In this document: positions 1 to 64,000 of the stretch, one piece after another
Layout of the letters: the number at the start of each line of letters is the position of its first letter
How positions within the stretch are numbered: the stretch's first letter is position 1
Translations under genes and position numbers: made by a program
Notes under the pieces: generated by a model
What the model saw: only the letters and a program-made list of their open reading frames with translations
What the model was told of the DNA's origin: nothing
Database searches by the model: none
Assembly: GCA_900316355.1 (NCBI GenBank)
Contig: ONCQ01000003.1
Coordinates: 6,113 to 70,112, forward strand
From: an uncultured Prevotellaceae bacterium
GTDB lineage: Bacteria > Bacteroidota > Bacteroidia > Bacteroidales > Bacteroidaceae
Direction: 5' to 3'
Length of the DNA stretch: 64,000 bases

Positions 1-769
1 CAACGGCGAGGAGTTCATGCAGAAGTACGACAAGCGCCTCTCGCTGGCACCCCGCGACATCGTGGCCCGCGCCATCGACAAGGAGATGAAGATCCACGGC
101 ATCGACCACGTCTGCCTCGACGTCACCCATAAAGACCCCGAGGAGACCAAGCACCACTTCCCTAACATCTACGCCAAGTGCCTCAGCATCGGCATCGATA
201 TTACGAAGCAATACATCCCTGTGGTGCCCTGTGCCCACTACATGTGCGGCGGCATCAAGGTGGACTTGAACGGCGAGAGCACCATCCACCGCCTCTATGC
301 CGTCGGCGAGTGCTCCTGCACGGGTCTGCACGGCGGCAACCGCCTCGCCTCGAACTCCCTCATCGAAGCCGTCGTCTATGCCGACAAGGCCGCAGAACAC
401 AGCATCGCGCACATCGATGACTACCAGTTCAACACGCAGGTGCCCGAGTGGAACGACGAGGGCACGCTGACCAACGAGGAGAAAGTGCTCATCGCCCAGG
501 ACATGAAGGAGGTGGGACAGATCATGTCCAACTATGTGGGCATTGTGCGCAGCGACCTGCGCCTGCATCGCGCCTGGACGCGTCTGGACATCATCTATGA
601 GGAGACGGAGGAACTGTTCAAGCGCGTGAAAGCCTCCAAGGACATCTGCGAGCTCCGCAACATGGTCAATGTCGGCTATCTCATTACACGTCAGGCCATC
701 GAGCGCAAGGAAAGCCGTGGTCTCCACTACACCGTCGATTACCCCAAGCACGCCTACGACCAGAAGTAA
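1..769 (+). CDS. nadB: L-aspartate oxidase, C-terminal part; the gene starts upstream of the window
   Basis: The ORF runs in frame from position 2. The conserved stretch RLYAVGECSCTGLHGGNRLASNSLIEAVVYA matches NadB and the fumarate-reductase flavoprotein family. Confidence 0.8.
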   Translation, partial: NGEEFMQKYDKRLSLAPRDIVARAIDKEMKIHGIDHVCLDVTHKDPEETKHHFPNIYAKCLSIGIDITKQYIPVVPCAHYMCGGIKVDLNGESTIHRLYAVGECSCTGLHGGNRLASNSLIEAVVYADKAAEHSIAHIDDYQFNTQVPEWNDEGTLTNEEKVLIAQDMKEVGQIMSNYVGIVRSDLRLHRAWTRLDIIYEETEELFKRVKASKDICELRNMVNVGYLITRQAIERKESRGLHYTVDYPKHAYDQK

Positions 770-788
770 CCCCCTCCCCAATTATACA

Positions 789-819
789 TTTCTTAACACA
801 TTTCATGCGCACACCGCAC
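789..819 (+). repeat. Copy 1 of a conserved ~30-bp motif, TTTCTTAACA(c/a)(a/t)TTTCATGCGCACACCGC
   Basis: Seen directly in the sequence. It sits 18 nt downstream of the minus-strand Fic stop codon, between convergent genes. Confidence 0.7.
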
Positions 820-836
820 GGCCATTGACGATAGAT

Positions 837-1646
837 TTAGAAGAGGAACAGACCGAGGTGGGTGTTGTTGCGTTTCTGCGCGAGTTCACTCTCCATCCGC
901 TCTATGGCGACACGGAAGAAGAAGGAGATGAGGTATTCATCGGTGCCTTCGGTGCGCTTTTGGCGGAGAGCGTTGATGTATGCTTCGCGGTCTTTGATGT
1001 CTATGATAAGAATAGGATGTCCCTTATGCAAGAGTATCCAATTGGAGAGCAGACGTCCTGTGCGACCATTGCCGTCGCGGAAGGGATGAAGGTACTCAAA
1101 GAATCCGTGGAAGCGGGCTGCAACAATCATCGGATGCACATCGCGCCCGAGGGCATCTGCCGTGGATGCCATCAATGCGGGCACCCGGGCCACCAGCGTC
1201 TCATGATTGCCGAAAACCGTGTCGCCCGCCGCCATATCTTCCGTTGTATATGCCCCTGGTAGGGCACCTGGGGCGCGATAAGCCAATGTGTTTTCCGTTA
1301 CCAAACGGTTCGTCTCACACAGCAAGGCCTCGTCGAAAGGCGCATCCAAATGCGTGGTCACATAGCGGAAGGCACGGAAATGGTCGGCCATCTCCGTACA
1401 TTCCAGCAGGGAATGTCCCACGGGAACCATCGCCAAACCCTGTTCTTTCAGGATACGCGTGTCGTCAATAGTGAACGAATTGCCCTCGATGGCACATGAG
1501 TGGGTGGAGAATAGCACCTCGTGCCAGTCCATGTAGTCGGCTGGTGCCATCCTTTTGACGATACGTTCTTCATACTCGCATCGTACCTGCTCATAATGCT
1601 TTATTTCCTGTTCAAACATTGCCTTTCGAAGCTCATTGAATGACAA
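837..1646 (-). CDS. Fic/DOC family protein, a putative AMPylase with an N-terminal inhibitory helix
   Basis: Canonical Fic motif HPFRDGNGRTGR. An upstream SxxxEG inhibitory motif (SCAIEG) is also present. Confidence 0.85.
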   Translation of the reverse strand: MSFNELRKAMFEQEIKHYEQVRCEYEERIVKRMAPADYMDWHEVLFSTHSCAIEGNSFTIDDTRILKEQGLAMVPVGHSLLECTEMADHFRAFRYVTTHLDAPFDEALLCETNRLVTENTLAYRAPGALPGAYTTEDMAAGDTVFGNHETLVARVPALMASTADALGRDVHPMIVAARFHGFFEYLHPFRDGNGRTGRLLSNWILLHKGHPILIIDIKDREAYINALRQKRTEGTDEYLISFFFRVAIERMESELAQKRNNTHLGLFLF

Positions 1647-1998
1647 AAGTACGGTTTATTTCTGGACCGACAAAGGAAATTCGGTAATTTTTCGCATCCT
1701 GCCGCAAAAAGCACCTCCGAGAGGCGGTGGAGAGGCGTTGAGGATTTCAGCTCCGGCCGCTCAGGGATGATTGATATGTACCAAAAAAGTAGGAATGTTT
1801 CTTGAATCAGCCAAAAGAATCAAAGGAATTTAGTTGTTAGGCTACAAAAATAAGTTTCACATTTGGCCATATCTGCATCTGTTTTTATCGTGTAATTCCC
1901 GTCACGGAAAGTCCGTCATGGAACTTACACGATGCAAAGATACCGTGTTTCGTGAAAGGCAAGAACAGAAAAGTGAAAAACCACCTCAAATAACAACA

Positions 1999-2027
1999 TT
2001 TCTTAACAATTTTCATGCGCACACCGC
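1999..2027 (+). repeat. Copy 2 of the 30-bp motif
   Basis: Near-identical to copy 1. It lies 35 nt past the stop of the minus-strand anti-sigma gene. Confidence 0.7.
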
Positions 2028-2061
2028 TGGTACATCGCGCAAACTAATGGATGATAATGAC

Positions 2062-2466
2062 TTAATTGTAGATCATTTGCTTTTCCCTCATCAACATGAT
2101 GTCCTGAACGTTGGCGATGATGCTGGCGAGACCGAGACTCATCAACAGGGCGAGGGCTGCTGTAGTGATGAAGCGAGAATTTGCTAGTAGCCACAGCAGG
2201 ATATCGTTGTGCACCTCAAAGGTGAAGAGGGGAACATCGGCAGGCATCGAAAGCACAAAAGCGATGGTGATAGCACCGCTGATGATACCCACGACAAATG
2301 CTGCAACCGTAGCCATCTTATAGCGGCGGATGGTGGCTTCCTGATGCTGCTTGATATATTCCACAACATCCAGACGCTTGGTGAGGCTGGCCATGAAGTC
2401 GGCACTGTCTTCGAAATGTGGCGCCTGTGCGAGGAAGAGTTCCTCAAGGGCTTTATCTTTTGTCAT
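2062..2466 (-). CDS. Putative anti-sigma factor; membrane protein co-transcribed with the ECF sigma gene
   Basis: ATGA start/stop overlap with the upstream ECF sigma gene. A single central hydrophobic helix is predicted. There is no homology call beyond gene context. Confidence 0.5.
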   Translation of the reverse strand: MTKDKALEELFLAQAPHFEDSADFMASLTKRLDVVEYIKQHQEATIRRYKMATVAAFVVGIISGAITIAFVLSMPADVPLFTFEVHNDILLWLLANSRFITTAALALLMSLGLASIIANVQDIMLMREKQMIYN

Positions 2467-2939
2467 AATCGTAGTTTTTCTTTTAGTTTGTCGCGTCCCC
2501 GTGAGAGCTGTTTCTTGACAGCATCCTCCGAGGTTTCCGTGATGGAGGCAATCTCTTTGATATTATATCCGCTAAGGTAGAATAGTGTGATAGCGGAGCG
2601 TTCCTTAGGAGGAAGGGTGCGAAGGGCGAGATAGAGATCCTGATGCTCGAAAGGCGCGTCGGCAGCAGCGTTGCTGACAAGCGTTCGTGCCTCATCAATG
2701 CTTTCCGTAGTGCGCATACTCGCCTTATGGTTGAGGAACGTGTTGTGGGCAATCTTGAAGAGCCACGAGCGGAAGCGCCCCATGTCCTGATAGCCCGCCG
2801 ACGAGAGATAGGCCTTCACCAGCGTGTCCTGCGCCAGGTCATCTGCATCACTCTTGTTGCCGCAGCAGAGGGCGAGCAGGAAGCCTCTCAAAGCCTCCTG
2901 CTCACGCTCCACTTGCGTTATGAATACTACGCGTGTCAC
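2463..2939 (-). CDS. RNA polymerase ECF-type sigma-70 factor
   Basis: Sigma-70 region 2 and region 4 motifs are readable (DDLAQDTLVKAY...; ITLFYLSGYNIKEIASITETSEDAVKKQLSRGR). Confidence 0.8.
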   Translation of the reverse strand: MTRVVFITQVEREQEALRGFLLALCCGNKSDADDLAQDTLVKAYLSSAGYQDMGRFRSWLFKIAHNTFLNHKASMRTTESIDEARTLVSNAAADAPFEHQDLYLALRTLPPKERSAITLFYLSGYNIKEIASITETSEDAVKKQLSRGRDKLKEKLRL

Positions 2940-2942
2940 GGC

Positions 2943-3395
2943 TTATGCCTGTGTGGCCATTTTCTTTTCTTCTGCCTCTATCTCTTTGGCCAAAACCTTC
3001 TTGCCGACATAATAGTTGATTAGGAAAGCGATGCCGACAGGCAAAAGAAGTGCTCCGAAGAGGGTAAACGGATTGTTATTATTACCCCTGCCTGCAATAA
3101 GATAGCAACCAAAGATTGTTAATGCGAGGCCCAACAGGGTGAGGATGCCACCCCACAGCAGTTTCGTGAGCAGTTTTTCTTTCAGCAGTGTTTTTTGCGG
3201 AGCCATCTTCTTGAGTAAGTCCTCAACGTCCGTCTCGGCGTTTTTCTCGATGGCGGCCAGCACAATCTGTGTTCGTTGATTCGTCTCGTTGATTTTCTTG
3301 CGGTTATTCAGCCATACGATGATGATGGGGAGTGCAACGACACCAATGAGAAAAAAGATCTTAACGATCATTTCCGGTAGGAGATTCAAATTCAT
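2943..3395 (-). CDS. Small membrane protein upstream of the ECF sigma gene (DUF-type)
   Basis: Several predicted TM helices. Its stop lies 3 nt before the sigma start codon, in the same operon. Confidence 0.5.
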   Translation of the reverse strand: MNLNLLPEMIVKIFFLIGVVALPIIIVWLNNRKKINETNQRTQIVLAAIEKNAETDVEDLLKKMAPQKTLLKEKLLTKLLWGGILTLLGLALTIFGCYLIAGRGNNNNPFTLFGALLLPVGIAFLINYYVGKKVLAKEIEAEEKKMATQA

Positions 3396-3505
3396 AATCT
3401 TGTTTTTATTATAGGGTTAAACTTTTGTTTCTTTCTTGAACCGATTCACTTATATAACAGTTCAAGAACGCAAAAGGTGACATACCATAACAAAAAAGTT
3501 ACATC

Positions 3506-3832
3506 CTACTTGTAGTCTGGCTCCCACAGGTGGCGGTTCATGTCCACATGGCCGTTGGGTTTGAAGTGGACGCCCTCCTTCTCCAATAACGTGCGGTGCT
3601 CCAGCCAACCGGGCGCTGTGCGACCTGCGGCGTTGACCACGCGATGACAGGGCAGGCGCTCAGCGCCAGGCGTATAGCGCAATGTCCGCCCCACCAGCCG
3701 TGCGTGACTCGGCCATCCCGCCAATGTGGCGATGAGTCCATAGGTCGTCACACGTCCGCGAGGTATCTGCCCGACGATGTTGAGCACATCATCATGGAAA
3801 GCCCGCGCCTGCTCTGGCGACATCTTATGCAT
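3506..3832 (-). CDS. MGMT-family protein; DNA-binding/active-site domain of methylated-DNA-protein-cysteine methyltransferase
   Basis: Active-site PCHRVV motif. The first Met of the ORF precedes the conserved region by 46 codons, so I start the CDS at the internal Met (MHKMSPEQ). Confidence 0.7.
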   Translation of the reverse strand: MHKMSPEQARAFHDDVLNIVGQIPRGRVTTYGLIATLAGWPSHARLVGRTLRYTPGAERLPCHRVVNAAGRTAPGWLEHRTLLEKEGVHFKPNGHVDMNRHLWEPDYK

Positions 3833-3857
3833 TGAGGATTTGGTTATATGCTTGGCG

Positions 3858-4799
3858 TTACAGCTCCACGGCGGGCCAACCGTAGTCCTGATAGTAGCGG
3901 ACGGGGAGGTTGTGCTGTTGCACGTACTCCTGAAGCTGCTCCTTGCGGACGGCTTCGCGGACATTCTCATTGGAGTGCATGTTCTGGAACACGTCGAAGT
4001 GCTCGCCGAAGATGCGCTGGGCGGTGGGCAGGAAGCGTGAGCCGTCCTCCACGCGCTCGAAGCCTGTCACGGCGAAGCGCCCATCCTTCTCGGACAACGT
4101 CATGAGGCCGGGATGGCTGCCGCCCGATACGGTCTTCAGCGTATCGCCAGCCTGATCATACCAGAACACCCAGAAGTCGCCCCACACACGCATCGGCTGG
4201 CTGTCGTCGTCCTCAGCTGCTATCATCAGCATCGGGATGCATAGCTCGCCCTGCAGGTATTGTGCCCCAATCTCGCAAACCATGTAAGCGCTGATGGCAG
4301 CACGAACGGCCTGCTCGCGGCGGTTGATGGCGATATGACGGAGGCAGTCTGCCTTGTGCTCGTCGAAATCCGACATCAGCCACTGCCCGTCCACACATTC
4401 CATATACAGGCGATGCTCTTCAGCTTCGCTCTCCGAATCCAAGGAACCGTCTTCCCATTTCTGTCGCACCATCACGGTAGCCACCGCGTGCGTCTCGTCC
4501 GTCTGCTGTACGCCCACGACCTCATAGTCCGCAATCGTACCGCCGTTGCCGGTCACGAAATAGTAGAGCCATTCGTGGTCCATAGCCTCGTGCTCCGGCA
4601 GGTGGAACAGCGTGTCGAGGACGGCATAGAAGTCCGCCGTCATGTAGTCTTTCGACTGCTCCAGCAGCTCATGATCCGGGATGTACTGGCATAACTCCGC
4701 TGCGCGCTGGCGCAGACGTTCCCCCTGACTGACACACCCCGCCAGCAACAATCCCAGGCAAAGAAGTGCCGTAGAAAAAAGAATCTTGTACTTACTCAT
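3858..4799 (-). CDS. Hypothetical lipoprotein
   Basis: Signal peptide with an LLAGC lipobox. A TAATTTTG -7 box lies about 45 nt upstream of the start. Confidence 0.6.
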   Translation of the reverse strand: MSKYKILFSTALLCLGLLLAGCVSQGERLRQRAAELCQYIPDHELLEQSKDYMTADFYAVLDTLFHLPEHEAMDHEWLYYFVTGNGGTIADYEVVGVQQTDETHAVATVMVRQKWEDGSLDSESEAEEHRLYMECVDGQWLMSDFDEHKADCLRHIAINRREQAVRAAISAYMVCEIGAQYLQGELCIPMLMIAAEDDDSQPMRVWGDFWVFWYDQAGDTLKTVSGGSHPGLMTLSEKDGRFAVTGFERVEDGSRFLPTAQRIFGEHFDVFQNMHSNENVREAVRKEQLQEYVQQHNLPVRYYQDYGWPAVEL

Positions 4800-4935
4800 A
4801 TTGAATTCTGTTTATCTAAATTCTGTTGATCTATTTGCCTGCAAAATTACACATTATTCCATTACGCCCGCACGAAACCTTCATTTTTTCATTGCCCACC
4901 TCTCTTTTTGAGTCACAACTCTCAGAATTTAAATA

Positions 4936-4965
4936 TTTCTTAACAATTTTCATGCGCACACCGCA
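4936..4965 (+). repeat. Copy 3 of the 30-bp motif
   Basis: Identical core TTTCTTAACAATTTTCATGCGCACACCGC. It lies just beyond the hairpin that follows the minus-strand VirE gene. Confidence 0.7.
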
Positions 4966-4978
4966 TTTTTTGTGTACA

Positions 4979-5015
4979 GGAAAGCCCGAGCGATGCTGAT
5001 GTGCTCGGGCTTTCC
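4979..5015 (-). terminator. Perfect 13-bp stem hairpin downstream of the VirE-like gene
   Basis: GGAAAGCCCGAGC-11 nt-GCTCGGGCTTTCC. There is no clear U-tract on the minus strand and a T-tract on the plus side, so the function is uncertain. Confidence 0.35.
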
Positions 5016-5043
5016 CTTGTGATGATTTCGCTACTTGTGGTGA

Positions 5044-6270
5044 TTACGCTACTTGTGATGATAATGCTGTGATGCGGGGAACGGCATAGTAGAAGCGGCC
5101 GTCGGCATCGCGAGCCATCTGGTAGCCGCGTGCGCTCAGGGCGATGCCCAGCTGCACCTTGGTGGAGTGCGTGGGCTCGATGAAGGGGTACTCCTTCGTG
5201 ACTATCTTCACCAGCGTGCTCATGGGCAGCGGTTCGCAGGGCTCGTCGGCAGCAGGCTGACGGAAGCAGACATCCACCATCTGCTCCAGGTCGTGGGTGG
5301 ACTCGTAGGGCGCATTGGCCAGCTGCAGGCTACGCGTCTCAGCCTCCGTGAGCCAGTAGCGCTCGCTGTTGCGCAGCTCGCTGAGCACCTGCGCATAGAG
5401 CTGTTCGTAGTTGACGGGCGTGAGGTTGTCGATGACGCTGCCGGCGGCAATCTCGATGCACAGGAAACGACGCGAGCCGGTGGGGTCGTGCAGGGGATGC
5501 AGGTTGTTGGTGGTTGCCACGAACGACGCGTAGCGACGGCGGTCGGCCTGCACACGTCCGTAGATGGGGCGCCCATTCACGCGAACCTTCGACAGCAACT
5601 GCTTCAGCTCTGCCTGCTGGCAGCGCCGCACCTGATCCAGCTCGTCGATGTTCACCAACAGATTGTTTGTCAGCGCCATCTCCTTGTCAAACTTGTTGCC
5701 GAGGTTCACATGGTCGAGGAAATACTCGCGCAGGTGCTCGGGCAGCAACAGCCGGCAGAAGGTGCTCTTGCCGCAGCCCTGTGCGCCGATGAGCGTGGGC
5801 ACCACCTCGTTGCCGTGCAGCGCATCCATCTGCATCCAATGCGCCACCATCGAGCGCAGCCAGATGGAGAGCCAGTAGCGCTGCTCGCTGCGGATGCCGG
5901 GCAGGCGGTCGAAGAGTGCGCCTGCGTGGTTCTTGCCATCCCACGCCGGCAGTGCCATCAGCCACTCGCGGACAGGATCGTAGTCAGGCGTCTCGCGCGA
6001 ATAGATAATGGTGGTCAGCTTCTTGCCCACGCCCTGTGCCTCCGGCATCGCCTCTTCGGTTGCGAGCGCGAGACTGTTCATGTCCTCGGCAGTCAGCGCC
6101 CGCCAGACATCTTCGCTCGCATCGCTCGCCAGACTGTCACCCTGCTCGGACGTGCAGCTGTCGCCGCCCTCATTCAGTTCACGATACTCGATTTTGCCGC
6201 TCAACAGGTTGCGGCGGAAAGCATATCCCTCCTTGAGGAACTGCTTGATGTCAGAATTTGTGATTCTCAT
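5044..6270 (-). CDS. Virulence-associated protein E (VirE) / primase C-terminal-like P-loop protein
   Basis: Walker A GAQGCGKST and overall VirE-family architecture. In Bacteroidota this family is usually tied to mobile elements. Confidence 0.75.
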   Translation of the reverse strand: MRITNSDIKQFLKEGYAFRRNLLSGKIEYRELNEGGDSCTSEQGDSLASDASEDVWRALTAEDMNSLALATEEAMPEAQGVGKKLTTIIYSRETPDYDPVREWLMALPAWDGKNHAGALFDRLPGIRSEQRYWLSIWLRSMVAHWMQMDALHGNEVVPTLIGAQGCGKSTFCRLLLPEHLREYFLDHVNLGNKFDKEMALTNNLLVNIDELDQVRRCQQAELKQLLSKVRVNGRPIYGRVQADRRRYASFVATTNNLHPLHDPTGSRRFLCIEIAAGSVIDNLTPVNYEQLYAQVLSELRNSERYWLTEAETRSLQLANAPYESTHDLEQMVDVCFRQPAADEPCEPLPMSTLVKIVTKEYPFIEPTHSTKVQLGIALSARGYQMARDADGRFYYAVPRITALSSQVA

Positions 6271-6727
6271 AATTCTTAAGATTTTTAGTTAAATAATGAA
6301 TGTGATCATTGGGGTTGAATAGCTATTCGGCTGCAAAGATATAACAAAATTTTTGCGCTGTCAAGACCCTTTCGCAGATTTCTAACTTTCAGAAACACAG
6401 CCTGTAATATCATGCTTCTCGCCTGAAGAAAAGCCTCTCCTTCCTAAGGCGTAAACTTCTTCGCCTGCTGCTCCTAACCTCTTTGCTCCTCATCGCAAAA
6501 CCCTACACTTCACGGTGTATAAATAATTTTACTCAGTGATTCCTATAACTCAACCAGTGAGCCGACCAAACCACCGAGTGATTTGTGCAACCCACTCAGT
6601 CATTTTAACAATCATTAAGGCTGCGTATTTGTTTATGTCATGGAGAAGCGATATTTTTGCAGCGTTGAAGAAAACTTATCTCCGTATGCTGCAATATTAC
6701 AAACTCGAACAGCGCGACAGCTTCGAT

Positions 6728-7384
6728 ATGAAGAAGACGCGGACAGTGTATAAACTCAAGAAGAAGGCGACGGTATCGCCTGAGGCGTTTATCCACGAAG
6801 TGGCCAAACGTCGTGGATCCAGCGAGTCGGTCATCTCGGGCGTACTGATGGACGTGGCAGATGAATTAGAGTATCTGCTGGGACAGGGCTACGGCGTCAC
6901 GCTCCCCGGCATCGGCACCTTCACGGTCGGCGTCCGCCTGAAGGAAGAGCGCAAGGAGCAGCTGGAAGAAGAGCAGGACGCTGCTGCTGAGGCTGCCGAG
7001 AGCGGAGGGAAGCCCAAGAAGGTGACGGAGCCCAATGCCCGCAACATAGAGCTCCACCACATCAACTACCGCAAGGACAAACACCTGTTCAGCAATGTGG
7101 CCTCGCGCTTGAATCGTGAGGAGAAACAGCGCATAGGAGGGCGTGAGGGCGTGCGCATCACCATCGACGATTCCTCGCAGAAGCAGCGCATTGCCGCTGC
7201 CCACGAGTTTCTGGAGACGCATTCCTTCATGCGCGTCAGCGACTATGCTGAAATCACAGGGCTGTCACGCTCCAGCGCCCAACGCGAGCTGCGCGAACTG
7301 GTGAAGTTCCAATATTCTGGCATCACCTGCCGGGGTCGGGGCAGCCATCGTGTCTTTGTGCGGTGTGCGCATGAAAAATGTTAA
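6728..7384 (+). CDS. HU-related (histone-like) DNA-binding protein, Bacteroidetes type
   Basis: N-terminus MKKTRTVYKLKKK and a GIGTFTV-type HU fold motif. The first Met of the ORF lies in an AT-rich leader, so the start was moved to the conserved Met. Confidence 0.65.
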   Translation: MKKTRTVYKLKKKATVSPEAFIHEVAKRRGSSESVISGVLMDVADELEYLLGQGYGVTLPGIGTFTVGVRLKEERKEQLEEEQDAAAEAAESGGKPKKVTEPNARNIELHHINYRKDKHLFSNVASRLNREEKQRIGGREGVRITIDDSSQKQRIAAAHEFLETHSFMRVSDYAEITGLSRSSAQRELRELVKFQYSGITCRGRGSHRVFVRCAHEKC

Positions 7385-7388
7385 TAAA
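7358..7388 (-). repeat. Copy 4 of the 30-bp motif, in inverted orientation, overlapping the HU-like stop codon
   Basis: GTGCGGTGTGCGCATGAAAAATGTTAATAAA. It encodes the last residues (VRCAHEKC*) of the HU-like gene. Confidence 0.65.
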
Positions 7389-7440
7389 TCTTTAATTTTA
7401 AAAAGTGGGGCAAAGCAGGTGGGCGTCTCGCAAGAAAATA

Positions 7441-7448
7441 GTACCTTT
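7441..7448 (+). promoter_or_regulatory. Bacteroidetes sigma-A -7 box TACCTTTG
   Basis: Matches TAnnTTTG, 26 nt upstream of the BspA-like start codon. Confidence 0.45.
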
Positions 7449-7473
7449 GCAGCGAAAAACATCATTTGAGCCT

Positions 7474-8832
7474 ATGAAAAAATCTTTTCTCACATGGTTG
7501 ATTCCTGCTATGTTGCTGGGAACTACGATATTGAGCGTCACCGCTTGTGTCAAAGAGGAGGAGAATAATCCACCCGTACAGCCGGAGCCAGGAGGCGGCG
7601 GACAGGAAGAAGATGAGGATGAGGACGAGAAAAGGGAAGTGCAGCCCTTGGATATCCGCGAGATTATTGTCACTGTGGATGAGCAGGGAAAGGCTGACGG
7701 CAACCACCGTTTCCAGAAAATCAACGAGACGAATTTCTATATCGATGACATCAAATACAGGGTCGAGGATGGCGAGCTGGTCGTGTGTGGCTGTAGCCCC
7801 TTTTTCGAAGGGGATGCCGTCATCATCTCGGCGTTGAGGTACCAGGGGAGTACGATGAAGGTGACGAAGATCACTGACGGGGCGTTCCGGGATAGTACGA
7901 TCCTGAAGACATGCATTGTCGGCACCGAGGTGACGACCATCGGAAAGCAGGCGTTCGAGAGTTGCAGCAACCTGGAGGCGGTGGCTATTCCCCGCAGTGT
8001 GAAGAGCATCGGCGGCAACGCGTTCCGCTATTGCTACGAATTGTACTCTGTTCATATCACAGACCTTTCGGCGTGGTGTAAGATTGATTTCAAGATTGAT
8101 GAAGAAATCATCTCTTACAAGTACAATTACACCACGACGAGCAATCCCCTTGCGCATGCCCACCATCTCTATCTGGATAATCAGGAGGTGACGGAGCTGA
8201 CCATTCCCAGTGATGTGACGACAATAAAACAGAATACGTTTGCCGGCTACTGGGGACTGACAGCCATTACCATTCCGGACCATGTGACGAGCATCGGCGT
8301 GCAGGCGTTTGCGCTTTGCCGCGGCCTGACCTCTGTGAATATTCCCAGCAGCGTGACGAGCATCGGGCAGTACGCCTTCTCCGGATGCGAGGGCCTGACC
8401 TCTGTGACCATCCCAAGTAACATAAGGTCCATCGACGATGCGGTGTTTGCCGGTTGCCTCCGCCTGACGTCCATCTCGATTCCGGATCGCGTGACGAGCC
8501 TCGGAAAGTTTGCGTTTTATGAATGCAGCGCCCTGACGTCTGTGACCATCCCGAACAGCGTGACGGACATCGGCGAGAAGGCTTTCCACGGTTGCCTCGG
8601 TCTGACATCGGTGACCATCGGCAGCAGCGTGACGAACATCGCCGTCAATGCCTTCTATTATTGCACTGCTCTGACGGATGTGTATTGCACTGCTGTGAAT
8701 CCGCCTTCGGCCAAGGACGCGTTCACAAATTCTCCCATTTCATCGGCCACGCTCCATGTTCCGGCTCAGTCGCTGGAGGCCTACATGGCGGCTTCTCCCT
8801 GGAGCGAATTTGGCGCCAAGGTGGCTCTTTGA
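7474..8832 (+). CDS. BspA-type leucine-rich-repeat surface protein (lipoprotein)
   Basis: Signal peptide with a TAC lipobox, an acidic linker, and tandem 23-aa LRR_5 units (IPxSVTSIGxxAFxxCxxLTSV). Confidence 0.8.
   Translation: MKKSFLTWLIPAMLLGTTILSVTACVKEEENNPPVQPEPGGGGQEEDEDEDEKREVQPLDIREIIVTVDEQGKADGNHRFQKINETNFYIDDIKYRVEDGELVVCGCSPFFEGDAVIISALRYQGSTMKVTKITDGAFRDSTILKTCIVGTEVTTIGKQAFESCSNLEAVAIPRSVKSIGGNAFRYCYELYSVHITDLSAWCKIDFKIDEEIISYKYNYTTTSNPLAHAHHLYLDNQEVTELTIPSDVTTIKQNTFAGYWGLTAITIPDHVTSIGVQAFALCRGLTSVNIPSSVTSIGQYAFSGCEGLTSVTIPSNIRSIDDAVFAGCLRLTSISIPDRVTSLGKFAFYECSALTSVTIPNSVTDIGEKAFHGCLGLTSVTIGSSVTNIAVNAFYYCTALTDVYCTAVNPPSAKDAFTNSPISSATLHVPAQSLEAYMAASPWSEFGAKVAL
8200..8650 (+). 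repeat. Tandem 69-bp coding repeats (LRR units) inside the BspA-like gene
   Basis: Repeated GCCTGACCTCTGTGA...CCCAGCAGCGTGACGAGCATCGG units are directly visible. Confidence 0.7.
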
Positions 8833-8851
8833 GGACAGACTCGCTGTTTGT

Positions 8852-9412
8852 TCACCAGCTGAGTGTGCGGGTGCCGTCGGGATTGGCGGTGATGTGCACG
8901 CGGAGCGTGTCATCGGGCAGCAGGTCCTCGATGAGTTCGGGCCATTCGATGAGGCACAGGTGGCCGCTGTAGAGGTAGTCCTCGAAGCCCATGTCATAGG
9001 CCTCCTCGATGCGCTTGATGCGATAGAAATCGAAGTGATAAATAGATGAATGCTCTTTGCGTTCGTCATTGACCTTCGGTCGAGCCTGCTCACGCTCGGG
9101 AAAGTTCAAGCAAGCTTGACTCTCCTCTCGCTTAATCGCAGCCTTCGTCATTCGTAACTCATCATTCGTCATTCGTAACTTGTCATTCACAGCGTATTCG
9201 TTGACGATGGCGAAGGTGGGGGAGGTGACCGGTTCGGTGACCCCCAGTTCGCGGCAAAGGGCTGCGATGAAGGTGGTCTTGCCGGCACCCATGGTGCCGT
9301 AGAAGGCAATGATGCGGCGGTCGCCTAAATTGGCGCGGAACTCACGGGCGGCTGCATCCAGCGCGTCTTCCGTGAAGGTGATGGAGGGTTTATTTTCTGT
9401 GGGTGAGGTCAT
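8852..9412 (-). CDS. tsaE: tRNA threonylcarbamoyladenosine biosynthesis protein TsaE, carrying an in-frame ~110-bp repeat-element insertion
   Basis: P-loop GTMGAGKTTF and the HFDFYR motif. About 43 extra residues lie between VNEY and IYHFDFYR, encoded by the repeat at 9056-9190. Confidence 0.8.
   Translation of the reverse strand: MTSPTENKPSITFTEDALDAAAREFRANLGDRRIIAFYGTMGAGKTTFIAALCRELGVTEPVTSPTFAIVNEYAVNDKLRMTNDELRMTKAAIKREESQACLNFPEREQARPKVNDERKEHSSIYHFDFYRIKRIEEAYDMGFEDYLYSGHLCLIEWPELIEDLLPDDTLRVHITANPDGTRTLSW
9056..9190. repeat. Repeat element inside tsaE coding sequence: a 76-bp core plus a CATTCGTAAC-type tandem array
   Basis: The core at 9071-9146 is 76/76 identical to 31113-31188. 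It is flanked by TTCGTCATT direct repeats. Confidence 0.85.
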
Positions 9413-9508
9413 AAATCTTTAATCTTTAATCTTGTTTCAGGCGGTCTCGTAATAACGTTATATCGTCATACCGTTATCTCGAAAAGAGTCTGGCCGCCAA
9501 CTATCAAT

Positions 9509-11143
9509 TCAACCTCTCTTCCTCGGCGTGAGTTCCACCAGGGGAATCAGCATTTCCTCCATGGAGATGCCGCCGTGCTGGAAGGTGTCGCGGTAGTAGG
9601 AGACGTAGTAGTTGTAGTTGTTGGGGTAGGCGAAGAAGCTGTCTCCGCGGGCGAAGATGTAGCGCGTGGATAGGTTGGGGGAGGGCAGCAGCGCGCGCTG
9701 GGGATTAGTGATCTCGAAGACTTCCTTGGGGTTGTAGTCGAGGTTCTTGCCGAGCTTGTAGCGCAGGTTGGTGTTGGTGTTCTTGTCGCCCTTGACACGC
9801 ACGGGGGACTGACAGCGGATACTGCCGTGGTCGGTGGTCAGGATGATGCGGTAGTCGGAGGTGGCGAGGGCGCGGAAGAGGTCTGCGACGGCGCTGTGGC
9901 GGAACCAGCTGAGGGTGATGCTGCGGTAGGCGGCCTCGTTGCTGGCCAGCTCGCGCACCATGCGGCTCTCTGTGCGAGCGTGGCTGAGCATGTCGATGAA
10001 GTTGAGGACGCAGACATTGACATCGTATTTCTCCATCTGCGGCAACTTCTGCACGAGGCGCTCGGCGGCAGCAGAGTCGTTGACCTTGTTGTAGGTGAAG
10101 GTGTGTTGGCGGCGGTAGCGCTTGAAGAGGGTCTGTATGAGAGGCGCCTCGTTGAGGTTCTTGCCCTCCTCGCTGTCCTCATCGACCCAAAGGTCAGGGA
10201 ACATCTCGGCGATGATGTTAGGCATGAGGCCCGAGAAGATGGCGTTGCGCGCATACTGCGTGGCAGTGGGCAGGATAGAGCAGTAGAGAGCCTCGTCGAT
10301 ATGGAAGAGGTCGGCAATCTCGTTCATGAGGATGCGCCACTGGTCGTAGCGGAAGTTGTCGATGACGATGAGGAACACCTTCTCGCCGCTGTCCAGGAGG
10401 GGGAAGACGCGGCGCTTGAAGATGTCGGGGCTCATGATGGGCGGGCGCCCGGGCATCTCGGCATCGTTGATCCAGTCGAGGTAGTTACGCTCGATGAAGC
10501 GGGAGAACTGGTGGTTGGCCTCCTGCTTCTGCATGGCCAGCATCTCCTTCATGCCGCTGTCGGTCTCGGAGAGCTGCAGCTCCCAGGCCACGAGGCGGCG
10601 ATAGACCTCCATCCAGTCCTCGATGCTGCGGGCCTCGTCGATGAGCATGCCCATCTTGCCGAAGTCCTGCTGGTAGGCGGTCTGTGTCTGTTCGGTGACG
10701 ATTTCGCGCTGATGGATGTTCTTCTTCAGCGAGAGCAGTATCTGCGTGGGGTTGACGGGTTTGATGAGGTAGTCGGCAATCTTGCTGCCTATGGCCTGAT
10801 CCATGATGTTCTCCTCCTCGCTCTTGGTGACCATCACCACGGGTGTGGTGGGCGTCACCTCCTTGATGCGCTGCAGTGTCTCGAGTCCGCTGAGGCCGGG
10901 CATGTTCTCATCGAGGAGGATGAGGTCGTAGGTCTTCTCGCGGCAGCGGTCGATGGCGTCGAAGCCATTGGTGACGGTATCGACGGCATAGCCCTTCTTT
11001 TCCAGAAAGAGGATATGAGCCTTCAGCAGCTCTATCTCATCGTCGATCCAAAGTAAAGAAGCTATGGCAGACCCGGCAGACCCACCCCCGACCCCTCCCG
11101 TGAGGGAGGGGAGAGGCTGGCGCGATGTAGTTTTATTGGACAT
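9509..11143 (-). CDS. porX: Type IX secretion response regulator PorX (CheY receiver plus PglZ/alkaline-phosphatase-like domain)
   Basis: LWIDDEIELLKAHILFLEKKGY receiver N-terminus with a PglZ-like C-terminal domain. The first ~28 codons, including the ATG, are encoded by the palindromic repeat element. Confidence 0.75.
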   Translation of the reverse strand: MSNKTTSRQPLPSLTGGVGGGSAGSAIASLLWIDDEIELLKAHILFLEKKGYAVDTVTNGFDAIDRCREKTYDLILLDENMPGLSGLETLQRIKEVTPTTPVVMVTKSEEENIMDQAIGSKIADYLIKPVNPTQILLSLKKNIHQREIVTEQTQTAYQQDFGKMGMLIDEARSIEDWMEVYRRLVAWELQLSETDSGMKEMLAMQKQEANHQFSRFIERNYLDWINDAEMPGRPPIMSPDIFKRRVFPLLDSGEKVFLIVIDNFRYDQWRILMNEIADLFHIDEALYCSILPTATQYARNAIFSGLMPNIIAEMFPDLWVDEDSEEGKNLNEAPLIQTLFKRYRRQHTFTYNKVNDSAAAERLVQKLPQMEKYDVNVCVLNFIDMLSHARTESRMVRELASNEAAYRSITLSWFRHSAVADLFRALATSDYRIILTTDHGSIRCQSPVRVKGDKNTNTNLRYKLGKNLDYNPKEVFEITNPQRALLPSPNLSTRYIFARGDSFFAYPNNYNYYVSYYRDTFQHGGISMEEMLIPLVELTPRKRG

Positions 11144-11280
11144 AAGATTCTTCGTTATCTCGTTATTCCGTTATTTCGTTATCTCGTTATTTCGTTATTC
11201 CGTTATTTCGACTCCCCCTCTCCGCAGGCTCTCCCCTCCCTCACGGGAGGGGTTGGGGGTGGGTCTAATACATCCAATCT
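11064..11280. repeat. Large palindromic element: ~46-bp inverted arms (GACCCACCCCCGACCCCTCCCGTGAGGGAGGGGAG...) around a CGTTATTTCG tandem array
   Basis: The left arm (11075-11125) and right arm (11221-11268) are reverse complements. The tandem array spans 11148-11215. Confidence 0.85.
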
Positions 11281-14225
11281 TCATCATCATCCGCTTCTTC
11301 CTCTTCTTCCACCTCTTCTTCCTCCTCACTGCTACTCTGCTGGGTGGCGTTTTCCTGGCCGACGGGCACATCATCGATGTCCTTGGGCATGTCGGTGGGC
11401 TCGTCGAGGATGAGGTCCTTGGGCACTTCGAGGGGTGAGAGTTCGGCATCGAAGAACTCGGCGTAGTCGTCGTAGCTGTAGCGCGTGCCCAGCAGCTTCA
11501 GGTTAGCCTCGCTGATGAGGATGGCGCGGATGCCCTCCAGGCGCTCGCGCATGTGGGCGTTGCCATAGAGTTGCTGGGCGTAGGCGTGGACCTCGTCATA
11601 GGTCTGGAAGCCCGTGACGCGCAGCTGGCTGATGGTGCCTGCGGGCACTATCTCGATGTCGAAGTTGCGGGCCATGAAGGAGGTGAAGTTGAAGCGTGCC
11701 ACCTCATAGAGCAGCTGGTCCTCGTCGAGTTCGCCGGTGGGGTAGGCGAGCACGAAGACATAAGGCACCAGCGGGTCAGCGATGAGGCTGTCCTTCGCTG
11801 CTGCGCCGCCCTCCTCGCTATCGACGGCTGTGCGTCGGCTCCAGATGCTGCTGGCATCCCATTTGTCGGTCGTCAGCAGGCGGCCCTCCTGGACACCTTT
11901 CACGAAGGCCTGTGCCAGCTCGGCAATCTCATCCTTGGAGTATTTCTCTATCACGACCTTCAGCTCGGCCAGGAAGGAGTCGCGGTGGCCTGTGTAGAGC
12001 TGTGTCATGGCGTGGATGAACAGGAACTTAGCGCGATGTGCGCCGTCCTCGAAGGTGGTAGTGCTCTCCTCGAAGTTGTCGTTGACAATCCAGTAGTGAC
12101 CCTCCTTATAGGCGTCGTAGGTCTGGGCATAAAGCGTGTCCTCGAGGTGGCGCCCGAACTGTGCCAGCTCCAGATAGCGGGGATTGGTGACGGTCTTGGT
12201 GTGCTCGCTATCGGGGAAGGAGTCGCGCAGGAGTGTCAAATAGCTGTCCATGGCCTCGTCATCGCCGCGCCGCATGGCCAGCAGGAAGAGGTGGTAGTAG
12301 ATGTCGTCCATGTGCTCGAAGTCGGGGAAATCCTTGACCACGCGGTTCAGGGTCTTGCCGGCGAGCGGGAAGTTGCCGATCTTGTCCATCTCCAGCACGC
12401 CGCCGTGGTAGAGGCCGTCGCACAGGAGCTGGTTGGAGGCTGCCAGCTGCTCCTCGGTGAAGGGAATCTGTTTGAGGTAGTATTCGCGGTGGTGCGGGTC
12501 GTTGGCGAGCGAGTCTTTCAGGCGTTGTTCCTCCTCGTCGTAGTCGCCCGCGCCGCCCATACCTTCGCCGAGCGCTGCCAGACTGTCCTCGGCGGCATAG
12601 TCGTAGCCCGTGTCGCTGTCGCCGCTGCTGTTGGCGCTCATGCCTTGCTTGTCGCTGATGCGCCAGTTGTCCTCGTTCGGACGCGTGCCCCATCGGCGCT
12701 GGAACGCCTGCTTGCCCTGCAGCACCGTCTGTGCATTGTAGAAATAGAAGGTGGCCGTCTGCGAGCCGCGCCGCACGGCACCCGCCTGGTTGTTGTTCGT
12801 GGCGGCGCCAGTGCCCGTGGTTGTTGTGCCCGCACCTGCTGCGCCGCCCTGTGCCTGCTCGAACTCCTTCTTCTCCTGCTCCTTCTCTTTCTTCTTGAGT
12901 TCGTCGATGACGCGGTCGATGGCTGCCAGGTACTCTTTCTCCGGCAGCTTGGCCAGCGCCTGGAGGCTGTCCTGCAGCTTCACGGCCGAGAGATGGGGCT
13001 CCACCTCGGTGAGCACCTTGCTGCGATGCTCCACCTCCTTGTAGTCCTTGTTCTCCTTGTCCATCAGCGACACCAGCTCGTTGTAGCAGGCGGTGGCGTC
13101 GATATAGTTCTCGCGCTCCCAGTAGAGTTCGCCCAGATGTTGCAGCACGACGGCCTTGGCGAAGCCGTTCTGCGTGCTCTCCTCGATGCCTTTCTCCCAG
13201 GCATAGATGGTGCTCATCGTGTCGCGGCTGGCCAGATAGATGTTGCCGATGGCGTAGTAGATACGGTCGAGATAGTTGGCATTGTTGGGGTTCTTGGACA
13301 TGCGGCGCAGCTTGCGTATCATCGCCTTGCCCTGCCCGTCGGCCATCACCTCGGTCTGCAGGATGCGCGCATTGAAGGCCAGCTCGTAGGGCGGGTTCAG
13401 GCGTGTGCATTTGCGCAGAGCCTTGTACGCCAGCTGCTTGTCGCCCGCCTGCTGATGGAGTTGTCCCAGGAGGTAGTAGAGGCGTGCACGCTGCAGCTTG
13501 CTGCGTGTGTGCTTGATGGTGGCGGTGAGGGGTTCCAGCGCTTCCTGTAGCTGTCCTGTGGCGATGTAGTAGGCGGCGCGCGATGCCGTCGTCTCACGTT
13601 CTCCGCGCTCCGAGATGCTGTCGCGCTGTATCTTGTTGAAGACATCCTCGGCATCGTAGGGCCAGTCCAGCAGCACATAGCAGCGTGCCAGCTTGGCGCG
13701 TGCCACACTGGCCACCTCAGGCTGTCCGCTGTAGAGGCGCACGATGTAGTTGTAGCTGGCCGCAGCCTCGATGAAATCGCCCGTTTGGAACTGTGCGTCC
13801 GCCATCATCAGCCATGCGCGATAGAGGTAGGGGTTGAACTCCTTGCGGTTGAAGTAGGCCTTCTGCTTATCCGTCATGCGGCTCGACGGCTTCTTGGGCT
13901 TGCGCTTGATGCTGTGTTTCTTGATGGCCTTCTGGCTCTTCTCGATGGCTGTCTCGAAGTTGCCCTTACCCATCGCTGCCGTCTTCTTGTCGGCCACGAT
14001 ATACATGGGTAGCAGCTCCGTGTAGTTGTCGGTGTGCCCTTTCTCCTGTGCCTCCACGCCTTCGAGGAAGGCCACGCGGCCGTTGTAGAGCGTGTTGAAA
14101 TGGGCGGTGGTGCTGTGGTAGAAGCGCGTCATCGCCGTGTTCTTCTTGGTGGAGCACGACAATAGCAGCCCTACAGACAGCAGGACTGAGCAGATAATAT
14201 AATATGTACGCGCGCGATGTCTCAC
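11265..14225 (-). CDS. Large TPR-repeat lipoprotein with an acidic C-terminus; possibly a T9SS/gliding-associated PorW/SprE-like protein
   Basis: Lipobox LLSCS and multiple TPR-like helical repeats. It sits immediately upstream of porX. The PorW assignment is inference from context. The stop codon is read as CTA at 11266-11268. Confidence 0.6.
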   Translation of the reverse strand: MRHRARTYYIICSVLLSVGLLLSCSTKKNTAMTRFYHSTTAHFNTLYNGRVAFLEGVEAQEKGHTDNYTELLPMYIVADKKTAAMGKGNFETAIEKSQKAIKKHSIKRKPKKPSSRMTDKQKAYFNRKEFNPYLYRAWLMMADAQFQTGDFIEAAASYNYIVRLYSGQPEVASVARAKLARCYVLLDWPYDAEDVFNKIQRDSISERGERETTASRAAYYIATGQLQEALEPLTATIKHTRSKLQRARLYYLLGQLHQQAGDKQLAYKALRKCTRLNPPYELAFNARILQTEVMADGQGKAMIRKLRRMSKNPNNANYLDRIYYAIGNIYLASRDTMSTIYAWEKGIEESTQNGFAKAVVLQHLGELYWERENYIDATACYNELVSLMDKENKDYKEVEHRSKVLTEVEPHLSAVKLQDSLQALAKLPEKEYLAAIDRVIDELKKKEKEQEKKEFEQAQGGAAGAGTTTTGTGAATNNNQAGAVRRGSQTATFYFYNAQTVLQGKQAFQRRWGTRPNEDNWRISDKQGMSANSSGDSDTGYDYAAEDSLAALGEGMGGAGDYDEEEQRLKDSLANDPHHREYYLKQIPFTEEQLAASNQLLCDGLYHGGVLEMDKIGNFPLAGKTLNRVVKDFPDFEHMDDIYYHLFLLAMRRGDDEAMDSYLTLLRDSFPDSEHTKTVTNPRYLELAQFGRHLEDTLYAQTYDAYKEGHYWIVNDNFEESTTTFEDGAHRAKFLFIHAMTQLYTGHRDSFLAELKVVIEKYSKDEIAELAQAFVKGVQEGRLLTTDKWDASSIWSRRTAVDSEEGGAAAKDSLIADPLVPYVFVLAYPTGELDEDQLLYEVARFNFTSFMARNFDIEIVPAGTISQLRVTGFQTYDEVHAYAQQLYGNAHMRERLEGIRAILISEANLKLLGTRYSYDDYAEFFDAELSPLEVPKDLILDEPTDMPKDIDDVPVGQENATQQSSSEEEEEVEEEEEADDDEDWMY

Positions 14226-14259
14226 TTCCTATACAACGATGGACTACTACGATTTATTG

Positions 14260-14637
14260 TTATTCGGCACCCTCAAAATTCATTAAAAGCATAGCTTCGT
14301 CGCGCAATGCCTCCGGCAGTTCTATGCCCCGCAGTTGCAGGCTGCGAAGCCAGTCGCCTACCTCGCGGCGTAGGGTGGTGTAGAGCACATTGCGGAACTC
14401 CTCTGTCTCCTCCTCGCTGTAGTCGTCGCCGCGCCGCCCGCGGAAGCGGTCCAGCTCCTCATCGTCGAAGTATTCGATGGGCTCCTCTGCCGCCTTCATC
14501 AGCAGCTCTTTCTCGCAGACGGCATGCTGGCCGCAGCAGATGAAGGAAGACCCTTCCTCAGAAGACCCACCCCCCTGCCCCTCCCTTGTAGGGAGGGGAG
14601 TAGTCACTTTTGCTTGATCTGTATTACTCCTTTTCAT
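14260..14637 (-). CDS. Small acidic hypothetical protein; the true start is probably internal (MKAAEEP...)
   Basis: The ORF lies between aroA and the TPR gene on the same strand. Its N-terminal ~35 codons are encoded by a palindromic repeat. Confidence 0.3.
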   Translation of the reverse strand: MKRSNTDQAKVTTPLPTREGQGGGSSEEGSSFICCGQHAVCEKELLMKAAEEPIEYFDDEELDRFRGRRGDDYSEEETEEFRNVLYTTLRREVGDWLRSLQLRGIELPEALRDEAMLLMNFEGAE

Positions 14638-14690
14638 TTCTTGCAGGTATTTACTCCCCGCCCTACAAGGGAGGGGCAGGGAGGAGGGTC
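14564..14690. repeat. Palindromic element with CCCCTCCCTTGTAGGGAGGGG arms and a ~43-bp spacer
   Basis: Arms at 14564-14607 and 14651-14690 are reverse complements. Confidence 0.8.
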
Positions 14691-15997
14691 TTTTTCACCC
14701 CCGCCTTCTCCAACTCTTCCCAGAACGTGGGGTAGGACTTGGTGACTACTTCGGGGTTGTTGATGTCGATGCTTCCCAACACGAGGGCGGCGGGCGCAAA
14801 GGCCATCGCCATGCGGTGGTCCTCATAGGTGTCGATGGCGGTGCCGGGCAGCGGTTGCAGATAGGGAATCTCGCCGTAGGGCTGTGCCTCTGGTCCGGCC
14901 CATTGCATCACGCTGTCGCCTTCCACCTCCACGCGCACGCCCAGCTTTGCCAGCTCTGTCTGCAGCGCCGCGATGCGGTCGGTCTCCTTGATGCGGAGGC
15001 TTTGGAGTCCGGTGAAGCGGAACGCGATGCCCTTCATGGCGCAGGTCACCACCAGCGTCTGCGCCAAGTCGGGTGTCTTCGTGAAGTCCCACTCGAATCG
15101 TTTCGGCAGGCGGCCCCGTCGCATGAGCATCGCCCGCGGTTCATCATCGTCCGTCATCGGAGGCATACAGAACGAGGCCACCGACAGCTTCTTAAACATC
15201 TCCTGCACGGCGCTGTCACCCTGCAGGCTCTCACTGAAGAGTCCCTTGAGCTGGAAGACATTGTTGCGCTCGTCGCTGAGCAGGAGCAGTTCAAACCAAT
15301 AGGACGCGGCGCTCCAGTCCGCCTCTACCAGATAAGGCGTTGGCCTATAGGGTTGTGGCTCCACGGCGATGGTGCTCGGTCCCCTCCATTGTGCCTTGGC
15401 ACCATATTCTTTCATCATGGACAGCGTCATGTCAATGTAAGGACGGCTCACGATCTCGCCTTTCAGGCGGAGCGTCAGCCCCTCCTGTAGCTTCGGTGCG
15501 ATCATCAGCAGGGCTGAGATATACTGCGAGCTGACATCTCCCGCCAGCTCCACCTGGCCACCTCGCAGAACGGTGCCTGTGATGCGCAGGGGCGGGAAGC
15601 CCTCCTCGCCGACGTATTCTATCTCTGCCCCCAGGCTCCGCAACGCCTCCACCAGCACGCCGATGGGCCGGTGTTGCATACGTTCCGTTCCTGTGATGGT
15701 ATGCGTGCCGGGCGTCACCGCCAGCAACGCCGTTAGGAAGCGCATCGCCGTGCCGGCAGCTTTGACGTTTACGACAGGTGGCAACATACAGTCACTCCCC
15801 TCGCGCCGCTCCATTTCCAGCAGGAACAGCGCTTCCATCATCACGGTGGTGTCGTCGCAGTCCGACACGTTCCTCAGCAGACCCGGAATCCCGCCGCTCA
15901 GCGCGTTCAGCACCAGTGCTCGGTTGCTGATGCTCTTGCTGGCGGGCAGGCGCAAATCGCCGGTCAGATGTGTAGGTTTAGAGATTCGATAACTCAT
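14663..15997 (-). CDS. aroA: 3-phosphoshikimate 1-carboxyvinyltransferase (EPSP synthase)
   Basis: Starts MSYRISKPTHLTGDLRLPASKSISNRALVL. The longer ORF N-terminus (TRFELATPR...) is read-through across the tRNA-Pro gene and was rejected. Confidence 0.85.
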   Translation of the reverse strand: MSYRISKPTHLTGDLRLPASKSISNRALVLNALSGGIPGLLRNVSDCDDTTVMMEALFLLEMERREGSDCMLPPVVNVKAAGTAMRFLTALLAVTPGTHTITGTERMQHRPIGVLVEALRSLGAEIEYVGEEGFPPLRITGTVLRGGQVELAGDVSSQYISALLMIAPKLQEGLTLRLKGEIVSRPYIDMTLSMMKEYGAKAQWRGPSTIAVEPQPYRPTPYLVEADWSAASYWFELLLLSDERNNVFQLKGLFSESLQGDSAVQEMFKKLSVASFCMPPMTDDDEPRAMLMRRGRLPKRFEWDFTKTPDLAQTLVVTCAMKGIAFRFTGLQSLRIKETDRIAALQTELAKLGVRVEVEGDSVMQWAGPEAQPYGEIPYLQPLPGTAIDTYEDHRMAMAFAPAALVLGSIDINNPEVVTKSYPTFWEELEKAGVKKTLLPAPPL

Positions 15998-16067
15998 GCT
16001 AGGGACATTTATCTTGTTTTTTCGGCACAAAAGTATGAAAAAGTTTGCACGTATCAAAAAAAACGCA

Positions 16068-16075
16068 TACCTTTG
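16068..16075 (+). promoter_or_regulatory. TAnnTTTG -7 box (TACCTTTG) upstream of tRNA-Pro
   Basis: Motif match about 50 nt upstream of the tRNA 5' end. Confidence 0.35.
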
Positions 16076-16125
16076 CACCCGCAATTCGGAAAAAGAAGCA
16101 TTTCTTGCCCGTTTCGCAACATTTT

Positions 16126-16200
16126 CGGGATGTAGCTCAGTCCGGTTAGAGTACGCGTCTGGGGGGCGTGGGGTCGCTAGTTCGAATCTAGTCATCCCGA
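16126..16200 (+). tRNA. tRNA-Pro (anticodon GGG)
   Basis: Folded by hand. Acceptor CGGGATG/CATCCCG, D-arm GCTC...GAGT, anticodon loop CTGGGGG, T-arm GCTAG-TTCGAAT-CTAGT, discriminator A. No CCA is encoded. Confidence 0.85.
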
Positions 16201-16210
16201 CAATGAGAAT

Positions 16211-16245
16211 CAGCTGATAATCGAAAGGTTATCGGCTGTTTTGCT
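16211..16245 (+). terminator. Hairpin with a T-tract after tRNA-Pro
   Basis: CAGCTGATAA-loop-TTATCGGCTG followed by TTTTGCTTC. Confidence 0.5.
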
Positions 16246-16263
16246 TCATAAAGAATCATCATC

Positions 16264-17043
16264 ATGTCCACTGTCATCTATCCTTCGCCTATCTTCGGGC
16301 CTGTACACAGCCGCCGCCTGGGCGTCTCACTCGGCATCAACCTGCTGCCTGCCGACGGCAAGGTCTGTTCGTTTGACTGTATCTATTGTGAATGCGGCCT
16401 CAACCGGGAGCGGCGCGCGAAGGAGAAGATGCCCACGCGCGAGGCGGTGCGCACGGCCTTGGAGGCGCGCCTGCAGCAGATGGCTGCCGAGGGACCTACG
16501 CCCGATGTGCTGACCTTTGCCGGCAATGGCGAGCCCACGTTGCATCCCGACTTCCCTGCTATCATTGAGGACACGCGCGTGCTGCGCGACCGTTACTGCC
16601 CCAAGGCGCGCATCAGTGTGCTGAGCAATGCCACGCAGATCCTGCGCCCCGATGTGTTCGCGGCGCTCTGTCGGGTGGATAACAACATCCTGAAATTAGA
16701 CACGGTGGACGCTGATTTCATTCGGCAGGTGGACTGTCCCACAGGGCATTATGCGGTGGAGGCGATTGTGGAAGGGCTCGCGCGCTTCCGCGGACATGCC
16801 ATCATCCAGACGATGTTCCTCACGGGAACCGATGCCCAAGGGAACACCGTGGACAACACGTCGGCGCACTATGTGACGCCCTGGCTGGAGGCGTTGCGCA
16901 TGATTGGTCCCGAGGCGGTGATGATCTACACCATAGACCGCGAGACGCCCGTCAGCACCCTGCGCAAAGCCGCGCCCGAAGTGTTGGATGCAATTGCAGA
17001 GCAGGTGCGCGCATTGGGCATCCGCTGCTCCGTGGCCTACTAA
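16264..17043 (+). CDS. Radical SAM protein (COG0731-like Fe-S oxidoreductase)
   Basis: CSFDCIYCEC cluster motif after a FGPVHSRRLGVSLGINLLP N-terminus. Confidence 0.7.
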   Translation: MSTVIYPSPIFGPVHSRRLGVSLGINLLPADGKVCSFDCIYCECGLNRERRAKEKMPTREAVRTALEARLQQMAAEGPTPDVLTFAGNGEPTLHPDFPAIIEDTRVLRDRYCPKARISVLSNATQILRPDVFAALCRVDNNILKLDTVDADFIRQVDCPTGHYAVEAIVEGLARFRGHAIIQTMFLTGTDAQGNTVDNTSAHYVTPWLEALRMIGPEAVMIYTIDRETPVSTLRKAAPEVLDAIAEQVRALGIRCSVAY

Positions 17044-17098
17044 CTCCTTGAACTTTTGAACTCCTTGAACTTTTGAACTCCTTGAACTCCTCAAACTC

Positions 17099-18556
17099 TT
17101 ATTTGTCTTTCCAGAAACTGCGGGTGAAGAGGACAAGGACGGTGAGGATTTCCAGACGTCCCATGAGCATCAGCAGCGACAGCAGCCATTTGATCATGTC
17201 CGGCAGATGGTTCCACGACATCGTGGGACCTATCTCCAAGCCCAGAGTAGGACCTACGTTGCTGGCACAGCTGAAGGCGATGGTGAAGGCGTTGGTGCTG
17301 TCGATGCCCACGACCATCATGACAAAATAGACGAAGAGGCACATCAGCACATAGGCTGCAAAGAAGGCGAAGAGGCGCAGCTGGTTCTCGTAGGATGCCG
17401 TGATGCCGTTGATGCGCACGGGCAGGATGGCGCTGGGGTGCAGCAGGCTGCGTATCTCATTGCGCAACATCTTCCAGAGCATCACGAAGCGGATGCACTT
17501 GAAGCCGCCGCTGGTGGAACCCGAACAGCCGCCGATGAACATGCAGACGGTGAGGATGACCCATGTGATATGCGGCCACTGACCGGCGTCGTCATTGAAG
17601 ACACCCGTGGTGGTGAGGAATGAGACCACCTGGAAGAGGCTGTAGCGCAGGGCGCTGTCGAAGCGGTAGTGGCAGGAGCGCATCAGCACGAACATGATGA
17701 TTGCCGTGCACACCGCGATGGCGCCGCAGTAGAGGCGGAACTCCGAGTTCTTCAGGAACTCGCGGAAGCGGCACTTGAAGATGGTCATGTAGAGCAGCGT
17801 GAAGCTGGTACCGCACAAGAACATGAAGAGGACGGCGGTGTAGTCGATGGCCACATTGTGGAAGTAGCCCGTGCTGGCGTTGTGCGTGGCGAAGCCGCCC
17901 GTGGCGGTGACCGTCATGGCGTAGTTGATGCTGTCGAAGAGACCCATGCCTTCGATATAGAAGCAGAGGGCGCAGGCGATGGTGAGCGTGGAGTAGATGC
18001 CCCAAATCCAGTGCCCCTGAGTGCTCAGACGAGGGTGCAGACGGTGGCGCACGGGGCCTGTGGCCTCAGCCGAGAATACCTTGACGCTGCCGCCGACGAG
18101 CGAGGGGATGATGGCGATGGTGAAGAAGACGATACCCAAGCCGCCCACCCATTGCGTGAGGCTGCGCCAGAAGAGCAGCGCATGGGACAGGCACTCCACA
18201 TCGTCGATGAGCGAGGCGCCGGTGGTCGTGAAGCCGGAGATGGTCTCGAAGTAGGCATCGGTGATGGTGGGAACGTAGCGGCTGAGGTAGAAGGGGAAGG
18301 AGCCGAAGAGGCTGAAGATGATCCACACGAGCGACACCACCAGGAAGGAGTCGCGGCGCGACATCGTGGGCGACGAGTGGTGGCCGATGTAGTGGAGGGC
18401 GAGGCCTGTGAGGAAGGTGGTCACCACGGAGATGGCAAAGGCGATGCTGTCATCCTCGCCGTAGCACAGCGACATCACCAGACACCCCAGCATGAGTGCG
18501 GCCTCCAGGCAGAGCAGCTGCCCGATAATCTTCCATATAATCTTCCAGTTAATCAT
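17099..18556 (-). CDS. trkH: TrkH/KtrB family potassium uptake protein
   Basis: Multiple membrane-pore-membrane repeats with selectivity-filter-like TTGG/TGG motifs (TTTGASL, ATGGFAT, GGFKCIRF). Confidence 0.8.
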   Translation of the reverse strand: MINWKIIWKIIGQLLCLEAALMLGCLVMSLCYGEDDSIAFAISVVTTFLTGLALHYIGHHSSPTMSRRDSFLVVSLVWIIFSLFGSFPFYLSRYVPTITDAYFETISGFTTTGASLIDDVECLSHALLFWRSLTQWVGGLGIVFFTIAIIPSLVGGSVKVFSAEATGPVRHRLHPRLSTQGHWIWGIYSTLTIACALCFYIEGMGLFDSINYAMTVTATGGFATHNASTGYFHNVAIDYTAVLFMFLCGTSFTLLYMTIFKCRFREFLKNSEFRLYCGAIAVCTAIIMFVLMRSCHYRFDSALRYSLFQVVSFLTTTGVFNDDAGQWPHITWVILTVCMFIGGCSGSTSGGFKCIRFVMLWKMLRNEIRSLLHPSAILPVRINGITASYENQLRLFAFFAAYVLMCLFVYFVMMVVGIDSTNAFTIAFSCASNVGPTLGLEIGPTMSWNHLPDMIKWLLSLLMLMGRLEILTVLVLFTRSFWKDK

Positions 18557-18559
18557 GCG

Positions 18560-19552
18560 TCAGTATTTGAACACCGACCCTCCCAGAAACTCACGGAGGA
18601 GCGAGGTGGGCGGTATCTGCTTGTCGGGGATGGGCTCGAAGAAGCCCACGAGCTGTCGCAGGCGCAGGGCCTCCTCATACTCAGGTGCATCCACAGGCAC
18701 CTGTTCCAAGGTGGGCATCACATAGTTACGCAGCACCGCCAGCTCGTAGAGCAGGGCGCTGTTGATCATGCGGTCGCAGTTCTCCTGGAAGGGGAAGATC
18801 CATTTCTCCTCGCCGGCGCGCACGCTGGGCCAACGGCGTATCGTCTCCTCGGCAGAGTAGCCGCGGAACTTCTTGTCGCGGATGATGCGGCGCAGCAGGC
18901 GGTTGTCGGAAGTGGAGATGCGGCGCTGTTCGTCGAGTTGTATGGTGGTGAGTGCCGACACATAGAGGCGGAACTGGATATCATCGGAGATCTCGGGTGT
19001 GAGGTCGGGGTTCAGGGCGTGGATGCCTTCGACGATGAGCACGTCGCACTCTTGCATCGTCAGGTGTTCGCCGCTGTTGCGGCGATGTCCTGTCTGGAAG
19101 TCATAGCGCGGCAGCTCCACCTTCTTGCCGTCTAACAGTTCCGAGAGCTGTTCATTGAAGAAGGGAATATCCAGCGCCTGCAGGCATTCGAAGTCATACT
19201 CACCCTTCTCATCGCGTGGCGTCTGCTCGCGGTTGACGAAGTAGTTGTCCATCGAGATGGTGTGTGGCATGAGACCACAGGCTCCCAGCTGAATGGCCAA
19301 GCGTTTGCTGGTCGTTGTCTTGCCGCTGCTGCTGGGCCCTGCCAGCAACACCAGACGCTTGCCCGTACGCTGTATCTCATCGGCCACCGCCGCAATACGG
19401 CGCTCCTGCAACGCTTCGGTGACATTGATGATGAACGGGGCAAGACCTGCGCGTACAGCATTGTTCAGGTCCGCCACGGTGTTCAGCCGTACTATTTCCT
19501 GCCATTGGCGGTATTCCGCCATCACGGTTTCAAGTTTTGACATACGTGGCAC
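18560..19552 (-). CDS. Uridine kinase/phosphoribulokinase-family P-loop nucleoside kinase-like protein
   Basis: P-loop GPSSSGKTTTSKRL and a PRK/Udk-like core. The specific substrate is unknown. Confidence 0.55.
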   Translation of the reverse strand: MPRMSKLETVMAEYRQWQEIVRLNTVADLNNAVRAGLAPFIINVTEALQERRIAAVADEIQRTGKRLVLLAGPSSSGKTTTSKRLAIQLGACGLMPHTISMDNYFVNREQTPRDEKGEYDFECLQALDIPFFNEQLSELLDGKKVELPRYDFQTGHRRNSGEHLTMQECDVLIVEGIHALNPDLTPEISDDIQFRLYVSALTTIQLDEQRRISTSDNRLLRRIIRDKKFRGYSAEETIRRWPSVRAGEEKWIFPFQENCDRMINSALLYELAVLRNYVMPTLEQVPVDAPEYEEALRLRQLVGFFEPIPDKQIPPTSLLREFLGGSVFKY

Positions 19553-19555
19553 CCT

Positions 19556-20254
19556 CTATTTTTTTAACTCCTGTATCAGCTCCTCCATTCCCTCCGACGC
19601 TCCTTTGCGGATGTGGTGGAAGCGGTGCGTGGAGCTCCATGGCACCTCCTTGGGGTCGATGAGATAGATGGGAGCGTGGTCGGGAACATACTGCACGAGG
19701 CCTGCGGCCGGATACACGTTGAGGCTGGTGCCTATGACCACGTAGATGTCGGCCTGCGAGGATACCTCTGCAGCGCGCTCTATCTCAGGTACCGCCTCGC
19801 CGAACCACACGATGAAGGGGCGCAGCTGACTGCCGTCGGCAGCCTTGTCGCCCATGTGGATGTCCATGTGGTCGGGCGTGAGGGTGACAAGCTGGCTGGG
19901 GTCGTTGGGGTTGCGCGTCGAGGTGCCTTTCATCAGCTCGCCGTGCAAGTGGATGACATGTGAGGAGCCAGCGCGCTCATGCAGGTCATCGACATTCTGT
20001 GTGATCACGGTCACATCGAAGTCCTGCTCCAGCGCTGCCACCAGCTCATGGCCGTGGCAGGGCTTCACCTGCGGCAGCTGCCGGCGCATCTTGTTGTAGA
20101 AATTGAGCACCAGCTCAGGATTACGTTCGTAGCCTTCGATGGTGGCTACGTCCTCCACGCGGTGCTGTTCCCACAGACCGCCCGAGTCACGGAAGGTGCT
20201 GATGCCGCTCTCGGCAGACATGCCCGCACCCGTCAGAAATACCACTTTTTTCAT
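19556..20254 (-). CDS. cobB: NAD-dependent protein deacylase (sirtuin, CobB/NpdA)
   Basis: GAGMSAESGISTFRD, HG, the zinc-binding region and the GTSLNVYPAAGL C-terminus. Confidence 0.85.
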   Translation of the reverse strand: MKKVVFLTGAGMSAESGISTFRDSGGLWEQHRVEDVATIEGYERNPELVLNFYNKMRRQLPQVKPCHGHELVAALEQDFDVTVITQNVDDLHERAGSSHVIHLHGELMKGTSTRNPNDPSQLVTLTPDHMDIHMGDKAADGSQLRPFIVWFGEAVPEIERAAEVSSQADIYVVIGTSLNVYPAAGLVQYVPDHAPIYLIDPKEVPWSSTHRFHHIRKGASEGMEELIQELKK

Positions 20255-20290
20255 CTTTGTCTTTGTTTAGCAAGGGCAAAAGTAGAAATA

Positions 20291-20406
20291 ATTTACGATT
20301 TACGATGTACGAAGTACAATTTATTTGGTGCGACAGCATTAAAAAGGTATAAAATCGTCAGTATCTTGTAATATTATGGTACATCGTACATCGTCAAATC
20401 GTAAAT
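20291..20406. repeat. ~27-bp inverted repeat pair (ATTTACGATTTACGATGTACGAAGTAC / GTACATCGTACATCGTCAAATCGTAAAT) around a 60-bp spacer
   Basis: Direct reading. The arms are reverse complements with 2-3 mismatches. It lies in the divergent intergenic region between cobB and the first FKBP gene. Confidence 0.75.
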
Positions 20407-20452
20407 AATGCTTACCTTTGCGCCCGATTTGCAAAAAAGAACGACAAAAAAC

Positions 20453-21037
20453 ATGAACAAGATTAGTTATGCTTTGGGCCTCGGTATCGGCCAGCAGCTG
20501 AAGAGCATGGGTATCTCCGACTTCAACGTGCAGGATTTCACGAAGAGCATCTGCGATGTGCTCAGCGATGGCGAACTGGCAATGACACACCGCGAGGCAC
20601 AGACCCTCCTCAACGAATTCTTTGACGCACAGGCTCGCGAGCAGGCCAAGGGCGCTATCGCCGAAGGCAAGGCCTTCCTCGAGGCCAATGCCAAGAAAGA
20701 AGGTGTCGTCACCACCAAGAGCGGACTCCAGTACCAGGTCCTCAAGGAAGGTACCGGTCGCAACCCCAAGGCCACAGACAAGGTGCGCTGCCACTACGAG
20801 GGCACGCTCATCAACGGCTCCGTCTTCGACAGCAGCTACCAGCGCGGCGAACCCGCTGACTTCCCCCTCAACGGCGTCATCCCCGGATGGACAGAGGGCG
20901 TGCAGCTCATGAAGGAAGGTGCCAAGTACCGCTTCTTCATCCCCTATCTCCTGGGCTATGGCGAGCGCGGTGCCGGCAGCAGCATACCGCCCTATGCCAC
21001 GCTCATCTTCGACGTGGAACTCATCAAGGTCCTCTGA
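20453..21037 (+). CDS. FKBP-type peptidyl-prolyl cis-trans isomerase
   Basis: FKBP domain (GTLINGSVFDSSY...IPGWTEG...YGERGAG...ATLIFDVELI). TACCTTTG box at 20413-20420. Confidence 0.8.
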   Translation: MNKISYALGLGIGQQLKSMGISDFNVQDFTKSICDVLSDGELAMTHREAQTLLNEFFDAQAREQAKGAIAEGKAFLEANAKKEGVVTTKSGLQYQVLKEGTGRNPKATDKVRCHYEGTLINGSVFDSSYQRGEPADFPLNGVIPGWTEGVQLMKEGAKYRFFIPYLLGYGERGAGSSIPPYATLIFDVELIKVL

Positions 21038-21101
21038 CCGCAGAGCCCACAGCTTCCATTCGTATTCATCATTAACAATTCAAATAAAACAAAAAAGCAA
21101 A

Positions 21102-21965
21102 ATGAAAAAGATTTCCGCAATCTTCGCAGTGGCTCTGGCTCTGGTCATGGTCTCCTGCAACGGTGGCCCCAGCGCCAACCTGAAAACCGATGTTGACACC
21201 CTCAGCTATGCCATCGGCATGAGCCAGACACAAGGTCTGAAGGAATATCTGTCCATGCGCATGAACGTGGACACCACCTATGTCGAGGAGTTCCTCAAGG
21301 GCTTCCGCGAGGGCATCAAGAGCACCGATGACAAGAAGAAGGCTGCCTACTATGCCGGTATCCAGATTGGTCAGCAGGTGAGCCAGGGCATGCTCCAGAA
21401 CATCAACCAGATGATCTTCGGCAACGACTCCACACAGACCGTCAACGAGGACAACGTCTATGCGGGCTTCATGGCTGCTGTTGCTGGCAATGACAAGGTG
21501 ATGAGCCTCGACTCTGCCAACGCTTTCGTGCAGACACGCATGGAGAGCATTCGCGAGAACGCTCGTGCCAAGGCTTTCGCTGATAACAAGGCTGCCGGCG
21601 AGGAGTACATGGCTAACATCGCCAAGAAGGAAGGCATCCAGGAACTCGGCAACGGCGTGTACTACGAAGTTGTCACCGAGGGCAACGGCGAGGTTGCTGC
21701 CGACACCTGCCGCGTGAAGGTACACTACGAGGGTAAGCTCATCGACGGCACCGTCTTCGACAGCAATCTCGAGAACGACCCCACCACCTTCCGTGCCAAT
21801 CAGGTCATCCCCGGCTTCAAGGCTGCACTCACCACGATGCCTGTCGGTTCCAAGTGGATTGTCTATATCCCCCAGGATCAGGCTTACGGCTCACAGGAGA
21901 TGGGCAACATCAAGCCTTTCAGTGCCCTGACCTTCACCATCGAACTGCTCGATATTGAGAAGTAA
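21102..21965 (+). CDS. FKBP-type peptidyl-prolyl cis-trans isomerase, secreted or lipoprotein form with an N-terminal chaperone-like domain
   Basis: Signal peptide with lipobox VSC and a C-terminal FKBP domain ([12 protein letters not shown]...TFTIELLDI). Confidence 0.8.
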   Translation: MKKISAIFAVALALVMVSCNGGPSANLKTDVDTLSYAIGMSQTQGLKEYLSMRMNVDTTYVEEFLKGFREGIKSTDDKKKAAYYAGIQIGQQVSQGMLQNINQMIFGNDSTQTVNEDNVYAGFMAAVAGNDKVMSLDSANAFVQTRMESIRENARAKAFADNKAAGEEYMANIAKKEGIQELGNGVYYEVVTEGNGEVAADTCRVKVHYEGKLIDGTVFDSNLENDPTTFRANQVIPGFKAALTTMPVGSKWIVYIPQDQAYGSQEMGNIKPFSALTFTIELLDIEK

Positions 21966-21980
21966 TAGTTATCTGCTATC

Positions 21981-22871
21981 ATGAAAGCAATACGTTTGGT
22001 TATCATCATTCTTGGTATGCTGGTGTGCGTCAACGCCAGTGCTGCCAAGAAGGTGAAGAAGAGCAAGAAAGCTGTCGTGGCAGAGAAGGTGGACACCATT
22101 CCCATGTCTGACTTCAGCTATGCCTTCGGTATCGCACAGACCAATGGTCTCATGGGCTATCTCGTGCAGCGTATGGGCGTAGATACCACCTATATCAGCC
22201 ATTTCCTCAGCGGCTTCGACTTCCCTGAGATGGACGAGGATGCAAAGAAGATGAAGGCTTTCATCGCCGGCAAGGAAATCCGCCAGCAGGTGGAGAACCA
22301 GATTGTTCCTCAGGTGAACAAGCAGATCAATGATAGCATCGATTTGCTCAATAAAGCCCGTTTCATCGAGGGATTCCGTGCATCCATTGCAGGTAACACT
22401 GCCATCACCATGGACAGCGCATCAGCCATCTCCACCAAGCAGATGGAATACTACCATAAGGTGAAGATGGAAGCGAAGTATGGCAAGAACCGCACCGACG
22501 GAGAGGCCTTCCTGGCTGCCAACGCCAAGAAGGACAGCGTGAAGACCACCGCCAGCGGACTGCAGTACAAGATTCTCTCGGCCGGCAACGGCGAGGTGCC
22601 CACCGCCACCGACAAGGTGAAGGTGAACTACGAAGGCACGCTCATCGATGGCACCGTCTTCGACAGCAGCTACAAGCGCAACCAGCCTGCCACCTTCGCC
22701 TGCAATCAGGTCATCAAGGGATGGACGGAAGCGCTCACCATGATGCCCGTGGGCTCCAAGTGGGTGATTTACGTGCCCCAGAACCTCGGCTATGGCGAGC
22801 GTGAGGCTGGCAAGATACCTCCCTTCTCCACGCTCATCTTTACCGTGGAATTGCTGGAGATTGTCAAGTAA
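21981..22871 (+). CDS. FKBP-type peptidyl-prolyl cis-trans isomerase; third tandem paralogue
   Basis: Signal peptide, then FKBP domain ([13 protein letters not shown]...[10 protein letters not shown]). Confidence 0.8.
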
Positions 22872-22997
22872 AATTGTCTGAATACACGCAAAATGACACC
22901 AAAGTGATGCTTTGGTGTCATTTTTTTCGTAAAAACGATGGCCGTTCTTAATAAAAGACCTACCTTTGCGTTGCAAAATGACAAAAATATTATCTGC

Positions 22998-23531
22998 ATG
23001 GAAAAGATTGACAGCCTCGACAAGAAAATCCTCGAGATCATCACGCGCAACGCGCGCATACCTTTTAAAGATGTAGCCACCGAGTGCGGCGTCTCGCGCG
23101 CTGCCATCCATCAGCGTGTGCAGCGACTGGTGGACATCGGCGTCATCACGGGTTCCGGCTACTATGTCAACCCCACCAGCCTCGGCTACAACACCTGCAC
23201 CTATGTGGGTATCACGCTGGAGCGCGGCTCTATGTACAAGCATGTGGTCAGTGAGTTCGAGAAGATTCCCGAGATTGTGGAGTGCCACTTCACCACGGGA
23301 CCTTACACCATGCTCATCAAGCTCTATGCGCGTGACAACGCCCACCTCATGGAACTCCTCAACAACCGCCTGCAGGAAATCCCCGGCGTGATAGCCACAG
23401 AGACGCTTATCTCGCTCAAGCAGAGCATCAAGAAGGAAGTTCCCATCGGCCTCTCTGAGGCGGATGTCGCCGCCATCAGGGCACTCACCAGCAAGAAGGC
23501 GGAGCTGCTGGCAGACACGGCAGAAGATTAG
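22998..23531 (+). CDS. Lrp/AsnC family transcriptional regulator
   Basis: HTH (LDKKILEIITRNARIPFKDVATECGVSRAAIHQRVQRL) plus a RAM domain. TACCTTTG box at 22961-22968. Confidence 0.8.
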   Translation: MEKIDSLDKKILEIITRNARIPFKDVATECGVSRAAIHQRVQRLVDIGVITGSGYYVNPTSLGYNTCTYVGITLERGSMYKHVVSEFEKIPEIVECHFTTGPYTMLIKLYARDNAHLMELLNNRLQEIPGVIATETLISLKQSIKKEVPIGLSEADVAAIRALTSKKAELLADTAED

Positions 23532-23589
23532 GAATTGAACATGGAGAGTTAAACTTTTGAACTTCTTAAACTTTTGAACTCTTAAACCC

Positions 23590-25389
23590 TTGAACTCCTG
23601 TTCTGCTTTTGATTGGAAAGGGCGCTATGAGGCGTTGCACGACTACTTCCCCAGCACGTACTACACACCCGTGATAGGCATCACGGGTAACTTCGGTGAG
23701 AAGGGTTGCGAGCTGGCAGAGGGCTACTATGAGAGCATCCTGCGGGCGGGGGCCACCCCCGTGGTGCTGCCGCCCACAGAAGATGCCGATGCGCTGTGCA
23801 CGATGCTCGACAGTATCGATGCCCTGGTGCTCTCGGGCGGCGGCGATATCAACCCGCTCTTCGCCGGCGAGGAACCTGTGCCACAGCTCCATAGCATCAA
23901 TCCCAAGCGCGACCTGTGCGAGCTGCTGCTCGTGCGCCTGGCCTACGACCGCCAGCTGCCCATGCTCGGCATCTGCCGCGGCATACAGGTGTTGGCCACC
24001 GCCCTCGACGGCAGCGTGTGGCAGGACATCGCCTCGCAGTTCAATCCCCCCGCGCTCATCAAGCACAGTCAGGATCTGGAGCGCAGCCGTGCCTCGCACA
24101 CCGTGGCGGTGGCCGAAGGGTCGCTGCTACAGCACATTATGGGTGTTGATACACTGTCTGTCAACAGCTTCCATCACCAGGCTGTGCGCGAGGCTGGCCC
24201 CCACCTGCGCGTCTGCGCCACAGCACCCGACGGCGTCATCGAAGCCGTGGAATCCACCGAGCATAAGAGCATCATTGGCGTGCAGTGGCACCCCGAATGC
24301 TTCTGTCTGGGTGGCGATGCGCGCATGATGCCGCTCTTCCGATGGCTGGCCGACGAGGCGGCCAACTACCGCGAGGCGCGCCGCATACACAGCCGCATCA
24401 TCACCCTCGACAGCCATTGCGACACGCCGATGTTCTTCGATCAGGACATCCACTTCGACCAGCGCGACCCCAAGATACTCGTGGACTTGCATAAGATGCG
24501 CGAGGGAGGTTTGGATGCCAGCACCATGGTGGCCTACATCCCCCAGGGACCGCTCACTGATGAAGGGCGCGCCGCTGCCACCGCCTATGCCGACAGCCAG
24601 CTCTCCCGCGTGGAGAAGATGGTCGAGGCGAATGCGGCAGCCGTGGGCATGGCCTATGATGTCAAGGACCTCCATCGCCTGAAGGCTGAGGGGCGCAAGG
24701 CCATCATGCTCGGCATCGAGAACGGCTATGCCATCGGTCGCGACATCCATCTGTTGGAGCGTTTCCAGAAGAAGCACGGCATCGTCTATATGACGCTCTG
24801 CCACAACGGCAACAACGATATCTGCGGTTCCGCACGTCCGCGTGAGGGTGAGCAGCTGATGGGCGTCACAGACTTCGGTGCCGACGTCATTCGTGAGATG
24901 AACCGCCTCGGCATCCTCGTGGACCTCTCCCACGGCAGCGAGCGCAGCTTCTACGATGCCCTGGACATCAGCACCAAGCCCATCGTGTGCTCCCACTCCT
25001 CATGCCGCGCCCTCTGCGACCATCCCCGCAACCTCACCGATGACCAGCTGCGCGCCCTCGCCGCCAAAGGCGGTGTGGCACAGGTCACCTTCTACAGCGG
25101 TTTCCTGCGCACCGACGGGCAGGCCAGTATCCTGGATGCAGTGGCCCATCTCAACCACATGGTGCAGGTGATGGGCATCGAGCATGTGGGCATCGGCACT
25201 GACTTCGACGGCGACGGCGGTGTCCCCGGCCTCGCCTCTGCCGCAGAACTCATCAACTTCACCCGCCGCCTGTTGCGCGAGCACTACAGCGAGGCGGACC
25301 TCCGCCTTATCTGGGGCGGCAACTGGATGCGCTGTGTAAGTGAAATGCCCCCGAGCCCCCTAAAGGGGAGCGTAGGGAGTGAAAAGTGA
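23590..25389 (+). CDS. Fusion protein: class-I glutamine amidotransferase-like (C26, PuuD-like) domain plus M19 membrane dipeptidase domain
   Basis: GATase catalytic region (GICRGIQVL...WHPE) followed by a renal-dipeptidase-family region (LCHNGNNDI...DLSHGSE...GIGTDFDGDGG). The last ~15 residues (EMPPSPLKGSVGSEK*) are encoded by a repeat element. Confidence 0.7.
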   Translation: MNSCSAFDWKGRYEALHDYFPSTYYTPVIGITGNFGEKGCELAEGYYESILRAGATPVVLPPTEDADALCTMLDSIDALVLSGGGDINPLFAGEEPVPQLHSINPKRDLCELLLVRLAYDRQLPMLGICRGIQVLATALDGSVWQDIASQFNPPALIKHSQDLERSRASHTVAVAEGSLLQHIMGVDTLSVNSFHHQAVREAGPHLRVCATAPDGVIEAVESTEHKSIIGVQWHPECFCLGGDARMMPLFRWLADEAANYREARRIHSRIITLDSHCDTPMFFDQDIHFDQRDPKILVDLHKMREGGLDASTMVAYIPQGPLTDEGRAAATAYADSQLSRVEKMVEANAAAVGMAYDVKDLHRLKAEGRKAIMLGIENGYAIGRDIHLLERFQKKHGIVYMTLCHNGNNDICGSARPREGEQLMGVTDFGADVIREMNRLGILVDLSHGSERSFYDALDISTKPIVCSHSSCRALCDHPRNLTDDQLRALAAKGGVAQVTFYSGFLRTDGQASILDAVAHLNHMVQVMGIEHVGIGTDFDGDGGVPGLASAAELINFTRRLLREHYSEADLRLIWGGNWMRCVSEMPPSPLKGSVGSEK

Positions 25390-25440
25390 ATAATGAAGAA
25401 TGAAAAATGAAAAGTGAAGAATGAAAAGTGAAAAATTAGA
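25342..25440. repeat. Palindromic core GAAATGCCCCCGAGCCCCCTAAAGGGGAGCGTAGGGAG plus a GAAAAGTGAA-type tandem array
   Basis: The core recurs at 41170, 45623 and 31230 (rc). The tandem array spans 25380-25440. Confidence 0.85.
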
Positions 25441-26485
25441 AAATCTAATGAATCAGCAGCAACAACAAGAAGATTATCTTTGGAAGAGAACAGCGAAAAG
25501 TATCGTTTATTTTTCACTCTTCACGCTTTCATTTTTCATCTGCTTTGCCTCTTGCGCCGGCAAGACCAAGCGCGCAGAGACCGCCGACACCATCGCCCTC
25601 TCGCCTGCGCCCACCTTCATCGCCGACTCCGCGATGGCCTACATCCAGGCGCAGTGTGCCTTCGGGCCGCGCGTGCCGGGCTCCGCAGCCCACGAGGCAT
25701 GTGCCGACTGGCTGGTGCAGCAGTTCCGAGCCCTCGGTGCCGAGGTGAGCGAGGTGCGCGCCACCCTCAATGGCTACGACGGCCAGCCCATGGCCTGCCG
25801 CAACATACAGGCGCGCATCAACCCCGACGCCACAGACCGCGTCCTCATCACCGCCCACTGGGACAGCCGCGCGTGGGCCGACAACGATGCCGATGCTGCC
25901 AACCACCACACCCCCGTCATGGCTGCCAACGACGGCGCTTCCGGCGTGGCTGTGATGCTGGAGATGGCGCGCGTCATACAGCAGACGGGACTCTCCTACG
26001 GCGTTGATTTCGTGTGCTTCGACCTCGAAGACCAAGGCACGCCGCAGTGGGCTGACAGCGACGGCGAGAGCTACTGGTGTCTCGGCTCCACTTACTGGGC
26101 ACAGGAGGCTGCCGTCGTGGGCTACCGTGCACGCTACGGCGTCAACCTCGACATGGTGGGCGGCCGCGGTGCGCGCTTCCTCATGGAGAGCTTCTCGATG
26201 CAGTATGGCAAGCCCATCGTGGGCATGGTGTGGCATCTGGCCATACAGCTGGGCTTCGGGCAGTATTTCATCGCCAAGGAAGGCGGCTACATCACCGATG
26301 ACCACCTGCCTGTGAACCGCATCGCCCACATCCCCTGCATCGACATCATCCCCTGCGTCGAGAATGCCGCCTCGTCGTTCGGCGACACCTGGCACACCAC
26401 CGCCGACACCCCCGAGAACATCGACCCCGGAGCGCTGCGTGCCGTGGGGCAGACGCTGTTGCAGCTGCTGTATAATGATAATTAA
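25421..26485 (+). CDS. M28-family peptidase / glutaminyl-peptide cyclotransferase-like lipoprotein
   Basis: Lipobox FASCAG. Zn-ligand regions HWDSRAWADND and DGASGVAVMLE match the M28/QC fold. The start codon choice is uncertain (25421 or 25448). Confidence 0.6.
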   Translation: MKSEKLENLMNQQQQQEDYLWKRTAKSIVYFSLFTLSFFICFASCAGKTKRAETADTIALSPAPTFIADSAMAYIQAQCAFGPRVPGSAAHEACADWLVQQFRALGAEVSEVRATLNGYDGQPMACRNIQARINPDATDRVLITAHWDSRAWADNDADAANHHTPVMAANDGASGVAVMLEMARVIQQTGLSYGVDFVCFDLEDQGTPQWADSDGESYWCLGSTYWAQEAAVVGYRARYGVNLDMVGGRGARFLMESFSMQYGKPIVGMVWHLAIQLGFGQYFIAKEGGYITDDHLPVNRIAHIPCIDIIPCVENAASSFGDTWHTTADTPENIDPGALRAVGQTLLQLLYNDN

Positions 26486-26486
26486 A

Positions 26487-26529
26487 GACCCACCCCAACC
26501 CCTCCCTATGGGAGGGGACCTCGGTCCTC
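26487..26529. repeat. CCCTCCC-TAT-GGGAGGG palindromic element
   Basis: GACCCACCCCAACCCCTCCCTATGGGAGGGGACC, the same family as 11075 and 14564. Confidence 0.7.
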
Positions 26530-26564
26530 TATATATGATTTGAAACAACAAATTGTTAATCAAT

Positions 26565-27077
26565 ATGCAAGATTATAATGATACTACGCGCCAGTCCTCC
26601 CCCTCTTCGACAGAGAAGGGGGTGGGGCGTGAGTCCATCGACTCCCTCCAAGACGAGATTATCGAGGAATTCAACGACTTCGATGACTGGATGGACAAAT
26701 ACCAGCTCCTCATCGACCTCGGCAACGACCAACAGCCGCTGCCCGAGAGCGCCAAGACGGAGCAGAACCTCATCGACGGCTGTCAGAGCCGCGTATGGCT
26801 CACAGCCACGCTGACGTCCGACGGCCTCGTGCACTTCGAGGCGGAGAGCGACGCCCTCATCGTGAAGGGCATCGTCACGCTCCTCATCCGCGTCCTCAGC
26901 GACCACACGCCGCAGGAGATTCTCGATGCCGACCTCTACTTCATCGAGCGCATCGGCCTCCGCGAACACCTCTCACCCACCCGCAGCAATGGCCTCCTCG
27001 CCATGCTCAAGCAGATGAAAATGTATGCCCTCGTTTACAACGAAGTGAAAAATGATGGAGTGAAAAGTGAAAAATGA
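26565..27077 (+). CDS. sufE: SufE-like cysteine desulfuration / Fe-S assembly protein
   Basis: SufE domain with the conserved Cys in QLIDGCQSRVWL. The C-terminal ~12 residues are encoded by a tandem-repeat array. Confidence 0.7.
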   Translation: MQDYNDTTRQSSPSSTEKGVGRESIDSLQDEIIEEFNDFDDWMDKYQLLIDLGNDQQPLPESAKTEQNLIDGCQSRVWLTATLTSDGLVHFEAESDALIVKGIVTLLIRVLSDHTPQEILDADLYFIERIGLREHLSPTRSNGLLAMLKQMKMYALVYNEVKNDGVKSEK

Positions 27078-27094
27078 AAAGTGAATAATGAAAG

Positions 27095-27436
27095 ATGGAA
27101 ACGACCAGACAAAATAAAATCGCCCGCCTCATCCAGAAGGAGCTGAGCGACATCTTCCAGCGACAGACACAGGCCACCAAGGGTGTCCTCGTCACCGTCA
27201 CCGCCTGCCGCATCAGCCCCGACATGAGCGTCTGCCGCGGCTACCTGAGCATCTTCCCCAGCGAGCGTGCACAGGAGATATGTGATAACATCAACGCCAA
27301 CGTGCGCGAGATACGCTACGAGCTGGGACAGCGCACGCGCCACCAGCTCCGCATCATCCCTGAGCTCAAGTTCTTCGTCGATGACAGCCTCGACTACGCC
27401 GAGAATATCGACCGTCTCCTCAACCCTCAACCATAA
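27095..27436 (+). CDS. rbfA: Ribosome-binding factor A
   Basis: RIARLIQKELSDIF...GVLVTVTACRISPDMSVCRGYLSIF. Confidence 0.85.
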   Translation: METTRQNKIARLIQKELSDIFQRQTQATKGVLVTVTACRISPDMSVCRGYLSIFPSERAQEICDNINANVREIRYELGQRTRHQLRIIPELKFFVDDSLDYAENIDRLLNPQP

Positions 27437-27446
27437 ACCCTCGACC

Positions 27447-28676
27447 TTGTTCTCCCTCTACATCGCCCGCCGCTACCTCTTCTCGCGGAAGAGCCACCAC
27501 ACCATCAACATCATCTCCACCATCTCCGTGTGCGGTGTGGCCTTGGCCACCATGGCCTTGGTGGTCACACTCTCCGTGTTCAACGGCTTCCGCGACACCG
27601 TGGCCTCCTTCTTCACCGCCTTCGACCCCGAGCTGAAGGTCACGCTCTCCGAGGGCAAGCTCCTCGCTGCCGATGACCCCGACCTCGCACGCCTCCGCCA
27701 CTACGATGGCATACAGGTCTATACCGAAGTCCTCGAGGACCAGGCACTCATCGTGGGCAAGGAGCGGCAGTGGGTCATCACCGTCAAGGGCGTCGAGGAC
27801 AACTTCCAGCAGCAGTCCGACATCACCGGCATCCTCTATGGCGACGGCGAGTTCATCCTCCACGCCGATGTCCTCGACTATGGCATCATGGGCATACGCC
27901 TTGCCCAGCAGCTCGGCCTCGGCACCCGCTACGAAGGCGGCCTGCCCATCTACGCTCCCCGTCGCGGCGAGCGTGTCAACATGGCCAACCCCATGCAGAG
28001 CTTCAACCACGATGAACTCTACTCCCCCGGCGTCGTCTTCGCTGTCAACCAGCCCGCCTACGATGCCCATTACATCCTCACGCCCATCAGCTTCGCGCGC
28101 CGCCTCTTCGACCGCCAGGGCATGGTGAGTGCTGTGGAGCTGCGCCTCAAGGACGGCGTCAGCGTACGCCGCGCCAAGGCCGACCTCCGTGCGCTCCTCG
28201 GCGACCGCTTCCGTGTGCAGGACCGCTACGAGCAGCAGGAAGACACCTTCCGCATCATGCAGATCGAGAAGCTCATCGCCTACCTCTTCCTCTCTTTCAT
28301 CCTCCTCGTTGCCTCCCTCAACATCATCGGCTCCCTCTCCATGCTCATGATCGACAAGAAAGCCGATGTCGCCACGCTCCGCGCCCTCGGCGCCAACAAC
28401 CGTCAGATCTCGCAGATCTTCCTGCTCGAGGGCTGGCTCATCAGCGGCTTCGGTGCTGCCGTGGGCATCCTCCTCGGCCTCCTGCTATGCTGGCTGCAGA
28501 TGCAGTTCGGCATCATCAAGCTCGGCACCAGCGAGGGCTCCTTCATCATCGATGCCTACCCCGTCAGCGTCCGTGCCACCGACATCCTCCTCATCTTCCT
28601 CACCGTCCTCCTCACCGGCATCCTCGCCGTCTGGCTCCCCGTGCGCCGCATGACGCGCGACCTGCTGCGGGAGTAG
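27447..28676 (+). CDS. Lipoprotein-releasing system permease LolC/LolE-like (FtsX family); TTG start
   Basis: The N-terminus (M)FSLYIARRYLFSRK matches the family consensus. It has four TM segments with a large periplasmic loop. The ATG-less ORF N-terminus overlapping rbfA was rejected. Confidence 0.7.
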   Translation: MFSLYIARRYLFSRKSHHTINIISTISVCGVALATMALVVTLSVFNGFRDTVASFFTAFDPELKVTLSEGKLLAADDPDLARLRHYDGIQVYTEVLEDQALIVGKERQWVITVKGVEDNFQQQSDITGILYGDGEFILHADVLDYGIMGIRLAQQLGLGTRYEGGLPIYAPRRGERVNMANPMQSFNHDELYSPGVVFAVNQPAYDAHYILTPISFARRLFDRQGMVSAVELRLKDGVSVRRAKADLRALLGDRFRVQDRYEQQEDTFRIMQIEKLIAYLFLSFILLVASLNIIGSLSMLMIDKKADVATLRALGANNRQISQIFLLEGWLISGFGAAVGILLGLLLCWLQMQFGIIKLGTSEGSFIIDAYPVSVRATDILLIFLTVLLTGILAVWLPVRRMTRDLLRE

Positions 28677-28900
28677 GAAGCATAGAAAAAAGACAGGCTT
28701 GTGAGCTACAGCCAATAAGAAAAGAACCACGTTTAACATTGTTTAACGCAACTGCGTGTTCCACGCTGCCCACTTCTTCGTATCTGTGCGCGGTTTATTG
28801 CAATATTAATAGTACTAACTAATTATACTAACAATTCGCCCCATGCAGCAATGCACGGGGCGAATGTTTTATAGCTCAAAAACTATGTGGGGGTGCGATT

Positions 28901-30190
28901 CTATCCGAAGAACAGGGTGGCGACGAGGATGGCGGCGATGACGGAGGCGAGGTCGGCGGCGAGGCCGCAGGGCAGTGCGTAGCGCGTGTTGCGTATGCCC
29001 ACGCTGCCGAAATAGACGGCAAGGATATAGAAGGTGGTGTCGGTGCTGCCTTGGAAGATGCAGGAGAGGCGGCCGGCGAAGGAGTCGGCGCCGTAGTTCT
29101 GCATGCACTCCAGCATCATGCCGCGCGCACCGCTGCCGCTGAGGGGCTTCATGAGCGCTGTGGGCAGTGCGCCGGCGATGTCGCTGTTACCGCCGCAGGC
29201 CTCCACGACCCATGCGATGCCACTGATGAGCCAGTCCATGGCCCCCGAGGCGCGAAAAACGCCGATTCCAACGAGGATGGCGATGAGGTAGGGGATGATG
29301 CCCACGGCGGTGCTGAAGCCGCCCTTGGCACCCTCTATGAAAGCGTCATAGACATTGATCTTACGGCGCACCCCCGCCACGATGAAGACGATGATGATAC
29401 CGAGCAGGATGATGTTGGCCAGGTTGTTCGAGAAGATGCCCATCTCCTCGCGGCTCAGCGCCTGGGCAGCCCATGCCATGCCCGCCACGATGAGCGAGAA
29501 GCTGGCGAGAGTGATGAGCACGGGGCGGTTCCAGAGGCTGATGCGCTGGATGGCACCCGTGATGGCGACGCCCACGACCATCGATATCAGCGTGGCCAGC
29601 AGGATGGGCACGAAGACATCCGTGGGCTGTGCGGCCCCCAGTTGTGCGCGGTAGGCGAGGATGCTCACCGGCACGATGGTGAGGCCCGCGGTGTTCATCA
29701 CCAGGAACATAATCATCGGGTTCGAGGCTGTGTCGCGCAGGCGTTGCAGCTCCCTGTCGTCGATCTCGCCGCGCTCCCTTTTCATTTTTAATTCCTCATT
29801 CTTTATCTCCTGCAGTCCCTCCATCGCCTTCAGTCCCATGGGTGTGGCGGCGTTGTCGAGGCCCAGCATGTTCGCCGAGAGGTTCATGAAGATGTTGCCC
29901 ACCACGGGGTGCCCCTCGGGGATATCCGGGAACAGCTTGCGGAACAGCGGCGACAGCCAGCGCGCCAGGCGCTCCACCATGCCGCCCTGCTCACCAATCT
30001 TCATGATGCCCATCCACAGCGACAGCACAGCCGTGAGGCCCAGCGATATCTCGAAGCCCGTCTTGGCGGAGTCCATTGTGGCGTTCATGATGGCGGGGAA
30101 TACGTCGGTGTCGCCGAAGAACGCCAGCTTCACGGCGGCCACGCACACGGCGATGACGAAGAAAGCAATCCAGATGTAGTTCAGTGCCAT
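28901..30190 (-). CDS. Nucleoside-recognition (Gate) domain membrane protein, SpmA/SpmB-like fusion
   Basis: Starts MALNYIWIAFF. It has two Gate-like halves. The extra 89 codons at the ORF N-terminus lack a ribosome-binding-site context and were excluded. Confidence 0.65.
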   Translation of the reverse strand: MALNYIWIAFFVIAVCVAAVKLAFFGDTDVFPAIMNATMDSAKTGFEISLGLTAVLSLWMGIMKIGEQGGMVERLARWLSPLFRKLFPDIPEGHPVVGNIFMNLSANMLGLDNAATPMGLKAMEGLQEIKNEELKMKRERGEIDDRELQRLRDTASNPMIMFLVMNTAGLTIVPVSILAYRAQLGAAQPTDVFVPILLATLISMVVGVAITGAIQRISLWNRPVLITLASFSLIVAGMAWAAQALSREEMGIFSNNLANIILLGIIIVFIVAGVRRKINVYDAFIEGAKGGFSTAVGIIPYLIAILVGIGVFRASGAMDWLISGIAWVVEACGGNSDIAGALPTALMKPLSGSGARGMMLECMQNYGADSFAGRLSCIFQGSTDTTFYILAVYFGSVGIRNTRYALPCGLAADLASVIAAILVATLFFG

Positions 30191-30362
30191 AAGTAACTCT
30201 TTTTTCGCGGCAAAAGTACAGATAAAAATGAAAAACGAAAAATAAAAGAGTATAAAACGATTCACCGTAAGGTTCGTTTTTTTGAAAAACATTTGGCTGC
30301 AATGTGCAAATCGTGTATCTTTGCCCCTACATTGAGACACGAAACCTAAATATATAAAGACT

Positions 30363-31010
30363 ATGTTCACAACTATCACCAACTGGTACGCCGGCTTGGA
30401 CGCCACGATGCAGATCTTCTGGGCGTGCGCCATCGCTGCCAGTGTTGTCTTCATCATTCAGAACGCCCTCATGCTCTTGGGCCTTGGTGGCATGGATGCC
30501 GATGTAGATGCCGATGTCAGCACCGACTTCGATGTCCATGCCGACGGCGATGCTGATGTCTCCACGGGTCACAGCGGCCACGAGGGCACACTCGGTTCTG
30601 CCGGCATCTTCTCGCTGTTCACGCTGCGCAACTTCATCAACTTCTTCCTCGGCTTCGGATGGGGCGGCATCAGCCTGGCGCCCGTCGTCCACAGCAAGGC
30701 CCTCCTTGTGTTGTTGAGCTTCGCGATTGGCGTCCTCTTCGTCGCCGTCTTCGCTGTGCTGATGCGCATGATGCTGAAGCTGGAGAAGAGCGGCAACTTC
30801 AAGATCCAGGACTGCGTCGGTCAGACCGCCAGCGTCTATCTCCGCATCCCCGGCAACCACAGCGGCGCCGGTAAGGTGCAGATTAGCATCCACGGCTCCG
30901 TGTATGAGCTCAACGCCTTCACCGACAGCCCCGAGCAACTCGCCACTGGCAGCCGCGTGAAAGTCATCGATATCATCGACAGCGGCAGCCTGCTCGTCAG
31001 CCCGCTCTAA
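30363..31010 (+). CDS. NfeD-like membrane protein (OB-fold C-terminus); flotillin partner
   Basis: TM N-terminus plus a C-terminal beta-rich OB domain, adjacent to an SPFH/flotillin gene. Confidence 0.65.
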   Translation: MFTTITNWYAGLDATMQIFWACAIAASVVFIIQNALMLLGLGGMDADVDADVSTDFDVHADGDADVSTGHSGHEGTLGSAGIFSLFTLRNFINFFLGFGWGGISLAPVVHSKALLVLLSFAIGVLFVAVFAVLMRMMLKLEKSGNFKIQDCVGQTASVYLRIPGNHSGAGKVQISIHGSVYELNAFTDSPEQLATGSRVKVIDIIDSGSLLVSPL

Positions 31011-31019
31011 GCCTTTGGC

Positions 31020-31300
31020 TGTTGGCTTTTGGCTTTTGGCTTTTGGCCTTTGGCACTCATCATTAGTAATTTTTATTTTTCACTTATCACTTATCACTCA
31101 TCACTCATCATTGACCTTCGGTCGAGCCTGCTCACGCTCGGGAAAGTTCAAGCAAGCTTGACTCTCCTCTCGCTTAATCGCAGCCTTCATCACTCGTCAT
31201 TCGTCATTCATCATTATTATTTTTCACTTTTCCCTCCCTACGCTCCCCTTTAGGGGGCTCGGGGGCATTTGAACTCTTGAACTCTTGAACTTTTTGAACT
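31020..31300. repeat. Composite repeat cluster: GGCTTTTGGC and CACTTATCA tandem arrays, the 76-bp core identical to the tsaE insert, an inverted PPSPLKG core, and a TTGAACTCTTGAAC array
   Basis: Direct reading. 31113-31188 equals 9071-9146. 31230-31270 is the reverse complement of the 25342 core. Confidence 0.85.
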
Positions 31301-31307
31301 ATACATT

Positions 31308-32693
31308 ATGGAACTCTACGTTATCGTTGTAGCGGCACTCGTTGCCTTCTTCCTTGTGGTAGCCATTTTCAACCGCTACCGTCGTTGTCCTTCGGACAAG
31401 ATTCTTGTTATCTACGGCACCAGCGCCGCCAAGGGCTCTGCCAAGTGCGTGCACGGTGGTGGTACCTTCGTGTGGCCCATCATTCAGGACTATGCCTACA
31501 TGAGCCTCACGCCCATCTCCATTGACGCCAACCTCACCAACGCCCTGTCGCGCCAGAACATCCGCGTCGATGTGCCCTGCCGCTTCACGGTGGGTATCTC
31601 CACGGAGCCCGACTACATGCAGGCTGCCGCCGAGCGTCTGCTGGGTCAGACCCCGCAGCAGATCCAGGAGCTCGCGCGCGACATCCTCTTCGGCCAGCTG
31701 CGTCTCGTCATCGCCACCATGTCCATCGAGGAGCTCAACTCCGACCGCGACAAGTTCTTGGAGGCCATCTCCACCAATGTCGAGGTAGAGCTCAAGAAGA
31801 TAGGTCTGCGCCTCATCAACGTCAACGTCACCGACATCAAGGACGAGAGCGGCTACATCGAAGCCCTCGGTCGCGAGGCTGCCGCCAAGGCCATCAACGA
31901 AGCCAAGGTGCGCGTCGCCGAACAGGATAAGATTGGTGAGATTGGTAAGGCCGAGGCCGTCCGTGAGACCCGCGTGCGCACCGCCGAGGCCAACGCCCAG
32001 GCCGTGAAGGGCGAGAACGAGGCCAAGGTCGAGATAGCCAACTCCGAGGCCTACCGCCGCGAGAAGGAAGCCGAGGCCCAGCGCAAGGCGCAAGCCGCCG
32101 AGAAGGTGCAGGCCGCCAAGGCCCTCGAGGAAGCCTACGCCGCCGAGCAGCTCGCCGAGACCGCCCGTGCCGAGCGTGAGCGCGCCACCGAGACCGCCAA
32201 TGTCATCGTGCAGCAGGAGATTGAGAAGCAGCGCCTCATCATCGCCGCCGAGGCCGAAGCCGAGCAGAAGCGCGCCATCGCCAAGGGTGAGGCCGACGCC
32301 GTCTTCGCCAAGATGGAAGCCGAGGCAAAGGGTCTCTTCGAGGTGCTGACGCGTCAGGCACAAGGTTACGACAAGATGGTGCAGGCCGCTGGTGGCGACG
32401 CCACCGCCGCCTACTCCCTCCTCCTCCTTGAGAAGCTCCCCGAGCTCGTCAAGACACAGGTCGAGGCCATCAAGGGCATCAACATCGACAAGGTCACCGT
32501 CTGGGACAGCGGCGCTGCCGGTGCCGACGGCAAAGGCTCCACGGCCGGTTTCGTCAGCGGTCTCATGAAGAGCATACCCCCTCTCAACGACCTCTTCGAG
32601 CAGGCCGGCCTCAGCATCCCCGAGTACCTCGCCAAGAAGAAAGCCGAGCGCGATGCCGATGCCGCTGCTGCCGCTGCCGACGTCGAGGAATGA
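31308..32693 (+). CDS. Flotillin-like SPFH/band-7 protein
   Basis: N-terminal TM, SPFH domain, and an extended EA-rich coiled coil (AEAEAQRKAQAAEKVQAAKALEEAYAAEQ). Confidence 0.85.
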   Translation: MELYVIVVAALVAFFLVVAIFNRYRRCPSDKILVIYGTSAAKGSAKCVHGGGTFVWPIIQDYAYMSLTPISIDANLTNALSRQNIRVDVPCRFTVGISTEPDYMQAAAERLLGQTPQQIQELARDILFGQLRLVIATMSIEELNSDRDKFLEAISTNVEVELKKIGLRLINVNVTDIKDESGYIEALGREAAAKAINEAKVRVAEQDKIGEIGKAEAVRETRVRTAEANAQAVKGENEAKVEIANSEAYRREKEAEAQRKAQAAEKVQAAKALEEAYAAEQLAETARAERERATETANVIVQQEIEKQRLIIAAEAEAEQKRAIAKGEADAVFAKMEAEAKGLFEVLTRQAQGYDKMVQAAGGDATAAYSLLLLEKLPELVKTQVEAIKGINIDKVTVWDSGAAGADGKGSTAGFVSGLMKSIPPLNDLFEQAGLSIPEYLAKKKAERDADAAAAAADVEE

Positions 32694-32717
32694 TGCACCC
32701 CGTAGCACCCCATTCCC

Positions 32718-33929
32718 ATGAGACGTCGTAAAGCACAGCGCACCAACCAGGCCATCATGCGGGGCGTCATCGCCATGGCCCTCCTCGTGCTCCTTGTGGC
32801 CTACCTCTTCCTCACCATGGTGTCCTGCACACAGTCCCCCCGCGGGGTACCCGTGCAGGGCACCATCAGCGATGCCCCCGACTCCACCCTCGTCCTCGAG
32901 GCCATGACGCTGCGTGGCGTGCAGCCCCTCGACTCCGTGCGGCTGTCCGCCGACGGCACCTTCTCCTTCGCCGTCCCCGCCGACAGTGCCTCCATCCCCG
33001 AGTTCTACCGCCTCCGCATCGCCCGTCGCGTCATCAACTTCGTCATCGACAGCCTCGCCCCCGTGACCATTGAGGCCCCCTATGCCCGCATGTCCACCCA
33101 CTACGACATCCACGGCAATGCCGCCTCGCGCATGATGAAGACCATCTCGCTCCTCAACATCCAGCTGCAGCAGCGCCTCCACGTCCTGCAGTCCGACAGC
33201 GCCCTCTCCGCCCTCGAGAAGAGCGAGCGCGCCCAGCAGCTCGTCGATGCCTACAAGCAGACCCTCAAGGGCGACTACATCCTCAAGGCCCCCGCCTCCG
33301 CTGCCGCCTACTTCGCCCTCTTCCAGACCATCGGCCATCAGATGCTCTTCAACCCCGAGGATGACCGCTCCGACATCCAGTTCTTCGCCGCCGTGGCCAC
33401 GCAGTGGGACCAACTCCACCCCCATCACCCCCGCACCGAGAACCTGAAGAACATCGCCCTCCGCGGCCTCCGCAACACCCGTCAGCCCCGCGCCGTGGAG
33501 CTGCAGGTCGATGGCGAGCGCGTCCGTGAGGTCGGCATCATCGACTTCGGCTTCCCCGACATCCGCGGCCGTGAGCGTCGCCTCAGCGACTTCGGCGACA
33601 ATGTCGTGCTCCTCGACTTCACCGCCTACAGCCTCCCTCGCAGCCAGCAGCGCAACATCGAGCTCCGCGAGCTCTATGCCGCCTACCATGCCCGCGGCCT
33701 CGAGATCTACCAAGTCTCCCTCGACGCCGACGAGCACTTCTGGAAGACCATGTGCGAACAGCTGCCGTGGGTCTGCGTCTCATGCCCAGAAGGCGGTGAT
33801 AATGATATGGTTAAGCTCTACAATGTCATGCAGCTCCCCACCACCTTCCTCATCGGTCGTGGCTCCGAGCTCCGCACCCGTATAGCCGACTTCGCCGACC
33901 TCCGCAAGGCCATCGAAGCAGAATTGTAG
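32718..33929 (+). CDS. Thioredoxin-fold TlpA/AhpC-like thiol-disulfide oxidoreductase with an N-terminal DUF4369-like domain
   Basis: Signal/TM N-terminus. The C-terminal thioredoxin-like domain has a CxxC motif (WVCVSCPEGGD). Confidence 0.6.
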   Translation: MRRRKAQRTNQAIMRGVIAMALLVLLVAYLFLTMVSCTQSPRGVPVQGTISDAPDSTLVLEAMTLRGVQPLDSVRLSADGTFSFAVPADSASIPEFYRLRIARRVINFVIDSLAPVTIEAPYARMSTHYDIHGNAASRMMKTISLLNIQLQQRLHVLQSDSALSALEKSERAQQLVDAYKQTLKGDYILKAPASAAAYFALFQTIGHQMLFNPEDDRSDIQFFAAVATQWDQLHPHHPRTENLKNIALRGLRNTRQPRAVELQVDGERVREVGIIDFGFPDIRGRERRLSDFGDNVVLLDFTAYSLPRSQQRNIELRELYAAYHARGLEIYQVSLDADEHFWKTMCEQLPWVCVSCPEGGDNDMVKLYNVMQLPTTFLIGRGSELRTRIADFADLRKAIEAEL

Positions 33930-34077
33930 GCGTCATAAGTCATTTTCTTGTCAAAACATTTGGTGCGAATCACTTTTCCGCTTATCTTTGCACCGCCGTT
34001 CTGAAGAAAGGGTTCCGCGATAACAAGCGGAGCTCTTTTCCTTTTCTGTCTGTCTTCACAGCAGAACATTGAACTTT

Positions 34078-34133
34078 GGGAGCAGCGAGAGCAATCAAGC
34101 TCGCTTGAATTGCCGAGTCGCGACAAAAGTCAG
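34078..34133. repeat. Left arm of a ~56-70 bp inverted repeat flanking greA
   Basis: GGAGCAGCGAGAGCAATCAAGCTCGCTTGAATTGCCGAGTCGCGACAAAAGTCAGC is the reverse complement of 34756-34811 at about 51/56 positions. Confidence 0.8.
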
Positions 34134-34190
34134 CAAAGCTGAACTATTAAACTTTTGAACCCTTGAACTATTAAACTCAGCAAACATATA

Positions 34191-34661
34191 ATGGCTTACA
34201 TGACACAGAAGGGCTACGACAAGCTCGTAGCCGAGCTCCAGCATCTCGAAGCTGTTGAGCGCCCCAAGGCTTCTGCAGCCATCGCCGAAGCCCGCGACAA
34301 GGGCGACCTCAGCGAAAATGCAGAGTACGACGCTGCCAAGGAGGCACAAGGTCTGCTCGAAATGAAGATCACACAGCTCAAGGCCACCATCGCCGACGCC
34401 AAGATCATCGACACCAGCAAGCTCAACGCCGACACCGTGCAGATCCTCACCCGCGTAGAACTCAAGAACGTGAAGAACAACGCCAAGATGTCCTACACCA
34501 TCGTCAGCGAGACCGAGGCCAACCTGCGCGAAGGTAAGATCAGCGTCAAGACCCCCATCGCCCAAGGACTCCTTGGCCGCAAGGTCGGCGACATCGTCGA
34601 TATCCGCGTGCCCCAAGGCATGATCCAGCTCGAAATCCTCCACATCAGCTACGAGGAATGA
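34191..34661 (+). CDS. greA: Transcription elongation factor GreA
   Basis: MTQKGYDKLVAELQHLE...DLSENAEYDAAKE...GKISVKTPIAQGLLGRKVGD. Confidence 0.9.
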   Translation: MAYMTQKGYDKLVAELQHLEAVERPKASAAIAEARDKGDLSENAEYDAAKEAQGLLEMKITQLKATIADAKIIDTSKLNADTVQILTRVELKNVKNNAKMSYTIVSETEANLREGKISVKTPIAQGLLGRKVGDIVDIRVPQGMIQLEILHISYEE

Positions 34662-34755
34662 AGGCCAGAGGCCTGATTCATGGTTCAGGATTCAGGATTC
34701 ATGGTTCAGGATTCAGGATTCATGGTTTCAAGTTTCATGATTCGTCATTAACTTC

Positions 34756-34811
34756 GTTGACTTTTGTCACGACTCGGCAATTTAAGCAAGCTTAATTGCT
34801 CTCGCTGCTCC
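34756..34811. repeat. Right arm of the inverted repeat flanking greA
   Basis: See 34078-34133. A GGATTCAGGATTCATGG tandem array (34670-34745) lies just inside this arm. Confidence 0.8.
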
Positions 34812-34836
34812 AAAAGTTCGTAATTCCCCATTTCCC

Positions 34837-35235
34837 GTGAGTATTTTCAGTAAAATTGCCGCTGGCGAGATACCCAGCTACTGCTGCGCCAGCAACGAGG
34901 AGTTCTATGCCTTCCTCGACATCAACCCCCTGGTGAAGGGTCACACCCTCGTCATCCCCCGTCGCGAAGTCGATTACATCTTCGACCTCACCGACGAAGA
35001 GCTCGGCCGCCTGCACATCTTCGCCGCCCATGTGGCGCGTGCCATCAAGGCCGTCATCCCCTGCGTCAAGGTCGGCCAGGCCGTCCTCGGCCTCGAAGTG
35101 CCCCACGCCCACATCCATCTCATCCCCATGCAGAGCGAGAAAGACATGCTCTTCTCCAACCCCAAGCTCCAGCTCCCTGCCGATGAGATGCAAGCCGTCG
35201 CCGACGCCATCCGCGCCGAGTTCGACAAACAATAA
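34837..35235 (+). CDS. HIT-family (histidine triad) nucleotide hydrolase
   Basis: HAHIHLIP histidine-triad motif. Confidence 0.85.
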   Translation: MSIFSKIAAGEIPSYCCASNEEFYAFLDINPLVKGHTLVIPRREVDYIFDLTDEELGRLHIFAAHVARAIKAVIPCVKVGQAVLGLEVPHAHIHLIPMQSEKDMLFSNPKLQLPADEMQAVADAIRAEFDKQ

Positions 35236-35241
35236 CGGACT

Positions 35242-36378
35242 CTACTGCCCAAACACGTGGCACCTGCCACCCGGCAACACCTTTATCACGCCCTTCATCT
35301 CCAATGAGAGCATGAGGGGCGTGACTCTGTGGATGAGGAGGGCTAACGTATGCGCCAGTTCGGACATGGAGATGTCGCTGTCCGCCTGACTGAGAACATC
35401 CACGACGGCCTGCTCCTCGGACGAGAGCTCGGGGAACAACGTCGTTTGTTGCGGGGCCGGGTTTTCGTTCTCATGTGGCTCCATCTTCTTCCATCCCATG
35501 TCTGTCAGCAAGTCAGAAGGTGAGGTAATGAGTGTGGCCCCATTACGGCGTATGAGCAGGTTGCAGCCTTCGGAGGTAGTATCTGTAGGGCGCCCGGGGA
35601 AGGCAAATACTTCGCGATGGTAGTCACCTGCCAGTCTTGCCGTGTTCAGGGAGCCGCCACGTGCGGGACTTTCTACGATGACAACTGCATCGGCCAACCC
35701 TGCAACGATGCGGTTGCGCTGCAGGAAATTGACCTTGTCAATGGGTGTGTGGCTCATGAACTCGGTGACCAAGCCTCCGCGTTTCAGCATCTCGATGGCT
35801 GTCGGACGGTGGGTACGGGGATAGATTTCATCAAGGCCATGTGCCAGCACACCGATAGTAGGCAACCCGCACTCCAAAGCAGCGCGATGTGATGCCACAT
35901 CAATACCATAGGCCAGTCCGCTGACAATCAGTGCATCAGAACACTGTTCCGCAATGCCGCGCACAAGTGCATGGCAGAGGTCACGGCCCCGTTCGCTGCA
36001 GCGTCGTGTGCCCACGATGCTGATGATGCGCTGTACATTCAGGTCTGTTGTTCCAAGTGTGTAGAGCAGGAGAGGGGCATCCTCACATTGCGCTAAACGG
36101 GTTGGATAGTTTTCCTCATCCTGAATGTGGAGAATACGGATATGATGGCGGTCGGCGTATTCCACCTCATGCTCGCAGCGAGAAAGCAACTGATCCATCC
36201 GTGCCAGTTCCTCGGAGGCGTGTTCGGAGAACCGCTCGAACATACGTCCCAGATCTCGTCGGTTCTCATAGATAGCTGTGGCAGAACCCAGTTCCTGCAG
36301 CAGTGTGCGCTGTGGTTTGGGCTGTTGGCGCAGTGCCATTGTCAGCGCCATGGTATAGAGTAGTTCTTGTTCAGACAT
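35242..36378 (-). CDS. dprA: DNA processing protein DprA (SMF family)
   Basis: Rossmann-like DprA core (IVSGLAYGIDVASHRAAL...GGSLNTARLAGDYHREVFAFPG). The start was set at MSEQELLYTMAL. Confidence 0.8.
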   Translation of the reverse strand: MSEQELLYTMALTMALRQQPKPQRTLLQELGSATAIYENRRDLGRMFERFSEHASEELARMDQLLSRCEHEVEYADRHHIRILHIQDEENYPTRLAQCEDAPLLLYTLGTTDLNVQRIISIVGTRRCSERGRDLCHALVRGIAEQCSDALIVSGLAYGIDVASHRAALECGLPTIGVLAHGLDEIYPRTHRPTAIEMLKRGGLVTEFMSHTPIDKVNFLQRNRIVAGLADAVVIVESPARGGSLNTARLAGDYHREVFAFPGRPTDTTSEGCNLLIRRNGATLITSPSDLLTDMGWKKMEPHENENPAPQQTTLFPELSSEEQAVVDVLSQADSDISMSELAHTLALLIHRVTPLMLSLEMKGVIKVLPGGRCHVFGQ

Positions 36379-36382
36379 AGGC

Positions 36383-37690
36383 TTAGATGGTTGACGGTTT
36401 TTTGAGGAACTCGTATCCGAACCTGCATCGCAAGCAGTCGATGCGGTCACAATATTCGCGCTTGAGATGGATGAGTGCTTGGCTGTCCGCCGCACTGTCC
36501 ACGGTGAGTCCGCATTGTTGCCATTGGCGCAGGATGTAGTTGCGCTCAGGCTTCAACTGTTCTAGCAGCTCCACGGCCCTTTCCTGCTCCGCTTCATCGT
36601 TGTGGGCAGTGCCGTGAGCGAACAGGAGAGGACTGACAGTGTTGATGATGAGCAAATCCTGGCTGGCGGCAGAGAGACGTTTTTCGCTGTGCTCTGACGG
36701 CATCCCGAAGAGATAGTGTGTCTGCCAATACGCTGTGGCGCAGGTGTCAAAAGCCTTATGTAGCCCCTCGCGCGTGCGTGTGCTTAATAAAATGTGAAGG
36801 CTGGCAGTTTGGAGGTAGTAGAGATGTGCCAGCTGCACGATGCGCAGGTGCGGAAAGTTCTGCGGTCGAAGGCGCAGGTATTTCCAGCAGGCTGCATCCA
36901 TGGGTGCAGCAAGCTGAAACTTGTGTTGCAGATAGCTGTATTCTTTGCGCAGGCGCAGCAGATACTCATCGTGTTTTGCTGCCTCGCGTGCCGAGGGCGG
37001 TATGGCCTCGTGTTGCAACAGCCCGGCACATCCCAGGAATAGTGCTTCTAACTGGAAGAGGTTGTCGCGATGCTTGGCAGCAGCGTGCAGGGGGAGATGC
37101 CTCGCCCATAATTCAAAGGCATCGCCATTGATGCCGAAGCCGAAATTGCGTGCCAGGGTGATGAAGGCCGCGCGCTCCCAGTCGCCATCTGCGTTGCTGA
37201 GGCGTTCCAAGCAACGCCTGGCACGTGCCTGCAGTCGTTCGGCTAGCAGTGCAGACATCCATGAGTGGATAGTCAGTTGTGGAAGTTGTGGGATAATCCG
37301 CCAACAGCGTGGATAGTCATCTGTCAAGCATAGTTGTGCATAGTTCTTCCGTACATAGTCGGGAATCTGCAGAGTTACCTGCGGCGGGTGCCTGCCGTCG
37401 GCGGTGATAATCTCTGTGTCTGCGATTTCTACCACATGCAGGATGACGTTATTGTAAGCAACGTCCTGCTGGTGGCCATGGTGCTCCCAGTCCGAGGCTC
37501 GTGTGTGTATCTCCACATTTCCCACCCACAGGGTACCGTTGATGCGCACTTTGGCGTTGAAGAAGTCTGGGCCTGCATTGAAATTATGCAGGCCGGGGTC
37601 TATCACCTCCACCCATTCCCCTTTGTTAGTGTGTAGGGAGTTGTGGTTGAAGAGTTGGTGTTTCCAGACGTAGTGAAGGATGGATTCCAT
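36383..37690 (-). CDS. DUF2851-family conserved Bacteroidetes protein
   Basis: N-terminus MESILHYVWKHQLF is typical of DUF2851. Function unknown. Confidence 0.5.
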   Translation of the reverse strand: MESILHYVWKHQLFNHNSLHTNKGEWVEVIDPGLHNFNAGPDFFNAKVRINGTLWVGNVEIHTRASDWEHHGHQQDVAYNNVILHVVEIADTEIITADGRHPPQVTLQIPDYVRKNYAQLCLTDDYPRCWRIIPQLPQLTIHSWMSALLAERLQARARRCLERLSNADGDWERAAFITLARNFGFGINGDAFELWARHLPLHAAAKHRDNLFQLEALFLGCAGLLQHEAIPPSAREAAKHDEYLLRLRKEYSYLQHKFQLAAPMDAACWKYLRLRPQNFPHLRIVQLAHLYYLQTASLHILLSTRTREGLHKAFDTCATAYWQTHYLFGMPSEHSEKRLSAASQDLLIINTVSPLLFAHGTAHNDEAEQERAVELLEQLKPERNYILRQWQQCGLTVDSAADSQALIHLKREYCDRIDCLRCRFGYEFLKKPSTI

Positions 37691-37764
37691 ACTTGGTTGA
37701 GGTAAGATGATGCAAAAATAGCATAAAAAAGTGAAACGTGAGGTATGGTTTCATATTTTTGTGC

Positions 37765-37772
37765 TACTTTTG
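37765..37772 (+). promoter_or_regulatory. TAnnTTTG -7 box (TACTTTTG) upstream of dapB
   Basis: Motif match 33 nt upstream of the ATG. Confidence 0.4.
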
Positions 37773-37804
37773 CGGCGCAAAACTACCATTTATATATTGC
37801 ATCA

Positions 37805-38521
37805 ATGAAGATAGCACTCATCGGCTACGGTAAAATGGGCCACATGATAGAGCAGATAGCTCTGGAGCGCGGACACGACATCGTGTGCCGCATCGACATC
37901 GATAACCCTCAGGACTTCGAGAGCGCGGCGTTCCGCAGCGCTGACGTGGCGATAGAGTTCACGGCTCCCACGGTGGCCTACGGCAACGTGCAGCGGGCGT
38001 TTGCGGCGGGCGTGAAGGTGGTGTCGGGCAGCACGGGGTGGTTTGCACAGCATGAGGCTGAGGTGCGCCGGCAGTGTGAGGCGGAGGGCAGGACGCTGTT
38101 CTGGGCCTCGAACTTCTCGGTCGGCGTGGCCATCTTCGGCGCCGTGAACCGCTACCTGGCACGCATCATGAATGGGTTCCCACAGTATGACGTGGAGATG
38201 GAGGAGACGCACCATGTGCATAAGCTGGACCACCCGAGCGGCACGGCGATCACGCTGGCAGAGGATATCGTCAGCGAACTGGACCGCAAGGAGGCGTGGG
38301 CCGAGGATACGACAGATCCGAAGCTGCTGCGCATCGACAACATCCGACGGGGTGAGGTGCCGGGGATTCACACGGTGCGCTACGACAGCGAGGCGGACCT
38401 GATAACAATCACGCATGATGCGCACTCGCGCAAGGGCTTCGCACTGGGGGCAGTGCTGGCGGCGGAATATACGGCCGAGCACAGCGGACTGCTGAGCATG
38501 GGGGATTTGTTTTCATTTTAA
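37805..38521 (+). CDS. dapB: 4-hydroxy-tetrahydrodipicolinate reductase
   Basis: MKIALIGYGKMG NAD-binding N-terminus and the EETHHVHKLDHPSGTA catalytic region. Confidence 0.85.
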   Translation: MKIALIGYGKMGHMIEQIALERGHDIVCRIDIDNPQDFESAAFRSADVAIEFTAPTVAYGNVQRAFAAGVKVVSGSTGWFAQHEAEVRRQCEAEGRTLFWASNFSVGVAIFGAVNRYLARIMNGFPQYDVEMEETHHVHKLDHPSGTAITLAEDIVSELDRKEAWAEDTTDPKLLRIDNIRRGEVPGIHTVRYDSEADLITITHDAHSRKGFALGAVLAAEYTAEHSGLLSMGDLFSF

Positions 38522-38670
38522 GGAGTTAAGAAGTTAAGGAGTTAAGAAGTTAAGGAGTTAAGGAGTTAAGACGAATGCTTTGCCACTGATAATACTTTGC
38601 ACGAGTAATGTCTTAACTTCTGCCCGAAGGGCGAGCGAAGCGATAACTCCTTGAACTCCTTAACTCCCCC
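38520..38670. repeat. GGAGTTAAG / TTGAACTCCTTAAC tandem arrays flanking a GCCCGAAGGGC hairpin
   Basis: Direct reading of the dapB-lepB intergenic region. Confidence 0.7.
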
Positions 38671-38685
38671 AAAATAATAAGAAAT

Positions 38686-40149
38686 ATGAAAGAGTTGGAT
38701 AAGAAAAAGATTACGTGGGTGGACTGGGTGAAGATGGGGGTCGTAGTGGGCCTCTACATCTGGTTCCTGGCATGGGTGGATGCCTGGTGGGGGCTGATAG
38801 TGGTGCCCTTCATCTTCGACATCTACATCACGAAGCGGATTCCGTGGACGTGGTGGAAGGAGCTGGAGAACCCGGTGACACGCACCATCATGTCGTGGGT
38901 GGATGCCATCGTGTTCGCCCTGGTGGCGGTGTATTTCGTGAACATCTACTTCTTCCAGAACTACACGATACCGTCGTCGTCGCTGGAGAAGAGCTTACTG
39001 GTGGGCGACTACCTCTTCGTGTCGAAGATGAGCTACGGCCCGCGCGTGCCGCAGACGCCGCTGTCGCTGCCGCTGGTGCAGCATACGCTGCCGGGTGGCG
39101 CGAAGAGCTACAGCGAGCTGATACAATGGGACTACAAGCGGGTGTCGCCGAAGCCGGTGGGGCTGAACGACATCGTGGTGTTCAACTACCCGTCGGGCGA
39201 CACGGTGGTGGCGAACCCGGCGTACCAGGCCATGGACTTCTACGGGCTGTGCATGGGCTACGGCCAGCAGATTATCGCGCAGAACCAGCAGCTGCCTGAC
39301 ATCCACTCGCTGACGCCGACGGAGCAGCGTCGCCTGCTGAACTTCTACCGCGCCGTGGGACGCCAGTATATCACGGAGAACGCCGCGGAGTTCGGCGAGG
39401 TGATGTCGCGCCCTGTGGATCGCCGCGAGAACTACGTGAAGCGCTGCGTGGGACTGCCGGGGCAGACGCTGCAAATCATTGACCGCATCATCTACCTGGA
39501 CGGCGAGCCGAACAAGGAGCCGGAGAATGTGCAGTACAACTACCACGTGGTGCTGCGCGACGGGCGCCGTGACCTGCCGGAGCAGGTGGCGCATGACCTG
39601 CACCTGAGCAATGACGACCTCTATGGCCGCAACGGCTTCCACCACACGGGTATCATGCCCCTCACGGCAGCCACGCGCGACAAGCTGCTGGAGATGACCA
39701 ACCTCGTGGAGAGCATAGAGATAGACAGCATGGGAGCCGTGCATGACCTCTACCCCCTCAACGCGGTCACGGGGTGGACGCTCGACAACTACGGGCCCAT
39801 CTGGATTCCGAAAAAGGGCGAAAGCATCGACCTCACGATCGAGAACATCGCCGTCTATGAGCGCCCGATTGCGGTGTATGAGGGCAACAAGCTGGAGGTG
39901 CGCCCCGACGGCACCATCCTCATCAACGACAGCGTGGCCACATCATACACCTTCAAGATGGACTATTACTGGATGCAGGGCGACAACCGCCACAACAGCG
40001 CCGACAGCCGCTTCTGGGGCTTCGTGCCCGAGGATCACATCGTGGGCAAGCCCATCATGATATGGCTCTCCATCGACAAGGACCGCTCATGGTTCGACGG
40101 ACACATCCGCTGGAGCCGCCTGTTCCGCTGGGTGGAGAATATGAATTAA
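38686..40149 (+). CDS. lepB: Signal peptidase I (S26 family)
   Basis: SKMSYGPR (catalytic Ser region) and GDNRHNSADSRFWGFVP (box E). Confidence 0.85.
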   Translation: MKELDKKKITWVDWVKMGVVVGLYIWFLAWVDAWWGLIVVPFIFDIYITKRIPWTWWKELENPVTRTIMSWVDAIVFALVAVYFVNIYFFQNYTIPSSSLEKSLLVGDYLFVSKMSYGPRVPQTPLSLPLVQHTLPGGAKSYSELIQWDYKRVSPKPVGLNDIVVFNYPSGDTVVANPAYQAMDFYGLCMGYGQQIIAQNQQLPDIHSLTPTEQRRLLNFYRAVGRQYITENAAEFGEVMSRPVDRRENYVKRCVGLPGQTLQIIDRIIYLDGEPNKEPENVQYNYHVVLRDGRRDLPEQVAHDLHLSNDDLYGRNGFHHTGIMPLTAATRDKLLEMTNLVESIEIDSMGAVHDLYPLNAVTGWTLDNYGPIWIPKKGESIDLTIENIAVYERPIAVYEGNKLEVRPDGTILINDSVATSYTFKMDYYWMQGDNRHNSADSRFWGFVPEDHIVGKPIMIWLSIDKDRSWFDGHIRWSRLFRWVENMN

Positions 40150-40235
40150 GGCCCCCTGTGGTCCCCCAAGGGGGACAATTGAGAATTGAAAATTGAAAAT
40201 TGAGAATTGGGGAATGGTAAGAATTGAGGAATCGT
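40150..40235. repeat. GGCCCCCTGTGGTCCCCCAAGGGGGAC palindrome plus a TTGAGAATTGAAAATTG tandem array
   Basis: Direct reading. It overlaps the ORF-track N-terminus of ung. Confidence 0.7.
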
Positions 40236-40873
40236 GGGGGCGGCAGTTGGCCGCAGAGTTTGAGCAGGCTTACTTCCAGGAGCTGGCGGCTTTCGTGCGG
40301 CAGGAATATGCCGCAGGCCCTTGCTATCCCCCTGGCTCCAAGATCTTCAATGCCTTCAACAGCACACCCTTCGACCGTGTGAAGGTGGTCATCCTGGGAC
40401 AAGACCCCTACCATGAGCCCGGACAAGCCATGGGCCTCTCCTTCTCCGTCCCCGAGGGTGTGCAGCTGCCGCCATCGCTCCGCAATATCTACGCCGAGAT
40501 CCAGCAGGAGCTGGGCACCATGCCGCCCGCCTCGGGCGACCTCACGCGCTGGGCGGCACAGGGCGTGCTGCTGCTGAACGCCACCCTCACCGTGCGCCGC
40601 GGACAGGCGGGCTCGCATCAGGGCCATGGCTGGGAGACGTTCACGGATGCGGCCATACGGGCGCTGGCGCAGCAGCGCGAGCATCTGGTGTTCCTGCTCT
40701 GGGGCTCCTATGCGGCGAAAAAGGCCCAATTCATCGACGCACAACGGCACCTGGTGCTCCGCTCAGCCCATCCCTCCCCCCTCTCCGCCTACCGCGGCTT
40801 CTTCGGCAACCACCACTTCCAACTCTGCAACGACTACCTCGTCCAGCACGGACAAAGTCCAATTGAATGGTGA
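40214..40873 (+). CDS. ung: Uracil-DNA glycosylase
   Basis: GQDPYH catalytic motif and HPSPLSAYRGFFG. The start was moved to the Met after the repeat array. Confidence 0.85.
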   Translation: MVRIEESWGRQLAAEFEQAYFQELAAFVRQEYAAGPCYPPGSKIFNAFNSTPFDRVKVVILGQDPYHEPGQAMGLSFSVPEGVQLPPSLRNIYAEIQQELGTMPPASGDLTRWAAQGVLLLNATLTVRRGQAGSHQGHGWETFTDAAIRALAQQREHLVFLLWGSYAAKKAQFIDAQRHLVLRSAHPSPLSAYRGFFGNHHFQLCNDYLVQHGQSPIEW

Positions 40874-41565
40874 ACCAGATTCCTATCTTAGAAGTCGGCG
40901 GTGTGCTGATCAGCACTCAGATCCTCACCGAACGTTTCTGCTGCGACCTCGAAGCCTGCGGCGGCGCCTGCTGCGTGGAGGGCGATGCTGGCGCACCGGT
41001 CACGCTGGATGAAGTCGGCGAGATAGAGGCGGCGCTGGATGCGGCGTGGCCGTATATGTCGGCCACGGCACAGAGCGTGGTGGATAAACAGGGCGTTGCC
41101 TACACGGATGTGGAGGGCGACTTGGTCACGAGTATCGTGAACGGCAAAGATTGTGTGTTTACGTTCTACGAAATGCCCCCGAGCCCCCTAAAGGGGAGCG
41201 TAAATAGCCAAGAGCCAAGAGCTAAGAGCCAAGCGCCAAGTGCCAACAGCCAAGAGCCAGCAGCCAAAACCTGTTGTCTGTGTGCGCTGGAGGCGGCATG
41301 CAGGGCGGGGAAGAGTAGGTTCATGAAGCCCATCTCATGCGCGCTCTATCCCATCCGCGAGAAGCGTTTCGGCGGTGGCCTGGTGGGCCTCAACTATCAC
41401 CGCTGGGCCATTTGCGAGGGAGCGCGCAAGCGGGGACAGGAGCTGGACCTGCCGCTCTACCGTTTCCTGCGCGAGCCGCTGATACGGCGCTTCGGCGAGG
41501 CGTGGTACAAAGAGTTGTGTGAGGTGGCGGAGGAACTGAAAAGAGCGGAGCGAGACCGCCCATAA
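40867..41565 (+). CDS. Cysteine-rich conserved protein (DUF3109-like) carrying an in-frame repeat-element insertion
   Basis: CCDLEACGGACC...CCLCALE...CALYPIR cysteine pattern. Residues EMPPSPLKGSVNSQEPRAKSQAPSANSQEPAAKT are encoded by the palindromic core plus an AGCCAAGAGCC tandem array. Confidence 0.5.
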   Translation: MVNQIPILEVGGVLISTQILTERFCCDLEACGGACCVEGDAGAPVTLDEVGEIEAALDAAWPYMSATAQSVVDKQGVAYTDVEGDLVTSIVNGKDCVFTFYEMPPSPLKGSVNSQEPRAKSQAPSANSQEPAAKTCCLCALEAACRAGKSRFMKPISCALYPIREKRFGGGLVGLNYHRWAICEGARKRGQELDLPLYRFLREPLIRRFGEAWYKELCEVAEELKRAERDRP

Positions 41566-41578
41566 ATTTCCCCCCCCC

Positions 41579-42175
41579 TTAGTCGCAGCCGATGATGCGG
41601 CGGGCACCGGTGTAGCGGCGCGTCCAGTAGCCATCGGACGAAGAGTCGATGCGTACGCCGCGCGAGGTGCTGGCATGGATGAAGTTGAAGGTGTTGTCCT
41701 CGGCATTGACATGGGTGACGATGCCGACATGGTTGACACCCTTGCCGCCGCGACCGAAGAAGACGAGGTCGCCGGGCTGCAGGGCATCGCGCCCGATGGC
41801 TTCGCCCTGCGTGTGCTGCTCCTGTGAGGAGCGCTTCAGGGTGATGCCGAGATGCTGGAAGACATAGCTGGTGAAGCCGGAGCAGTCGAAGGCCTTGGGC
41901 CCCATGCTGCCACGACGGTAGCGCGCGCCGATATGGTTCTTGGCGGTGGCGATGAGGTCGCGGGTGATGGTGGCTGTTATCTTGTCGGCGAAGGCGCTGA
42001 CGGTGGGCGTGGTGCCGGCGATGGGCGCTGTGCGCAGCATCTCTCTCATGCTATGTTGTGTGGCAGCGTCGAGGACCACGGCATCGGGCTGTGTGGCAGC
42101 GACACGATGGCGCAGGGGACTCTTGGCGAATCCCACACTGCTCAGGCATAGTAAGATGATGATATACTTTTTCAT
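41579..42175 (-). CDS. NlpC/P60 (C40) family peptidase lipoprotein
   Basis: Signal peptide. Catalytic Cys context AFDCSGFTSYVF and the His region GDLVFF...NHVGIV. Confidence 0.8.
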   Translation of the reverse strand: MKKYIIILLCLSSVGFAKSPLRHRVAATQPDAVVLDAATQHSMREMLRTAPIAGTTPTVSAFADKITATITRDLIATAKNHIGARYRRGSMGPKAFDCSGFTSYVFQHLGITLKRSSQEQHTQGEAIGRDALQPGDLVFFGRGGKGVNHVGIVTHVNAEDNTFNFIHASTSRGVRIDSSSDGYWTRRYTGARRIIGCD

Positions 42176-42335
42176 AACCTTTTTGGCGTCGTGAATATCC
42201 CTCAAAGGAGGGGCGTTATCCGGTAAGTCGCCGCAAAGGTACGAAAAAAAGACGGAGTGACGATGGGCATTGACATTTTATGTGTATTTTTAACACTATT
42301 AATTATCTTATGTCAATCGTCACTCCGTCAGGGAG

Positions 42336-43850
42336 TTACTTATTCAGTGTCCATGTGGCACCGTCCTTGCCGTCCTTGATTTCGAAGCCGAGGGCGTTGA
42401 GTTCGTTGCGGATCTTGTCGCTCGTGGCCCAGTCCTTATTGGCTTTGGCGATGGCGCGCTGTTCGAGGAGCATATCGACGACATGGCCGAAGGCCTCCTC
42501 GCGGGCACTGGCCCCGCTCCCCGCTCCGCTCGTTGAGAGTTGAGCGTTGAGCGTTGAGAGTCCGAGGATGTCCTCGGCGAAGAGATGCATGGCAGAGGAG
42601 AGTTCCTCGAAGTCGGCAGCACTGATGGTGCCCTTGTGGTCAAGGACGCGGTTGATGGTGCTGCATGCCTCGAAGAGGTGGCTGATGACGGTGGGGGAGG
42701 CGAGGTCGTCGTTCATGGCGTCGTAGCACTTCTGGCGCAGCTCGCTGGCCACCTTGTGCGTCTCGGCATCGCTCTCGGCGGCGGGTGTGATGCGCTTGAG
42801 GTCGGCGATGGCGTTCATCAGGCGCTGCAAGCCCTTCTCGGCAGCCTGCAGGGCTTCGTTGGAGAAGTCCACGGTGCTGCGGTAGTGCGCCTGCAGGATG
42901 AAGAAGCGGATGGTCATGGGCGAGTAGGCCTGCGAGAGCTTCTCGTGGGAGCCGGTGAAGAACTCGTTGAGGGTGATGAAGTTGCCCAGCGATTTGCCCA
43001 TCTTCTGGCCGCCGATGGTGACCATGTTGCAGTGCATCCAGTACTTCACCATGTCGTCGCCCTGGCTGGCCACGGCCTGCGCTATCTCGCACTCATGGTG
43101 CGGGAAGACGAGGTCCATGCCGCCACCGTGGATGTCGAAGTGGTTGCCCAGGTACTTGCGGCCCATGGCCGTGCACTCGCAGTGCCAGCCGGGGAAGCCG
43201 TTGCTCCAGGGTGAGGGCCAGCGCATGATATGTTCGGGCTGTGCGCACTTCCAGAGGGCGAAATCGACTTGGTTGTGCTTCTCGCTCTGGCCGTCGAGCT
43301 CGCGGCTGTTGTTGATGACGTCGGTGAGGTTGCGGCCGCTGAGTTTGCCGTACTGATGCTTTTCGTTGTATTTCTCCACGTCGAAATAGACGCTGCCCTG
43401 GCTCTCGTAGGCGTAGCCGTTGTTGAGGATCTCCTTGACGAGTTCTATCTGCTCGATGATATGTCCTGTGGCGTGGGGCTCGATGCTGGGCGGCAGGCAG
43501 TTGAGGGCGCGCATGGCATCGTGGAAGCGGTTGGTGTAGTACTGTGCCACCTCCATGGGTTCCAGCTGTTCCAGGCGTGCCTTCTTGGCTATCTTATCCT
43601 CGCCCTCGTCGGCATCGTGTTCGAGGTGTCCCACGTCGGTGATGTTGCGCACATAGCGCACCTTGTAGCCGATGTGCTGCAGGTAGCGGAACAGGAGGTC
43701 GAAGGTGATGGCGGGACGGGCGTGGCCCAGATGCGCATCGCCATAGACTGTGGGGCCGCAGACATACATGCCCACGCGGCCCGGAACGACGGGGCGAAAC
43801 AGCTCTTTACTGCGACTTAACGTATTATATATCAATAATGGTTGGTTCAT
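42336..43850 (-). CDS. cysS: Cysteine--tRNA ligase
   Basis: HIGH-type motif [15 protein letters not shown] and KMSKS (KMGKSLGN). The C-terminal region contains a CTCAACG heptamer x4 and an AGCGGGG-type low-complexity stretch (42520-42575). Confidence 0.9.
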
Positions 43851-43912
43851 TATAGGAAAGAGAAATTAGTGTGAATAATGTGTGTTGATGGGGTGATGGA
43901 GTGGACAGACTA

Positions 43913-45097
43913 TCAACATCGGCCGTCGGCATGAATGAGTTCTAACAATTTTTTTACGGCGGATTCCTCCGGGATATTCTTTTCCACACATTCTTTTCCG
44001 CGATAGAGGCTGACCTTGCCGCGGGCGGCACCGACATAGCCGTAGTCCGCATCGGCCATCTCACCCGGGCCGTTGACGATGCAGCCCATGATGGCTATCT
44101 TCAGCCCTGCGAGGCGCTGGGCCAGCGCAGGGTCTGCGCTGCCAGCCTGCTCGAAGGCAGCCTTGACGCGCTGGATGGTGGCGGGCAGGTCGTAGAGCGT
44201 GCGGCCACAGCCGGGACAGGAGATGAACTCCGTCTTCGTGGTGCGCAGGCGCGCGGCCTGCAACAGGGCGTAAGCCACAGGAATCTCGTTCTCGGGCGGT
44301 TCGCTGAGGCTGACGCGGATGGTGTCGCCGATGCCGTCGATGAGCAGGGCACCGATGCCCACGGCACTCTTCAGGCGGCCGTCCTCGCCCTCGCCGGCTT
44401 CCGTGACGCCGAGGTGCAGGGGGAAGGTCATGCCCTCGGCCTCCATGGTGCGGCACAGCAGGCGCACGCTCTCTACCATCACCACGGTGTTGGAGGCTTT
44501 GATGCTGACGACGACATTCAGGAACTGCTCCTTCATGCAGACGCGCAGGAACTCCATGCACGACTCCACGATGCCGGCGGGCGTGTCGCCATAGCGCGAC
44601 ATGATGCGGTCGGAGAGCGAGCCGTGGTTCACGCCGATGCGCACGGCGGTGCCATGCTCGCGGCAGATGTTGAGGAAGGGCACGAGGCGGTCCTCAATCT
44701 TGCGGAGCTCGGCGGCGTACTCCTCGTCGGTATATTCCAGCTTCTTGAACTTACGCGCAGCATCCACGTAGTTGCCGGGGTTGATGCGCACCTTGTCGCA
44801 GTAGCGGGCGGCCACGTCGGCCACGGCGGGGTTGAAATGGACGTCGGCCACCAGGGGCACGTCGCACCCTGCGGCGCGCACGCGCTCACGGATGACACGC
44901 ATGTTCTCCGCCTCGCGCACGCCTTGCGTGGTCAGGCGCACCAGTTCACCGCCAGCCTTGGCGATGGCCAGGATCTGCTGCACGCAGCCGTCGGTGTCTA
45001 AGGTCGATGTTGTGCACATCGACTGCACGCGCACGGGGTTGTCGCCGCCGATGCCGATATTGCCAACCCGCACCTCGTGGGATATTCTTCTTTTCAT
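43913..45097 (-). CDS. ispG: 4-hydroxy-3-methylbut-2-en-1-yl diphosphate synthase
   Basis: GNIGIGGDNPVRVQSM N-terminus and the CPGCGRT cluster-ligand region. Confidence 0.8.
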   Translation of the reverse strand: MKRRISHEVRVGNIGIGGDNPVRVQSMCTTSTLDTDGCVQQILAIAKAGGELVRLTTQGVREAENMRVIRERVRAAGCDVPLVADVHFNPAVADVAARYCDKVRINPGNYVDAARKFKKLEYTDEEYAAELRKIEDRLVPFLNICREHGTAVRIGVNHGSLSDRIMSRYGDTPAGIVESCMEFLRVCMKEQFLNVVVSIKASNTVVMVESVRLLCRTMEAEGMTFPLHLGVTEAGEGEDGRLKSAVGIGALLIDGIGDTIRVSLSEPPENEIPVAYALLQAARLRTTKTEFISCPGCGRTLYDLPATIQRVKAAFEQAGSADPALAQRLAGLKIAIMGCIVNGPGEMADADYGYVGAARGKVSLYRGKECVEKNIPEESAVKKLLELIHADGRC

Positions 45098-45102
45098 GAG
45101 GT

Positions 45103-45606
45103 TTAAACTTTAAACTTATACTTCACTGCTGCCAGCTCCTCATTGGCTTTCACAATCTTCTGCGCCAGACCTTTCTTGTAGTCGCGCATCCGCCCAGCCA
45201 GTGCCTCGTCGGTGAGGGCCAGCATCTCGCAGGCCAGCACGGCAGCATTCTGTGCACCATTCACGCCGACGGTGGCCACGGGGATTCCGGGAGGCATCTG
45301 CACGATGGAGAGGAGGGCGTCGAGGCCGTCGAGCATCCCCTTGATGGGTACGCCGATGACGGGCAGCGTGGTGTTCGCCGCGATGACGCCGGGCAGCGCT
45401 GCCGCCATGCCTGCAGCGGCGATGATGACTTTCAGGCCGCGCTCTTCAGCCTCGCGGGCGAAGCGCTCCACCTCGGAGGGTGTGCGATGGGCGGAGAGGG
45501 CGTTCATCTCAAACGGCACTTCCATGTCGTCGAGGAACGTGGCAGCTTTCTCCATGACAGGCAGGTCGCTGGTGCTGCCCATGATGATGGAAATGAGTGG
45601 GGACAT
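45103..45606 (-). CDS. purE: 5-(carboxyamino)imidazole ribonucleotide mutase
   Basis: IIMGSTSDL...AAGMAAALPGVIAANTTLPVIGVP. Confidence 0.9.
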   Translation of the reverse strand: MSPLISIIMGSTSDLPVMEKAATFLDDMEVPFEMNALSAHRTPSEVERFAREAEERGLKVIIAAAGMAAALPGVIAANTTLPVIGVPIKGMLDGLDALLSIVQMPPGIPVATVGVNGAQNAAVLACEMLALTDEALAGRMRDYKKGLAQKIVKANEELAAVKYKFKV

Positions 45607-45622
45607 GAGAGTTTATTTTTTT

Positions 45623-45700
45623 AAGCCCCCGAGCCCCCTGAAGGGGAGCGTAGGGAGGGAAGAGGGAGGAGGGACAATGACGAATGCCAATGCCAAGAGC
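45623..45700. repeat. Copy of the GCCCCCGAGCCCCCTGAAGGGGAGCGTAGGGAGGG core plus a GGGAGG / GCCAATGCCAAG array
   Basis: Direct reading, upstream of purE. Confidence 0.8.
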
Positions 45701-45819
45701 GCTGCAAAGGTAGGCAAAATCCGTGACTTTGTGGTGCTCGCAAGCACGAAAAACACAAAAATAACACTTCTTCACTAAATATTTGTATGGATATGCGAAA
45801 AAATGCGTAGTTTTGCAGC

Positions 45820-47601
45820 ATGAATCTGCAAAAGTCGAAAACGGATATACGCCAATTCTTCAGCACGTCACAGAATTGGAAGAGGCTGGCGCTCTTCGTG
45901 GTGACGCTGTTGCTGCTGGAGGCCATCTCCGGCATACAGTATCTCTACACGCACAACCTGCTCGATGACGAGCTGGAGCGCCTTGCCATCTCGCACCTCG
46001 ATTACAAGGCACAGACGCTGCACCACACCATGAAAACCGCTGAACAACGCATGGAGGACTATCTGTGGGACATCCAGCGCAACCTGCATAACTCCGACTC
46101 TATCATCGCCGTGACGCGCAGGCTGCTGCCGGACAGCGGCATCGTGGAGGGCGTGTGTATGGCTTTTGTGCCCAACTACTACCCCGCGAAAGGGCGTCTC
46201 TTCGAGCCCTATGTACACAGGTCGGGAGACAGCGTCATCGTCGAACAGTTGGGCAACGAGGAGCATGACTACACGAAGCACCCCACCTTCCAATGGGCGG
46301 TGGAGCACCGCAAGAAGACGTGGAGCGACCCCTATGTCTATGATAGCGAGTCGGGACCGCAGGCGCTGACATCCTTCGCCTACCCCGTGACCGACGGCAA
46401 GGGAAACCTGGTGGCGGTGGCGGGCTTGGATGTCTCGCTGTCATGGCTGGGTGCCACGCTGAACATGCAGCAGTTCTACCCCTCGTCGTTCTGCCTGTTC
46501 CTCACGCCTGGCGGTCAGCTGATTTCCGGGCCTTCCAACATCAAGGAGTCATGGCTGCAGGAGGTGGCGCGACTCATCAATGACAGCACCGTGAAGGCGA
46601 TGCCCACGACGATGCCCACGACGCGCATGAAACCCTTCTACGACAAAGGCAAGGACGACACCGGCTACATCTACTACATGCAGATGGAGCATTCGCCATA
46701 CTGGCAGGTGGCACTGGTGTGCTACGACAAGGAAGCCTTCGGCGCGCTGTACACCATCCGCCGGCAGATGTTCTTGGTGATGCTGGCAGGTTTCCTGTTG
46801 CTGGGCTTCATCGTGTATCGCTATGTCCGCAACCTCATCCGTCTGCAGGAGGCTGACATGGAGAAGAAGCGCATCAGCGGCGAGCTGCGCATCGCGCGCG
46901 ACATCCAGAAGCAGATGCTGCCCGAGAGCTTCCCGCCCTTCCCCGAGCGCCACGACATCGACATCTTCGGCTCGCTGGAGCCCGCCAAGGAGGTGGGCGG
47001 CGACCTCTTCGACTTCTTCATCCGCGACGAGCACCTCTTCTTCTGCATCGGCGATGTCAGCGGCAAGGGCGTGCCCTCGGCGCTGGTGATGGCGCAGACG
47101 CACTCCCTCTTCCGCATGGTCGCGGGCAGCGAGAGCGACCCCGCCCGGATGATGCAGGCCATCAACAGGATCTCCTGCGAGGGCAACGAATCGAATATGT
47201 TCGTGACCTTCTTCCTCGGCGTCCTCGACCTGGCCACGGGGCATCTGTGCTACTGCAATGCCGGCCACGACCAGCCCTTCCTGCTGCGCGATGATGCCGC
47301 TCCGGTGCTGCTGTCGGCGCAGGCCAACATCCCGCTGGGCGTCTTCAATGATTTCTGCTATGAGGCGCAGGAGGCAACGCTCGCTCCTGGCACCACGATA
47401 TTCCTCTACACCGACGGTCTGACAGAAGCCAAGAACCTGCGGCGCAAGCTCTTCGGCATGGAGCGCATCACCGCCGCACTGACACCTGCCGCCACCTGTC
47501 AGCAGCTGCTCGAAGGCATGAGCGAGGCTGTGCGCCGCTTCGTGGAGGATGCCGAACAGAGCGACGACCTGACGATGCTCGCCATCCGCTATACCCTTTA
47601 A
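45820..47601 (+). CDS. PP2C-family (SpoIIE/RsbU-like) serine phosphatase with an N-terminal membrane-anchored sensor domain
   Basis: PP2C motifs GGDLFDF, GDVSGKG and DGLTEA. TM near the N-terminus. TAGTTTTG box at 45808-45815, possibly a leaderless start. Confidence 0.75.
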   Translation: MNLQKSKTDIRQFFSTSQNWKRLALFVVTLLLLEAISGIQYLYTHNLLDDELERLAISHLDYKAQTLHHTMKTAEQRMEDYLWDIQRNLHNSDSIIAVTRRLLPDSGIVEGVCMAFVPNYYPAKGRLFEPYVHRSGDSVIVEQLGNEEHDYTKHPTFQWAVEHRKKTWSDPYVYDSESGPQALTSFAYPVTDGKGNLVAVAGLDVSLSWLGATLNMQQFYPSSFCLFLTPGGQLISGPSNIKESWLQEVARLINDSTVKAMPTTMPTTRMKPFYDKGKDDTGYIYYMQMEHSPYWQVALVCYDKEAFGALYTIRRQMFLVMLAGFLLLGFIVYRYVRNLIRLQEADMEKKRISGELRIARDIQKQMLPESFPPFPERHDIDIFGSLEPAKEVGGDLFDFFIRDEHLFFCIGDVSGKGVPSALVMAQTHSLFRMVAGSESDPARMMQAINRISCEGNESNMFVTFFLGVLDLATGHLCYCNAGHDQPFLLRDDAAPVLLSAQANIPLGVFNDFCYEAQEATLAPGTTIFLYTDGLTEAKNLRRKLFGMERITAALTPAATCQQLLEGMSEAVRRFVEDAEQSDDLTMLAIRYTL

Positions 47602-47624
47602 CTTACCCTTTATCCCTCAACCCT

Positions 47625-48992
47625 ATGAACGCAACCCCCCTCCAGATGACTCTTTCCACGACAACTCTGCGCCTGCTGACACTCGTCGGGTGGTTGGCAT
47701 GGTCGATGACCGCTGTGGCACAGGACGATGCGTCCAAGCCTGCCGAAGAGAAAGAGAAGGAGAACACCTTCACCGTGGACCTTGACTTCCTGACACGTGG
47801 CGAGTTGAGGTATGGCGGACTTACAGACAATAAGCAAAAAATCGACAAGCCCTCGAGTTTCCTGCTCGAACGTACACGTGTGGTCCTCGGCTACGAGCGT
47901 AAATACATCCAGGCCAATGTCACCATCCAGCACGCGGGCATCTGGGGACAGGAGGGGCGCGGCGCCTTCAACCTCAACGAGGCGTGGGTCAAGCTGACCT
48001 CCAAGCAAGGGCTCTTTGCACAGGTGGGTCGTCAGGCTTTCGCCTACGACGATGAGCGTATCATAGGTCCCAATGACTGGGCCGTGGCCAGCCTCTCGCA
48101 CGATGCCGTGAAGGTGGGCTACGAAGGCTATTGGCATAAGGCGCACGCCATCTTCTCGTATAACCAGAACTCGATGGCGGATGAGTTGGGCGGCACCTAC
48201 TACAAAGATGGTGCCATGCCCTATAAGATGATGCAGACGGTGTGGTACCACTATGACGTGCCTGTGTTCCCTCTGGGCGCCTCGCTGCTCTTCATGAACA
48301 TCGGCATGCAGGCCGGCGCAAAAGATACCGATACGGAGCGCACCGAATGGCAGCAGCTGGTGGGCGCCTACGTGCGCTTCGCCCCCGAGAAATGGTCGCT
48401 GGAGGGCTCCTACTACCGACAGATGGGACATGACGAACATGGCCTCAAGATCAATGCGTGGATGGCCAGCGCCTTGGCAACGCTATCCCCAAAGCCCACC
48501 TATGGCTTCATGGCGGGCTATGACTACCTGAGCGGCGACCCCTTCTTCTTCGTGCCCGCGACGGGTAACCTAGGACTTGTCCGCCAAACAGAGATTCAAG
48601 GCTTCAACCCTGTCTATGGTTCCCATCATAAGTTCTATGGCGCCATGGACTTCTTCTATATGTCTGCCTACTACGGCGGCTTCACACCCGGCTTGCAGAA
48701 CGCCTTTGCCGGCGGCCATGTGTCGCCCGTCAAAGGCCTCGATGTCAGCGCGACCTATCATTTCATGGCCACCGCCACCAAGCTAAAGGATATGAGTAAG
48801 GTGCTCGGACATCAGGTGGAGGTGGAGGTGTCGTATAGCTTCCTTAAGTTCTGCACGCTCGCTGCCGGCTACACCTATATGCACGGCAGCGAGGCCATGG
48901 AGCGCCTGCGCCGCAGTACCGAGAAGCGTCATCTGCACTGGGGATGGCTGAAGCTCAGTGTCTCGCCGCGCGTGTTCTACGTCAAGTGGTGA
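47625..48992 (+). CDS. Putative outer-membrane beta-barrel protein (porin or alginate-export-like)
   Basis: Signal peptide, alternating amphipathic beta-strand pattern, aromatic C-terminus ...RVFYVKW. Confidence 0.45.
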   Translation: MNATPLQMTLSTTTLRLLTLVGWLAWSMTAVAQDDASKPAEEKEKENTFTVDLDFLTRGELRYGGLTDNKQKIDKPSSFLLERTRVVLGYERKYIQANVTIQHAGIWGQEGRGAFNLNEAWVKLTSKQGLFAQVGRQAFAYDDERIIGPNDWAVASLSHDAVKVGYEGYWHKAHAIFSYNQNSMADELGGTYYKDGAMPYKMMQTVWYHYDVPVFPLGASLLFMNIGMQAGAKDTDTERTEWQQLVGAYVRFAPEKWSLEGSYYRQMGHDEHGLKINAWMASALATLSPKPTYGFMAGYDYLSGDPFFFVPATGNLGLVRQTEIQGFNPVYGSHHKFYGAMDFFYMSAYYGGFTPGLQNAFAGGHVSPVKGLDVSATYHFMATATKLKDMSKVLGHQVEVEVSYSFLKFCTLAAGYTYMHGSEAMERLRRSTEKRHLHWGWLKLSVSPRVFYVKW

Positions 48993-49543
48993 CAGATGGT
49001 GTAGAGGTAGCGCCCGTCAGGTGCTATGGCGGTGTCGAAGGTGACATCGTCGCGCAGTAGCGCCTCCTTCAGATGGCCGTTGATACCCTCGCCGGTGAGC
49101 TTCAGCAATGCCTCCTTCATCGTCCACAGTCGCGTGAAGGCCAGCGCGGGGTCTGCGGCACTCCTTATCTCCTCCAATTCCTGCGGATTCATCGTGTATT
49201 CTGCCAGCCCGTCGCGTAGCCGGTGCACCGTCTCCACATCCACGCCCACGGGGCGGTTGTCCACGAAGCATATCACCGCCTCGCGGCAGTGGCTGATGTT
49301 GAAATGAATCTCGGGGTGGCCGTCGATGGCGGGCTTCCCGTGGTCACCGAAGATGAGGTGGGGCTTCGCCGTGATGCCATACTCCGCGCGCAGACCCTCG
49401 CACAGCAGCAGGTAGGCCGCCGCGCAGGTGCGCTGTCCCAACTCATAGCGGTAGCGGAGCGCCTGCTCGCGGCGCTGCTCCGACAGCTGCGAGAGCGCTG
49501 CTGGAAGGTCGAAGTCCATGAGATGGTCATTGAGGTAGAGCAT
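48977..49543 (-). CDS. 4'-phosphopantetheinyl transferase (Sfp/EntD family)
   Basis: GKP...DGHPEIHFNISHC and the VGVDVE...WTMKEALLK motifs. Confidence 0.8.
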   Translation of the reverse strand: MLYLNDHLMDFDLPAALSQLSEQRREQALRYRYELGQRTCAAAYLLLCEGLRAEYGITAKPHLIFGDHGKPAIDGHPEIHFNISHCREAVICFVDNRPVGVDVETVHRLRDGLAEYTMNPQELEEIRSAADPALAFTRLWTMKEALLKLTGEGINGHLKEALLRDDVTFDTAIAPDGRYLYTICHHLT

Positions 49544-49590
49544 CGCGTATGTACGTAGGTGTGTTCTTTATCCGTAGGCCGTGGCCCTCG

Positions 49591-49630
49591 TATGAAAAAG
49601 TCCGCAACCTCCGAAGAGAATTGCGGACCA
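49591..49630 (-). terminator. Intrinsic terminator after the tRNA-Asn pair
   Basis: On the minus strand, GTCCGCAA-loop-TTGCGGAC followed by TTTTTCAT. Confidence 0.6.
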
Positions 49631-49638
49631 ACGCCCTG

Positions 49639-49712
49639 CGCTCCAGGATGGGCTTGAACCAACGACCCCCTGATTAACAGTCAGGTGCTCTAACCAACTG
49701 AGCTACTGAAGC
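49639..49712 (-). tRNA. tRNA-Asn (anticodon GUU), copy 1
   Basis: Hand fold. Acceptor GCTTCAG/CTGGAGC, D-arm GCTC-AGTTGGTTA-GAGC, anticodon arm CCTGA-CTGTTAA-TCAGG, T-arm with one mismatch, discriminator G. Confidence 0.8.
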
Positions 49713-49764
49713 AGTTACATCGCCCTCGGGAGGGCCCCCTCGGGAATGGCTCTTCTGAGTCTTG

Positions 49765-49838
49765 CGCTCCAGGATGGGCTTGAACCAACGACCCCCTGAT
49801 TAACAGTCAGGTGCTCTAACCAACTGAGCTACTGAAGC
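49765..49838 (-). tRNA. tRNA-Asn (anticodon GUU), copy 2, identical to copy 1
   Basis: Same 74-nt sequence repeated 126 bp upstream. Confidence 0.8.
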
Positions 49839-49927
49839 AGTTTTTTAGGCTTTTTCTCAGAATTGCGGGGCAAAAGTAGTGCTTTTCTCAAAAATAAGCA
49901 ATACTTTTGCAGAAAAATTTCCGAATC

Positions 49928-50917
49928 ATGACAAAAATCATAGGAATTGGCAATGCTCTGGTGGACATTTTGGTGTATTTGCCTGACGAAAAGCTGCTCC
50001 ACGAGATGAGCTTGCCTAAGGGCGGCATGACGCATATCGACCGCAAGGGACTCATGCGCCTGCGACAGCGACTGGTGGGTATGCCGGTGGAGCGCGCCAC
50101 GGGCGGTAGTGCCGCCAACACCATCCATGCGCTGGCTGTGCTGGGCAATGCCACGGGCATCATTGGTGCCGTGGGCGACGATGAGACGGGGCGTTTCTTC
50201 GCCGAGCAGGCGCGCAGCAGAGGCATCGACACACACCTCGCCGTCATCGCCGATGAGCAGACAGGCACCGCCAACACCCTCATCACCCCCGACCACGAGC
50301 GCACCTTCGCCACACACCTCGGCGCTGCCGTGCAGCTCGGTGAGGCGCTGAAGGAGGTGAACCTCGCGGACTACGACATCCTGCACATCGAGGGCTACCT
50401 GCTGCAGGACCATATCCAGCTGGGCGAGATCCTGAAAGCGGCGAAGGAAGCGGGGCTCACGGTGAGCTACGATCTGGCATCGTGGAACATCGTCCGAGAC
50501 CACCGCGCACTCATCACCGGCTTTATCCGCGACTATGTCGATATCGCCTTCGCCAACGAGGAGGAGGCTACGGCTTTCTGCGGGCAGAACGATGCCGAAG
50601 CCGCACTGCGACAGCTGGCTGCCATCACGGACATCGCCGTCGTGAAGGTGGGCAAGCGCGGGGCACTGGGCATGTCGCGCGCCACAGGCGACGAGATAGT
50701 CTATGCACCCATTACGGAGAACATAGAGGTCTTGGATACCACCGCCGCCGGTGACTTCTTCGCTGCCGGATTCCTCCACGGCTACATCCACGGCGAGCCC
50801 CTCGCCACCTGCATGAACTACGGCAACCGAACGGCTGCCGAGGTGATTCAGGTGATGGGCACAAAAGTGGAGCCGGAGCGACTGCGAAAAGCAATTGAAT
50901 TGACCATCGAGAATTAA
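49928..50917 (+). CDS. PfkB-family carbohydrate/nucleoside kinase (adenosine-kinase-like)
   Basis: Ribokinase-family motifs GGSAANT and the DTTAAGD anion-hole region. TACTTTTG box at 49902-49909. Confidence 0.75.
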   Translation: MTKIIGIGNALVDILVYLPDEKLLHEMSLPKGGMTHIDRKGLMRLRQRLVGMPVERATGGSAANTIHALAVLGNATGIIGAVGDDETGRFFAEQARSRGIDTHLAVIADEQTGTANTLITPDHERTFATHLGAAVQLGEALKEVNLADYDILHIEGYLLQDHIQLGEILKAAKEAGLTVSYDLASWNIVRDHRALITGFIRDYVDIAFANEEEATAFCGQNDAEAALRQLAAITDIAVVKVGKRGALGMSRATGDEIVYAPITENIEVLDTTAAGDFFAAGFLHGYIHGEPLATCMNYGNRTAAEVIQVMGTKVEPERLRKAIELTIEN

Positions 50918-50924
50918 AAATCGT

Positions 50925-50995
50925 TATAACGGAATTACGGAACTACGGAATTACGGAATTACGGAACTAACGAAATTACGTTATTACGAAAAAGC
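50925..50995. repeat. GGAATTACGGAACTACG tandem array
   Basis: Direct reading, in the intergenic region downstream of the PfkB gene. Confidence 0.7.
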
Positions 50996-51003
50996 ACCCC
51001 ATA

Positions 51004-52632
51004 ATGAATAAACTTCTCATCTTCTCTTTATCCCTTATTCTTTTTCCGCTGTCAATATCTGCTCAAGAGCGGAAGGGGCAGACAGGCTTCGATGTGTCGC
51101 GCAATCTGGAAGTCTTTGCCGATATCTACCGCCAGCTGGATTTGTTCTATGTCGATACACTGTCGGCGGACACCTGTGTGCGCAGGGCCATCGACGGTAT
51201 GCTCGCGGAGATAGACCCCTACACTGTCTTCTACCCCGGCGATGATCAGGACGAGCTGCGCACGATGACCACCGGACGCTATGCCGGCATCGGCGCCATC
51301 ATAAGGCCCTACAAGCAGGAGGACCGCGCCGCCATCGAGGAGCCCTACGAGGGCAGCCCTGCACAGGAGGCAGGCGTGCGCGCCGGCGATGTCATCCTCA
51401 CCATCGACGGCAAGGATGTCAAGGGGTGGCCCATCGCCGATGTCAGCAAGAACCTGCGCGGTGAACCTGGTACCACCTTCGAGCTGCGCGTGCGACGCCT
51501 CGGCGAGAAGAAACCGCTGTCATTCAAGCTCACGCGACGACAGATACAGACGCCCGCCGTGCCCTGGTACGGGATCGTGGACGAGCAGGCGCACATAGGC
51601 TATCTCTATCTCTCCAGCGTCACCGACCGCTGCTCGCGCGACGTGCGCTATGCCATCACCGAGATGAAGCAGCAGGGCATGGAGCGACTGGTGTTGGACC
51701 TGCGCGACAACCCCGGCGGCGCCATCGTGGAGGCCGTGGAGATTGTGGGGATGTTCGTGCCACGAGGCAGTCTCGTAGTGTCCACGAAGGGTAAGGTGGC
51801 GGCCAGCAACCATGAGTACCGCACGCCCGAAGAGCCTTTGGACTCCGTGATGCCCCTCGCCGTGCTGGTGAACAGCAACTCAGCCTCGGCAGCCGAGATC
51901 ATCAGCGGCGCACTGCAGGACCTCGACCGCGCCGTCATCCTCGGTCAGCGCACCTATGGCAAGGGGCTCGTGCAGGGCATCCGCGAGGTGCCCTACCGCG
52001 GACAGCTCAAGATCACCACCGCGCGCTACTACATCCCCTCGGGGCGCTGCATACAAGCCTATGACTACCGCCACCGCACCCTCGACGGCGCTGCCACGAC
52101 GCTCCCCGACAGCCTCACGCGTGAGTTCCGCACACGCCTCGGGCGCCCTGTGCGCGACGGCGGAGGCATACTCCCCGACAGCATACTGGCTGTGGATAGC
52201 GTGCCAGCGATGGTCTATGACCTCTACAATTCCGATGCCTTCTTCAACTATGCCAATCAATATGTGGCAGCGCATCCCACGATGGCAGCACCTGCTGACT
52301 TCACGCTCACGGACAACGACTACGACGCCTTCGTGGAGTCTGTGGTGGTCAGCGACTTCAAGTACAACGGACGCATGGAGTCTGCCCTCAACCACTTGCG
52401 CCAGCTGGCGCGCGTCGAGGGGCGCTTGGATGTGATTCAGGAAGAGCTGGAGATACTGGAAGAAAAACTTAACAAAACAGACTTGCGTGCCGACCTCATC
52501 CGCTTCCGGCAGCACATACAACCCTATCTGGAAACGGCACTCGTCAGCCGCTACTACTACCAGCGCGGTGCCCTGCAGCATCAGACGATTCACGACAAGG
52601 GCATACGCAAGGCTATCGAAGTGCTGCGCTGA
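51004..52632 (+). CDS. ctpA: Carboxyl-terminal processing protease (S41) with PDZ domain
   Basis: Signal peptide, PDZ (GVRAGDVILTIDGKDV), catalytic Ser region GALQDLDRAVILGQRTYGKG and the LVNSNSASAAEI region. Confidence 0.85.
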   Translation: MNKLLIFSLSLILFPLSISAQERKGQTGFDVSRNLEVFADIYRQLDLFYVDTLSADTCVRRAIDGMLAEIDPYTVFYPGDDQDELRTMTTGRYAGIGAIIRPYKQEDRAAIEEPYEGSPAQEAGVRAGDVILTIDGKDVKGWPIADVSKNLRGEPGTTFELRVRRLGEKKPLSFKLTRRQIQTPAVPWYGIVDEQAHIGYLYLSSVTDRCSRDVRYAITEMKQQGMERLVLDLRDNPGGAIVEAVEIVGMFVPRGSLVVSTKGKVAASNHEYRTPEEPLDSVMPLAVLVNSNSASAAEIISGALQDLDRAVILGQRTYGKGLVQGIREVPYRGQLKITTARYYIPSGRCIQAYDYRHRTLDGAATTLPDSLTREFRTRLGRPVRDGGGILPDSILAVDSVPAMVYDLYNSDAFFNYANQYVAAHPTMAAPADFTLTDNDYDAFVESVVVSDFKYNGRMESALNHLRQLARVEGRLDVIQEELEILEEKLNKTDLRADLIRFRQHIQPYLETALVSRYYYQRGALQHQTIHDKGIRKAIEVLR

Positions 52633-52671
52633 AGCCTACATCCAGCACCTCAGACACTTCACGCCGCCACC

Positions 52672-53391
52672 TTAGTCAAACACCTCCGCCAGCACGCTGA
52701 GGCTGTGCGTCTCCGGGAACTCAGGGATGTGCAGGCGGTAGAAGTCGCAGATAATCTCCAACGTGCGCCGACGGATAGCGCGGTTGAGGCCTACGGCACG
52801 CATCGAGCGCAGGTCCATGCGCAAGAACTTTGGCACCAGTGCCGCCTCCTCCGGCTCCAAGTAATATATATGGTACGGGCGCGTGCGCGAAAATATCGCC
52901 GCTTGTAGGTCGAAGTAATCGCCCTCGTGCCAGTCCTCCACATTCGGCAGGAAGCCCAGGAAGCGCGTCAGATGCAGCAGAAAGATGATATGGAAGTTCA
53001 CGTAGTGCTGATTGCTCTCGTCGAACCATGTCAGCGCATTGACGATGAACTCGAACAGCGGCTGGTTGTCCTGCTCGTGGTGCAGAGCGTGGTACAGCAT
53101 ATCGCTGAGGTAGAGACCAATCGCCGTCTTTTGAGGGTCGCTGTGCAATGTGCGCCAGGGACGCCATAGTGCCAGCGTCTGCGGCTTCTGCAGCGATGCG
53201 TGCTGGCGCGGCTCCCAGATGACTTCCACCAGTGACAGCGGTTGCCACGCCACCGCCCGCATACCGCTGCGCCGCTGCCGCGTGGCAGGCACGATGAACG
53301 ACACCGTCCCCGCCGCTGCCGTGAAAATTTCAACAATCATGCGGGTGTCGTTGTAACGAAGAGAATGAAGAACGATGCCGTAGGTGTGCAT
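52672..53391 (-). CDS. recO: DNA repair protein RecO
   Basis: Bacteroidetes RecO N-terminus MHTYGIVLHSLRYNDTRMIVEIFT. The upstream 15 codons were excluded. Confidence 0.7.
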   Translation of the reverse strand: MHTYGIVLHSLRYNDTRMIVEIFTAAAGTVSFIVPATRQRRSGMRAVAWQPLSLVEVIWEPRQHASLQKPQTLALWRPWRTLHSDPQKTAIGLYLSDMLYHALHHEQDNQPLFEFIVNALTWFDESNQHYVNFHIIFLLHLTRFLGFLPNVEDWHEGDYFDLQAAIFSRTRPYHIYYLEPEEAALVPKFLRMDLRSMRAVGLNRAIRRRTLEIICDFYRLHIPEFPETHSLSVLAEVFD

Positions 53392-53524
53392 TTTAGGCGA
53401 TTGACTGTTGGCGATTGACTGTCGGTTGTCGGACAATTGGCTAATTCCGCTGCAAAAGTAGTGAAAAATGATTTACGGGAGAATATTTTTCGTGGAAATG
53501 TTTGGCGCGTATTGATTTTTGCCG

Positions 53525-53532
53525 TACCTTTG
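53525..53532 (+). promoter_or_regulatory. TAnnTTTG -7 box (TACCTTTG) upstream of tRNA-Glu
   Basis: Motif match 21 nt upstream of the tRNA 5' end. Confidence 0.45.
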
Positions 53533-53552
53533 CACCCGAAAAAACAGGCACC

Positions 53553-53624
53553 GGTCCATTCGTCTATCGGTTAGGACGAGAGATTTTCATTCTCTAAAGA
53601 GCAGTTCGACTCTGCTATGGACTA
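53553..53624 (+). tRNA. tRNA-Glu (anticodon UUC), upstream of rpsT
   Basis: Hand fold. Acceptor GGTCCAT/ATGGACT (G1-U72 wobble), D-arm GTCT-ATCGGTTA-GGAC, anticodon arm AGAGA-TTTTCAT-TCTCT, T-arm AGCAG-TTCGACT-CTGCT. The 5' GGTCCATTCGTCTA is typical of tRNA-Glu. Confidence 0.65.
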
Positions 53625-53653
53625 CTATTAAACATTAAACTATTATAAGATAA

Positions 53654-53908
53654 ATGGCAAATCATAAGTCATCCTTAAAGAGAATCCGTCAGGAGCAGAA
53701 GCGCCGCCTTCATAACCGCTACTACGCAAAGGCTATGCGCGCTGCTGTGCGCACACTGCGCGCTACCACCGACAAGGCTGAGGCCGAGAAGCAGTACCCC
53801 GCTGTCCAGAAGATGCTAGACAAGTTGGCTAAGGTACATATCATCCACAAGAATAAGGCTTCCAACCTCAAGTCGAAGCTCGCTCGTCATATCCAGAAAC
53901 TCGGATAA
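53654..53908 (+). CDS. rpsT: 30S ribosomal protein S20
   Basis: [33 protein letters not shown]. Confidence 0.9.
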
Positions 53909-53990
53909 GACAAACCACCTGTAATGCATGTTTCCATCCCCGTTTGAACAGATTGTTCAAACAAGTCCATAGCAATTTTAAGAATTCGTG

Positions 53991-54028
53991 GGAACAATGG
54001 GCCGTGAGGTTCATTGTTCCTTTTTTTT
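53991..54028 (+). terminator. Rho-independent terminator after rpsT
   Basis: GGAACAATG-GGCCGTGAGGTT-CATTGTTCC followed by TTTTTTTT. Confidence 0.75.
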
Positions 54029-54144
54029 GTGTTCTTTGGGGCTCATAAACAATCGCGCGCGTGTGCGTGTGTGCGCGCGTGTGAAAAAGTGTGAAAAGCC
54101 GAAAAACTTTAAACCGTAAGCTTTCGACTTTAAACTTTTCTTGC

Positions 54145-54152
54145 TATCTTTG
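54145..54152 (+). promoter_or_regulatory. TAnnTTTG -7 box (TATCTTTG) upstream of gyrB
   Basis: Motif match 27 nt upstream of the ATG. Confidence 0.45.
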
Positions 54153-54172
54153 CACGCAAAATCAAGCAATAA

Positions 54173-56143
<1,971 letters not shown>

Positions 56144-56217
56144 TTGGCTTCTGGCTGTTCTTCGAGGTGTCGAAGCGTCCTTTGGCCGAGCGGGTCTTTT
56201 GCCTTCGGCTTTACAAT

Positions 56218-56262
56218 AATCGCCCATTTCATCGAATCCTTATTCCGATGGAATGGGCGATT
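56218..56262. terminator. Imperfect long hairpin between convergent gyrB and alkD-like genes
   Basis: AATCGCCCATT...AATGGGCGATT arms. No strong U-tract on either side. Confidence 0.3.
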
Positions 56263-56291
56263 CCTTTGTGGTGCTGTCGCTGCGCTTAGGG

Positions 56292-57059
56292 TTACAGCGC
56301 CATCCAATAGTGCCGCTCGTCGGCATCCATCTTCTCGATAGCATAGCGGAGAGTGGTGCGGTGCATCTCGTGGATGTGCTGACGTAGGAAGTCGCGCAGC
56401 AGTTCCATGGATATGCGCTTGCCCATCTCACGTAGCATCCAGCCCACAGCCTTATGCATCAGATCGTGAGGGTGATGCAGGTGACGCTCGGCATAACGCA
56501 GGCACCACGTGGGGTCGCCAGCCTGTGATGTCGTCCATGTGCATACAATGCTCATGCGTTGCCGCCAGAGACTGTTGCTGTCAGCCAAGGCGTCCAGTGT
56601 CATGCGTGCACGGTCACCGTCAGTGAGCAACACCCACTTTCCCAATATCTTCGGTGCCGTCAAGTCCACCAAGTCCCAGTTGCTGGCACGTTCGGCATAC
56701 TGCAGGTACAGCGTCAGGATTTCTTCCCGTTGCCTGATGGCCTCGGCATCATGGAGAAGGCGCTTCGCGGTTGCTCTCTCGAACTTTGCCACCATGACGA
56801 GCAGCCCGCACAGCCGCACCTCATGCCACGGTGACATCAGCAGCTTCGGCACCTCGCTGAGTGGGAGTTCATGCCACACCTGTCTGGCGATGTCGCGTGT
56901 CTGTGGCACTTTAAGTCCAAGGAACTCATCCCCCTCGCCATATTCACCGGCTCCAGTCTTGAAGAAACCCATCAGCACCCGCCGCTGCTCCTCATCGTGC
57001 AGCGATTCCATATACCTTATGATGTCCTTAGCCTTTGGTTTCATCATTTCTAATAACAC
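56292..57059 (-). CDS. DNA alkylation repair protein (AlkD-like HEAT-repeat glycosylase family)
   Basis: DNA_alkylation family signature. Helical repeats with a WHEVRLCGLLVM-type core and the C-terminal RTTLRYAIEK. Confidence 0.65.
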   Translation of the reverse strand: MLLEMMKPKAKDIIRYMESLHDEEQRRVLMGFFKTGAGEYGEGDEFLGLKVPQTRDIARQVWHELPLSEVPKLLMSPWHEVRLCGLLVMVAKFERATAKRLLHDAEAIRQREEILTLYLQYAERASNWDLVDLTAPKILGKWVLLTDGDRARMTLDALADSNSLWRQRMSIVCTWTTSQAGDPTWCLRYAERHLHHPHDLMHKAVGWMLREMGKRISMELLRDFLRQHIHEMHRTTLRYAIEKMDADERHYWMAL

Positions 57060-57219
57060 TTCGACGTTATTTCTGTTGCAAAAATACTTATTAGCTTTTT
57101 ATCTGAGCAGGAATCGGTACATTTTTGCACTCATTTCATGTTTTTTCTTTCTGCCGACACATTTTGTCGGTGGATATTTCTATCTTTGTGGCGTCGAAAG
57201 TACAAGGAAACCGTATCCT

Positions 57220-57330
57220 GTGATAGAATCTTATGGAACATTTTATTGTCCAATACGCGGTAGCTATAATATTCATTACGACTTCGGTGTGGATATGCTA
57301 AGACTGCTAGTGGACGTGGAATCCTGATGA
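57220..57330 (+). pseudogene. Degenerate copy of a 46-aa zinc-ribbon mini-ORF
   Basis: About 85% identical at DNA level to 57687-57827. It has a GTG start, CPIRGS instead of CPICGS, and two 1-bp deletions that shift the frame before the second CxxC. Confidence 0.5.
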
Positions 57331-57362
57331 AGAGTAACAAATGATTATATACGAATTGAACT

Positions 57363-57665
57363 ATGAGAAAACAAGAATTTGTCAGTTTGCTAAGGCAACG
57401 CCTTAAGGGAAAATCTATTTACAGTGTTGCGGAGGAAGTTCCTTATACAATAGAGGTGTCTATTGGTGAGGGTATTGTTAAAGGGATAAGAGGTTCCAGC
57501 GGCAATGCCTTCAAAGTAGATATCAATGAACTATCTGAAGCATACAATAAATGTGAGCGTCCTTTCACAACAACCAAGTTAAGGGAGTTCATAACAGGGC
57601 GTGTCTTATCCCCTGCATTAGCGATTTTAAAAGCTTTAGATCAAGCTATGGAAACTGATAGGTAA
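57363..57665 (+). CDS. Hypothetical 100-aa protein in an AT-rich island
   Basis: Clean ORF with low GC. No recognisable motif. Confidence 0.45.
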   Translation: MRKQEFVSLLRQRLKGKSIYSVAEEVPYTIEVSIGEGIVKGIRGSSGNAFKVDINELSEAYNKCERPFTTTKLREFITGRVLSPALAILKALDQAMETDR

Positions 57666-57686
57666 TTAATTGCTTATGCAAGTGGC

Positions 57687-57827
57687 ATGATAGAATCTTA
57701 TGGAACATTTTACTGTCCGATATGCGGCAGCTATAATATTCAGTATGATTTCGGCATGCTGATATGCCAAGACTGCCTGTGGACATGGAATCCTGATGAG
57801 GAAGAACAGCAATTATTGATAGACTAA
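57687..57827 (+). CDS. 46-aa zinc-ribbon mini-protein (CPICG...CQDC), below the cutoff of the ORF track
   Basis: Reads MIESYGTFYCPICGSYNIQYDFGMLICQDCLWTWNPDEEEQQLLID*. The two CxxC pairs are spaced 14 residues apart. Confidence 0.45.
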   Translation: MIESYGTFYCPICGSYNIQYDFGMLICQDCLWTWNPDEEEQQLLID

Positions 57828-57838
57828 AGACTAGTAAC

Positions 57839-58324
57839 ATGAGCAAAGAAAAAGATGCATTGAAGCAACAAGGGTTTGTTGGCTTCAAGAAAGTAAGCGA
57901 GTTAATGGTAACAAACTGTTCAGACGTTCCAGCTGTGCAAGGCGTGTATGTGGTGTTGCACGAGGGGACAGAAGCACCAGTTTTCCTTAAAGATGGCACG
58001 GGTGGGGCATTCAAGGGGAAGAATCCGAATTCCGATATTAGTAAATTGAAAGCGAACTGGGTAGAAGACACACAAATTGTGTACATCGGAATGACCCAAG
58101 ACACCCTAAAGAAGCGCCTAAGCACTTATATGCGCTTTGGACAAGGTGAAGCTGTAGGACATTGGGGTGGACGTTTCATATGGCAGATGAAAGACTCCCG
58201 AGACTTGATCATCTGTTGGAAACCTATGCCCATAGGTGACGCGGCCAAAGAAGAATCCGACATGATTCAATCCTTTAAGCAAGCCCACGGGGGCAAACGC
58301 CCATTCGCTAATCTTCGCGATTAA
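57839..58324 (+). CDS. Hypothetical 161-aa protein
   Basis: Clean ORF in the AT-rich island. A weak GVY...YIG resemblance to GIY-YIG was considered and rejected on spacing. Confidence 0.45.
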   Translation: MSKEKDALKQQGFVGFKKVSELMVTNCSDVPAVQGVYVVLHEGTEAPVFLKDGTGGAFKGKNPNSDISKLKANWVEDTQIVYIGMTQDTLKKRLSTYMRFGQGEAVGHWGGRFIWQMKDSRDLIICWKPMPIGDAAKEESDMIQSFKQAHGGKRPFANLRD

Positions 58325-58457
58325 AGAATAGCCTCCCCCCCCCACATCCTCCGCAATAGTGCCAATGCATCTGTTGCGGAGTTTTTTCTTCTGAACGACA
58401 TGAATTGTCGCTGCTACGTGCTACCTTTGTCACCAACTTCCTAAAATTATATAGCGT

Positions 58458-58841
58458 ATGAGTTCAAAAAACATGCCCCTGTTCTTATTAATGGTTTCTA
58501 TCGGCGTAGCATTGGCTGTATTGTTTTCCAAAATTAGCGATATCGGAAGGCCGACGAAGCATGAAAGCCTGTCTTCGCAGTCATTACAATCAGACACGAT
58601 GAGGCAAGGTATGACTTTTACATTACCTGAATCAGAAGATGGTGGCCCGTTCAACGAGTTCTCCATCTATGGTAACTATTTCTATCAACTTCATGTCAGT
58701 AGCAGGCCAAGGATGCGGTCAGATGGTTACTATGAATGGTACTGCGATGAACAGCTGAAGACAACGGATGACATGTACCGATATTATCGCAGGCATCGCT
58801 CCGAAATCGTCAGACAGATGCGGGAGCGTGGAGTCATCTGA
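58458..58841 (+). CDS. Hypothetical 127-aa protein with an N-terminal signal or TM segment
   Basis: Hydrophobic N-terminus LFLLMVSIGVALAVLF and an aromatic-rich C-terminus. No family recognised. Confidence 0.45.
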   Translation: MSSKNMPLFLLMVSIGVALAVLFSKISDIGRPTKHESLSSQSLQSDTMRQGMTFTLPESEDGGPFNEFSIYGNYFYQLHVSSRPRMRSDGYYEWYCDEQLKTTDDMYRYYRRHRSEIVRQMRERGVI

Positions 58842-58854
58842 TGTGGTGACGTCC

Positions 58855-59766
58855 TTACTCCCCATTTCTCCTCAAAGCCTCCCGATAGATGTCACGGACT
58901 CTATTGCGGAGGCTTTCGGGTTTTATGACAGTGAGGGAGGTGCTACGCGAAAGCAGGGCCATAACGAAGTCATTAGTAATACGCAGGCGTAGAGCGATGC
59001 GGAACTCCTTGTCATCATCTATGAGGATGTGTTGTGAGTGGTGTAGGGGGAGCGATTTCAGGAAGCGGCCGTCAAGAGGGCTATAGCTGAGTTCGATATC
59101 CTCGATGGGTATCTGTTCGTCGTTCCAGATGCCATAGCATTCGCTAAAGAGTTCTGCCACATTAATGATATTACGCCTGGCAAACGTCTCATCCTCCATA
59201 AGACAGAGCTCGTTCATGCGCTCGATGCCGTAAGTTTTCAGGACCCCGTCGTTATAAGCCAAAAGATACCAGCGTCCTTGCGATTCTTTCAGATAATGCG
59301 GCAAGGCATGCTCTACCACGAATACCGATTCTTTGCGATAGTCTTCATAGGCAAATCTCACGGGATGCTGCTTGCGGATAGCTGCCAGTAGAACAAGCAT
59401 ATTGTTGCTATGTGGTGGACGGTGGTGCTCGGCAAGGACATAGGAGCGGAGCGGCGACTGGCGGTCAAGTTCGTTGAGAAGATCAAAGTTGAAGAGTAGC
59501 TCCTCCAAGCGCTCTTCCGCATTGCTCAAATCCTCCTTGATGACGTAGCGCCCTCTCTGCATGTCGTAGCCTATGGTAAGACCAAAAGCCTCTTCGATAT
59601 GCTTGAAATCTCGCTCCAATGTTTTACCCGATATCGCCTTGAAGCCACGTAGCTTCATGCTGTCGTTGACAGCATCCAACAGCTCCTGTTGGCTGCTGTA
59701 TTTCCTGCTGCTCCTCACCTTTGTGATGGTGGTCAGCATCCTCTTTATACTTTCTAACTGGCTCAT
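58855..59766 (-). CDS. WYL-domain transcriptional regulator (YafY-like HTH plus WYL)
   Basis: N-terminal HTH (MSQLESIKRMLTTITKVRSS...) and the central WYL signature GRWYLLAYND. The upstream 36 codons, which overlap the preceding gene, were excluded. Confidence 0.7.
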   Translation of the reverse strand: MSQLESIKRMLTTITKVRSSRKYSSQQELLDAVNDSMKLRGFKAISGKTLERDFKHIEEAFGLTIGYDMQRGRYVIKEDLSNAEERLEELLFNFDLLNELDRQSPLRSYVLAEHHRPPHSNNMLVLLAAIRKQHPVRFAYEDYRKESVFVVEHALPHYLKESQGRWYLLAYNDGVLKTYGIERMNELCLMEDETFARRNIINVAELFSECYGIWNDEQIPIEDIELSYSPLDGRFLKSLPLHHSQHILIDDDKEFRIALRLRITNDFVMALLSRSTSLTVIKPESLRNRVRDIYREALRRNGE

Positions 59767-59804
59767 TTCTAATGGTCGTTCGAAGGCTCTGTCTTCAAGA
59801 CTTC

Positions 59805-61340
59805 TTATTGTTTCTTGCGCCACTGCCGCGTGCGCACGGCGAAGTTCTTGCGGAGGCAGTTGCTGTAGAGCCAAGGCTCACAACTGTGGATGTCGCCAAC
59901 GTTGATGAGGTTGCCATAGGGGTGATACTCGGAGCCGCTGTAGCCTGTGACCACGAGGACATGATAGTCAGGGTCGAGGCGTACGGTGATGGTGTCGTGG
60001 AGCGTGGCGGGGGTGTCGTCGGTGCGCCAGTTGACGGGGTTGATTCCGAAACAGGTGGCGGCGATGACGGGTTTGACATATTTCACATCCTTCACGGTGT
60101 TATAGCAGATGGTGACGCCGGTGTCGCCTTCGCCCGCAGCCGGAAGAATGCGGTGGCAGGCGGCGGTGTCCTCGGGTGTCACCTTGTAGCCCAGGACATA
60201 GGCGGCAGCAAGCTGACGGTAGGTCTCGTCGCTCATGTGCTTCAGCAACTCCACCACGGCCAGGCCGCCTTGGCTGAAGCCGGCGATGATGAGCGGTCGT
60301 GAGGCATCGCGCTGTTGCAGGAAGTGGTCGAAGGCATCGCAGACATCGCCCATGGCAAGTCGTGTGCGGGCGCGGATGGTGTCTTCGTTCTGTGTCATGA
60401 AGGCGTCGATGGTGGCGTGGCGGTAGTAGGGGGCGTAGAAGCGGTTGCCGGGTGCCATGTAGGCTGCCACACCGTTGATCTCGGTGGCCATGTGCTCGCG
60501 GTGTGCGGCGTTATAGACATCGGCGTAGTGGCACACGGTGCTGTCCGCCGTCCACCAGTCTTTCTCCCAAGTAGAGACGATGTAAAAAACATCGGCACCA
60601 GTGTCGTCGGCATCATCGTCCTGCGTAATCCACAATGCTGGGTCTGTGTAGTCGGGAGTCTGGGGGCATTGCAGGAGGAAACGCTCGGCAACGGGCAGGA
60701 AGAGGTCGTGGCCGGCGGCATTCAGGTGGGCGCGGTCGCTGCCGTTGCCACCTTGGAAGTAGGTCTTGCGGAACTGCTCGTCGGCGGCAAAGATGTTACT
60801 GTGGCGAGCGGCATCGAACACAGGGATGCCGTGGGCACTGCACACCTCCAGCATGGCATCTACAACCTGCTGTCGCAGACTGCCCTCAAAGTTTTCGCAG
60901 GTCCAAGGCGTAAAGAAGAAAATCTTGGCATGTGGGTACTTGGCGATGAGTCCTTTGCAGAGGATGCCGAGTCGCTCCTTGAAGACATCCACGCCGATGG
61001 AATCGATGCGCCCGGGTACGCCATCATTGTGACCCGCGATGACGACGACATAGTCCAGCGAGTCCTTCATCTCGGTGTAGCGTTTGTACATCGCCGGTCC
61101 CCACACCTTAAGGTCGAGGGAGATGCTGTTGCCGTTGCGGCCGTAGTTGAAGTACTGCATCCCGTGCTTCTTGGCGAACTTGTAGTGCCAGGTGTTCTCG
61201 ATAGGTTCGCGGTGGTTGCGCACGTAGCTGTCGCCGATTATGCCTATCTGCTTACCCTGCAGCGGGTCTGTCTGTGCACCGCACACTGTCGGGAGCATGA
61301 ACAGCGCTGCCAGTGCAGCAGTGAATAGAAACTTCTTCAT
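59805..61340 (-). CDS. Secreted SGNH/GDSL hydrolase fused to a DUF3089-like alpha/beta-hydrolase domain
   Basis: Signal peptide MKKFLFTAALAALFMLPTVCGA. GDSYV block I and the GHNDG region, then a C-terminal alpha/beta-hydrolase-like domain with GFSQGG. Confidence 0.65.
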   Translation of the reverse strand: MKKFLFTAALAALFMLPTVCGAQTDPLQGKQIGIIGDSYVRNHREPIENTWHYKFAKKHGMQYFNYGRNGNSISLDLKVWGPAMYKRYTEMKDSLDYVVVIAGHNDGVPGRIDSIGVDVFKERLGILCKGLIAKYPHAKIFFFTPWTCENFEGSLRQQVVDAMLEVCSAHGIPVFDAARHSNIFAADEQFRKTYFQGGNGSDRAHLNAAGHDLFLPVAERFLLQCPQTPDYTDPALWITQDDDADDTGADVFYIVSTWEKDWWTADSTVCHYADVYNAAHREHMATEINGVAAYMAPGNRFYAPYYRHATIDAFMTQNEDTIRARTRLAMGDVCDAFDHFLQQRDASRPLIIAGFSQGGLAVVELLKHMSDETYRQLAAAYVLGYKVTPEDTAACHRILPAAGEGDTGVTICYNTVKDVKYVKPVIAATCFGINPVNWRTDDTPATLHDTITVRLDPDYHVLVVTGYSGSEYHPYGNLINVGDIHSCEPWLYSNCLRKNFAVRTRQWRKKQ

Positions 61341-61418
61341 ATAGCACGTATTTGCTGATTCTTGTGGGCAAAGATACAAAGATTTATGCAGAAACGTTGC
61401 GCTTTCAAATAAAAGTTG

Positions 61419-61426
61419 TAACTTTG
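61419..61426 (+). promoter_or_regulatory. TAnnTTTG -7 box (TAACTTTG) upstream of serB
   Basis: Motif match 34 nt upstream of the ATG. Confidence 0.4.
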
Positions 61427-61459
61427 CGCTATTAAAAGCACCTACAAAGGCAAGATTCT

Positions 61460-62689
61460 ATGAGAGAAGAACAAATTCTTGTGCGCATCACGGGGCAGGA
61501 CCGCCCCGGTCTGACGGCCTCCATCATGTCCATCCTGTCGAAGTACAACGCCCAGATCTTGGACATCGGACAGGCCGATATCCACTCCACATTGTCACTG
61601 GGTATCCTCATCCGCATGGACGAGACCTTCTCCGGACAAGTGATGAAAGAACTCCTCTTCAAGGCTACAGAGATTGGCATCAACATAGGTTTCTCACCCA
61701 TCAGCGACGACGAGTACGAGGATTGGGTGAACCATCAGGGCAAGAATCGCTACATCCTCACCGTCATGGGGCGTCAGTTGGAAGCCCGCCAGATAGAAGC
61801 TGCTACGCGTGTGATTGCCGACCAAGGGCTGAACATCGATGCCATCCGCCGCATGACGGGGCGCAAGAGCATCAAGAATCCAGCCAAGCATGTGCGTGCC
61901 TGCATCGAATTCTCGGTGCGCGGCGAGCCCCGCGACCGTCAGGAGATGCAGTCGAAGCTCATGCGCATGTCGCAGGATCTGGAGATTGACTTCTCCTTCC
62001 AGCGCGATGATATGTTCCGCCGTATGCGTCGCCTCATCTGCTTTGATATGGACTCTACGCTCATACAGACCGAGTGCATCGACGAGTTGGCGGAGCGCGC
62101 CGGTGTCGGCGACCAGGTGCGCGCCATCACGGAGAGTGCTATGCGTGGCGAGATGGATTTCAAGGAGAGCTTCACGCGGCGTGTGAAGCTGCTCAAAGGT
62201 CTCGATGTCAGCGTTATGCACGACATCGCTGAACACATGCCTATCACTGAGGGCGTCGATAGACTCATGACTATCCTGAAGACTTGTGGCTATAAGATAG
62301 CCATCCTCAGCGGCGGCTTCACCTATTTTGGCGAATACCTGCAGCGCAAGTATGGTATCGACTATGTCTATGCCAACGAACTGGAGATTGATGACAGCGG
62401 CAAGCTCACAGGTAACTACGTAGGTGAGATTGTCGATGGCCACCGTAAAGCGGAGTTGCTGAAGCTCATCGCGCAGGTCGAGAAAGTCAATCTGGCGCAG
62501 ACGATCGCCGTGGGCGACGGCGCCAACGACTTGCCTATGATCAGCGAGGCGGGACTTGGCATTGCCTTCCATGCCAAGCCGCGTGTCGTGGCCAACGCGA
62601 AGCAGAGCATCAATACCATCGGTCTCGACGGTGTCCTCTATTTCCTCGGCTTCAAGGATTCCTACCTCGGCGACCAGGGTAAGCTGTAG
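61460..62689 (+). CDS. serB: Phosphoserine phosphatase with N-terminal ACT domains
   Basis: HAD motifs FDMDSTL and VGDGANDLPM, preceded by two ACT-like regulatory domains. Confidence 0.85.
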   Translation: MREEQILVRITGQDRPGLTASIMSILSKYNAQILDIGQADIHSTLSLGILIRMDETFSGQVMKELLFKATEIGINIGFSPISDDEYEDWVNHQGKNRYILTVMGRQLEARQIEAATRVIADQGLNIDAIRRMTGRKSIKNPAKHVRACIEFSVRGEPRDRQEMQSKLMRMSQDLEIDFSFQRDDMFRRMRRLICFDMDSTLIQTECIDELAERAGVGDQVRAITESAMRGEMDFKESFTRRVKLLKGLDVSVMHDIAEHMPITEGVDRLMTILKTCGYKIAILSGGFTYFGEYLQRKYGIDYVYANELEIDDSGKLTGNYVGEIVDGHRKAELLKLIAQVEKVNLAQTIAVGDGANDLPMISEAGLGIAFHAKPRVVANAKQSINTIGLDGVLYFLGFKDSYLGDQGKL

Positions 62690-62701
62690 GACATTCGGGT
62701 G

Positions 62702-64000
62702 TTACCGCGTGAGCGTGAGTTGGAGACTGCCTACGAAGCGTGCATTTTTGCCCATCTGGTTGTCAGGAACGATGATTCCATCGGCATTTTTCATGAGCTG
62801 CGGGCTGGCGAAATATGTGTGGCTATGGCCGCCAATGACTATGTCGATGTTGCGGGTGGCTGGGATGAATTCTTCATCGCTGATGCCCGCAATGTTCCAT
62901 CCAAGATGTGAAAGACAGACGACGAGGTCACATTTGGCCTTGTTCTTCAGGTAATCGGCCACGGGCTGTGCTGCCTGGATAGGATCTGTGTATTGTACGC
63001 CCTCACATGTATGGGAGGCCACGAGGCCTTCAAGCTGGGGCGCTACGCCGAGTACGCCGATTTTCAAGCCGGCGCGCTTAATAATAATGTACGGGCGCAC
63101 GAGGCCTTCAACGGGCGTGCCTGTGAAGTCGTAGTTGCAGCACACGATGGGGAAATGGGCCTGGCGGAAGAGTCGTGCCATGTTGTCGAGGCCGAAGTCA
63201 AACTCGTGATTGCCAATGGTGGCAGCGTCATAACCGATAAGATTCATGAGTCCTATTTCCACATCGCCCTTGTAAAGGTTGTAGTAGGCAGAGCCCTGCG
63301 AGAAGTCGCCCGCATCGAAGAGTAGCAGGTCGGGGTATTGGCTCCGCAGATCCCGGAGCAGGGCAGCACGTCGCAGATAGCCGCCCTTGTCAGCCTGTGC
63401 GGTGTCGGAGAGCAGTGGGTTGAGAGGCTCGATGCAGGAGTGCGTGTCGTTGGTATGCACCACGAGCAGTGACTTGCGGCTGGTGTAGGGGTTGGCATTC
63501 AGCTGTATGGGAGCCTTGGAGCTTGTGCCTATTTCTGTCTGACGCACATTCTGGGGTGCTTCGCCTTCGTCGGTCTCCACGATGCGCCCCTCGATGGCTG
63601 CCGTTGCCTTTAGCCCCTGCTTGTCAAGCATCCGTAGGTGGTTGATAATGGTTTCACGCACGGGCTCCCGTGTGTCAATGCGTTCCACGGATTTCTTGAG
63701 GGAATAGAGTTTGTCGTTGCCTTCGGCCAGGTAGTCGAGGGTGGCGATGGTGTAGATGCTGTCTTCGCGGATGGGCATGCCGCCGATGGTGGCACTCTTG
63801 AGGCGTCCGTCGCGTGTGATGACGAGGCGTGCGCTGCTGCTGATGCCTTCGCCGTGGACGGCTGCGATGTCCTGCATCAGTGTCTGCACATCGCTGCCGC
63901 GTAGCTTCAATATGGTAAAGAAGTTCTCGAAGGGTGTGATGGCCAGGATGTCCCCAAGGCGTACGGTGCCCTGCGGCATGGCCGCCCGCAGGCCACCGAC
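62702..64000 (-). CDS. 5'-nucleotidase C-terminal domain fused upstream of a calcineurin-like metallophosphatase domain; may continue beyond the window
   Basis: GDILAITPFENFF...TLDYLAEGNDK (5'-nucleotidase C-domain) precedes VVHTNDTHS...GNHEFDFG...GGHSH (metallophosphatase) in a single frame. The first Met is at 63979, but the frame may extend upstream. Confidence 0.6.
   Translation of the reverse strand, partial: VGGLRAAMPQGTVRLGDILAITPFENFFTILKLRGSDVQTLMQDIAAVHGEGISSSARLVITRDGRLKSATIGGMPIREDSIYTIATLDYLAEGNDKLYSLKKSVERIDTREPVRETIINHLRMLDKQGLKATAAIEGRIVETDEGEAPQNVRQTEIGTSSKAPIQLNANPYTSRKSLLVVHTNDTHSCIEPLNPLLSDTAQADKGGYLRRAALLRDLRSQYPDLLLFDAGDFSQGSAYYNLYKGDVEIGLMNLIGYDAATIGNHEFDFGLDNMARLFRQAHFPIVCCNYDFTGTPVEGLVRPYIIIKRAGLKIGVLGVAPQLEGLVASHTCEGVQYTDPIQAAQPVADYLKNKAKCDLVVCLSHLGWNIAGISDEEFIPATRNIDIVIGGHSHTYFASPQLMKNADGIIVPDNQMGKNARFVGSLQLTLTR

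What the first reader, a model, noticed from the sequence alone, without database searches (positions are those of the whole stretch)
11064..11280. A ~200-bp palindromic element between porX and the TPR gene supplies the porX start codon and N-terminus
Two 46-bp arms (GACCCACCCCCGACCCCTCCCGTGAGGGAGGGGAGAGGCTGGCG and its reverse complement) flank a CGTTAT(T/C)TCG tandem array. The porX ORF begins inside the element as MSNKTTSRQPLPSLTGGVGGGSAGSAIASL before the conserved LWIDDEIELL receiver start. The opposite arm overlaps the stop of the upstream TPR gene. Related CCCTCCC-N5-GGGAGGG palindromes occur at 14564-14690, 26487-26529 and 40150-40176. At 14564 the element similarly feeds the N-terminus of a small ORF. 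An element embedded in the 5' end of a T9SS master regulator could affect its translation.
Basis: partly seen in the sequence, partly recalled or inferred. Interest (0 to 1): 0.65.

Follow-up and report, generated by a model that had tools for sequence, protein, structure and literature searches.

The report
Palindromic repeat supplies porX start codon
A ~190-bp palindromic repeat between the secretion-system genes porW and porX provides the start codon and first ~25 amino acids of PorX, and it belongs to a repeat family, for which my limited literature searches found no description, that does the same to many housekeeping genes in gut and rumen Prevotellaceae.

Summary
Two 42-nt arms (11078-11119 and 11225-11266, 95% complementary) flank an AT-rich spacer with an 8-bp tandem array. 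They lie between porW (the "TPR gene") and porX, both on the minus strand.

The only canonical porX start is the ATG at 11143-11141, inside the spacer. The ORF reads through the 3' arm before the receiver domain begins at residue ~29. Nearly all of 80 orthologous loci start M-x(3-5)-LLW[VIA]DDE. The extension occurs only in some close lineages, where the frame and the upstream ATG persist even after the palindrome has decayed. A close relative shows an empty site.

The same complete element sits at a different gene junction in related genomes, so the ATG and the leader MSNKTTSRQ belong to the element.

In a sample chosen without regard to downstream context, 19 of 19 non-redundant copies carry an in-frame ATG. 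It opens into a long ORF: FolD, TsaD, HisB, SufE, PorX and others. All three copies in this window do so.

The best reading is a REPIN/MITE-like repeat, coding like the Rickettsia palindromic elements (RPEs). It sits at junctions between adjacent genes and carries its own start codon.

Translation itself, the mobility mechanism and any regulatory effect remain untested.

The parts
11225..11266 (-). 5' arm of element 1 in gene (minus-strand) sense: ACCCACCCCCAA + hairpin CCCCTCCC-GTGA-GGGAGGGG (11233-11252) + AGAGCCTG. Its outer 2 nt are the AG of the porW stop codon.
11265..11267 (-). porW/sprE stop codon TAG. The empty-site relative has TAA followed by an 8-nt gap.
11144..11224 (-). AT-rich spacer of element 1: a conserved block CGGAGAGGGGGAG, then the tandem array, then GAAGAATCTT immediately before the ATG. 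It forms the loop of the long hairpin in the RNA fold.
11151..11210 (.). 8-bp tandem array (TTCGTTAT on the plus strand, GAAATAAC-like on the gene strand), 7.5 copies. Copy number differs between assemblies (3, 4, 4, 7.5, about 9).
11141..11143 (-). Element-borne ATG, the only canonical start codon available to porX.
11120..11140 (-). Element-borne leader codons 2-8 (S N K T T S R). The same 21 nt occur at the aroA|small-ORF junction of L081, L082, L083 and L144.
11078..11119 (-). 3' arm of element 1, translated as Q9-S22 (QPLPSLTGGVGGGS). Hairpin at 11092-11111. The gene strand carries the G-quadruplex motif GGGAGGGGTCGGGGGTGGG (11081-11099).
11066..11083 (.). 9-bp tandem duplication GGCAGACCC x2 at the outer end of the 3' arm. 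It encodes the extra AGS residues. There is 1 copy in L143, 2 here and in L083, and 3 in L146 and P0004.
9509..11143 (-). porX (T9SS response regulator, receiver + PglZ), 544 aa. The family profile and solved PorX structures align from residue 29. Residues 1-25 are predicted disordered.
The exact start is uncertain (GTG 14225 or ATG 14132).
14562..14692 (-). Element 2 (type B: TACTCCCC inner ends, loop TTGTA/TACAA). 5' arm 14652-14692 holds the aroA stop TAG (14663-14665) in its hairpin loop and encodes the aroA C-terminus TLLPAPPL. Spacer ATG at 14635-14637. 3' arm 14562-14602 is translated as TTPLPTREGQGGGS.
14260..14637 (-). Small Cys-rich ORF (125 aa) that starts at the ATG of element 2. 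In relatives without the element it starts M..[FIV][ICV]CCGQHAVCEKELL and overlaps the aroA stop.
26485..26636 (+). Element 3. 5' arm 26485-26527 abuts the TAA of the M28-like peptidase ORF. AT-rich spacer with ATG at 26565-26567. Degenerate variant 3' arm at about 26583-26636, translated as TTRQSSPSSTEKGVGRES at the head of sufE (ORF to 27077).

Best explanation
**What it is.** The feature is one copy of a dispersed palindromic repeat family of Prevotellaceae. [quoted passage not shown]

**Anatomy of a full unit**, about 130-250 bp, read in the sense of the flanking genes:
- a 5' arm, AGACCCACCCCC-NN-[CCCCTCCC-loop-GGGAGGGG];
- an AT-rich spacer of 50-170 nt, often with a short tandem array;
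- an ATG followed by 4-10 Asn/Thr/Lys-rich codons;
- the inverted 3' arm, [CCCCTCCC-loop-GGGAGGGG]-NN-GGGGGTGGGTCT. This arm has no stop codons on that strand.

**Where it sits.** Units lie at the junctions of co-directional genes. The upstream gene ends at or inside the 5' arm. The downstream gene starts at the element's own ATG and reads through the 3' arm.

**What happened at porW|porX.**
- The native 4-90-nt gap and the native porX ATG are gone.
- PorX now starts at 11143 and carries about 25 extra N-terminal residues, predicted to be disordered, before strand beta-1 of the receiver domain.

**Shown here.**
- The anatomy of the element.
- The absence of the native start.
- Empty and filled orthologous sites.
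- The same complete unit at a second junction.
- The family-wide in-frame ATG.
- Retention of the frame after the palindrome decays.

**Inferred.**
- The extension is actually translated.
- The element persists because it brings its own unstructured, start-bearing leader. That would suit Bacteroidota, whose ribosomes ignore Shine-Dalgarno sequences and depend on unstructured A-rich start regions (PMC6847099).
- Copies spread or are refreshed by an unknown single-strand (HUH-type) transposase or by ectopic gene conversion between arms.
For: **The element at porX.**
- Inverted repeat, array and ORF layout.
- Gene identities, PorX and PorW.
- No alternative in-frame start codon.

**Comparison with orthologues.**
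- Nearly all of 80 orthologous loci have short N-termini, and the porW-to-porX gap is small.
- Twelve protein clusters at 82-94% identity carry the arm-derived extension.
- Their DNA shows intact doublets (L083, L084) or decayed palindromes with the ORF and ATG kept (L085, L087-L092). L184, which a gene caller had started at TTG, has the same in-frame leader.
- Empty site in L081/L082: TAT TAA CGACAAAT ATG GAA TAT AAA TTA CTT TGG.

**The ATG belongs to the element.**
- The whole unit, including GAAGAATCTT-ATG-TCC-AAT-AAA-ACT-ACA-TCG-CGC, recurs at the aroA|small-ORF junction of L081, L083 and L144.
- A metagenome scan anchored only on the inner arm sequence gave 25 true copies, 19 of them non-redundant. 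All have an ATG 15-33 nt upstream in frame and an ORF of at least 111 codons or running to the contig end.
- Pfam confirms the downstream genes: FolD, TsaD, HisB, HisC, GT2, S4, FtsX, chromate transporter, AMP-ligase, M20, Rnf, Pth, PfkB and SufE. Where I checked, the profile begins within a few residues of the end of the leader.
- In 25 of 27 doublets a spacer ATG opens an ORF that reads through the 3' arm for at least 90 codons or to the contig end. Three of the 27 are redundant, and two of the 25 are about 95-codon ORFs, at least one with no Pfam match. The upstream stop usually lies at or within the 5' arm or spacer.

**Nucleotide-level, not peptide-level, constraint.** Different genes read the arm in different frames..SRQPLPSLTGGVGGGS..TTPLPTREGQGGGS..PLPSLHGRGWGWV.

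**Structure of the extension.**
- AlphaFold2 gives residues 1-25 pLDDT below 50, with 10-residue block means of 26-27 over residues 1-20; beta-1 starts at residue 28.
- Solved PorX structures align from residue 29.
Against: - There is no direct evidence for the translation start: no proteomics, Ribo-seq or 5' end mapping.
- No transposase was found in 1.9 Mb of held DNA (a weak test using probe sequences written from memory).
- There is no target-site duplication: 20 of 23 doublets have none of 2 bp or more.
- No autonomous parent element was found. Mobility is therefore inferred only from the dispersed copies and from the empty versus filled sites.
- Presence and absence on a neighbour-joining PorX tree is patchy. 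P0007, which lacks the element, nests inside the extension-bearing clade. The history (one gain with losses, several gains, or recombination) is unresolved.
- Native ATGs are missing next to the 3' arm in almost every case. Simple random insertion followed by selection does not fully explain this.
- All relatives are MAG or metagenome contigs.
- A 42-bp GC-rich stem or a G-quadruplex only 8 codons downstream of the AUG might hinder translation rather than be neutral.
Confidence: 0.78

Rival explanations
1. The element lies entirely in the porX 5' UTR. PorX starts downstream of the 3' arm at a non-canonical codon (for example ATA, Ile27), and the upstream ORF is an accident of a stop-free G-rich arm.
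For: G-rich arms are stop-free in all three frames, so read-through ORFs arise easily. At least two copies elsewhere keep a native ATG after the arm: tsaE in L001 and pth in L134.
Against: - There is no ATG, GTG or TTG in frame between the arm and the receiver domain in the window, L083, L084, L087, L143 or L146.
- The frame and upstream ATG are kept in 12 diverged clusters, with length changes only in multiples of three, even where the palindrome has decayed.
- 19 of 19 independently sampled copies are in frame.
- A start directly behind a -31 kcal/mol hairpin is unfavourable in Bacteroidota, which do not use Shine-Dalgarno sequences (PMC6847099).
Confidence: 0.05
2. The doublet is mainly a cis-regulatory RNA or DNA device, not just tolerated selfish DNA. 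In the porW-porX co-transcript the arms would pair into a 42-bp stem with the AUG in the loop, or the 3' arm would switch between hairpin and G-quadruplex. Either way porX translation or mRNA cleavage (RNase III) would be tied to porW translation, since the porW stop codon abuts the 5' arm.
For: - The long-range stem is the minimum-free-energy fold: -110.3 kcal/mol, z = -9.
- The porW stop is 0 nt from the arm.
- No promoter-like site was found in the spacer, which fits co-transcription.
- Arm stems are almost invariant while loops vary.
- The arms of L086 share derived changes.
- Known REP and Correia hairpins affect mRNA stability and translation (my own knowledge; PMC10969869).
- Five of the seven G-quadruplex motifs in the window are arms.
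Against: - In L085 and L089-L092 the 5' arm is gone and the coding arm no longer folds, yet the gene is intact. porX therefore does not need the structure.
- The fused genes are a miscellany of housekeeping functions with no common regulatory logic.
- Arm variants track the genome rather than the gene.
- G-quadruplex motifs are not enriched in the window as a whole: 7 observed against 8.4 in shuffles.
Confidence: 0.15
3. The doublet is an inverton. Site-specific inversion between the 42-nt arms would flip the spacer, removing or restoring the start codon and so phase-varying porX.
For: Perfect inverted repeats flank a short segment that carries the essential signal. Invertible promoters and intragenic invertons are common in gut Bacteroidales (my own knowledge).
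Against: - All eight aligned copies at the two junctions have the spacer in the same orientation.
- 25 of 27 doublets have the ATG on the gene strand, and the opposite orientation gives essentially no ORF.
- Many fused genes are essential (pth, tsaD, folD, hisB), where an OFF state would be lethal.
Confidence: 0.03
4. The added peptide is itself functional, as an N-terminal tag such as a degron, a processing site or an interaction motif, selected on PorX and the other proteins.
For: The leader ..TSRQPLPSLTGGVGGGS recurs on many proteins.
Against: - The same DNA arm is read in at least three frames, giving unrelated peptides.
- The conserved object is the palindromic DNA, which also occurs untranslated as the 5' arm.
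- The peptide decays freely in orthologues.
- It is predicted disordered.
- No NCBIfam model matches it.
Confidence: 0.04

Closest known systems
Rickettsia palindromic elements (RPE; Ogata et al. 2000, as summarised in PMC10969869)
   Same: Short palindromic repeats that end up in frame inside many unrelated housekeeping genes. They add a conserved peptide that the host protein tolerates. The constraint is on the DNA palindrome.
   Different: - RPEs are internal insertions of about 100-150 bp within ORFs of an alphaproteobacterial endosymbiont. They are not reported to provide start codons or to sit at the boundaries between adjacent genes.
- Here the unit spans a whole gene junction. It ends the upstream gene and starts the downstream one from its own ATG.
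- The sequences are unrelated, and no NCBIfam model matched the leader peptides.
REP / REPIN / BIME elements with RAYT transposases (PMC3116915, PMC3337134, PMC3733652)
   Same: - GC-rich imperfect palindromes of 35-42 nt.
- They occur as singlets and as inverted doublets that form a long hairpin.
- They lie between genes of one operon, next to stop codons.
- Sequence variants are specific to each genome.
- There is no target-site duplication.
- G-tract-rich REPs prone to tetraplex formation are known (PMC4690160).
   Different: - There is no GTAG or CGTC tag at the foot of the hairpin.
- No RAYT gene was identified.
- The spacers are long, AT-rich and not conserved between loci.
- These elements are translated, not extragenic, and carry a start codon.
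- They are found in Bacteroidota, where REPIN-RAYT systems are not documented in the papers I could search.
Correia elements of Neisseria and other co-transcribed MITEs (reviewed in PMC10969869)
   Same: Units of about 100-200 bp with terminal inverted repeats, inserted next to genes and co-transcribed. They fold into long hairpins, change the expression of neighbours and occasionally fuse with ORFs.
   Different: Correia elements duplicate a TA target, carry promoter and IHF sites and are non-coding. Here no duplication was found and no promoter-like site, while ORF fusion is systematic.
BrickBuilt MITE of Porphyromonas gingivalis (PMC4596501)
   Same: An element of Bacteroidota with small inverted-repeat ends that enclose a tandem-repeat array.
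   Different: BrickBuilt has a 23-nt minisatellite, is always intergenic (49-591 nt from coding sequences) and has bidirectional promoter activity. The sequences are unrelated and it is not fused to genes.

Membership tests
PorX (T9SS response regulator); identity of the affected gene | Receiver domain plus PglZ/alkaline-phosphatase-like domain; match to the NCBIfam equivalog NF052313 above its cut-off | tested here: met
   Pfam Response_reg + PglZ. NF052313 scores 830 bits against a cut-off of 300, covering residues 29-541. PDB 7PV7 E = 2e-218, aligned from residue 29.
REP / REPIN | Short (20-40 nt) GC-rich imperfect palindrome, dispersed in many copies as singlets and inverted doublets | tested here: met
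   Six arms in this 64-kb window. 80 arms, 27 doublets and 26 singlets in the held loci.
REP / REPIN | Conserved GTAG (or CGTC) tetranucleotide at one end of the palindrome (PMC3733652) | tested here: not met
   The outer ends are AGACCC / GGGTCT in 65 distinct arms. GT[ACGT]AG occurs only inside the hairpin loop.
REP / REPIN | A cognate single-copy RAYT (Y1 HUH transposase) gene in the same genome, usually flanked by REPs | not testable with these tools
   Only 64 kb of the source genome is available. tblastn with YafM-like and IS200-like probes written from memory found nothing in 1.9 Mb of loci, which is not decisive.
REP / REPIN | Extragenic location | tested here: not met
   3' arms lie inside ORFs (19 of 19 sampled copies). 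Several 5' arms contain the upstream gene's C-terminus and stop.
MITE (derivative of a DDE transposon) | Terminal inverted repeats on a unit of 50-500 bp with no transposase gene | tested here: met
   42-nt arms; units of about 130-250 bp.
MITE (derivative of a DDE transposon) | Target-site duplication flanking the unit | tested here: not met
   20 of 23 doublets have no flanking direct repeat of 2 bp or more; the remaining three have only 2-3 bp.
MITE (derivative of a DDE transposon) | A full-length insertion sequence with the same terminal repeats | tested here: inconclusive
   No pair of arms 0.4-5 kb apart encloses anything but housekeeping genes. Whole genomes were not available.
Rickettsia palindromic elements (RPE) | Membership of the RPE sequence families | tested here: inconclusive
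   No NCBIfam model of any kind matches three leader peptides at E <= 10. I did not confirm that this NCBIfam release contains RPE models. The host phylum and the sequence are different.
Rickettsia palindromic elements (RPE) | In-frame presence of the palindrome within many unrelated protein-coding genes | tested here: met
   At least 16 different gene families carry the arm in frame at their N-terminus.

The most novel reading that the evidence does not exclude
**The reading.** This is a previously unrecognised kind of bacterial repeat: a self-contained cassette for the junction between two adjacent genes. It brings its own stop-codon context, an unstructured AT-rich leader, a start codon and a stop-free arm, and it has re-headed dozens of core genes, including essential ones, in a Prevotellaceae lineage.

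**Why it might fit this host.** Such a design would be adapted to the Shine-Dalgarno-independent translation of Bacteroidota.

**A wider link.** The hairpin/G-quadruplex arm is shared at about 90% identity with Sphingomonadaceae. That points to an unknown, widely distributed machinery that recognises or copies the arm.
Probability: 0.35. Interest if true: 0.85.

Novelty: new variant of a known kind. Interest (0 to 1): 0.74.

Why it matters
**For PorX.** PorX is the response regulator that controls type IX secretion. In this lineage its start codon and N-terminus come from a repeat. Gene models, expression constructs and comparisons of PorX N-termini therefore need to take the element into account.

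**For genome annotation.** The family shows a route by which selfish or semi-domesticated palindromes can rewrite the ends of many core proteins without killing them: they carry their own start codon. This bears on three things:
- automatic start-codon calling in Prevotellaceae MAGs. One assembly called the same gene from an internal TTG;
- how operon junctions evolve in bacteria that do not use Shine-Dalgarno sequences;
- the origin of N-terminal disordered tails.

**A further question.** The occurrence of the arm motif in two phyla is a concrete, testable lead to an unidentified partner enzyme.

Tried and rejected
- **Leader-peptide search in the 5.8-billion-protein collection.** Too short. 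A tripled leader gave only 7 weak hits among 597 word-sharing candidates, so no usable estimate of how common it is.
- **Rfam.** Nothing at gathering thresholds. At permissive E-values only spurious long-hairpin miRNA models, far below their cut-offs.
- **Promoter and terminator scan of 10900-11500.** No promoter-like site, and no terminator at the arms.
- **RAYT/IS200 probes written from memory.** No hit against all held DNA. This is a weak test.
- **Search for an autonomous parent** (arms 0.4-5 kb apart). Only housekeeping genes lie between such pairs.
- **Target-site duplication.** None found.
- **G-quadruplex enrichment in the window.** Not enriched overall, 7 against 8.4 in shuffles. I keep the G-quadruplex only as a property of the arm.
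- **"MSN" as the native PorX N-terminus.** I considered this because orthologues start MSNG or MTNG. I rejected it because the same ATG-TCC-AAT-AAA-ACT-ACA leader, with its upstream array, occurs at the aroA|small-ORF junction in other genomes.
- **Inverton reading.** Rejected on the uniform orientation of the spacers.
- **Literature.** String searches for the peptide and arm sequences, and searches for Prevotella or Sphingomonad REP/MITE descriptions, found no description of this family.
Full report
**1. The observation**

- Arms at 11078-11119 and 11225-11266 are 42 nt long, 95% complementary and 105 nt apart. This is the top inverted repeat in the 64-kb window. The second best is the related element at 14562-14602 / 14652-14692.
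- Each arm holds an 8-bp GC hairpin, CCCCTCCC-N4-GGGAGGGG. On the outer side is a C-run (or G-run): AGACCCACCCCC on one strand, GGGGGTGGGTCT on the other.
- Between the arms lies an 8-bp array, TTCGTTAT x7.5, at 11151-11210.
- Shuffles give 0 expected matches to the arm pattern.
- As RNA the unit folds into one long stem of -110.3 kcal/mol, z = -9.0, with the AUG in the loop.

**2. The genes**

Both flanking genes are on the minus strand.
- The 986-aa "TPR gene" (11265..14225) is PorW/SprE (NF052312, 700 bits).
- The 544-aa ORF 9509..11143 is PorX (Pfam Response_reg + PglZ; NF052313, 830 bits, aligned from residue 29; PDB 7PV7 aligned from residue 29).
- The porW stop TAG (11267-11265) shares two bases with the 5' arm.
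- The porX ATG (11143-11141) lies in the spacer, 24 nt before the 3' arm. That arm is translated as QPLPSLTGGVGGGS.
- Between this ATG and the receiver domain there is no in-frame ATG, GTG or TTG. The next ATG is M81, inside the domain.

**3. Orthologues**

- In 80 GTDB species representatives PorX almost always begins M-x(3-5)-LLW[VIA]DDE. The porW-then-porX order is conserved, with gaps of only 4-90 nt.
- A protein search found twelve clusters at 82-94% identity that carry the same kind of extension, for example P0001 MSYNNTSRQPLPSLTGGVGGGSAGSSIASLLW and P0031 MTNNDILRQPVPSQASGSGGGTTFRLLW. None has a Met next to LLW.
- Their DNA falls into a series:
  - L083 and L084 have an intact doublet like the window.
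  - L087 and L088 have one decayed arm.
  - L085 and L089-L092 have lost the 5' arm, and their coding arm no longer forms a hairpin, yet the ATG and frame are retained.
- P0044, called from an internal TTG, has the same in-frame leader upstream.
- P0007 (94% identical, 519 aa) lacks the element. L081 and L082 read TAT TAA CGACAAAT ATG GAA TAT AAA TTA CTT TGG, which is an empty site.
- On a neighbour-joining tree the extension-bearing sequences are patchy, and P0007 nests among them. Gains, losses or replacement have therefore happened more than once.

**4. The start codon belongs to the element**

- In L081, L082, L083 and L144 the aroA|small-ORF junction carries a unit whose spacer and 3' arm are nearly identical to the window's porX unit. 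This includes (CGGAATAA)n-CGAAGAATCTT-ATG-TCC-AAT-AAA-ACT-ACA-TCG-CGC. The small ORF there begins MSNKTTSRQPLPSLTGGVGGGS, the same as PorX in the window.
- In the window that junction holds a different family member (element 2).
  - The aroA ORF ends ..KK|TLLPAPPL*, with its TAG in the hairpin loop.
  - The small ORF starts at the spacer ATG (14637).
  - Relatives without the element start this protein M..CCGQHAVCEKELL, overlapping the aroA stop. The conserved Cys motif therefore lies upstream of the internal Met, and the element's ATG is required.

**5. A property of the whole family**

- One metagenome scan, anchored only on the inner arm sequence (ACATCGCGCCAGCCNNNCCCC), returned 76 stretches. 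25 of them are true copies and the rest are chance hits in high-GC contigs.
- All 25 copies (19 non-redundant) have an ATG 15-33 nt upstream in the same frame and an ORF of at least 111 codons or running to the contig end.
- Pfam identifies the fused genes as FolD, TsaD, HisB, HisC, a GT2 glycosyltransferase, an S4-domain protein, FtsX/MacB permeases, a chromate transporter, an AMP-dependent ligase, an M20 peptidase, an Rnf subunit, Pth, a PfkB kinase, SufE and PorX. Where I checked, the profile begins within a few residues of the end of the leader.
- Among 27 doublets, 25 have a spacer ATG that opens an ORF reading through the 3' arm for at least 90 codons or to the contig end. Three doublets are redundant, and two of the 25 are about 95-codon ORFs, at least one with no Pfam match. 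The opposite orientation gives essentially nothing.
- In most of them the upstream gene's stop lies between just before the 5' arm and the first part of the spacer, often as TAA-AGACCC or inside the hairpin loop.
- Spacers are AT-rich (31-48% GC against 57% for the window) and differ between loci.
- The arm is read in at least three frames in different genes, so the constraint is on the DNA, not on the peptide.
- The window's third copy (26485-26636) heads sufE in the same way.

**6. How it probably works**

Shown:
- The unit replaces the gene junction.
- The upstream gene terminates at or in the 5' arm.
- The downstream ORF starts at the unit's ATG.

Inferred:
- Ribosomes of Bacteroidota do not use Shine-Dalgarno pairing. 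Initiation there depends on low secondary structure and A-rich upstream sequence (PMC6847099). A start in the AT-rich loop is therefore usable, whereas a start directly behind a GC hairpin of -20 to -31 kcal/mol would not be.
- An element that brings such a leader, with arms free of stop codons, can sit between tightly packed genes without inactivating them.
- The added PorX residues are predicted to be disordered. Residues 1-25 have pLDDT below 50, with block means of 26-27 over residues 1-20, and beta-1 starts at residue 28. They are likely to be tolerated.

Spread and maintenance are not resolved:
- There is no target-site duplication.
- No transposase was found and no autonomous parent element.
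- Arm variants follow the genome rather than the locus. L086 has its own variant at both junctions. The window's sufE unit combines a current-type 5' arm with an old-type 3' arm.
- This suggests ectopic gene conversion or repeated re-insertion. The absence of a duplication fits a mechanism like that of HUH/RAYT transposases better than a DDE transposon.

**7. Rivals**

- A downstream non-canonical start is unlikely.
- A regulatory role for the long stem or the G-quadruplex is possible but not required, because decayed copies still serve porX. G-quadruplex motifs are not enriched overall.
- An inverton is contradicted by the uniform orientation of the spacers and by the essential genes involved.
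- A functional peptide tag is contradicted by the use of several reading frames.

**8. Comparison with known elements**

- The closest functional analogue is the Rickettsia palindromic element, which also sits in frame in many housekeeping genes (PMC10969869). RPEs are internal insertions, however, and do not supply start codons.
- In architecture the family resembles REP/REPIN elements: a palindrome, inverted doublets, positions next to stop codons, genome-specific variants, G-tracts prone to tetraplex formation (PMC3116915, PMC4690160). It lacks the GTAG/CGTC tag, is not extragenic, and has no known RAYT.
- It lacks the target duplication expected of a MITE.
- BrickBuilt of P. gingivalis is another repeat of Bacteroidota that contains an array, but it is strictly intergenic (PMC4596501).
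- Rfam and NCBIfam hold nothing matching. Full-text searches found no description.
- I therefore class it as a new variant of a known kind.

**9. Extra**

- The 36-nt arm motif also occurs in IMG/VR contigs, some of them 69-73% GC.
- It also occurs in Sphingomonas, Sphingobium and Novosphingobium replicons at about 90% identity, for example TAACAGGAGCCCACCCCCAACCCCTCCCGCTTGCGGGAGGGGAGCGAG directly after a stop codon.
- Whether this reflects horizontal transfer or a shared partner is unknown.

Noticed in passing
window 25380-25436, 27043-27093, 31014-31054, 34142-34177, 34675-34743, 38518-38570, 40177-40209, 41206-41267, 50929-50988 (and 11151-11210): Many intergenic and between-gene gaps in this window are filled by AT-rich tandem arrays of period 7-8 with 4-10 copies, each with a different unit. 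Several lie directly between a stop codon and the next start. The array inside the porX element varies in copy number between assemblies (3 to about 9).
   Followed up: partly
window 8852-9412 (-), array at 9144-9188: tsaE is 186 aa here against 136-144 aa in most relatives (one has 167), and the Pfam TsaE match is split in two. The extra in-frame segment contains a 21-bp/7-bp tandem array (TTCGTCA-like). Short arrays therefore also seem to have entered a coding region.
   Followed up: partly
L182 about 1500-1540, L183 about 1495-1545; L173-L177, L179, L180: The arm motif (C-run + CCCCTCCC-loop-GGGAGGGG, with GGGAGGGG-NN-GGGGG-T-GGG on the G strand) occurs at about 90% identity in Sphingomonadaceae replicons and in 69-73% GC viral-collection contigs, sometimes as tight doublets (L173). 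It is therefore shared across two phyla.
   Followed up: partly
window 11066-11083; L146, L143, L083; many arm ends: The outer G-run end of the arms 'stutters'. The 9-bp unit GGGTCTGCC is present 1, 2 or 3 times at porX in different assemblies, adding AGS repeats to the protein. Partial duplications of AGACCCACCCCC flank many other arms.
   Followed up: partly
L129 9127-9290: Three 3' arms lie in direct tandem (54-nt period) inside one leader ORF (..TSRQPLPSLTGGVGGGSVSSRQPLPSLTGGVGGGSVSS..) at the head of an FtsX-type permease.
   Followed up: no
L081/L082 9990-10003 against the NJ tree: The PorX that lacks the element (P0007, MEYKLLW) nests inside the clade whose other members all carry it. 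This implies loss or recombinational replacement of the junction. Other extension-bearing lineages are scattered among short-N-terminus ones.
   Followed up: partly
window 40150-40215: A different hairpin (GTCCCCC-AA-GGGGGAC) directly after a TAA stop, followed by an AATTGAA x4.7 array and then the next gene's ATG (40214). The layout matches the upstream half of the element, but the hairpin is not a member of the arm family.
   Followed up: partly
L125 1442-2767: Two consecutive junctions of a histidine operon (before hisC and before hisB) each carry a doublet, giving both enzymes nearly the same leader (MNNNEDITRQPLPSLTGGVGGGS and MNNNEDTSRQPLPSLTGGVGGGS).
   Followed up: partly
L152 about 9300 (-), L132 4383-5792 (-): In L152 the leader sits in front of a lipoprotein-like signal peptide. 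In L132 an arm lies just after the signal peptide of a TolC-like OEP protein. Exported proteins are therefore affected too.
   Followed up: no

What the first reader, a model, noticed from the sequence alone, without database searches (positions are those of the whole stretch)
34078..34811. greA sits on a ~730-bp segment bracketed by near-perfect ~56-70 bp inverted repeats
The arms 34078-34133 and 34756-34811 are reverse complements at about 91% identity. The similarity extends further (GAACTTT(G/T)GGAGCAGC). Each arm has a tandem array just inside it: CTGAACTATTAAAC and GGATTCAGGATTCATGG. Inverted repeats that bracket an entire gene are the architecture of invertible DNA switches, although no recombinase is adjacent. 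It may instead be two oppositely oriented copies of the mobile repeat family. Either way, it is a recombination substrate around a transcription factor gene.
Basis: seen in the sequence. Interest (0 to 1): 0.55.

Follow-up and report, generated by a model that had tools for sequence, protein, structure and literature searches.

The report
Two hairpin repeat copies flanking greA
The inverted repeat around greA is real, but it is two separately inserted, oppositely oriented copies of a small hairpin-forming repeat that is scattered through related gut Bacteroidales genomes, not a programmed DNA switch.

Summary
Arms 34071-34138 and 34752-34819 are 68 nt and 90% complementary, and each has a short-period tandem array on its inner side. 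The invertible-switch reading is not supported. A 20-base core of the arm hits 83 metagenome stretches (97 instances). They define a ~72-nt hairpin element with four compensatory base pairs, about 93% intergenic, usually set among 7-nt tandem arrays. Each arm is closer to copies at other loci (72/72 and 69/72) than to the other arm (63/72). Among close relatives, 13 contigs carry both arms, 9 carry only the right arm, and 17 or more carry none. A sister strain with near-identical flanks lacks exactly 78 nt at the left-arm site. greA has the same orientation in every contig inspected, and no arm is chimeric. No recombinase was found within ±10 kb or among the ORFs scanned elsewhere in the window. 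Both arms lie in the probable greA-HIT transcript. They could form local hairpins or a 63-bp RNA duplex; this is inferred, not tested. The family is not in Rfam and was not found in the literature searched. Modest interest.

The parts
34071..34138 (+). Left arm: a sense-oriented copy of the ~72-nt hairpin repeat (covariance-model hit 34069-34142). It lies in the greA 5' leader, 52 nt upstream of the ATG.
   Evidence: 99.4 bits. Absent in sister strain L088.
34071..34148 (+). The 78 nt present here but missing at the otherwise near-identical site in L088 (empty site GAACATT^AAACTTTTGAAC). The insert ends in GAACTATT, a near-duplicate of the preceding GAACATT, so a ~7-nt target duplication is possible.
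34752..34819 (-). Right arm: an antisense-oriented copy of the same repeat family but a different subfamily (covariance-model hit 34748-34821). It lies in the greA-HIT spacer and ends 18 nt before the HIT start.
   Evidence: 101.7 bits. 72/72 identical to the L160 copy at another locus.
34142..34177 (.). Short-period (8 nt; TGAAC/TTAAAC-type) tandem array between the left arm and the greA start.
   Evidence: An 8-nt unit (34161-34168) is extra relative to L088.
34675..34743 (.). Heptamer (7/21-nt period) tandem array between the greA stop and the right arm. Its copy number varies between strains (spacer 154/175/183/199 nt).
34191..34661 (+). greA, intact, at its ancestral position (thioredoxin-like gene, greA, HIT).
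33959..33990 (+). Bacteroidetes-type promoter consensus TTTG-N20-TATCTTTG, outside the inverted repeat. It is conserved in relatives.
   Evidence: regex plus comparison of 26 loci; consensus from established knowledge of Bacteroides promoters
34006..34050 (+). greA leader stem-loop followed by a T-run (terminator/attenuator-like), upstream of the left arm.
34837..35235 (+). HIT-family gene, probably co-transcribed with greA.
   Evidence: The spacer is only 30-72 nt in relatives.
31111..31190 (-). Divergent member of the same structural superfamily (same fold, different stems).
   Evidence: 37.5 bits, E 3e-7
9069..9148 (-). Second divergent superfamily member, 94% identical to the copy at 31111-31190.
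   Evidence: 36.2 bits

Best explanation
The bracket around greA is an accident of two independent insertions of a small, non-coding, hairpin-forming dispersed repeat of the MITE/REP type. The element is about 72 nt long. It has a 21-pair interrupted stem with conserved internal loops (GCGAGAG / CCGAG) and a 3-bp mini-hairpin with a GAA loop. It sits in intergenic DNA, typically inside or next to 7-nt tandem arrays. The right-hand copy, antisense to greA, entered the greA-HIT spacer first. The left-hand copy, from a different subfamily and in sense orientation, entered the greA 5' leader later, in one lineage only. Shown here: that the arms belong to the family, that the family is dispersed, the covariation, the presence/absence polymorphism, and the single orientation. 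Inferred: the element spreads by some form of transposition or templated copying into heptamer arrays. Also inferred: each copy is transcribed as part of the greA-HIT mRNA, where it forms a hairpin that may affect processing or stability. The gene is not flipped.
For: (1) The 20-base core GAGCAGCGAGAGCAATNAAGC hits 83 metagenome stretches and 97 instances, where only a few are expected by chance. The rest of the 72 nt is conserved around it.
(2) 36 distinct full copies show 99% of cells paired. Compensatory changes occur at four pairs: 10-57 UA19/CG16, 28-39 CG28/UG4/UA4, 65-71 GC28/AU6/GU2, 66-70 CG33/UA2. All slid-register controls collapse.
(3) winR is 72/72 identical to the L160 copy and winL is 69/72 identical to L122, but winL and winR match at only 63/72.
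(4) A covariance model finds two more divergent copies in the window, at 31111-31190 and 9069-9148.
(5) L088, with near-identical flanks, lacks exactly 78 nt at the left-arm site.
(6) A model scan of 38 related greA loci gives 13 contigs with both arms, 9 with only the right arm, and L184, L196-L203 and L089-L095 with none.
(7) 78 of 84 distinct copies are intergenic. Between co-directional genes the ratio is 30 sense to 10 antisense.
(8) A copy's own 5' and 3' flanks share heptamer units: 3.8 shared 6-mers against 1.5 for unrelated pairs.
Against: No transposase or other mobilising enzyme was identified. The target-site duplication rests on a single filled/empty pair and is imperfect (GAACATT / GAACTATT). 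The family was ascertained with an exact 20-mer, so conservation of columns 12-32 is forced and copy numbers per genome are unknown. High sequence conservation plus covariation could instead mean a host-selected functional RNA rather than a selfish element. A second lineage (L093-L095) also has greA flanked by unrelated 99-143-nt inverted repeats. That hints the arrangement might not be pure chance.
Confidence: 0.83

Rival explanations
1. Programmed invertible switch (inverton). A site-specific recombinase acting in trans flips the 34139-34751 segment. This disconnects greA from the promoter at 33959-33990, which lies outside the inverted repeat, and turns greA off.
For: An inverted-repeat pair brackets the gene. 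The likely promoter lies outside the arms, so inversion would have a phenotype. Bacteroidales invertases can act at a distance, and one B. thetaiotaomicron genome encodes 56 invertases (PMC10028968).
Against: All 13 conspecific contigs inspected show one orientation, and all 9 right-arm-only relatives agree. The arms are never chimeric. The arms are members of a family with more than 80 loci that does not normally occur as gene-flanking inverted pairs; all 6 same-locus non-tandem pairs seen are direct. The left arm is absent in sister strains. No recombinase lies within ±10 kb or among the scanned ORFs. At 68 nt the arms are much longer than typical invertase inverted repeats (my knowledge).
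Confidence: 0.03
2. The pair acts at the RNA level. Both arms are on one greA-HIT transcript and anneal into a ~63-bp double-stranded clamp that loops out the greA ORF. RNase III cleaves the clamp, as it does the processing stems flanking rRNAs. This separates greA from its leader and from HIT, or changes its half-life.
For: The promoter and leader are upstream of the left arm. The greA-HIT spacers are short in relatives, which suggests an operon. The predicted duplex is -105 kcal/mol, against -18.4 and -16.2 for the two local hairpins. In the MFE of the 840-nt transcript, 63 nt of the left arm pair with the right arm. Correia elements in Neisseria mRNAs are RNase III substrates (PMC2649163).
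Against: There are no expression data. Each arm folds locally as soon as it is transcribed, so the long-range duplex may be kinetically inaccessible. The arrangement is confined to one lineage and the sister lineages do without it. The window's left arm carries a derived T-to-G change that weakens its own stem and adds a mismatch to the inter-arm duplex. This gives no sign of selection on pairing.
Confidence: 0.1
3. Rare RecA-dependent homologous recombination between the arms inverts greA at low frequency. This would be an unprogrammed structural polymorphism.
For: 68 nt at 90% identity in inverted orientation, 613 nt apart.
Against: The longest perfect block is 17 nt (alignment, rows winL and winR). 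That is below the minimal efficient processing segment known for E. coli (my knowledge). No inverted assembly and no chimeric arm was seen in 13 contigs. Inversion would cut an important housekeeping gene off from its promoter and would be selected against (inference).
Confidence: 0.04

Closest known systems
Correia repeat-enclosed elements (CREE/NEMIS) of Neisseria
   Same: Small (70-157 bp), non-coding and dispersed. They are mostly intergenic and often 5' of genes, and show presence/absence differences between strains. Their ends are self-complementary, so the transcribed element forms an mRNA hairpin (PMC2649163).
   Different: There is no sequence relationship. CREE insert at TA/CA, whereas this family sits in 7-nt tandem arrays. 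RNase III and IHF binding and promoter creation are demonstrated for CREE and untested here. The host phylum differs.
REP/BIME and ERIC(IRU) elements of enterobacteria
   Same: Imperfect palindromes in transcribed intergenic spacers of operons. Here copies lie close to the upstream stop codon (typically tens of nt). There is an orientation bias relative to transcription (30:10), stems are maintained by compensatory change, and clustered or tandem arrangements occur (period 76-77 nt in L120, L126, L129, L164).
   Different: REPs are shorter (~35 nt), carry a 5' GTAG motif and are tied to RAYT transposases (my knowledge). No GTAG is present, and RAYT association could not be tested. ERIC is longer (127 bp). 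Embedding in heptamer arrays is not a REP/ERIC trait.
Bacteroidales invertons (invertible promoters, PhaseFinder/PhaVa class)
   Same: A pair of inverted repeats brackets a few hundred bp in a Bacteroidales genome.
   Different: Invertons show both orientations within populations and depend on invertases (PMC10028968). Here only one orientation is seen, no invertase is nearby, the arms are copies of a dispersed repeat, and the bracket is missing in sister strains.
BrickBuilt / MITE239 composite repeats of Porphyromonas gingivalis
   Same: Bacteroidales intergenic repeats that combine a MITE-like unit with short tandem repeats (from memory; related repeat issues are discussed in PMC5771137, found but not read).
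   Different: Different sequences and unit sizes (a 23-bp minisatellite inside the MITE). No homology was tested.

Membership tests
Invertible DNA switch (inverton) | A pair of inverted repeats flanking the segment | tested here: met
   68 nt, 90%
Invertible DNA switch (inverton) | Both orientations present in natural populations | tested here: not met
   13 of 13 distinct conspecific contigs, and all relatives, show one orientation. Assemblies show only the majority state, so a rare subpopulation is not excluded.
Invertible DNA switch (inverton) | A site-specific recombinase (serine or tyrosine invertase), usually nearby | tested here: not met
   None within ±10 kb (Pfam annotation of L179). 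None among 29 further window ORFs scanned. An invertase acting in trans from elsewhere in the genome cannot be tested.
Invertible DNA switch (inverton) | The inverted-repeat bracket is conserved at the orthologous locus in relatives | tested here: not met
   Right arm only in 9 contigs. No arm in L184, L196-L203 or L089-L095. No inverted repeat in ~80 Bacteroidota greA loci.
MITE-like small dispersed repeat | Short, non-coding, many dispersed copies | tested here: met
   72-78 nt; 97 instances and 84 distinct sites in metagenome contigs; 4 superfamily copies in the window
MITE-like small dispersed repeat | Terminal inverted repeats / self-complementary ends | tested here: met
   Outer stem ACUUUYG/CRAAAGU, 7 pairs, covarying
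MITE-like small dispersed repeat | Insertion polymorphism between close strains | tested here: met
   Filled versus empty site, window against L088; lineage distribution
MITE-like small dispersed repeat | Target-site duplication | tested here: inconclusive
   One filled/empty pair: GAACATT ... GAACTATT. Flanks of a copy share heptamer units, but the 7-nt periodicity makes the boundaries ambiguous.
MITE-like small dispersed repeat | A parent autonomous element or transposase with matching ends | not testable with these tools
   No transposase in the window. The whole genome is not available. No hit in viral contigs.
REP/REPIN | Conserved 5' GTAG and association with a RAYT gene | tested here: not met
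   No GTAG at the element ends (alignment A4). RAYT presence in the genome is untestable.
Curated structured RNA family (Rfam) | Match to an Rfam covariance model | tested here: not met
   No hit on the arms at gathering threshold or at E up to 10

The most novel reading that the evidence does not exclude
The 72-nt element may not be merely selfish DNA. It could be a host-used structured RNA module of gut/rumen Bacteroidales operons, for example a protein- or RNase-recognition hairpin. Its features fit this: conserved internal loops, a GAA-loop mini-hairpin, G·U pairs on one strand only, and a 3:1 sense bias. At greA, a sense/antisense pair would then create a 63-bp dsRNA clamp that puts a transcription-fidelity factor under RNase III-type processing control, on top of a conserved leader attenuator.
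Probability: 0.1. Interest if true: 0.55.

Novelty: new member of a known kind. Interest (0 to 1): 0.27.

Why it matters
For the finding as posed, the result is a useful negative. Inverted repeats that bracket a gene in these genomes can be by-products of dispersed hairpin repeats, and sequence-only inverton predictors will flag them falsely. The repeat family itself has strong covariation, is not in Rfam, and was not found in the literature searched. With its heptamer arrays it makes up a large part of the intergenic DNA in this lineage. That makes it a handle on how Bacteroidales intergenic regions evolve, and possibly on mRNA processing in a phylum where post-transcriptional control is poorly mapped.

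Tried and rejected
- Sigma-70 promoter scan: not appropriate for Bacteroidetes, so it was replaced by the TTTG-N19-21-TAnnTTTG consensus.
- Intrinsic-terminator reading of the arms: rejected, because no T-run follows either arm on either strand.
- Local duplication of one arm: rejected, because each arm is closer to copies elsewhere than to the other arm.
- Conserved regulatory palindrome or operator for greA: rejected, because the sequence occurs next to many unrelated genes and is absent from orthologous greA loci.
- greA as a transposed cassette with the arms as terminal inverted repeats: rejected, because the thioredoxin-greA-HIT order is ancestral in relatives that have no arms.
- Phage or viral origin: no hits in viral contigs.
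- Literature search by sequence strings and by keywords found no description of the family.
- nhmmer with the two arms alone barely detected the divergent copies (E 0.08). The covariance model was needed to find them.
- The genome-contig scan returned nothing closer than 82% GreA identity, so close relatives had to be reached through exact-protein look-ups.

Full report
**Observation**

The inverted repeat exists and is slightly larger than reported. The arms are 34071-34138 and 34752-34819, 68 nt, 61/68 complementary, with 613 nt between them. It is the longest inverted repeat in the window. It is not a chance match. There is no third copy at up to 3 mismatches, and 0 matches were found in 100 shuffles. 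BLAST of flank against flank gives E = 9e-21. The arrays just inside each arm are real: an 8-nt period at 34142-34177 and a 7/21-nt period at 34675-34743. greA (34191-34661, +) is intact, with both GreA/GreB domains. Each arm is itself an imperfect palindrome that folds into a hairpin of -16 to -19 kcal/mol.

**Setting**

The gene order is flotillin-like, thioredoxin-like (32718-33929), greA, HIT (34837-35235), and dprA on the opposite strand. This order is shared with relatives whose GreA is 85-96% identical, so greA is at its ancestral place.

A perfect Bacteroidetes-type promoter (TTTG-N20-TATCTTTG, 33959-33990) is followed by a stem-loop plus T-run (34006-34050). Both are conserved, with compensatory stem changes, in close and distant Bacteroidota.

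The left arm therefore lies in the greA 5' leader, downstream of that attenuator-like hairpin. The right arm lies in the greA-HIT spacer. That spacer is only 30-72 nt in relatives without repeats, which suggests an operon. This is an inference.

**The arms are members of a dispersed family**

A scan of public metagenome contigs with a 20-base core of the arm returned 83 stretches and 97 instances. Around the core the remaining ~50 nt are also conserved.

Thirty-six distinct full-length copies align without gaps, with 94% mean column identity. A hairpin model with 24 pairs is 99% paired across them. Compensatory changes occur at four pairs:
- 10-57: UA 19, CG 16
- 28-39: CG 28, UG 4, UA 4
- 65-71: GC 28, AU 6, GU 2
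- 66-70: CG 33, UA 2

Every slid register drops to 20-45% paired. The wobble pairs are G·U on the GAACUUU... strand only, so the element has a preferred strand.

A covariance model built from this alignment finds four copies in the window. Two are the arms (about 100 bits each). Two are divergent copies at 31111-31190 and 9069-9148 (about 37 bits, E ~5e-7). These have the same fold but different stem sequences.

No Rfam family matches the arms, even at E up to 10. No paper in the library contains the sequence.

**Context of the family**

With crude ORF calls, 78 of 84 distinct copies are intergenic. Between co-directional genes, 30 are sense and 10 antisense. Many sit a few tens of nt from the upstream stop codon or the downstream start codon.

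Copies are usually embedded among 7-nt tandem arrays whose unit differs from site to site but matches on the two sides of a given copy. Own flanks share 3.8 6-mers on average, against 1.5 for unrelated pairs.

Variants include:
- tandem arrays of the whole element, with a 76-77 nt period;
- copies with extra modules inserted in the 3' half;
- truncated copies;
- the inner hairpin alone in spacers of tRNA clusters.

**The two arms are independent insertions**

The right arm is 72/72 identical to the L160 copy at another locus. The left arm is 69/72 identical to L122. The two arms match each other at only 63/72.

In L088 (GreA 96% identical, upstream spacer almost base-for-base identical) exactly 78 nt (34071-34148) are missing. 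The empty site reads GAACATT^AAACTTTTGAAC. The insert ends in GAACTATT, which is a possible ~7-nt target duplication.

A model scan of 38 related greA loci gives this distribution:
- 13 distinct contigs with window-identical GreA carry both arms (left +, right -).
- 9 contigs of a sister lineage (L088, L188-L195) carry only the right arm, some with an additional ~34-nt module.
- L184, L196-L203 and L089-L095 carry none.

The right arm is therefore older and the left arm is lineage-specific.

Some strains keep ACTTTTGG in the left arm. The window's ACTTTGGG is a derived change that breaks pair 10-57. The heptamer array next to the right arm varies among strains, giving spacers of 154, 175, 183 or 199 nt.

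**Inverton test**

greA has the same orientation relative to both neighbours in every contig whose sequence I inspected: 13 conspecific contigs plus all relatives. Further contigs were collapsed by the tool as 'similar', and their orientation was not checked. The arms never exchange their private SNPs.

No recombinase or transposase domain occurs within ±10 kb or among 29 other window ORFs scanned. About 80 other Bacteroidota greA loci have no flanking inverted repeat.

Assemblies report only the majority orientation, so a rare flipped subpopulation cannot be excluded without reads.

**How it most likely works**

- Shown: the arms are a dispersed, structurally constrained, insertion-polymorphic hairpin repeat.
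- Inferred: it spreads as a non-autonomous element into heptamer-array DNA. It is tolerated mainly in transcribed spacers in the sense orientation, where it forms an mRNA hairpin, as REP, ERIC or Correia elements do (PMC2649163).
- At greA the two copies would be on one transcript. Thermodynamically they prefer a 63-bp inter-arm duplex (-105 kcal/mol) to the two local hairpins (-18.4 and -16.2). In the MFE of the 840-nt transcript, 63 nt of the left arm pair with the right arm. Whether this forms in vivo, or is cut by RNase III, is untested.

**A caveat worth recording**

In another lineage (L093-L095, GreA 91%) greA is also flanked by inverted repeats of 99-143 nt at 91-96% identity. They are built from unrelated repeat modules. 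The left copies there lie upstream of the greA promoter.

I read this as a sign that the spacers around greA are repeat-accepting DNA in this clade, rather than selection for a bracket. I did not test that statistically.

**Verdict**

The invertible-switch interpretation is not supported. The alternative, opposed copies of a mobile repeat, is supported.

The repeat family appears undescribed but belongs to a known kind, the small palindromic intergenic repeats. Interest is modest.

Noticed in passing
window 33959-34050; also L010, L011, L013, L015, L016, L024, L031, L034, L043, L088-L094, L184 upstream of greA: greA is preceded by a consensus Bacteroidetes promoter. About 15-35 nt downstream of it lies a conserved stem-loop plus T-run (GGGTTCY...RGRAYTCTTTT) whose upper stem covaries across families from Bacteroidaceae to Alistipes and Carboxylicivirga. 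It looks like a leader terminator/attenuator, analogous to E. coli GraL (PMC2836576, PMC6829880). greA leaders were reported from Proteobacteria to Clostridia (PMC2965389), but Bacteroidetes is not mentioned there. No Rfam family matches it.
   Followed up: partly
window 9144-9188, 9414-9433, 11151-11210, 17042-17091, 23549-23597, 25380-25436, 27043-27093, 31014-31054, 31080-31110, 31269-31300, 38518-38570, 40177-40209, 41206-41267, 50929-50988: Most intergenic regions of this genome contain tandem arrays with a 7-8-nt period. The units differ from site to site (TGAAAAG, TTGAACT, TTTGGCT, TCACTCA, AGCCAAG, TTAAGGAG, ACGGAATT and others), and arrays often lie right before start codons. Copy number varies between strains at the greA locus. 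Intergenic heptamer arrays of a single unit (TAACTGA) have been described in Beggiatoaceae, cyanobacteria and a few Bacteroidetes (PMC4679880). The multi-unit version here seems different.
   Followed up: partly
window 25342-25399, 31219-31270, 41170-41227, 45620-45677: This is another dispersed repeat (AAATGCCCCCGAGCCCCCTAAAGGGGAGCGTA...), up to 100% identical between copies. It is present in both orientations and is again adjacent to heptamer arrays. The spacer 30980-31308 is a mosaic of at least two repeat families and four arrays.
   Followed up: no
window 11078-11119/11225-11266 and 14562-14602/14652-14692: There are two close inverted-repeat pairs of a G/C-rich motif (GACCCACCCCC...CCTCCC...GGGAGGGG). 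They are 41-42 nt long, 93-95% complementary, and 49-105 nt apart. This is a further hairpin repeat family.
   Followed up: no
window 780-819, 1992-2028, 4926-4965, 7358-7398: A 33-40-nt motif (ATTTCTTAACAATTTTCATGCGCACACCGC) occurs four times, once inverted. It lies in a region encoding Fic, an ECF sigma factor, a VapE-like protein, HU-HIG and a BspA-type LRR protein. It could be a shared regulatory site or a remnant of a mobile island.
   Followed up: no
L093 1600-3850, L094 1700-3900: In a related species (GreA 91%), greA is flanked by unrelated inverted repeats of 99-143 nt (91-96% identity) plus several shorter direct and inverted repeats. The intergenic spacers are swollen to 740-880 and 440-500 nt.
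   Followed up: partly
L149 2115-2373, L158 3512-3782, L165 2456-2879: The inner hairpin of the repeat (GAGCAGCGAGAGCAATCAAGC.AGCTTGAATTGCCGAGTCGC), with different outer flanks, occupies the spacers between tRNA genes, antisense to the tRNAs.
   Followed up: no
window 49638-49712 and 49764-49838: There are two identical tRNA-Asn(GTT) genes in tandem, 126 nt start to start.
   Followed up: no
window 57221-57287 and 57688-57754: A 67-nt direct repeat, 90% identical, 467 nt apart, lies in a region without long ORFs. Its nature is unknown.
   Followed up: no

Follow-up and report, generated by a model that had tools for sequence, protein, structure and literature searches.

Four copies of a short, G/C-rich repeat lie within a 20-kb part of the window, by which we mean the whole 64-kb stretch of DNA analysed here. 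Copy A (25345-25377, plus strand; 33-nt unit ATGCCCCCGAGCCCCCTAAAGGGGAGCGTAGGG, core 25347-25372) encodes residues 586-596 (MPPSPLKGSVG) of a gene that Pfam identifies as a fusion of Peptidase C26 and M19 dipeptidase (23590-25389, plus strand). Copy C (41173-41205, plus strand; 33-nt unit ATGCCCCCGAGCCCCCTAAAGGGGAGCGTAAAT) is read in frame as residues 103-113 (MPPSPLKGSVN) in a loop of a DUF3109 protein, whose gene occupies 40867-41565 on the plus strand (Pfam PF11307). Copy B (31234-31271, minus strand) is intergenic, 37 nt upstream of the start of a flotillin-like gene (31308), and is flanked by TTGAACTC and TCATTCA-type arrays. Copy D (45620-45657, plus strand), also intergenic, separates a divergent purE-like gene (start 45606, minus strand) from a gene at 45820 (plus strand); it carries the loop variant TGAA and is followed by a GAGGGAA array.

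All four share a 26-nt core, GCCCCCGAGCCCCCT[A/G]AAGGGGAGCG, at 25347, 31241 (minus strand), 41175 and 45625, the last with one mismatch (A to G in the loop), against zero expected occurrences and zero matches in shuffled sequences. A 38-bp core had been placed by the first-pass annotation at 25342 and 41170, which is confirmed, and at 31230 (inverted) and 45623, which are a few bases off; the 38-mer matches run from 25342 to 25379 (plus strand, no mismatch), from 31234 to 31271 (minus strand, one) and from 41170 to 41207 (plus strand, three, all within the last 5 bases). The unit of about 33 nt consists of three blocks, GCCCCC and, after a 2-nt spacer, GCCCCC-TAAA-GGGGAGC, giving the full order GCCCCC-GA-GCCCCC-TAAA-GGGGAGC (G-rich strand, CGCTCCCCTTTAGGGGGCTCGGGGGC). 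What was first described as a palindrome is indeed a G/C hairpin, but an imperfect one with a second C-run ahead of it. It folds modestly better than shuffled sequences (z -1.1 to -2.8), and an Rfam scan of the window returned four tRNAs only, with no match to the repeat.

Each copy abuts a different tandem array of 7-nt units, as had been noticed at the outset. Such arrays are a general feature of the intergenic DNA here; they are neighbours of the element and no part of it. The window also holds hairpins of other families: a solo copy of GGCCCCCTGTGGTCCCCCAAGGGGGA (40150-40175, plus strand), whose block plan is that of the ends of DUF559 lineage 3 (see below), and two inverted doublets of a further family (AGACCCACCCCCGACCCCTCCCGTGAGGGAGGGGAG) at 11078-11266, with an octamer array between its arms, and at 14562-14692.

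Repeat copies within genes

In the DUF3109 gene, the reading frame runs FTFY-EMPPSPLKGSVNSQEPRAKSQAPSANSQEPAAKT-CCLCALE, and the Pfam match is split into two stretches, the first of which ends at residue 102 (profile position 96 of 181). Copy C adds 11 codons to this hypervariable loop, in a region predicted to be disordered. The first-pass annotation had attributed about 35 extra residues to the element; the insert is real, but only 11 residues come from the repeat, and the remainder stems from an (AGCCAAG)n heptamer array (41206-41267, plus strand, 8.9 copies) that is translated in frame as NSQEPRAKSQAPSANSQEPAAK and is common to a sister lineage without the repeat. Comparison with orthologues bears out the insertion: PPSPLKGSV is missing from DUF3109 proteins at 84-88% identity, in which a different heptamer array occupies the site, and a short orthologue has a loop of 13 residues.

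The dipeptidase fusion has a full-length M19 domain by residue 584 and ends in ...RCVSEMPPSPLKGSVGSEK. Its last 14 residues (MPPSPLKGSVGSEK) correspond to copy A plus the first array unit, and copy A takes the place of the native C-terminus; orthologues end in ...LRVMEEVQxx, without the repeat peptide. The earlier claim that the element supplies the last 15 residues and the stop codon holds for the existence of the tail, but the repeat accounts for residues 586-596 alone, and the stop TGA (25387-25389) belongs to the adjoining (TGAAAAG/TGAAAAA)n array (25380-25436, plus strand). Two proteins of the same 90% cluster, P0366 and P0374, with a handful of differences from the window protein, terminate in ..RCVSEK, compared with ..RCVSE[MPPSPLKGSVGSE]K in the window, and are exactly 13 codons shorter. 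We infer an empty allele that would be 39 nt shorter in DNA. The corresponding indel region (25339-25383, plus strand) consists of the 33-nt unit bracketed by an AGTGAA direct repeat (25339-25344 and 25378-25383). This 6-nt repeat flanks copy A only; neither copies B-D nor the cassettes described below show an evident target duplication. The junction between dipeptidase and M28 genes always holds some hairpin family, and the families differ between sister lineages.

At the level of open reading frames and their comparison, a dispersed repeat thus appears to be read in frame in the DUF3109 gene and as the dipeptidase tail, and the frame giving EMPPSPLKGSV translates as proposed. The bias towards the PPSPLKG frame that had been suggested as a test did not emerge: Pfam-confirmed genes use three frames, and a fourth is seen in ORFs whose coding status is uncertain. 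Specifically, frame S2 is used in the DUF3109 loop, frame S0 in a DegT aminotransferase (APEPPKGER, 7 loci) and at a DUF6250 C-terminus, and frame A0 in a cupin loop, while a CapF-like linker contains one S0 and one A0 copy. The fourth frame, A1 (TLPFRGLGG), falls in an FkbO/RidA-like ORF, where coding status is uncertain. Predicted insert-derived peptides include EMPPSPLKGSVNSQEPR, ...CVSEMPPSPLK and FVAPEPPKGER.

The continuity of the reading frames could by itself suggest that PPSPLKGSV is a functional motif or that the copies are assembly artefacts, both of which we consider vanishingly improbable. Orthologues do without the peptide, other genes use the same DNA in four frames, and the insert is predicted to be disordered; the insert-bearing DUF3109 protein, furthermore, occurs on 23 contigs whose samples come from several sequencing projects, and the insert-bearing dipeptidase on more than 14 contigs from many samples. 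Judged from the sequences, the repeat-encoded peptide is a passenger. The 33-nt unit equals 11 codons and is open in four of six frames, and copies at permissive sites would therefore stay in frame as passenger peptide; the disordered DUF3109 loop and the last codons of the dipeptidase would be such sites.

Distribution of the repeat

Rumen Prevotellaceae carry the repeat widely: about 155 retrieved loci contain more than 300 copies. The exact core was found at 34 loci in about 17 species-level Prevotellaceae/Bacteroidales metagenome-assembled genomes (MAGs), and at least 120 metagenome stretches carry more than 300 copies. The unit conserved across 88 non-redundant solo contexts reads aaa-GCCCCC..GAGCG-T(a/t)GGG, and solo copies are near-identical across loci. 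Orthologous positions hold the repeat in different species (L010/L012/L027, L009/L017 and L024/L026). Tandem copies with a period of 28-32 nt, inverted doublets and clusters are also present. Positions 7 and 25 of the unit co-vary (GC 165, AT 121, GT 4, AC 1); wobble intermediates, at 4 GT versus 1 AC, are too few to serve as proof of pairing.

Several other readings of the repeat were discarded. A CRISPR-like arrangement does not fit the tandem copies, in which the entire period is the repeat itself, and a G-quadruplex fits only copies followed by G-rich arrays (copy D, L009/L017) and is no property of the unit. A terminator is contradicted by the lack of a T-tract and by a strand that, by eye, is inconsistent relative to genes. 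A phage vehicle is unsupported, as viral contigs gave one core match and no relative of DUF559 lineage 1.

A nuclease cassette with the repeat at its ends

In related DNA on other contigs, the identical 26-nt core forms the downstream, inverted end of a cassette of about 0.45 kb. The upstream end is a two-base variant (A7/T25), often present in one to five tandem copies. Between the ends lies a gene for a predicted 129-residue DUF559 endonuclease (Vsr-like PD-(D/E)xK; Pfam DUF559, E=1.6e-32), and the same ORF is enclosed by 23 of 24 pairs in plus-then-minus orientation spaced 413-496 nt apart. Relatives of the protein include PDB 3hrl (2e-18) and the homing endonuclease I-Bth0305I (3r3p, 1.5e-3). 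In 22 cassettes, the host stop codon is followed by A/T-type copies and then by ATGAAGGGTAGTGT..., and the gene ends with AAC GCT CCC CTT TAG inside the inverted G/C-type copy. Further DUF559 lineages, at 52%, 62% and 57% identity, each have inverted C-run hairpin ends of their own, those of lineages 3 and 4 being GCCCCCC-N5-GCCCCC-GA-GGGGGC and GCCCCCC-TG-GCCCCCC-AAAT-GGGGGGG. The gene bracketed by inverted copies is thus DUF559 in all four lineages, and the end variant is lineage-specific.

Cassettes were seen at five kinds of site: the fnlA|capF and capF|fnlC junctions and the inside of capF, gltX|kdtA, the space between POR subunit genes, and upstream of ispF. The fnlA|capF junction exists in both filled and empty versions. 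Deletion derivatives keep the ends and the last 45 nt or so of the DUF559 gene. The DUF559 gene has a pN/pS of 0.12, and in 66 of 66 pairs it shows less divergence than the capF gene beside it (nucleotide identity 0.867 for DUF559 and 0.724 for capF). One DUF559 lineage lies in frame inside a host gene; in the CapF-DUF559 fusion ORF, Pfam finds Epimerase, a split Polysacc_synt_C and DUF559 only, with no Hint/intein domain. An intein or group I intron was accordingly set aside, Pfam showing no intein domain and Rfam only tRNAs in the window. The DUF559 gene itself is absent from the 64-kb window, where searches with three lineages as queries at E up to 50 returned noise. In an exact-match scan of genomes, solo-rich MAGs (SIG144, 14 loci) showed no cassette, and cassette-bearing MAGs showed copies only in the polysaccharide operon; incomplete MAGs or the restriction to exact matches may account for this pattern.

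Interpretation and alternatives

The observations to be accounted for are a repeat family, its in-frame insertions, their strain polymorphism and a common cassette architecture in four nuclease lineages. As the core is identical to the downstream end of the cassette and a two-base variant forms the upstream one, we take the repeat to be the terminal repeat of a selfish nuclease cassette, of which the window copies are probably gene-less solo ends. The cassette would persist also as deletion derivatives, inverted doublets and solos, and solo units would be gained or lost as discrete indels, as at copy A (33 nt plus the 6-nt direct repeat). We further infer mobilisation by the DUF559 nuclease, which may recognise the folded ends and nick there, after which host repair or recombination could copy or remove units. 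PD-(D/E)xK nucleases alone do not transpose DNA. The link between the window and the cassette is one of sequence identity with cassettes on other contigs, the 39-nt indel may be an insertion or slippage between repeats, and copies at orthologous sites across species could reflect selection for a structural role.

It is unlikely that the solos were never mobilised and are relics of cassettes decayed by internal deletion, subject later only to slippage and gene conversion. This would explain the decay series from full cassette via ends with the last 45 nt or so of the gene to doublet and solo, including a doublet spaced 42 nt with a spacer similar to the start of the gene; the 28-32-nt tandem periods suggest slippage, and the occupation of the dipeptidase|M28 junction by different hairpin families in sister lineages also fits. 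On the other hand, the 88 distinct solo contexts, with four copies in 20 kb of the window, face cassettes in five kinds of site only, solo sequences are near-identical across loci, and a clean 33+6-nt indel between near-identical strains resembles a unit event and not the end of gene decay. A host-selected structural motif at gene boundaries, such as a hairpin that stabilises or processes mRNA, a protein-binding site or triplex-forming DNA, with accidental coding copies, could be argued from the retention at orthologous positions in different species, the co-variation of positions 7 and 25, the modest folding excess over shuffles and the constant presence of some hairpin family at the dipeptidase|M28 junction. 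We nonetheless hold it improbable: strand and position relative to genes are inconsistent (window copies and listed flanks, judged by eye without a formal tally), no T-tract follows the hairpin, Rfam gives no match, and positions 7 and 25 co-vary because the two sequence types descend as left and right cassette ends. For the related BoxC/PIT repeats, published assays showed neither promoter nor terminator activity (PMC4666352).

There is similarly little chance that the repeat is a classical REP/REPIN mobilised in trans by a RAYT (an IS200/IS605-type HUH tyrosine transposase), with incidental proximity to DUF559. The short imperfect palindrome, the G-T-A-G after the hairpin in about half of solos, and the inverted doublets and tandem clusters resembling BIMEs/REPINs would suit such an origin; intragenic REPs are known (PMC3733652), and Bacteroidetes contain RAYT subclasses (PMC6006769). 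However, 1.2 Mb of element-rich DNA contains no ORF with HUH and Y motifs, on the GTAG-reading strand the tag follows the hairpin on its 3' side, the mirror image of the canonical 5'-GTAG-hairpin, and the bracketed gene is DUF559 in every one of the four lineages, each with its own end variant.

Comparison with known systems

In-frame palindromes are already known from Rickettsia and some REPs, and the window feature extends them to rumen Bacteroidota. The Rickettsia RPEs and intragenic MITEs (PMC10969869) likewise place palindromes in frame in unrelated housekeeping genes, yielding passenger peptides that are apparently tolerated at permissive positions, and here too the inserts occupy such sites and orthologues lack them. 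RPEs differ in being about 100-150 bp long and mainly read in one conserved frame, compared with 33 nt and four frames here. We know of no nuclease gene linked to RPEs. As in MITEs, the repeats have terminal inverted repeats in common with a gene-bearing element, and deletion derivatives keep the ends. Many Prevotella proteins have odd low-complexity loops and tails that the repeat accounts for, and knowing this helps annotation and the judgement of gene calls in MAGs. The tandem arrays recall the intergenic TAACTGA-type heptamer arrays reported in some Bacteroidetes (PMC4679880), which also lie by start codons and have stops in all frames one way while being translatable the other way; in the present DNA, however, nearly every spacer has a different 7-8-nt unit. 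We found no paper on heptamer arrays or palindromic repeats in Prevotella.

Free-standing Vsr-like (EDxHD) homing genes, I-Bth0305I and 'fractured genes' (PMC3239194, PMC2677866) similarly feature a small Vsr-fold gene that lies within conserved genes or between them, separated by a few bases, is polymorphic in its presence or absence and is younger than its flanks. DUF559 falls in the same PD-(D/E)xK clade as I-Bth0305I (PMC3424549). It matches a family with proven homing, and the fnlA|capF junction shows the same filled/empty pattern and a gene younger than its flanks; the relation is nevertheless distant (E=1.5e-3), and DUF559 cassettes contain no intron or intein. To our knowledge, homing endonuclease genes do not carry terminal inverted hairpin repeats or dispersed solo repeats. 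DUF559 is a very large family to which hardly any biology has been assigned, and none of the 25 papers that name it deals with repeats.

With the BoxC/PIT/TM repeats known from Enterobacteria and Cyanobacteria (PIT, potential intrastrand triplex; Holder et al. 2015, PMC4666352, where Bacteroidota are not mentioned), the repeat has in common a G/C-rich unit of about 35 nt with two like runs and a complementary run, highly conserved copies without orientation bias at strain-variable loci, and two sequence types that pair in inverted configuration. It has their three blocks (Y-Y-R / Y-R-R) with short loops, a likeness to triplexes that rests on the block plan, as the folding tools modelled hairpins only. 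Holder et al. require a stem of at least 6 matched triads; family 1 has 5-6, with shorter blocks and an A bulge or tandem A.G mismatch, and lineages 3 and 4 have 6-7. The sequences are unrelated (TMECO is CCCCTCGCCCCTC-TG-GGGAGAGGG-TTA-GGGTGAGGGG), so that the block plan alone is common, and TM repeats are reported as strictly intergenic and without a mobile gene, whereas many copies here are in frame and bracket a nuclease gene. The DUF559 gene ycjD of E. coli K-12 has its stop codon within a C-run/G-run hairpin and is followed, about 150 nt downstream, by a BoxC copy. Of E. coli genomes, 62% carry ycjD, in the sapF-fabI spacer, and 38% lack it. A search for remnants of the ycjD 3' end gave at most two places per E. 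coli genome, both at the ycjD locus, and thus no sign of an origin of other BoxC copies from ycjD.

BoxC/PIT/TM repeats were reportedly treated by Hoyne and Maher in 2000; the origin and spread of BoxC/PIT have been unexplained since the 1990s, and published BoxC/PIT work reports no associated mobile gene. The larger point of our findings is that DUF559 genes are consistently bracketed by lineage-matched triplex-type inverted repeats, which suggests, as far as sequence can tell, a nuclease-linked mini mobile element so far undescribed. More tentatively, and with the odds somewhat against it, three-block repeats of the BoxC/PIT type could be the terminal repeats of an unrecognised class of minimal selfish DUF559 cassettes in Bacteroidota and possibly, given ycjD and BoxC, in Enterobacteria. 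A cassette of about 0.45 kb with one DUF559 gene between lineage-specific inverted ends would enter between or inside conserved genes, decay to doublets and solos and thereby seed passenger peptides. If the association is functional, both DUF559 and the BoxC/PIT repeats would gain a testable function.

Such a system would resemble the REPtrons of REP/REPIN-RAYT elements on a different nuclease fold. Both are imperfect multicopy palindromes of 20-40 nt that form solos, inverted doublets and clusters, with copies inside genes and at gene ends, and in both, one small nuclease gene lies between inverted copies, its lineage co-varying with the repeat family. They differ in the extra C-run, in the 5' GTAG/CGTC tag of REPs, in place of which G-T-A-G stands 3' of the hairpin (A after T in 56% of solos), and in the flanked gene, which encodes DUF559, a PD-(D/E)xK hydrolase, and not a cognate RAYT, the HUH tyrosine transposase. 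If functional, a hydrolytic Vsr-fold nuclease would thus join the few enzymes that maintain populations of miniature repeats in bacteria.

Repeat family in and beyond the window

The 26-nt core GCCCCCGAGCCCCCT[A/G]AAGGGGAGCG matches the window at 25347, 31241 (minus strand), 41175 and 45625, the last with loop TGAA, and dinucleotide shuffles yielded no match. The multi-copy repeat is confirmed, and its flanks agree with the first-pass annotation. The longer 38-mer is exact at 25342-25379 (plus strand), has one mismatch at 31234-31271 (minus) and three at 41170-41207 (plus), all within the last five bases, and flanking direct repeats are present only at the copy in the dipeptidase gene. The annotation's overall reading, an in-frame dispersed repeat, is supported with its details corrected, and the feature belongs to the class of in-frame palindromic repeats.

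Beyond the window, the core was located at 34 loci in about 17 Prevotellaceae/Bacteroidales MAGs of rumen or gut origin (exact scan, one genome per species; 14 loci in MAG SIG144) and in at least 120 metagenome stretches, and more than 300 copies were gathered in total. Solo copies, which stand without a gene of their own, occupy 88 non-redundant contexts with the conserved unit aaa-GCCCCCGAGCCCCCTAAAGGGGAGCG-T(a/t)GGG; copies also occur in tandem, with periods of 28, 30, 31 or 32 nt, and as inverted pairs. With a search pattern permitting all four combinations at positions 7 and 25, two types were predominant; the counts were 165 G7/C25, 121 A7/T25, 4 G7/T25 and 1 A7/C25. The predicted hairpin is modest (z-scores -1.1 to -2.8), and Rfam held no match to the repeat.

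The window has further repeats of its own. Many intergenic spacers hold tandem arrays whose 7- or 8-nt unit differs from spacer to spacer (including TGAAAAG, TTCGTTAT, TTGAACTC, GATTCAG, TTAAGGAG and ACGGAATT), and in many of them a stop codon falls in all three frames of one orientation; examples lie at 9144-9188, 11151-11210, 17042-17098, 23549-23597, 25380-25436, 27043-27093, 31014-31054, 31080-31110, 31269-31300, 34675-34743, 38518-38570, 40177-40209, 42532-42561 and 50929-50988. The roughly 40-nt motif AATTTAAATATTTCTTAACAATTTTCATGCGCACACCGCA (780-819, 1995-2027, 4926-4965 and inverted at 7358-7398; 88-91% match) may be a common promoter or regulatory region, and diverged direct repeats at 20793-22729 (103-170 nt, 72-77% identity, spacing about 900 nt) are probably repeated protein domains or paralogous genes. 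Two identical minus-strand tRNA genes lie 126 nt apart (49639-49712 and 49765-49838).

In-frame copies in host genes

The ORF at 23590-25389 encodes a 599-residue fusion of Peptidase_C26 and Peptidase_M19, with the M19 domain complete at residue 584. Orthologues usually end in IWGGNFLRVMEEVQxx, and window-clade dipeptidases in NW[ML]RC followed by differing tails. Two 586-residue proteins of the same 90% cluster (P0366 and P0374), which differ from the window protein at only a handful of positions, end in RCVSEK, where the window protein reads RCVSE[MPPSPLKGSVGSE]K. Judged from these proteins, the alleles would differ by 39 nt, namely the 33-nt unit at 25345-25377 plus one AGTGAA direct repeat. 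The orthologue termini and these shorter proteins uphold the claim that the repeat provides the C-terminal tail. Three sister lineages have different C-run/G-run hairpins where the dipeptidase gene meets the M28 peptidase gene that follows it. Arrays of the 7- or 8-nt kinds give dipeptidase orthologues tails ending in KSEK, and a 664-residue cluster member (P0373) reads through the array after the repeat (…SVGKKKKKIRKSNES…) and beyond the usual stop, which looks like a frame shifted by array-length change.

In the DUF3109 gene (40867-41565) the Pfam match is split in two, its first stretch reaching residue 102 (position 96 of 181 in the profile). Across 31 aligned orthologues the stretch bounded by CVFT[FY]Y and CCLCALE ranges in length between about 10 and 60 residues, and PPSPLKGSV is found only in the window's own lineage (members at least 97% identical). 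The window DNA reads TTCTACGAA, ATGCCCCCGAGCCCCCTAAAGGGGAGCGTAAAT, (AGCCAAG)n, and a sister lineage (L035) TTCTACGAA, (CAAGTTY/CAGGTTC)n, (AGCCAAG)n; in a short orthologue (L036) the loop spans 13 codons. The repeat's share of the insert is thus 11 codons, and the remainder is a heptamer array that the sister lineage has without the repeat. The insertion of some 35 residues is in frame as annotated, but not all of them derive from the repeat. An alignment-based AlphaFold model, of modest quality with a mean pLDDT of 65, gives residues 88-136 pLDDT values under 50 and no secondary structure. The insert-bearing protein occurs on 23 contigs from samples of several sequencing projects, which rules out an assembly artefact. 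Arrays of similar kind (SKFQVSG, NSRTPELP and PSPINHH repeats) occupy this variable loop in other lineages.

Four of the six frames through the repeat unit are open. Elsewhere, its Pfam-confirmed in-frame hosts are a DegT-type aminotransferase at seven loci (FEKDLEEF[IV]-APEPPKGER-...VVALS.GTAA), a CapF-like epimerase-cupin protein whose linker carries an inverted doublet (APYPPKGEI...HSPSGGLGA) and whose cupin domain holds another copy (RSPSGGSGA), and a DUF6250 protein with a C-terminal copy; DUF6055 and FkbO/RidA-like ORFs are less certain. Since different genes read the repeat in different frames, there is no bias toward the PPSPLKG frame, and the peptide PPSPLKGSV cannot be the selected entity. 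One DegT gene with the APEPPKGER insert (L063, 3365-4804) has, near residue 300, an extra doublet from a different hairpin family, likewise in frame (PNPSPKGEG...HPSLEGG).

Repeats as the ends of a nuclease cassette

Neighbouring copies in plus-then-minus order, spaced 413-496 nt, form 24 pairs, and 23 of these enclose the same 129-codon ORF, a DUF559 protein (Pfam, E=1.6e-32) related to PDB 3hrl (2e-18) and, more remotely, to I-Bth0305I, a homing endonuclease (3r3p, 1.5e-3). In the common plan derived from 22 cassettes, the upstream host gene's stop codon is followed by one to five tandem A7/T25 copies, a spacer of about 12 nt and the gene start ATGAAGGGTAGTGT..., which resembles the repeat's right half; the gene ends ...AAC GCT CCC CTT TAG, its last codons and stop lying within an inverted G7/C25 copy, and about 10 nt later the next host gene starts. 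The hosts are fnlA/capE-, capF- and fnlC/capG-like genes of polysaccharide operons, some contigs bearing two cassettes; one fnlA|capF junction (L145) is without the element. Purifying selection acts on the DUF559 gene (pN/pS 0.12), which in 66 of 66 pairwise comparisons has diverged less than the initial 330 nt of its neighbour capF (nucleotide identity 0.867 vs 0.724; pS 0.44 vs 0.76). Together with the deletion derivatives described below, this pattern fits a unit whose movement between lineages postdates the divergence of its flanks.

Three further DUF559 lineages have analogous brackets, and in all four both ends belong to one family, inverted, with an extra C-run facing outward; host ORF calls often read through cassette ends. 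Lineage 2 (52% identity) sits in frame within the cupin-coding part of the CapF-like gene, with one to four copies of AGCCCCCTCCCAACCTCCCCCTCAAGGGGAGAA on one side and an inverted relative on the other. In L088 (477-2045, minus strand), L111 and L130, host gene, nested DUF559 gene and repeats form continuous ORFs of 584-623 codons that lack an intein domain; at this site L033 has a solo repeat and L003 is empty. Lineage 3 (62%) separates gltX from kdtA, or POR subunit genes from one another, leaving gaps of 1-5 nt, and is bracketed by GCCCCCC-N5-[G/T]CCCCC-GA-GGGGG[C/A] and its inverse; lineage 4 (57%) lies upstream of ispF between GCCCCCC-TG-GCCCCCC-AAAT-GGGGGGG-type copies.

Related hairpins also occur in the window. 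A solo hairpin GGCCCCCTGTGGTCCCCCAAGGGGGA at 40150-40175, between S26 peptidase and UDG genes and followed by an (AATTGAA)n array, is closely like the lineage 3 ends. The family AGACCCACCCCCGACCCCTCCCGTGAGGGAGGGGAG, with the C-run and hairpin plan of the main repeat, forms two inverted doublets (11078-11266 and 14562-14692), one with an octamer array between its arms, and in L042-L044 related variants stand at the dipeptidase|M28 junction. Outside the window, the cassette-bearing polysaccharide operons also contain small wedged-in genes of PDDEXK_3 (GxxExxY-type) nuclease fold (L171, 3529-3981; L088, downstream of capF). Such operons may serve more widely as insertion sites for small, selfish nuclease genes.

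Origin of the window copies

The window copies carry the exact G7/C25 cassette end sequence, and on this sequence evidence they are probably solo derivatives of the DUF559 cassette family. That the nuclease drives mobilisation of the repeats is a more tentative proposal, under which solos would be mobilised in trans. The 64-kb window contains no DUF559 gene; in a species-level scan, solo-rich MAGs had no cassette, and MAGs with a cassette had repeat copies only in the polysaccharide operon. Solos may instead be relics of decayed cassettes: derivatives retaining both ends together with the gene's final ~45 nt are present in L092/L093/L112, L070, L104 and L111, and in a doublet with 42-nt spacing the spacer resembles the first DUF559 codons. 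They may also be retained for a structural role.

Comparison with known systems

The BoxC/PIT/TM "intrastrand triplex" repeats share the block plan (C-run, C-run, G-run; Y-R-R on the other strand). In E. coli these are highly conserved 37-nt elements of two types, paired in inverted configuration, which mark unstable loci and were reported without a link to mobile genes (PMC4666352). In E. coli K-12 (NC_000913, 1351200-1351830) ycjD, a DUF559 gene, has its stop codon within a C-run/G-run hairpin; a diverged duplicate of the ycjD 3' end and, some 150 nt downstream of the gene, a BoxC/TMECO copy come next, both inside ~200 nt. Of 5426 complete E. coli genomes, 3378 (62%) contain the ycjD 3' segment used as query. 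This neighbourhood hints at a parallel to the DUF559–repeat association, a link not found in the literature searched and one that merits experimental follow-up. RPEs offer a precedent for palindromic inserts in frame, and Vsr-like homing endonucleases for selfish action of a DUF559-type fold. REP-RAYT systems have their logic in common with the DUF559 cassettes, whereas enzyme and tag differ. The cassette link makes the window repeat a variant of REP/BoxC-type systems.
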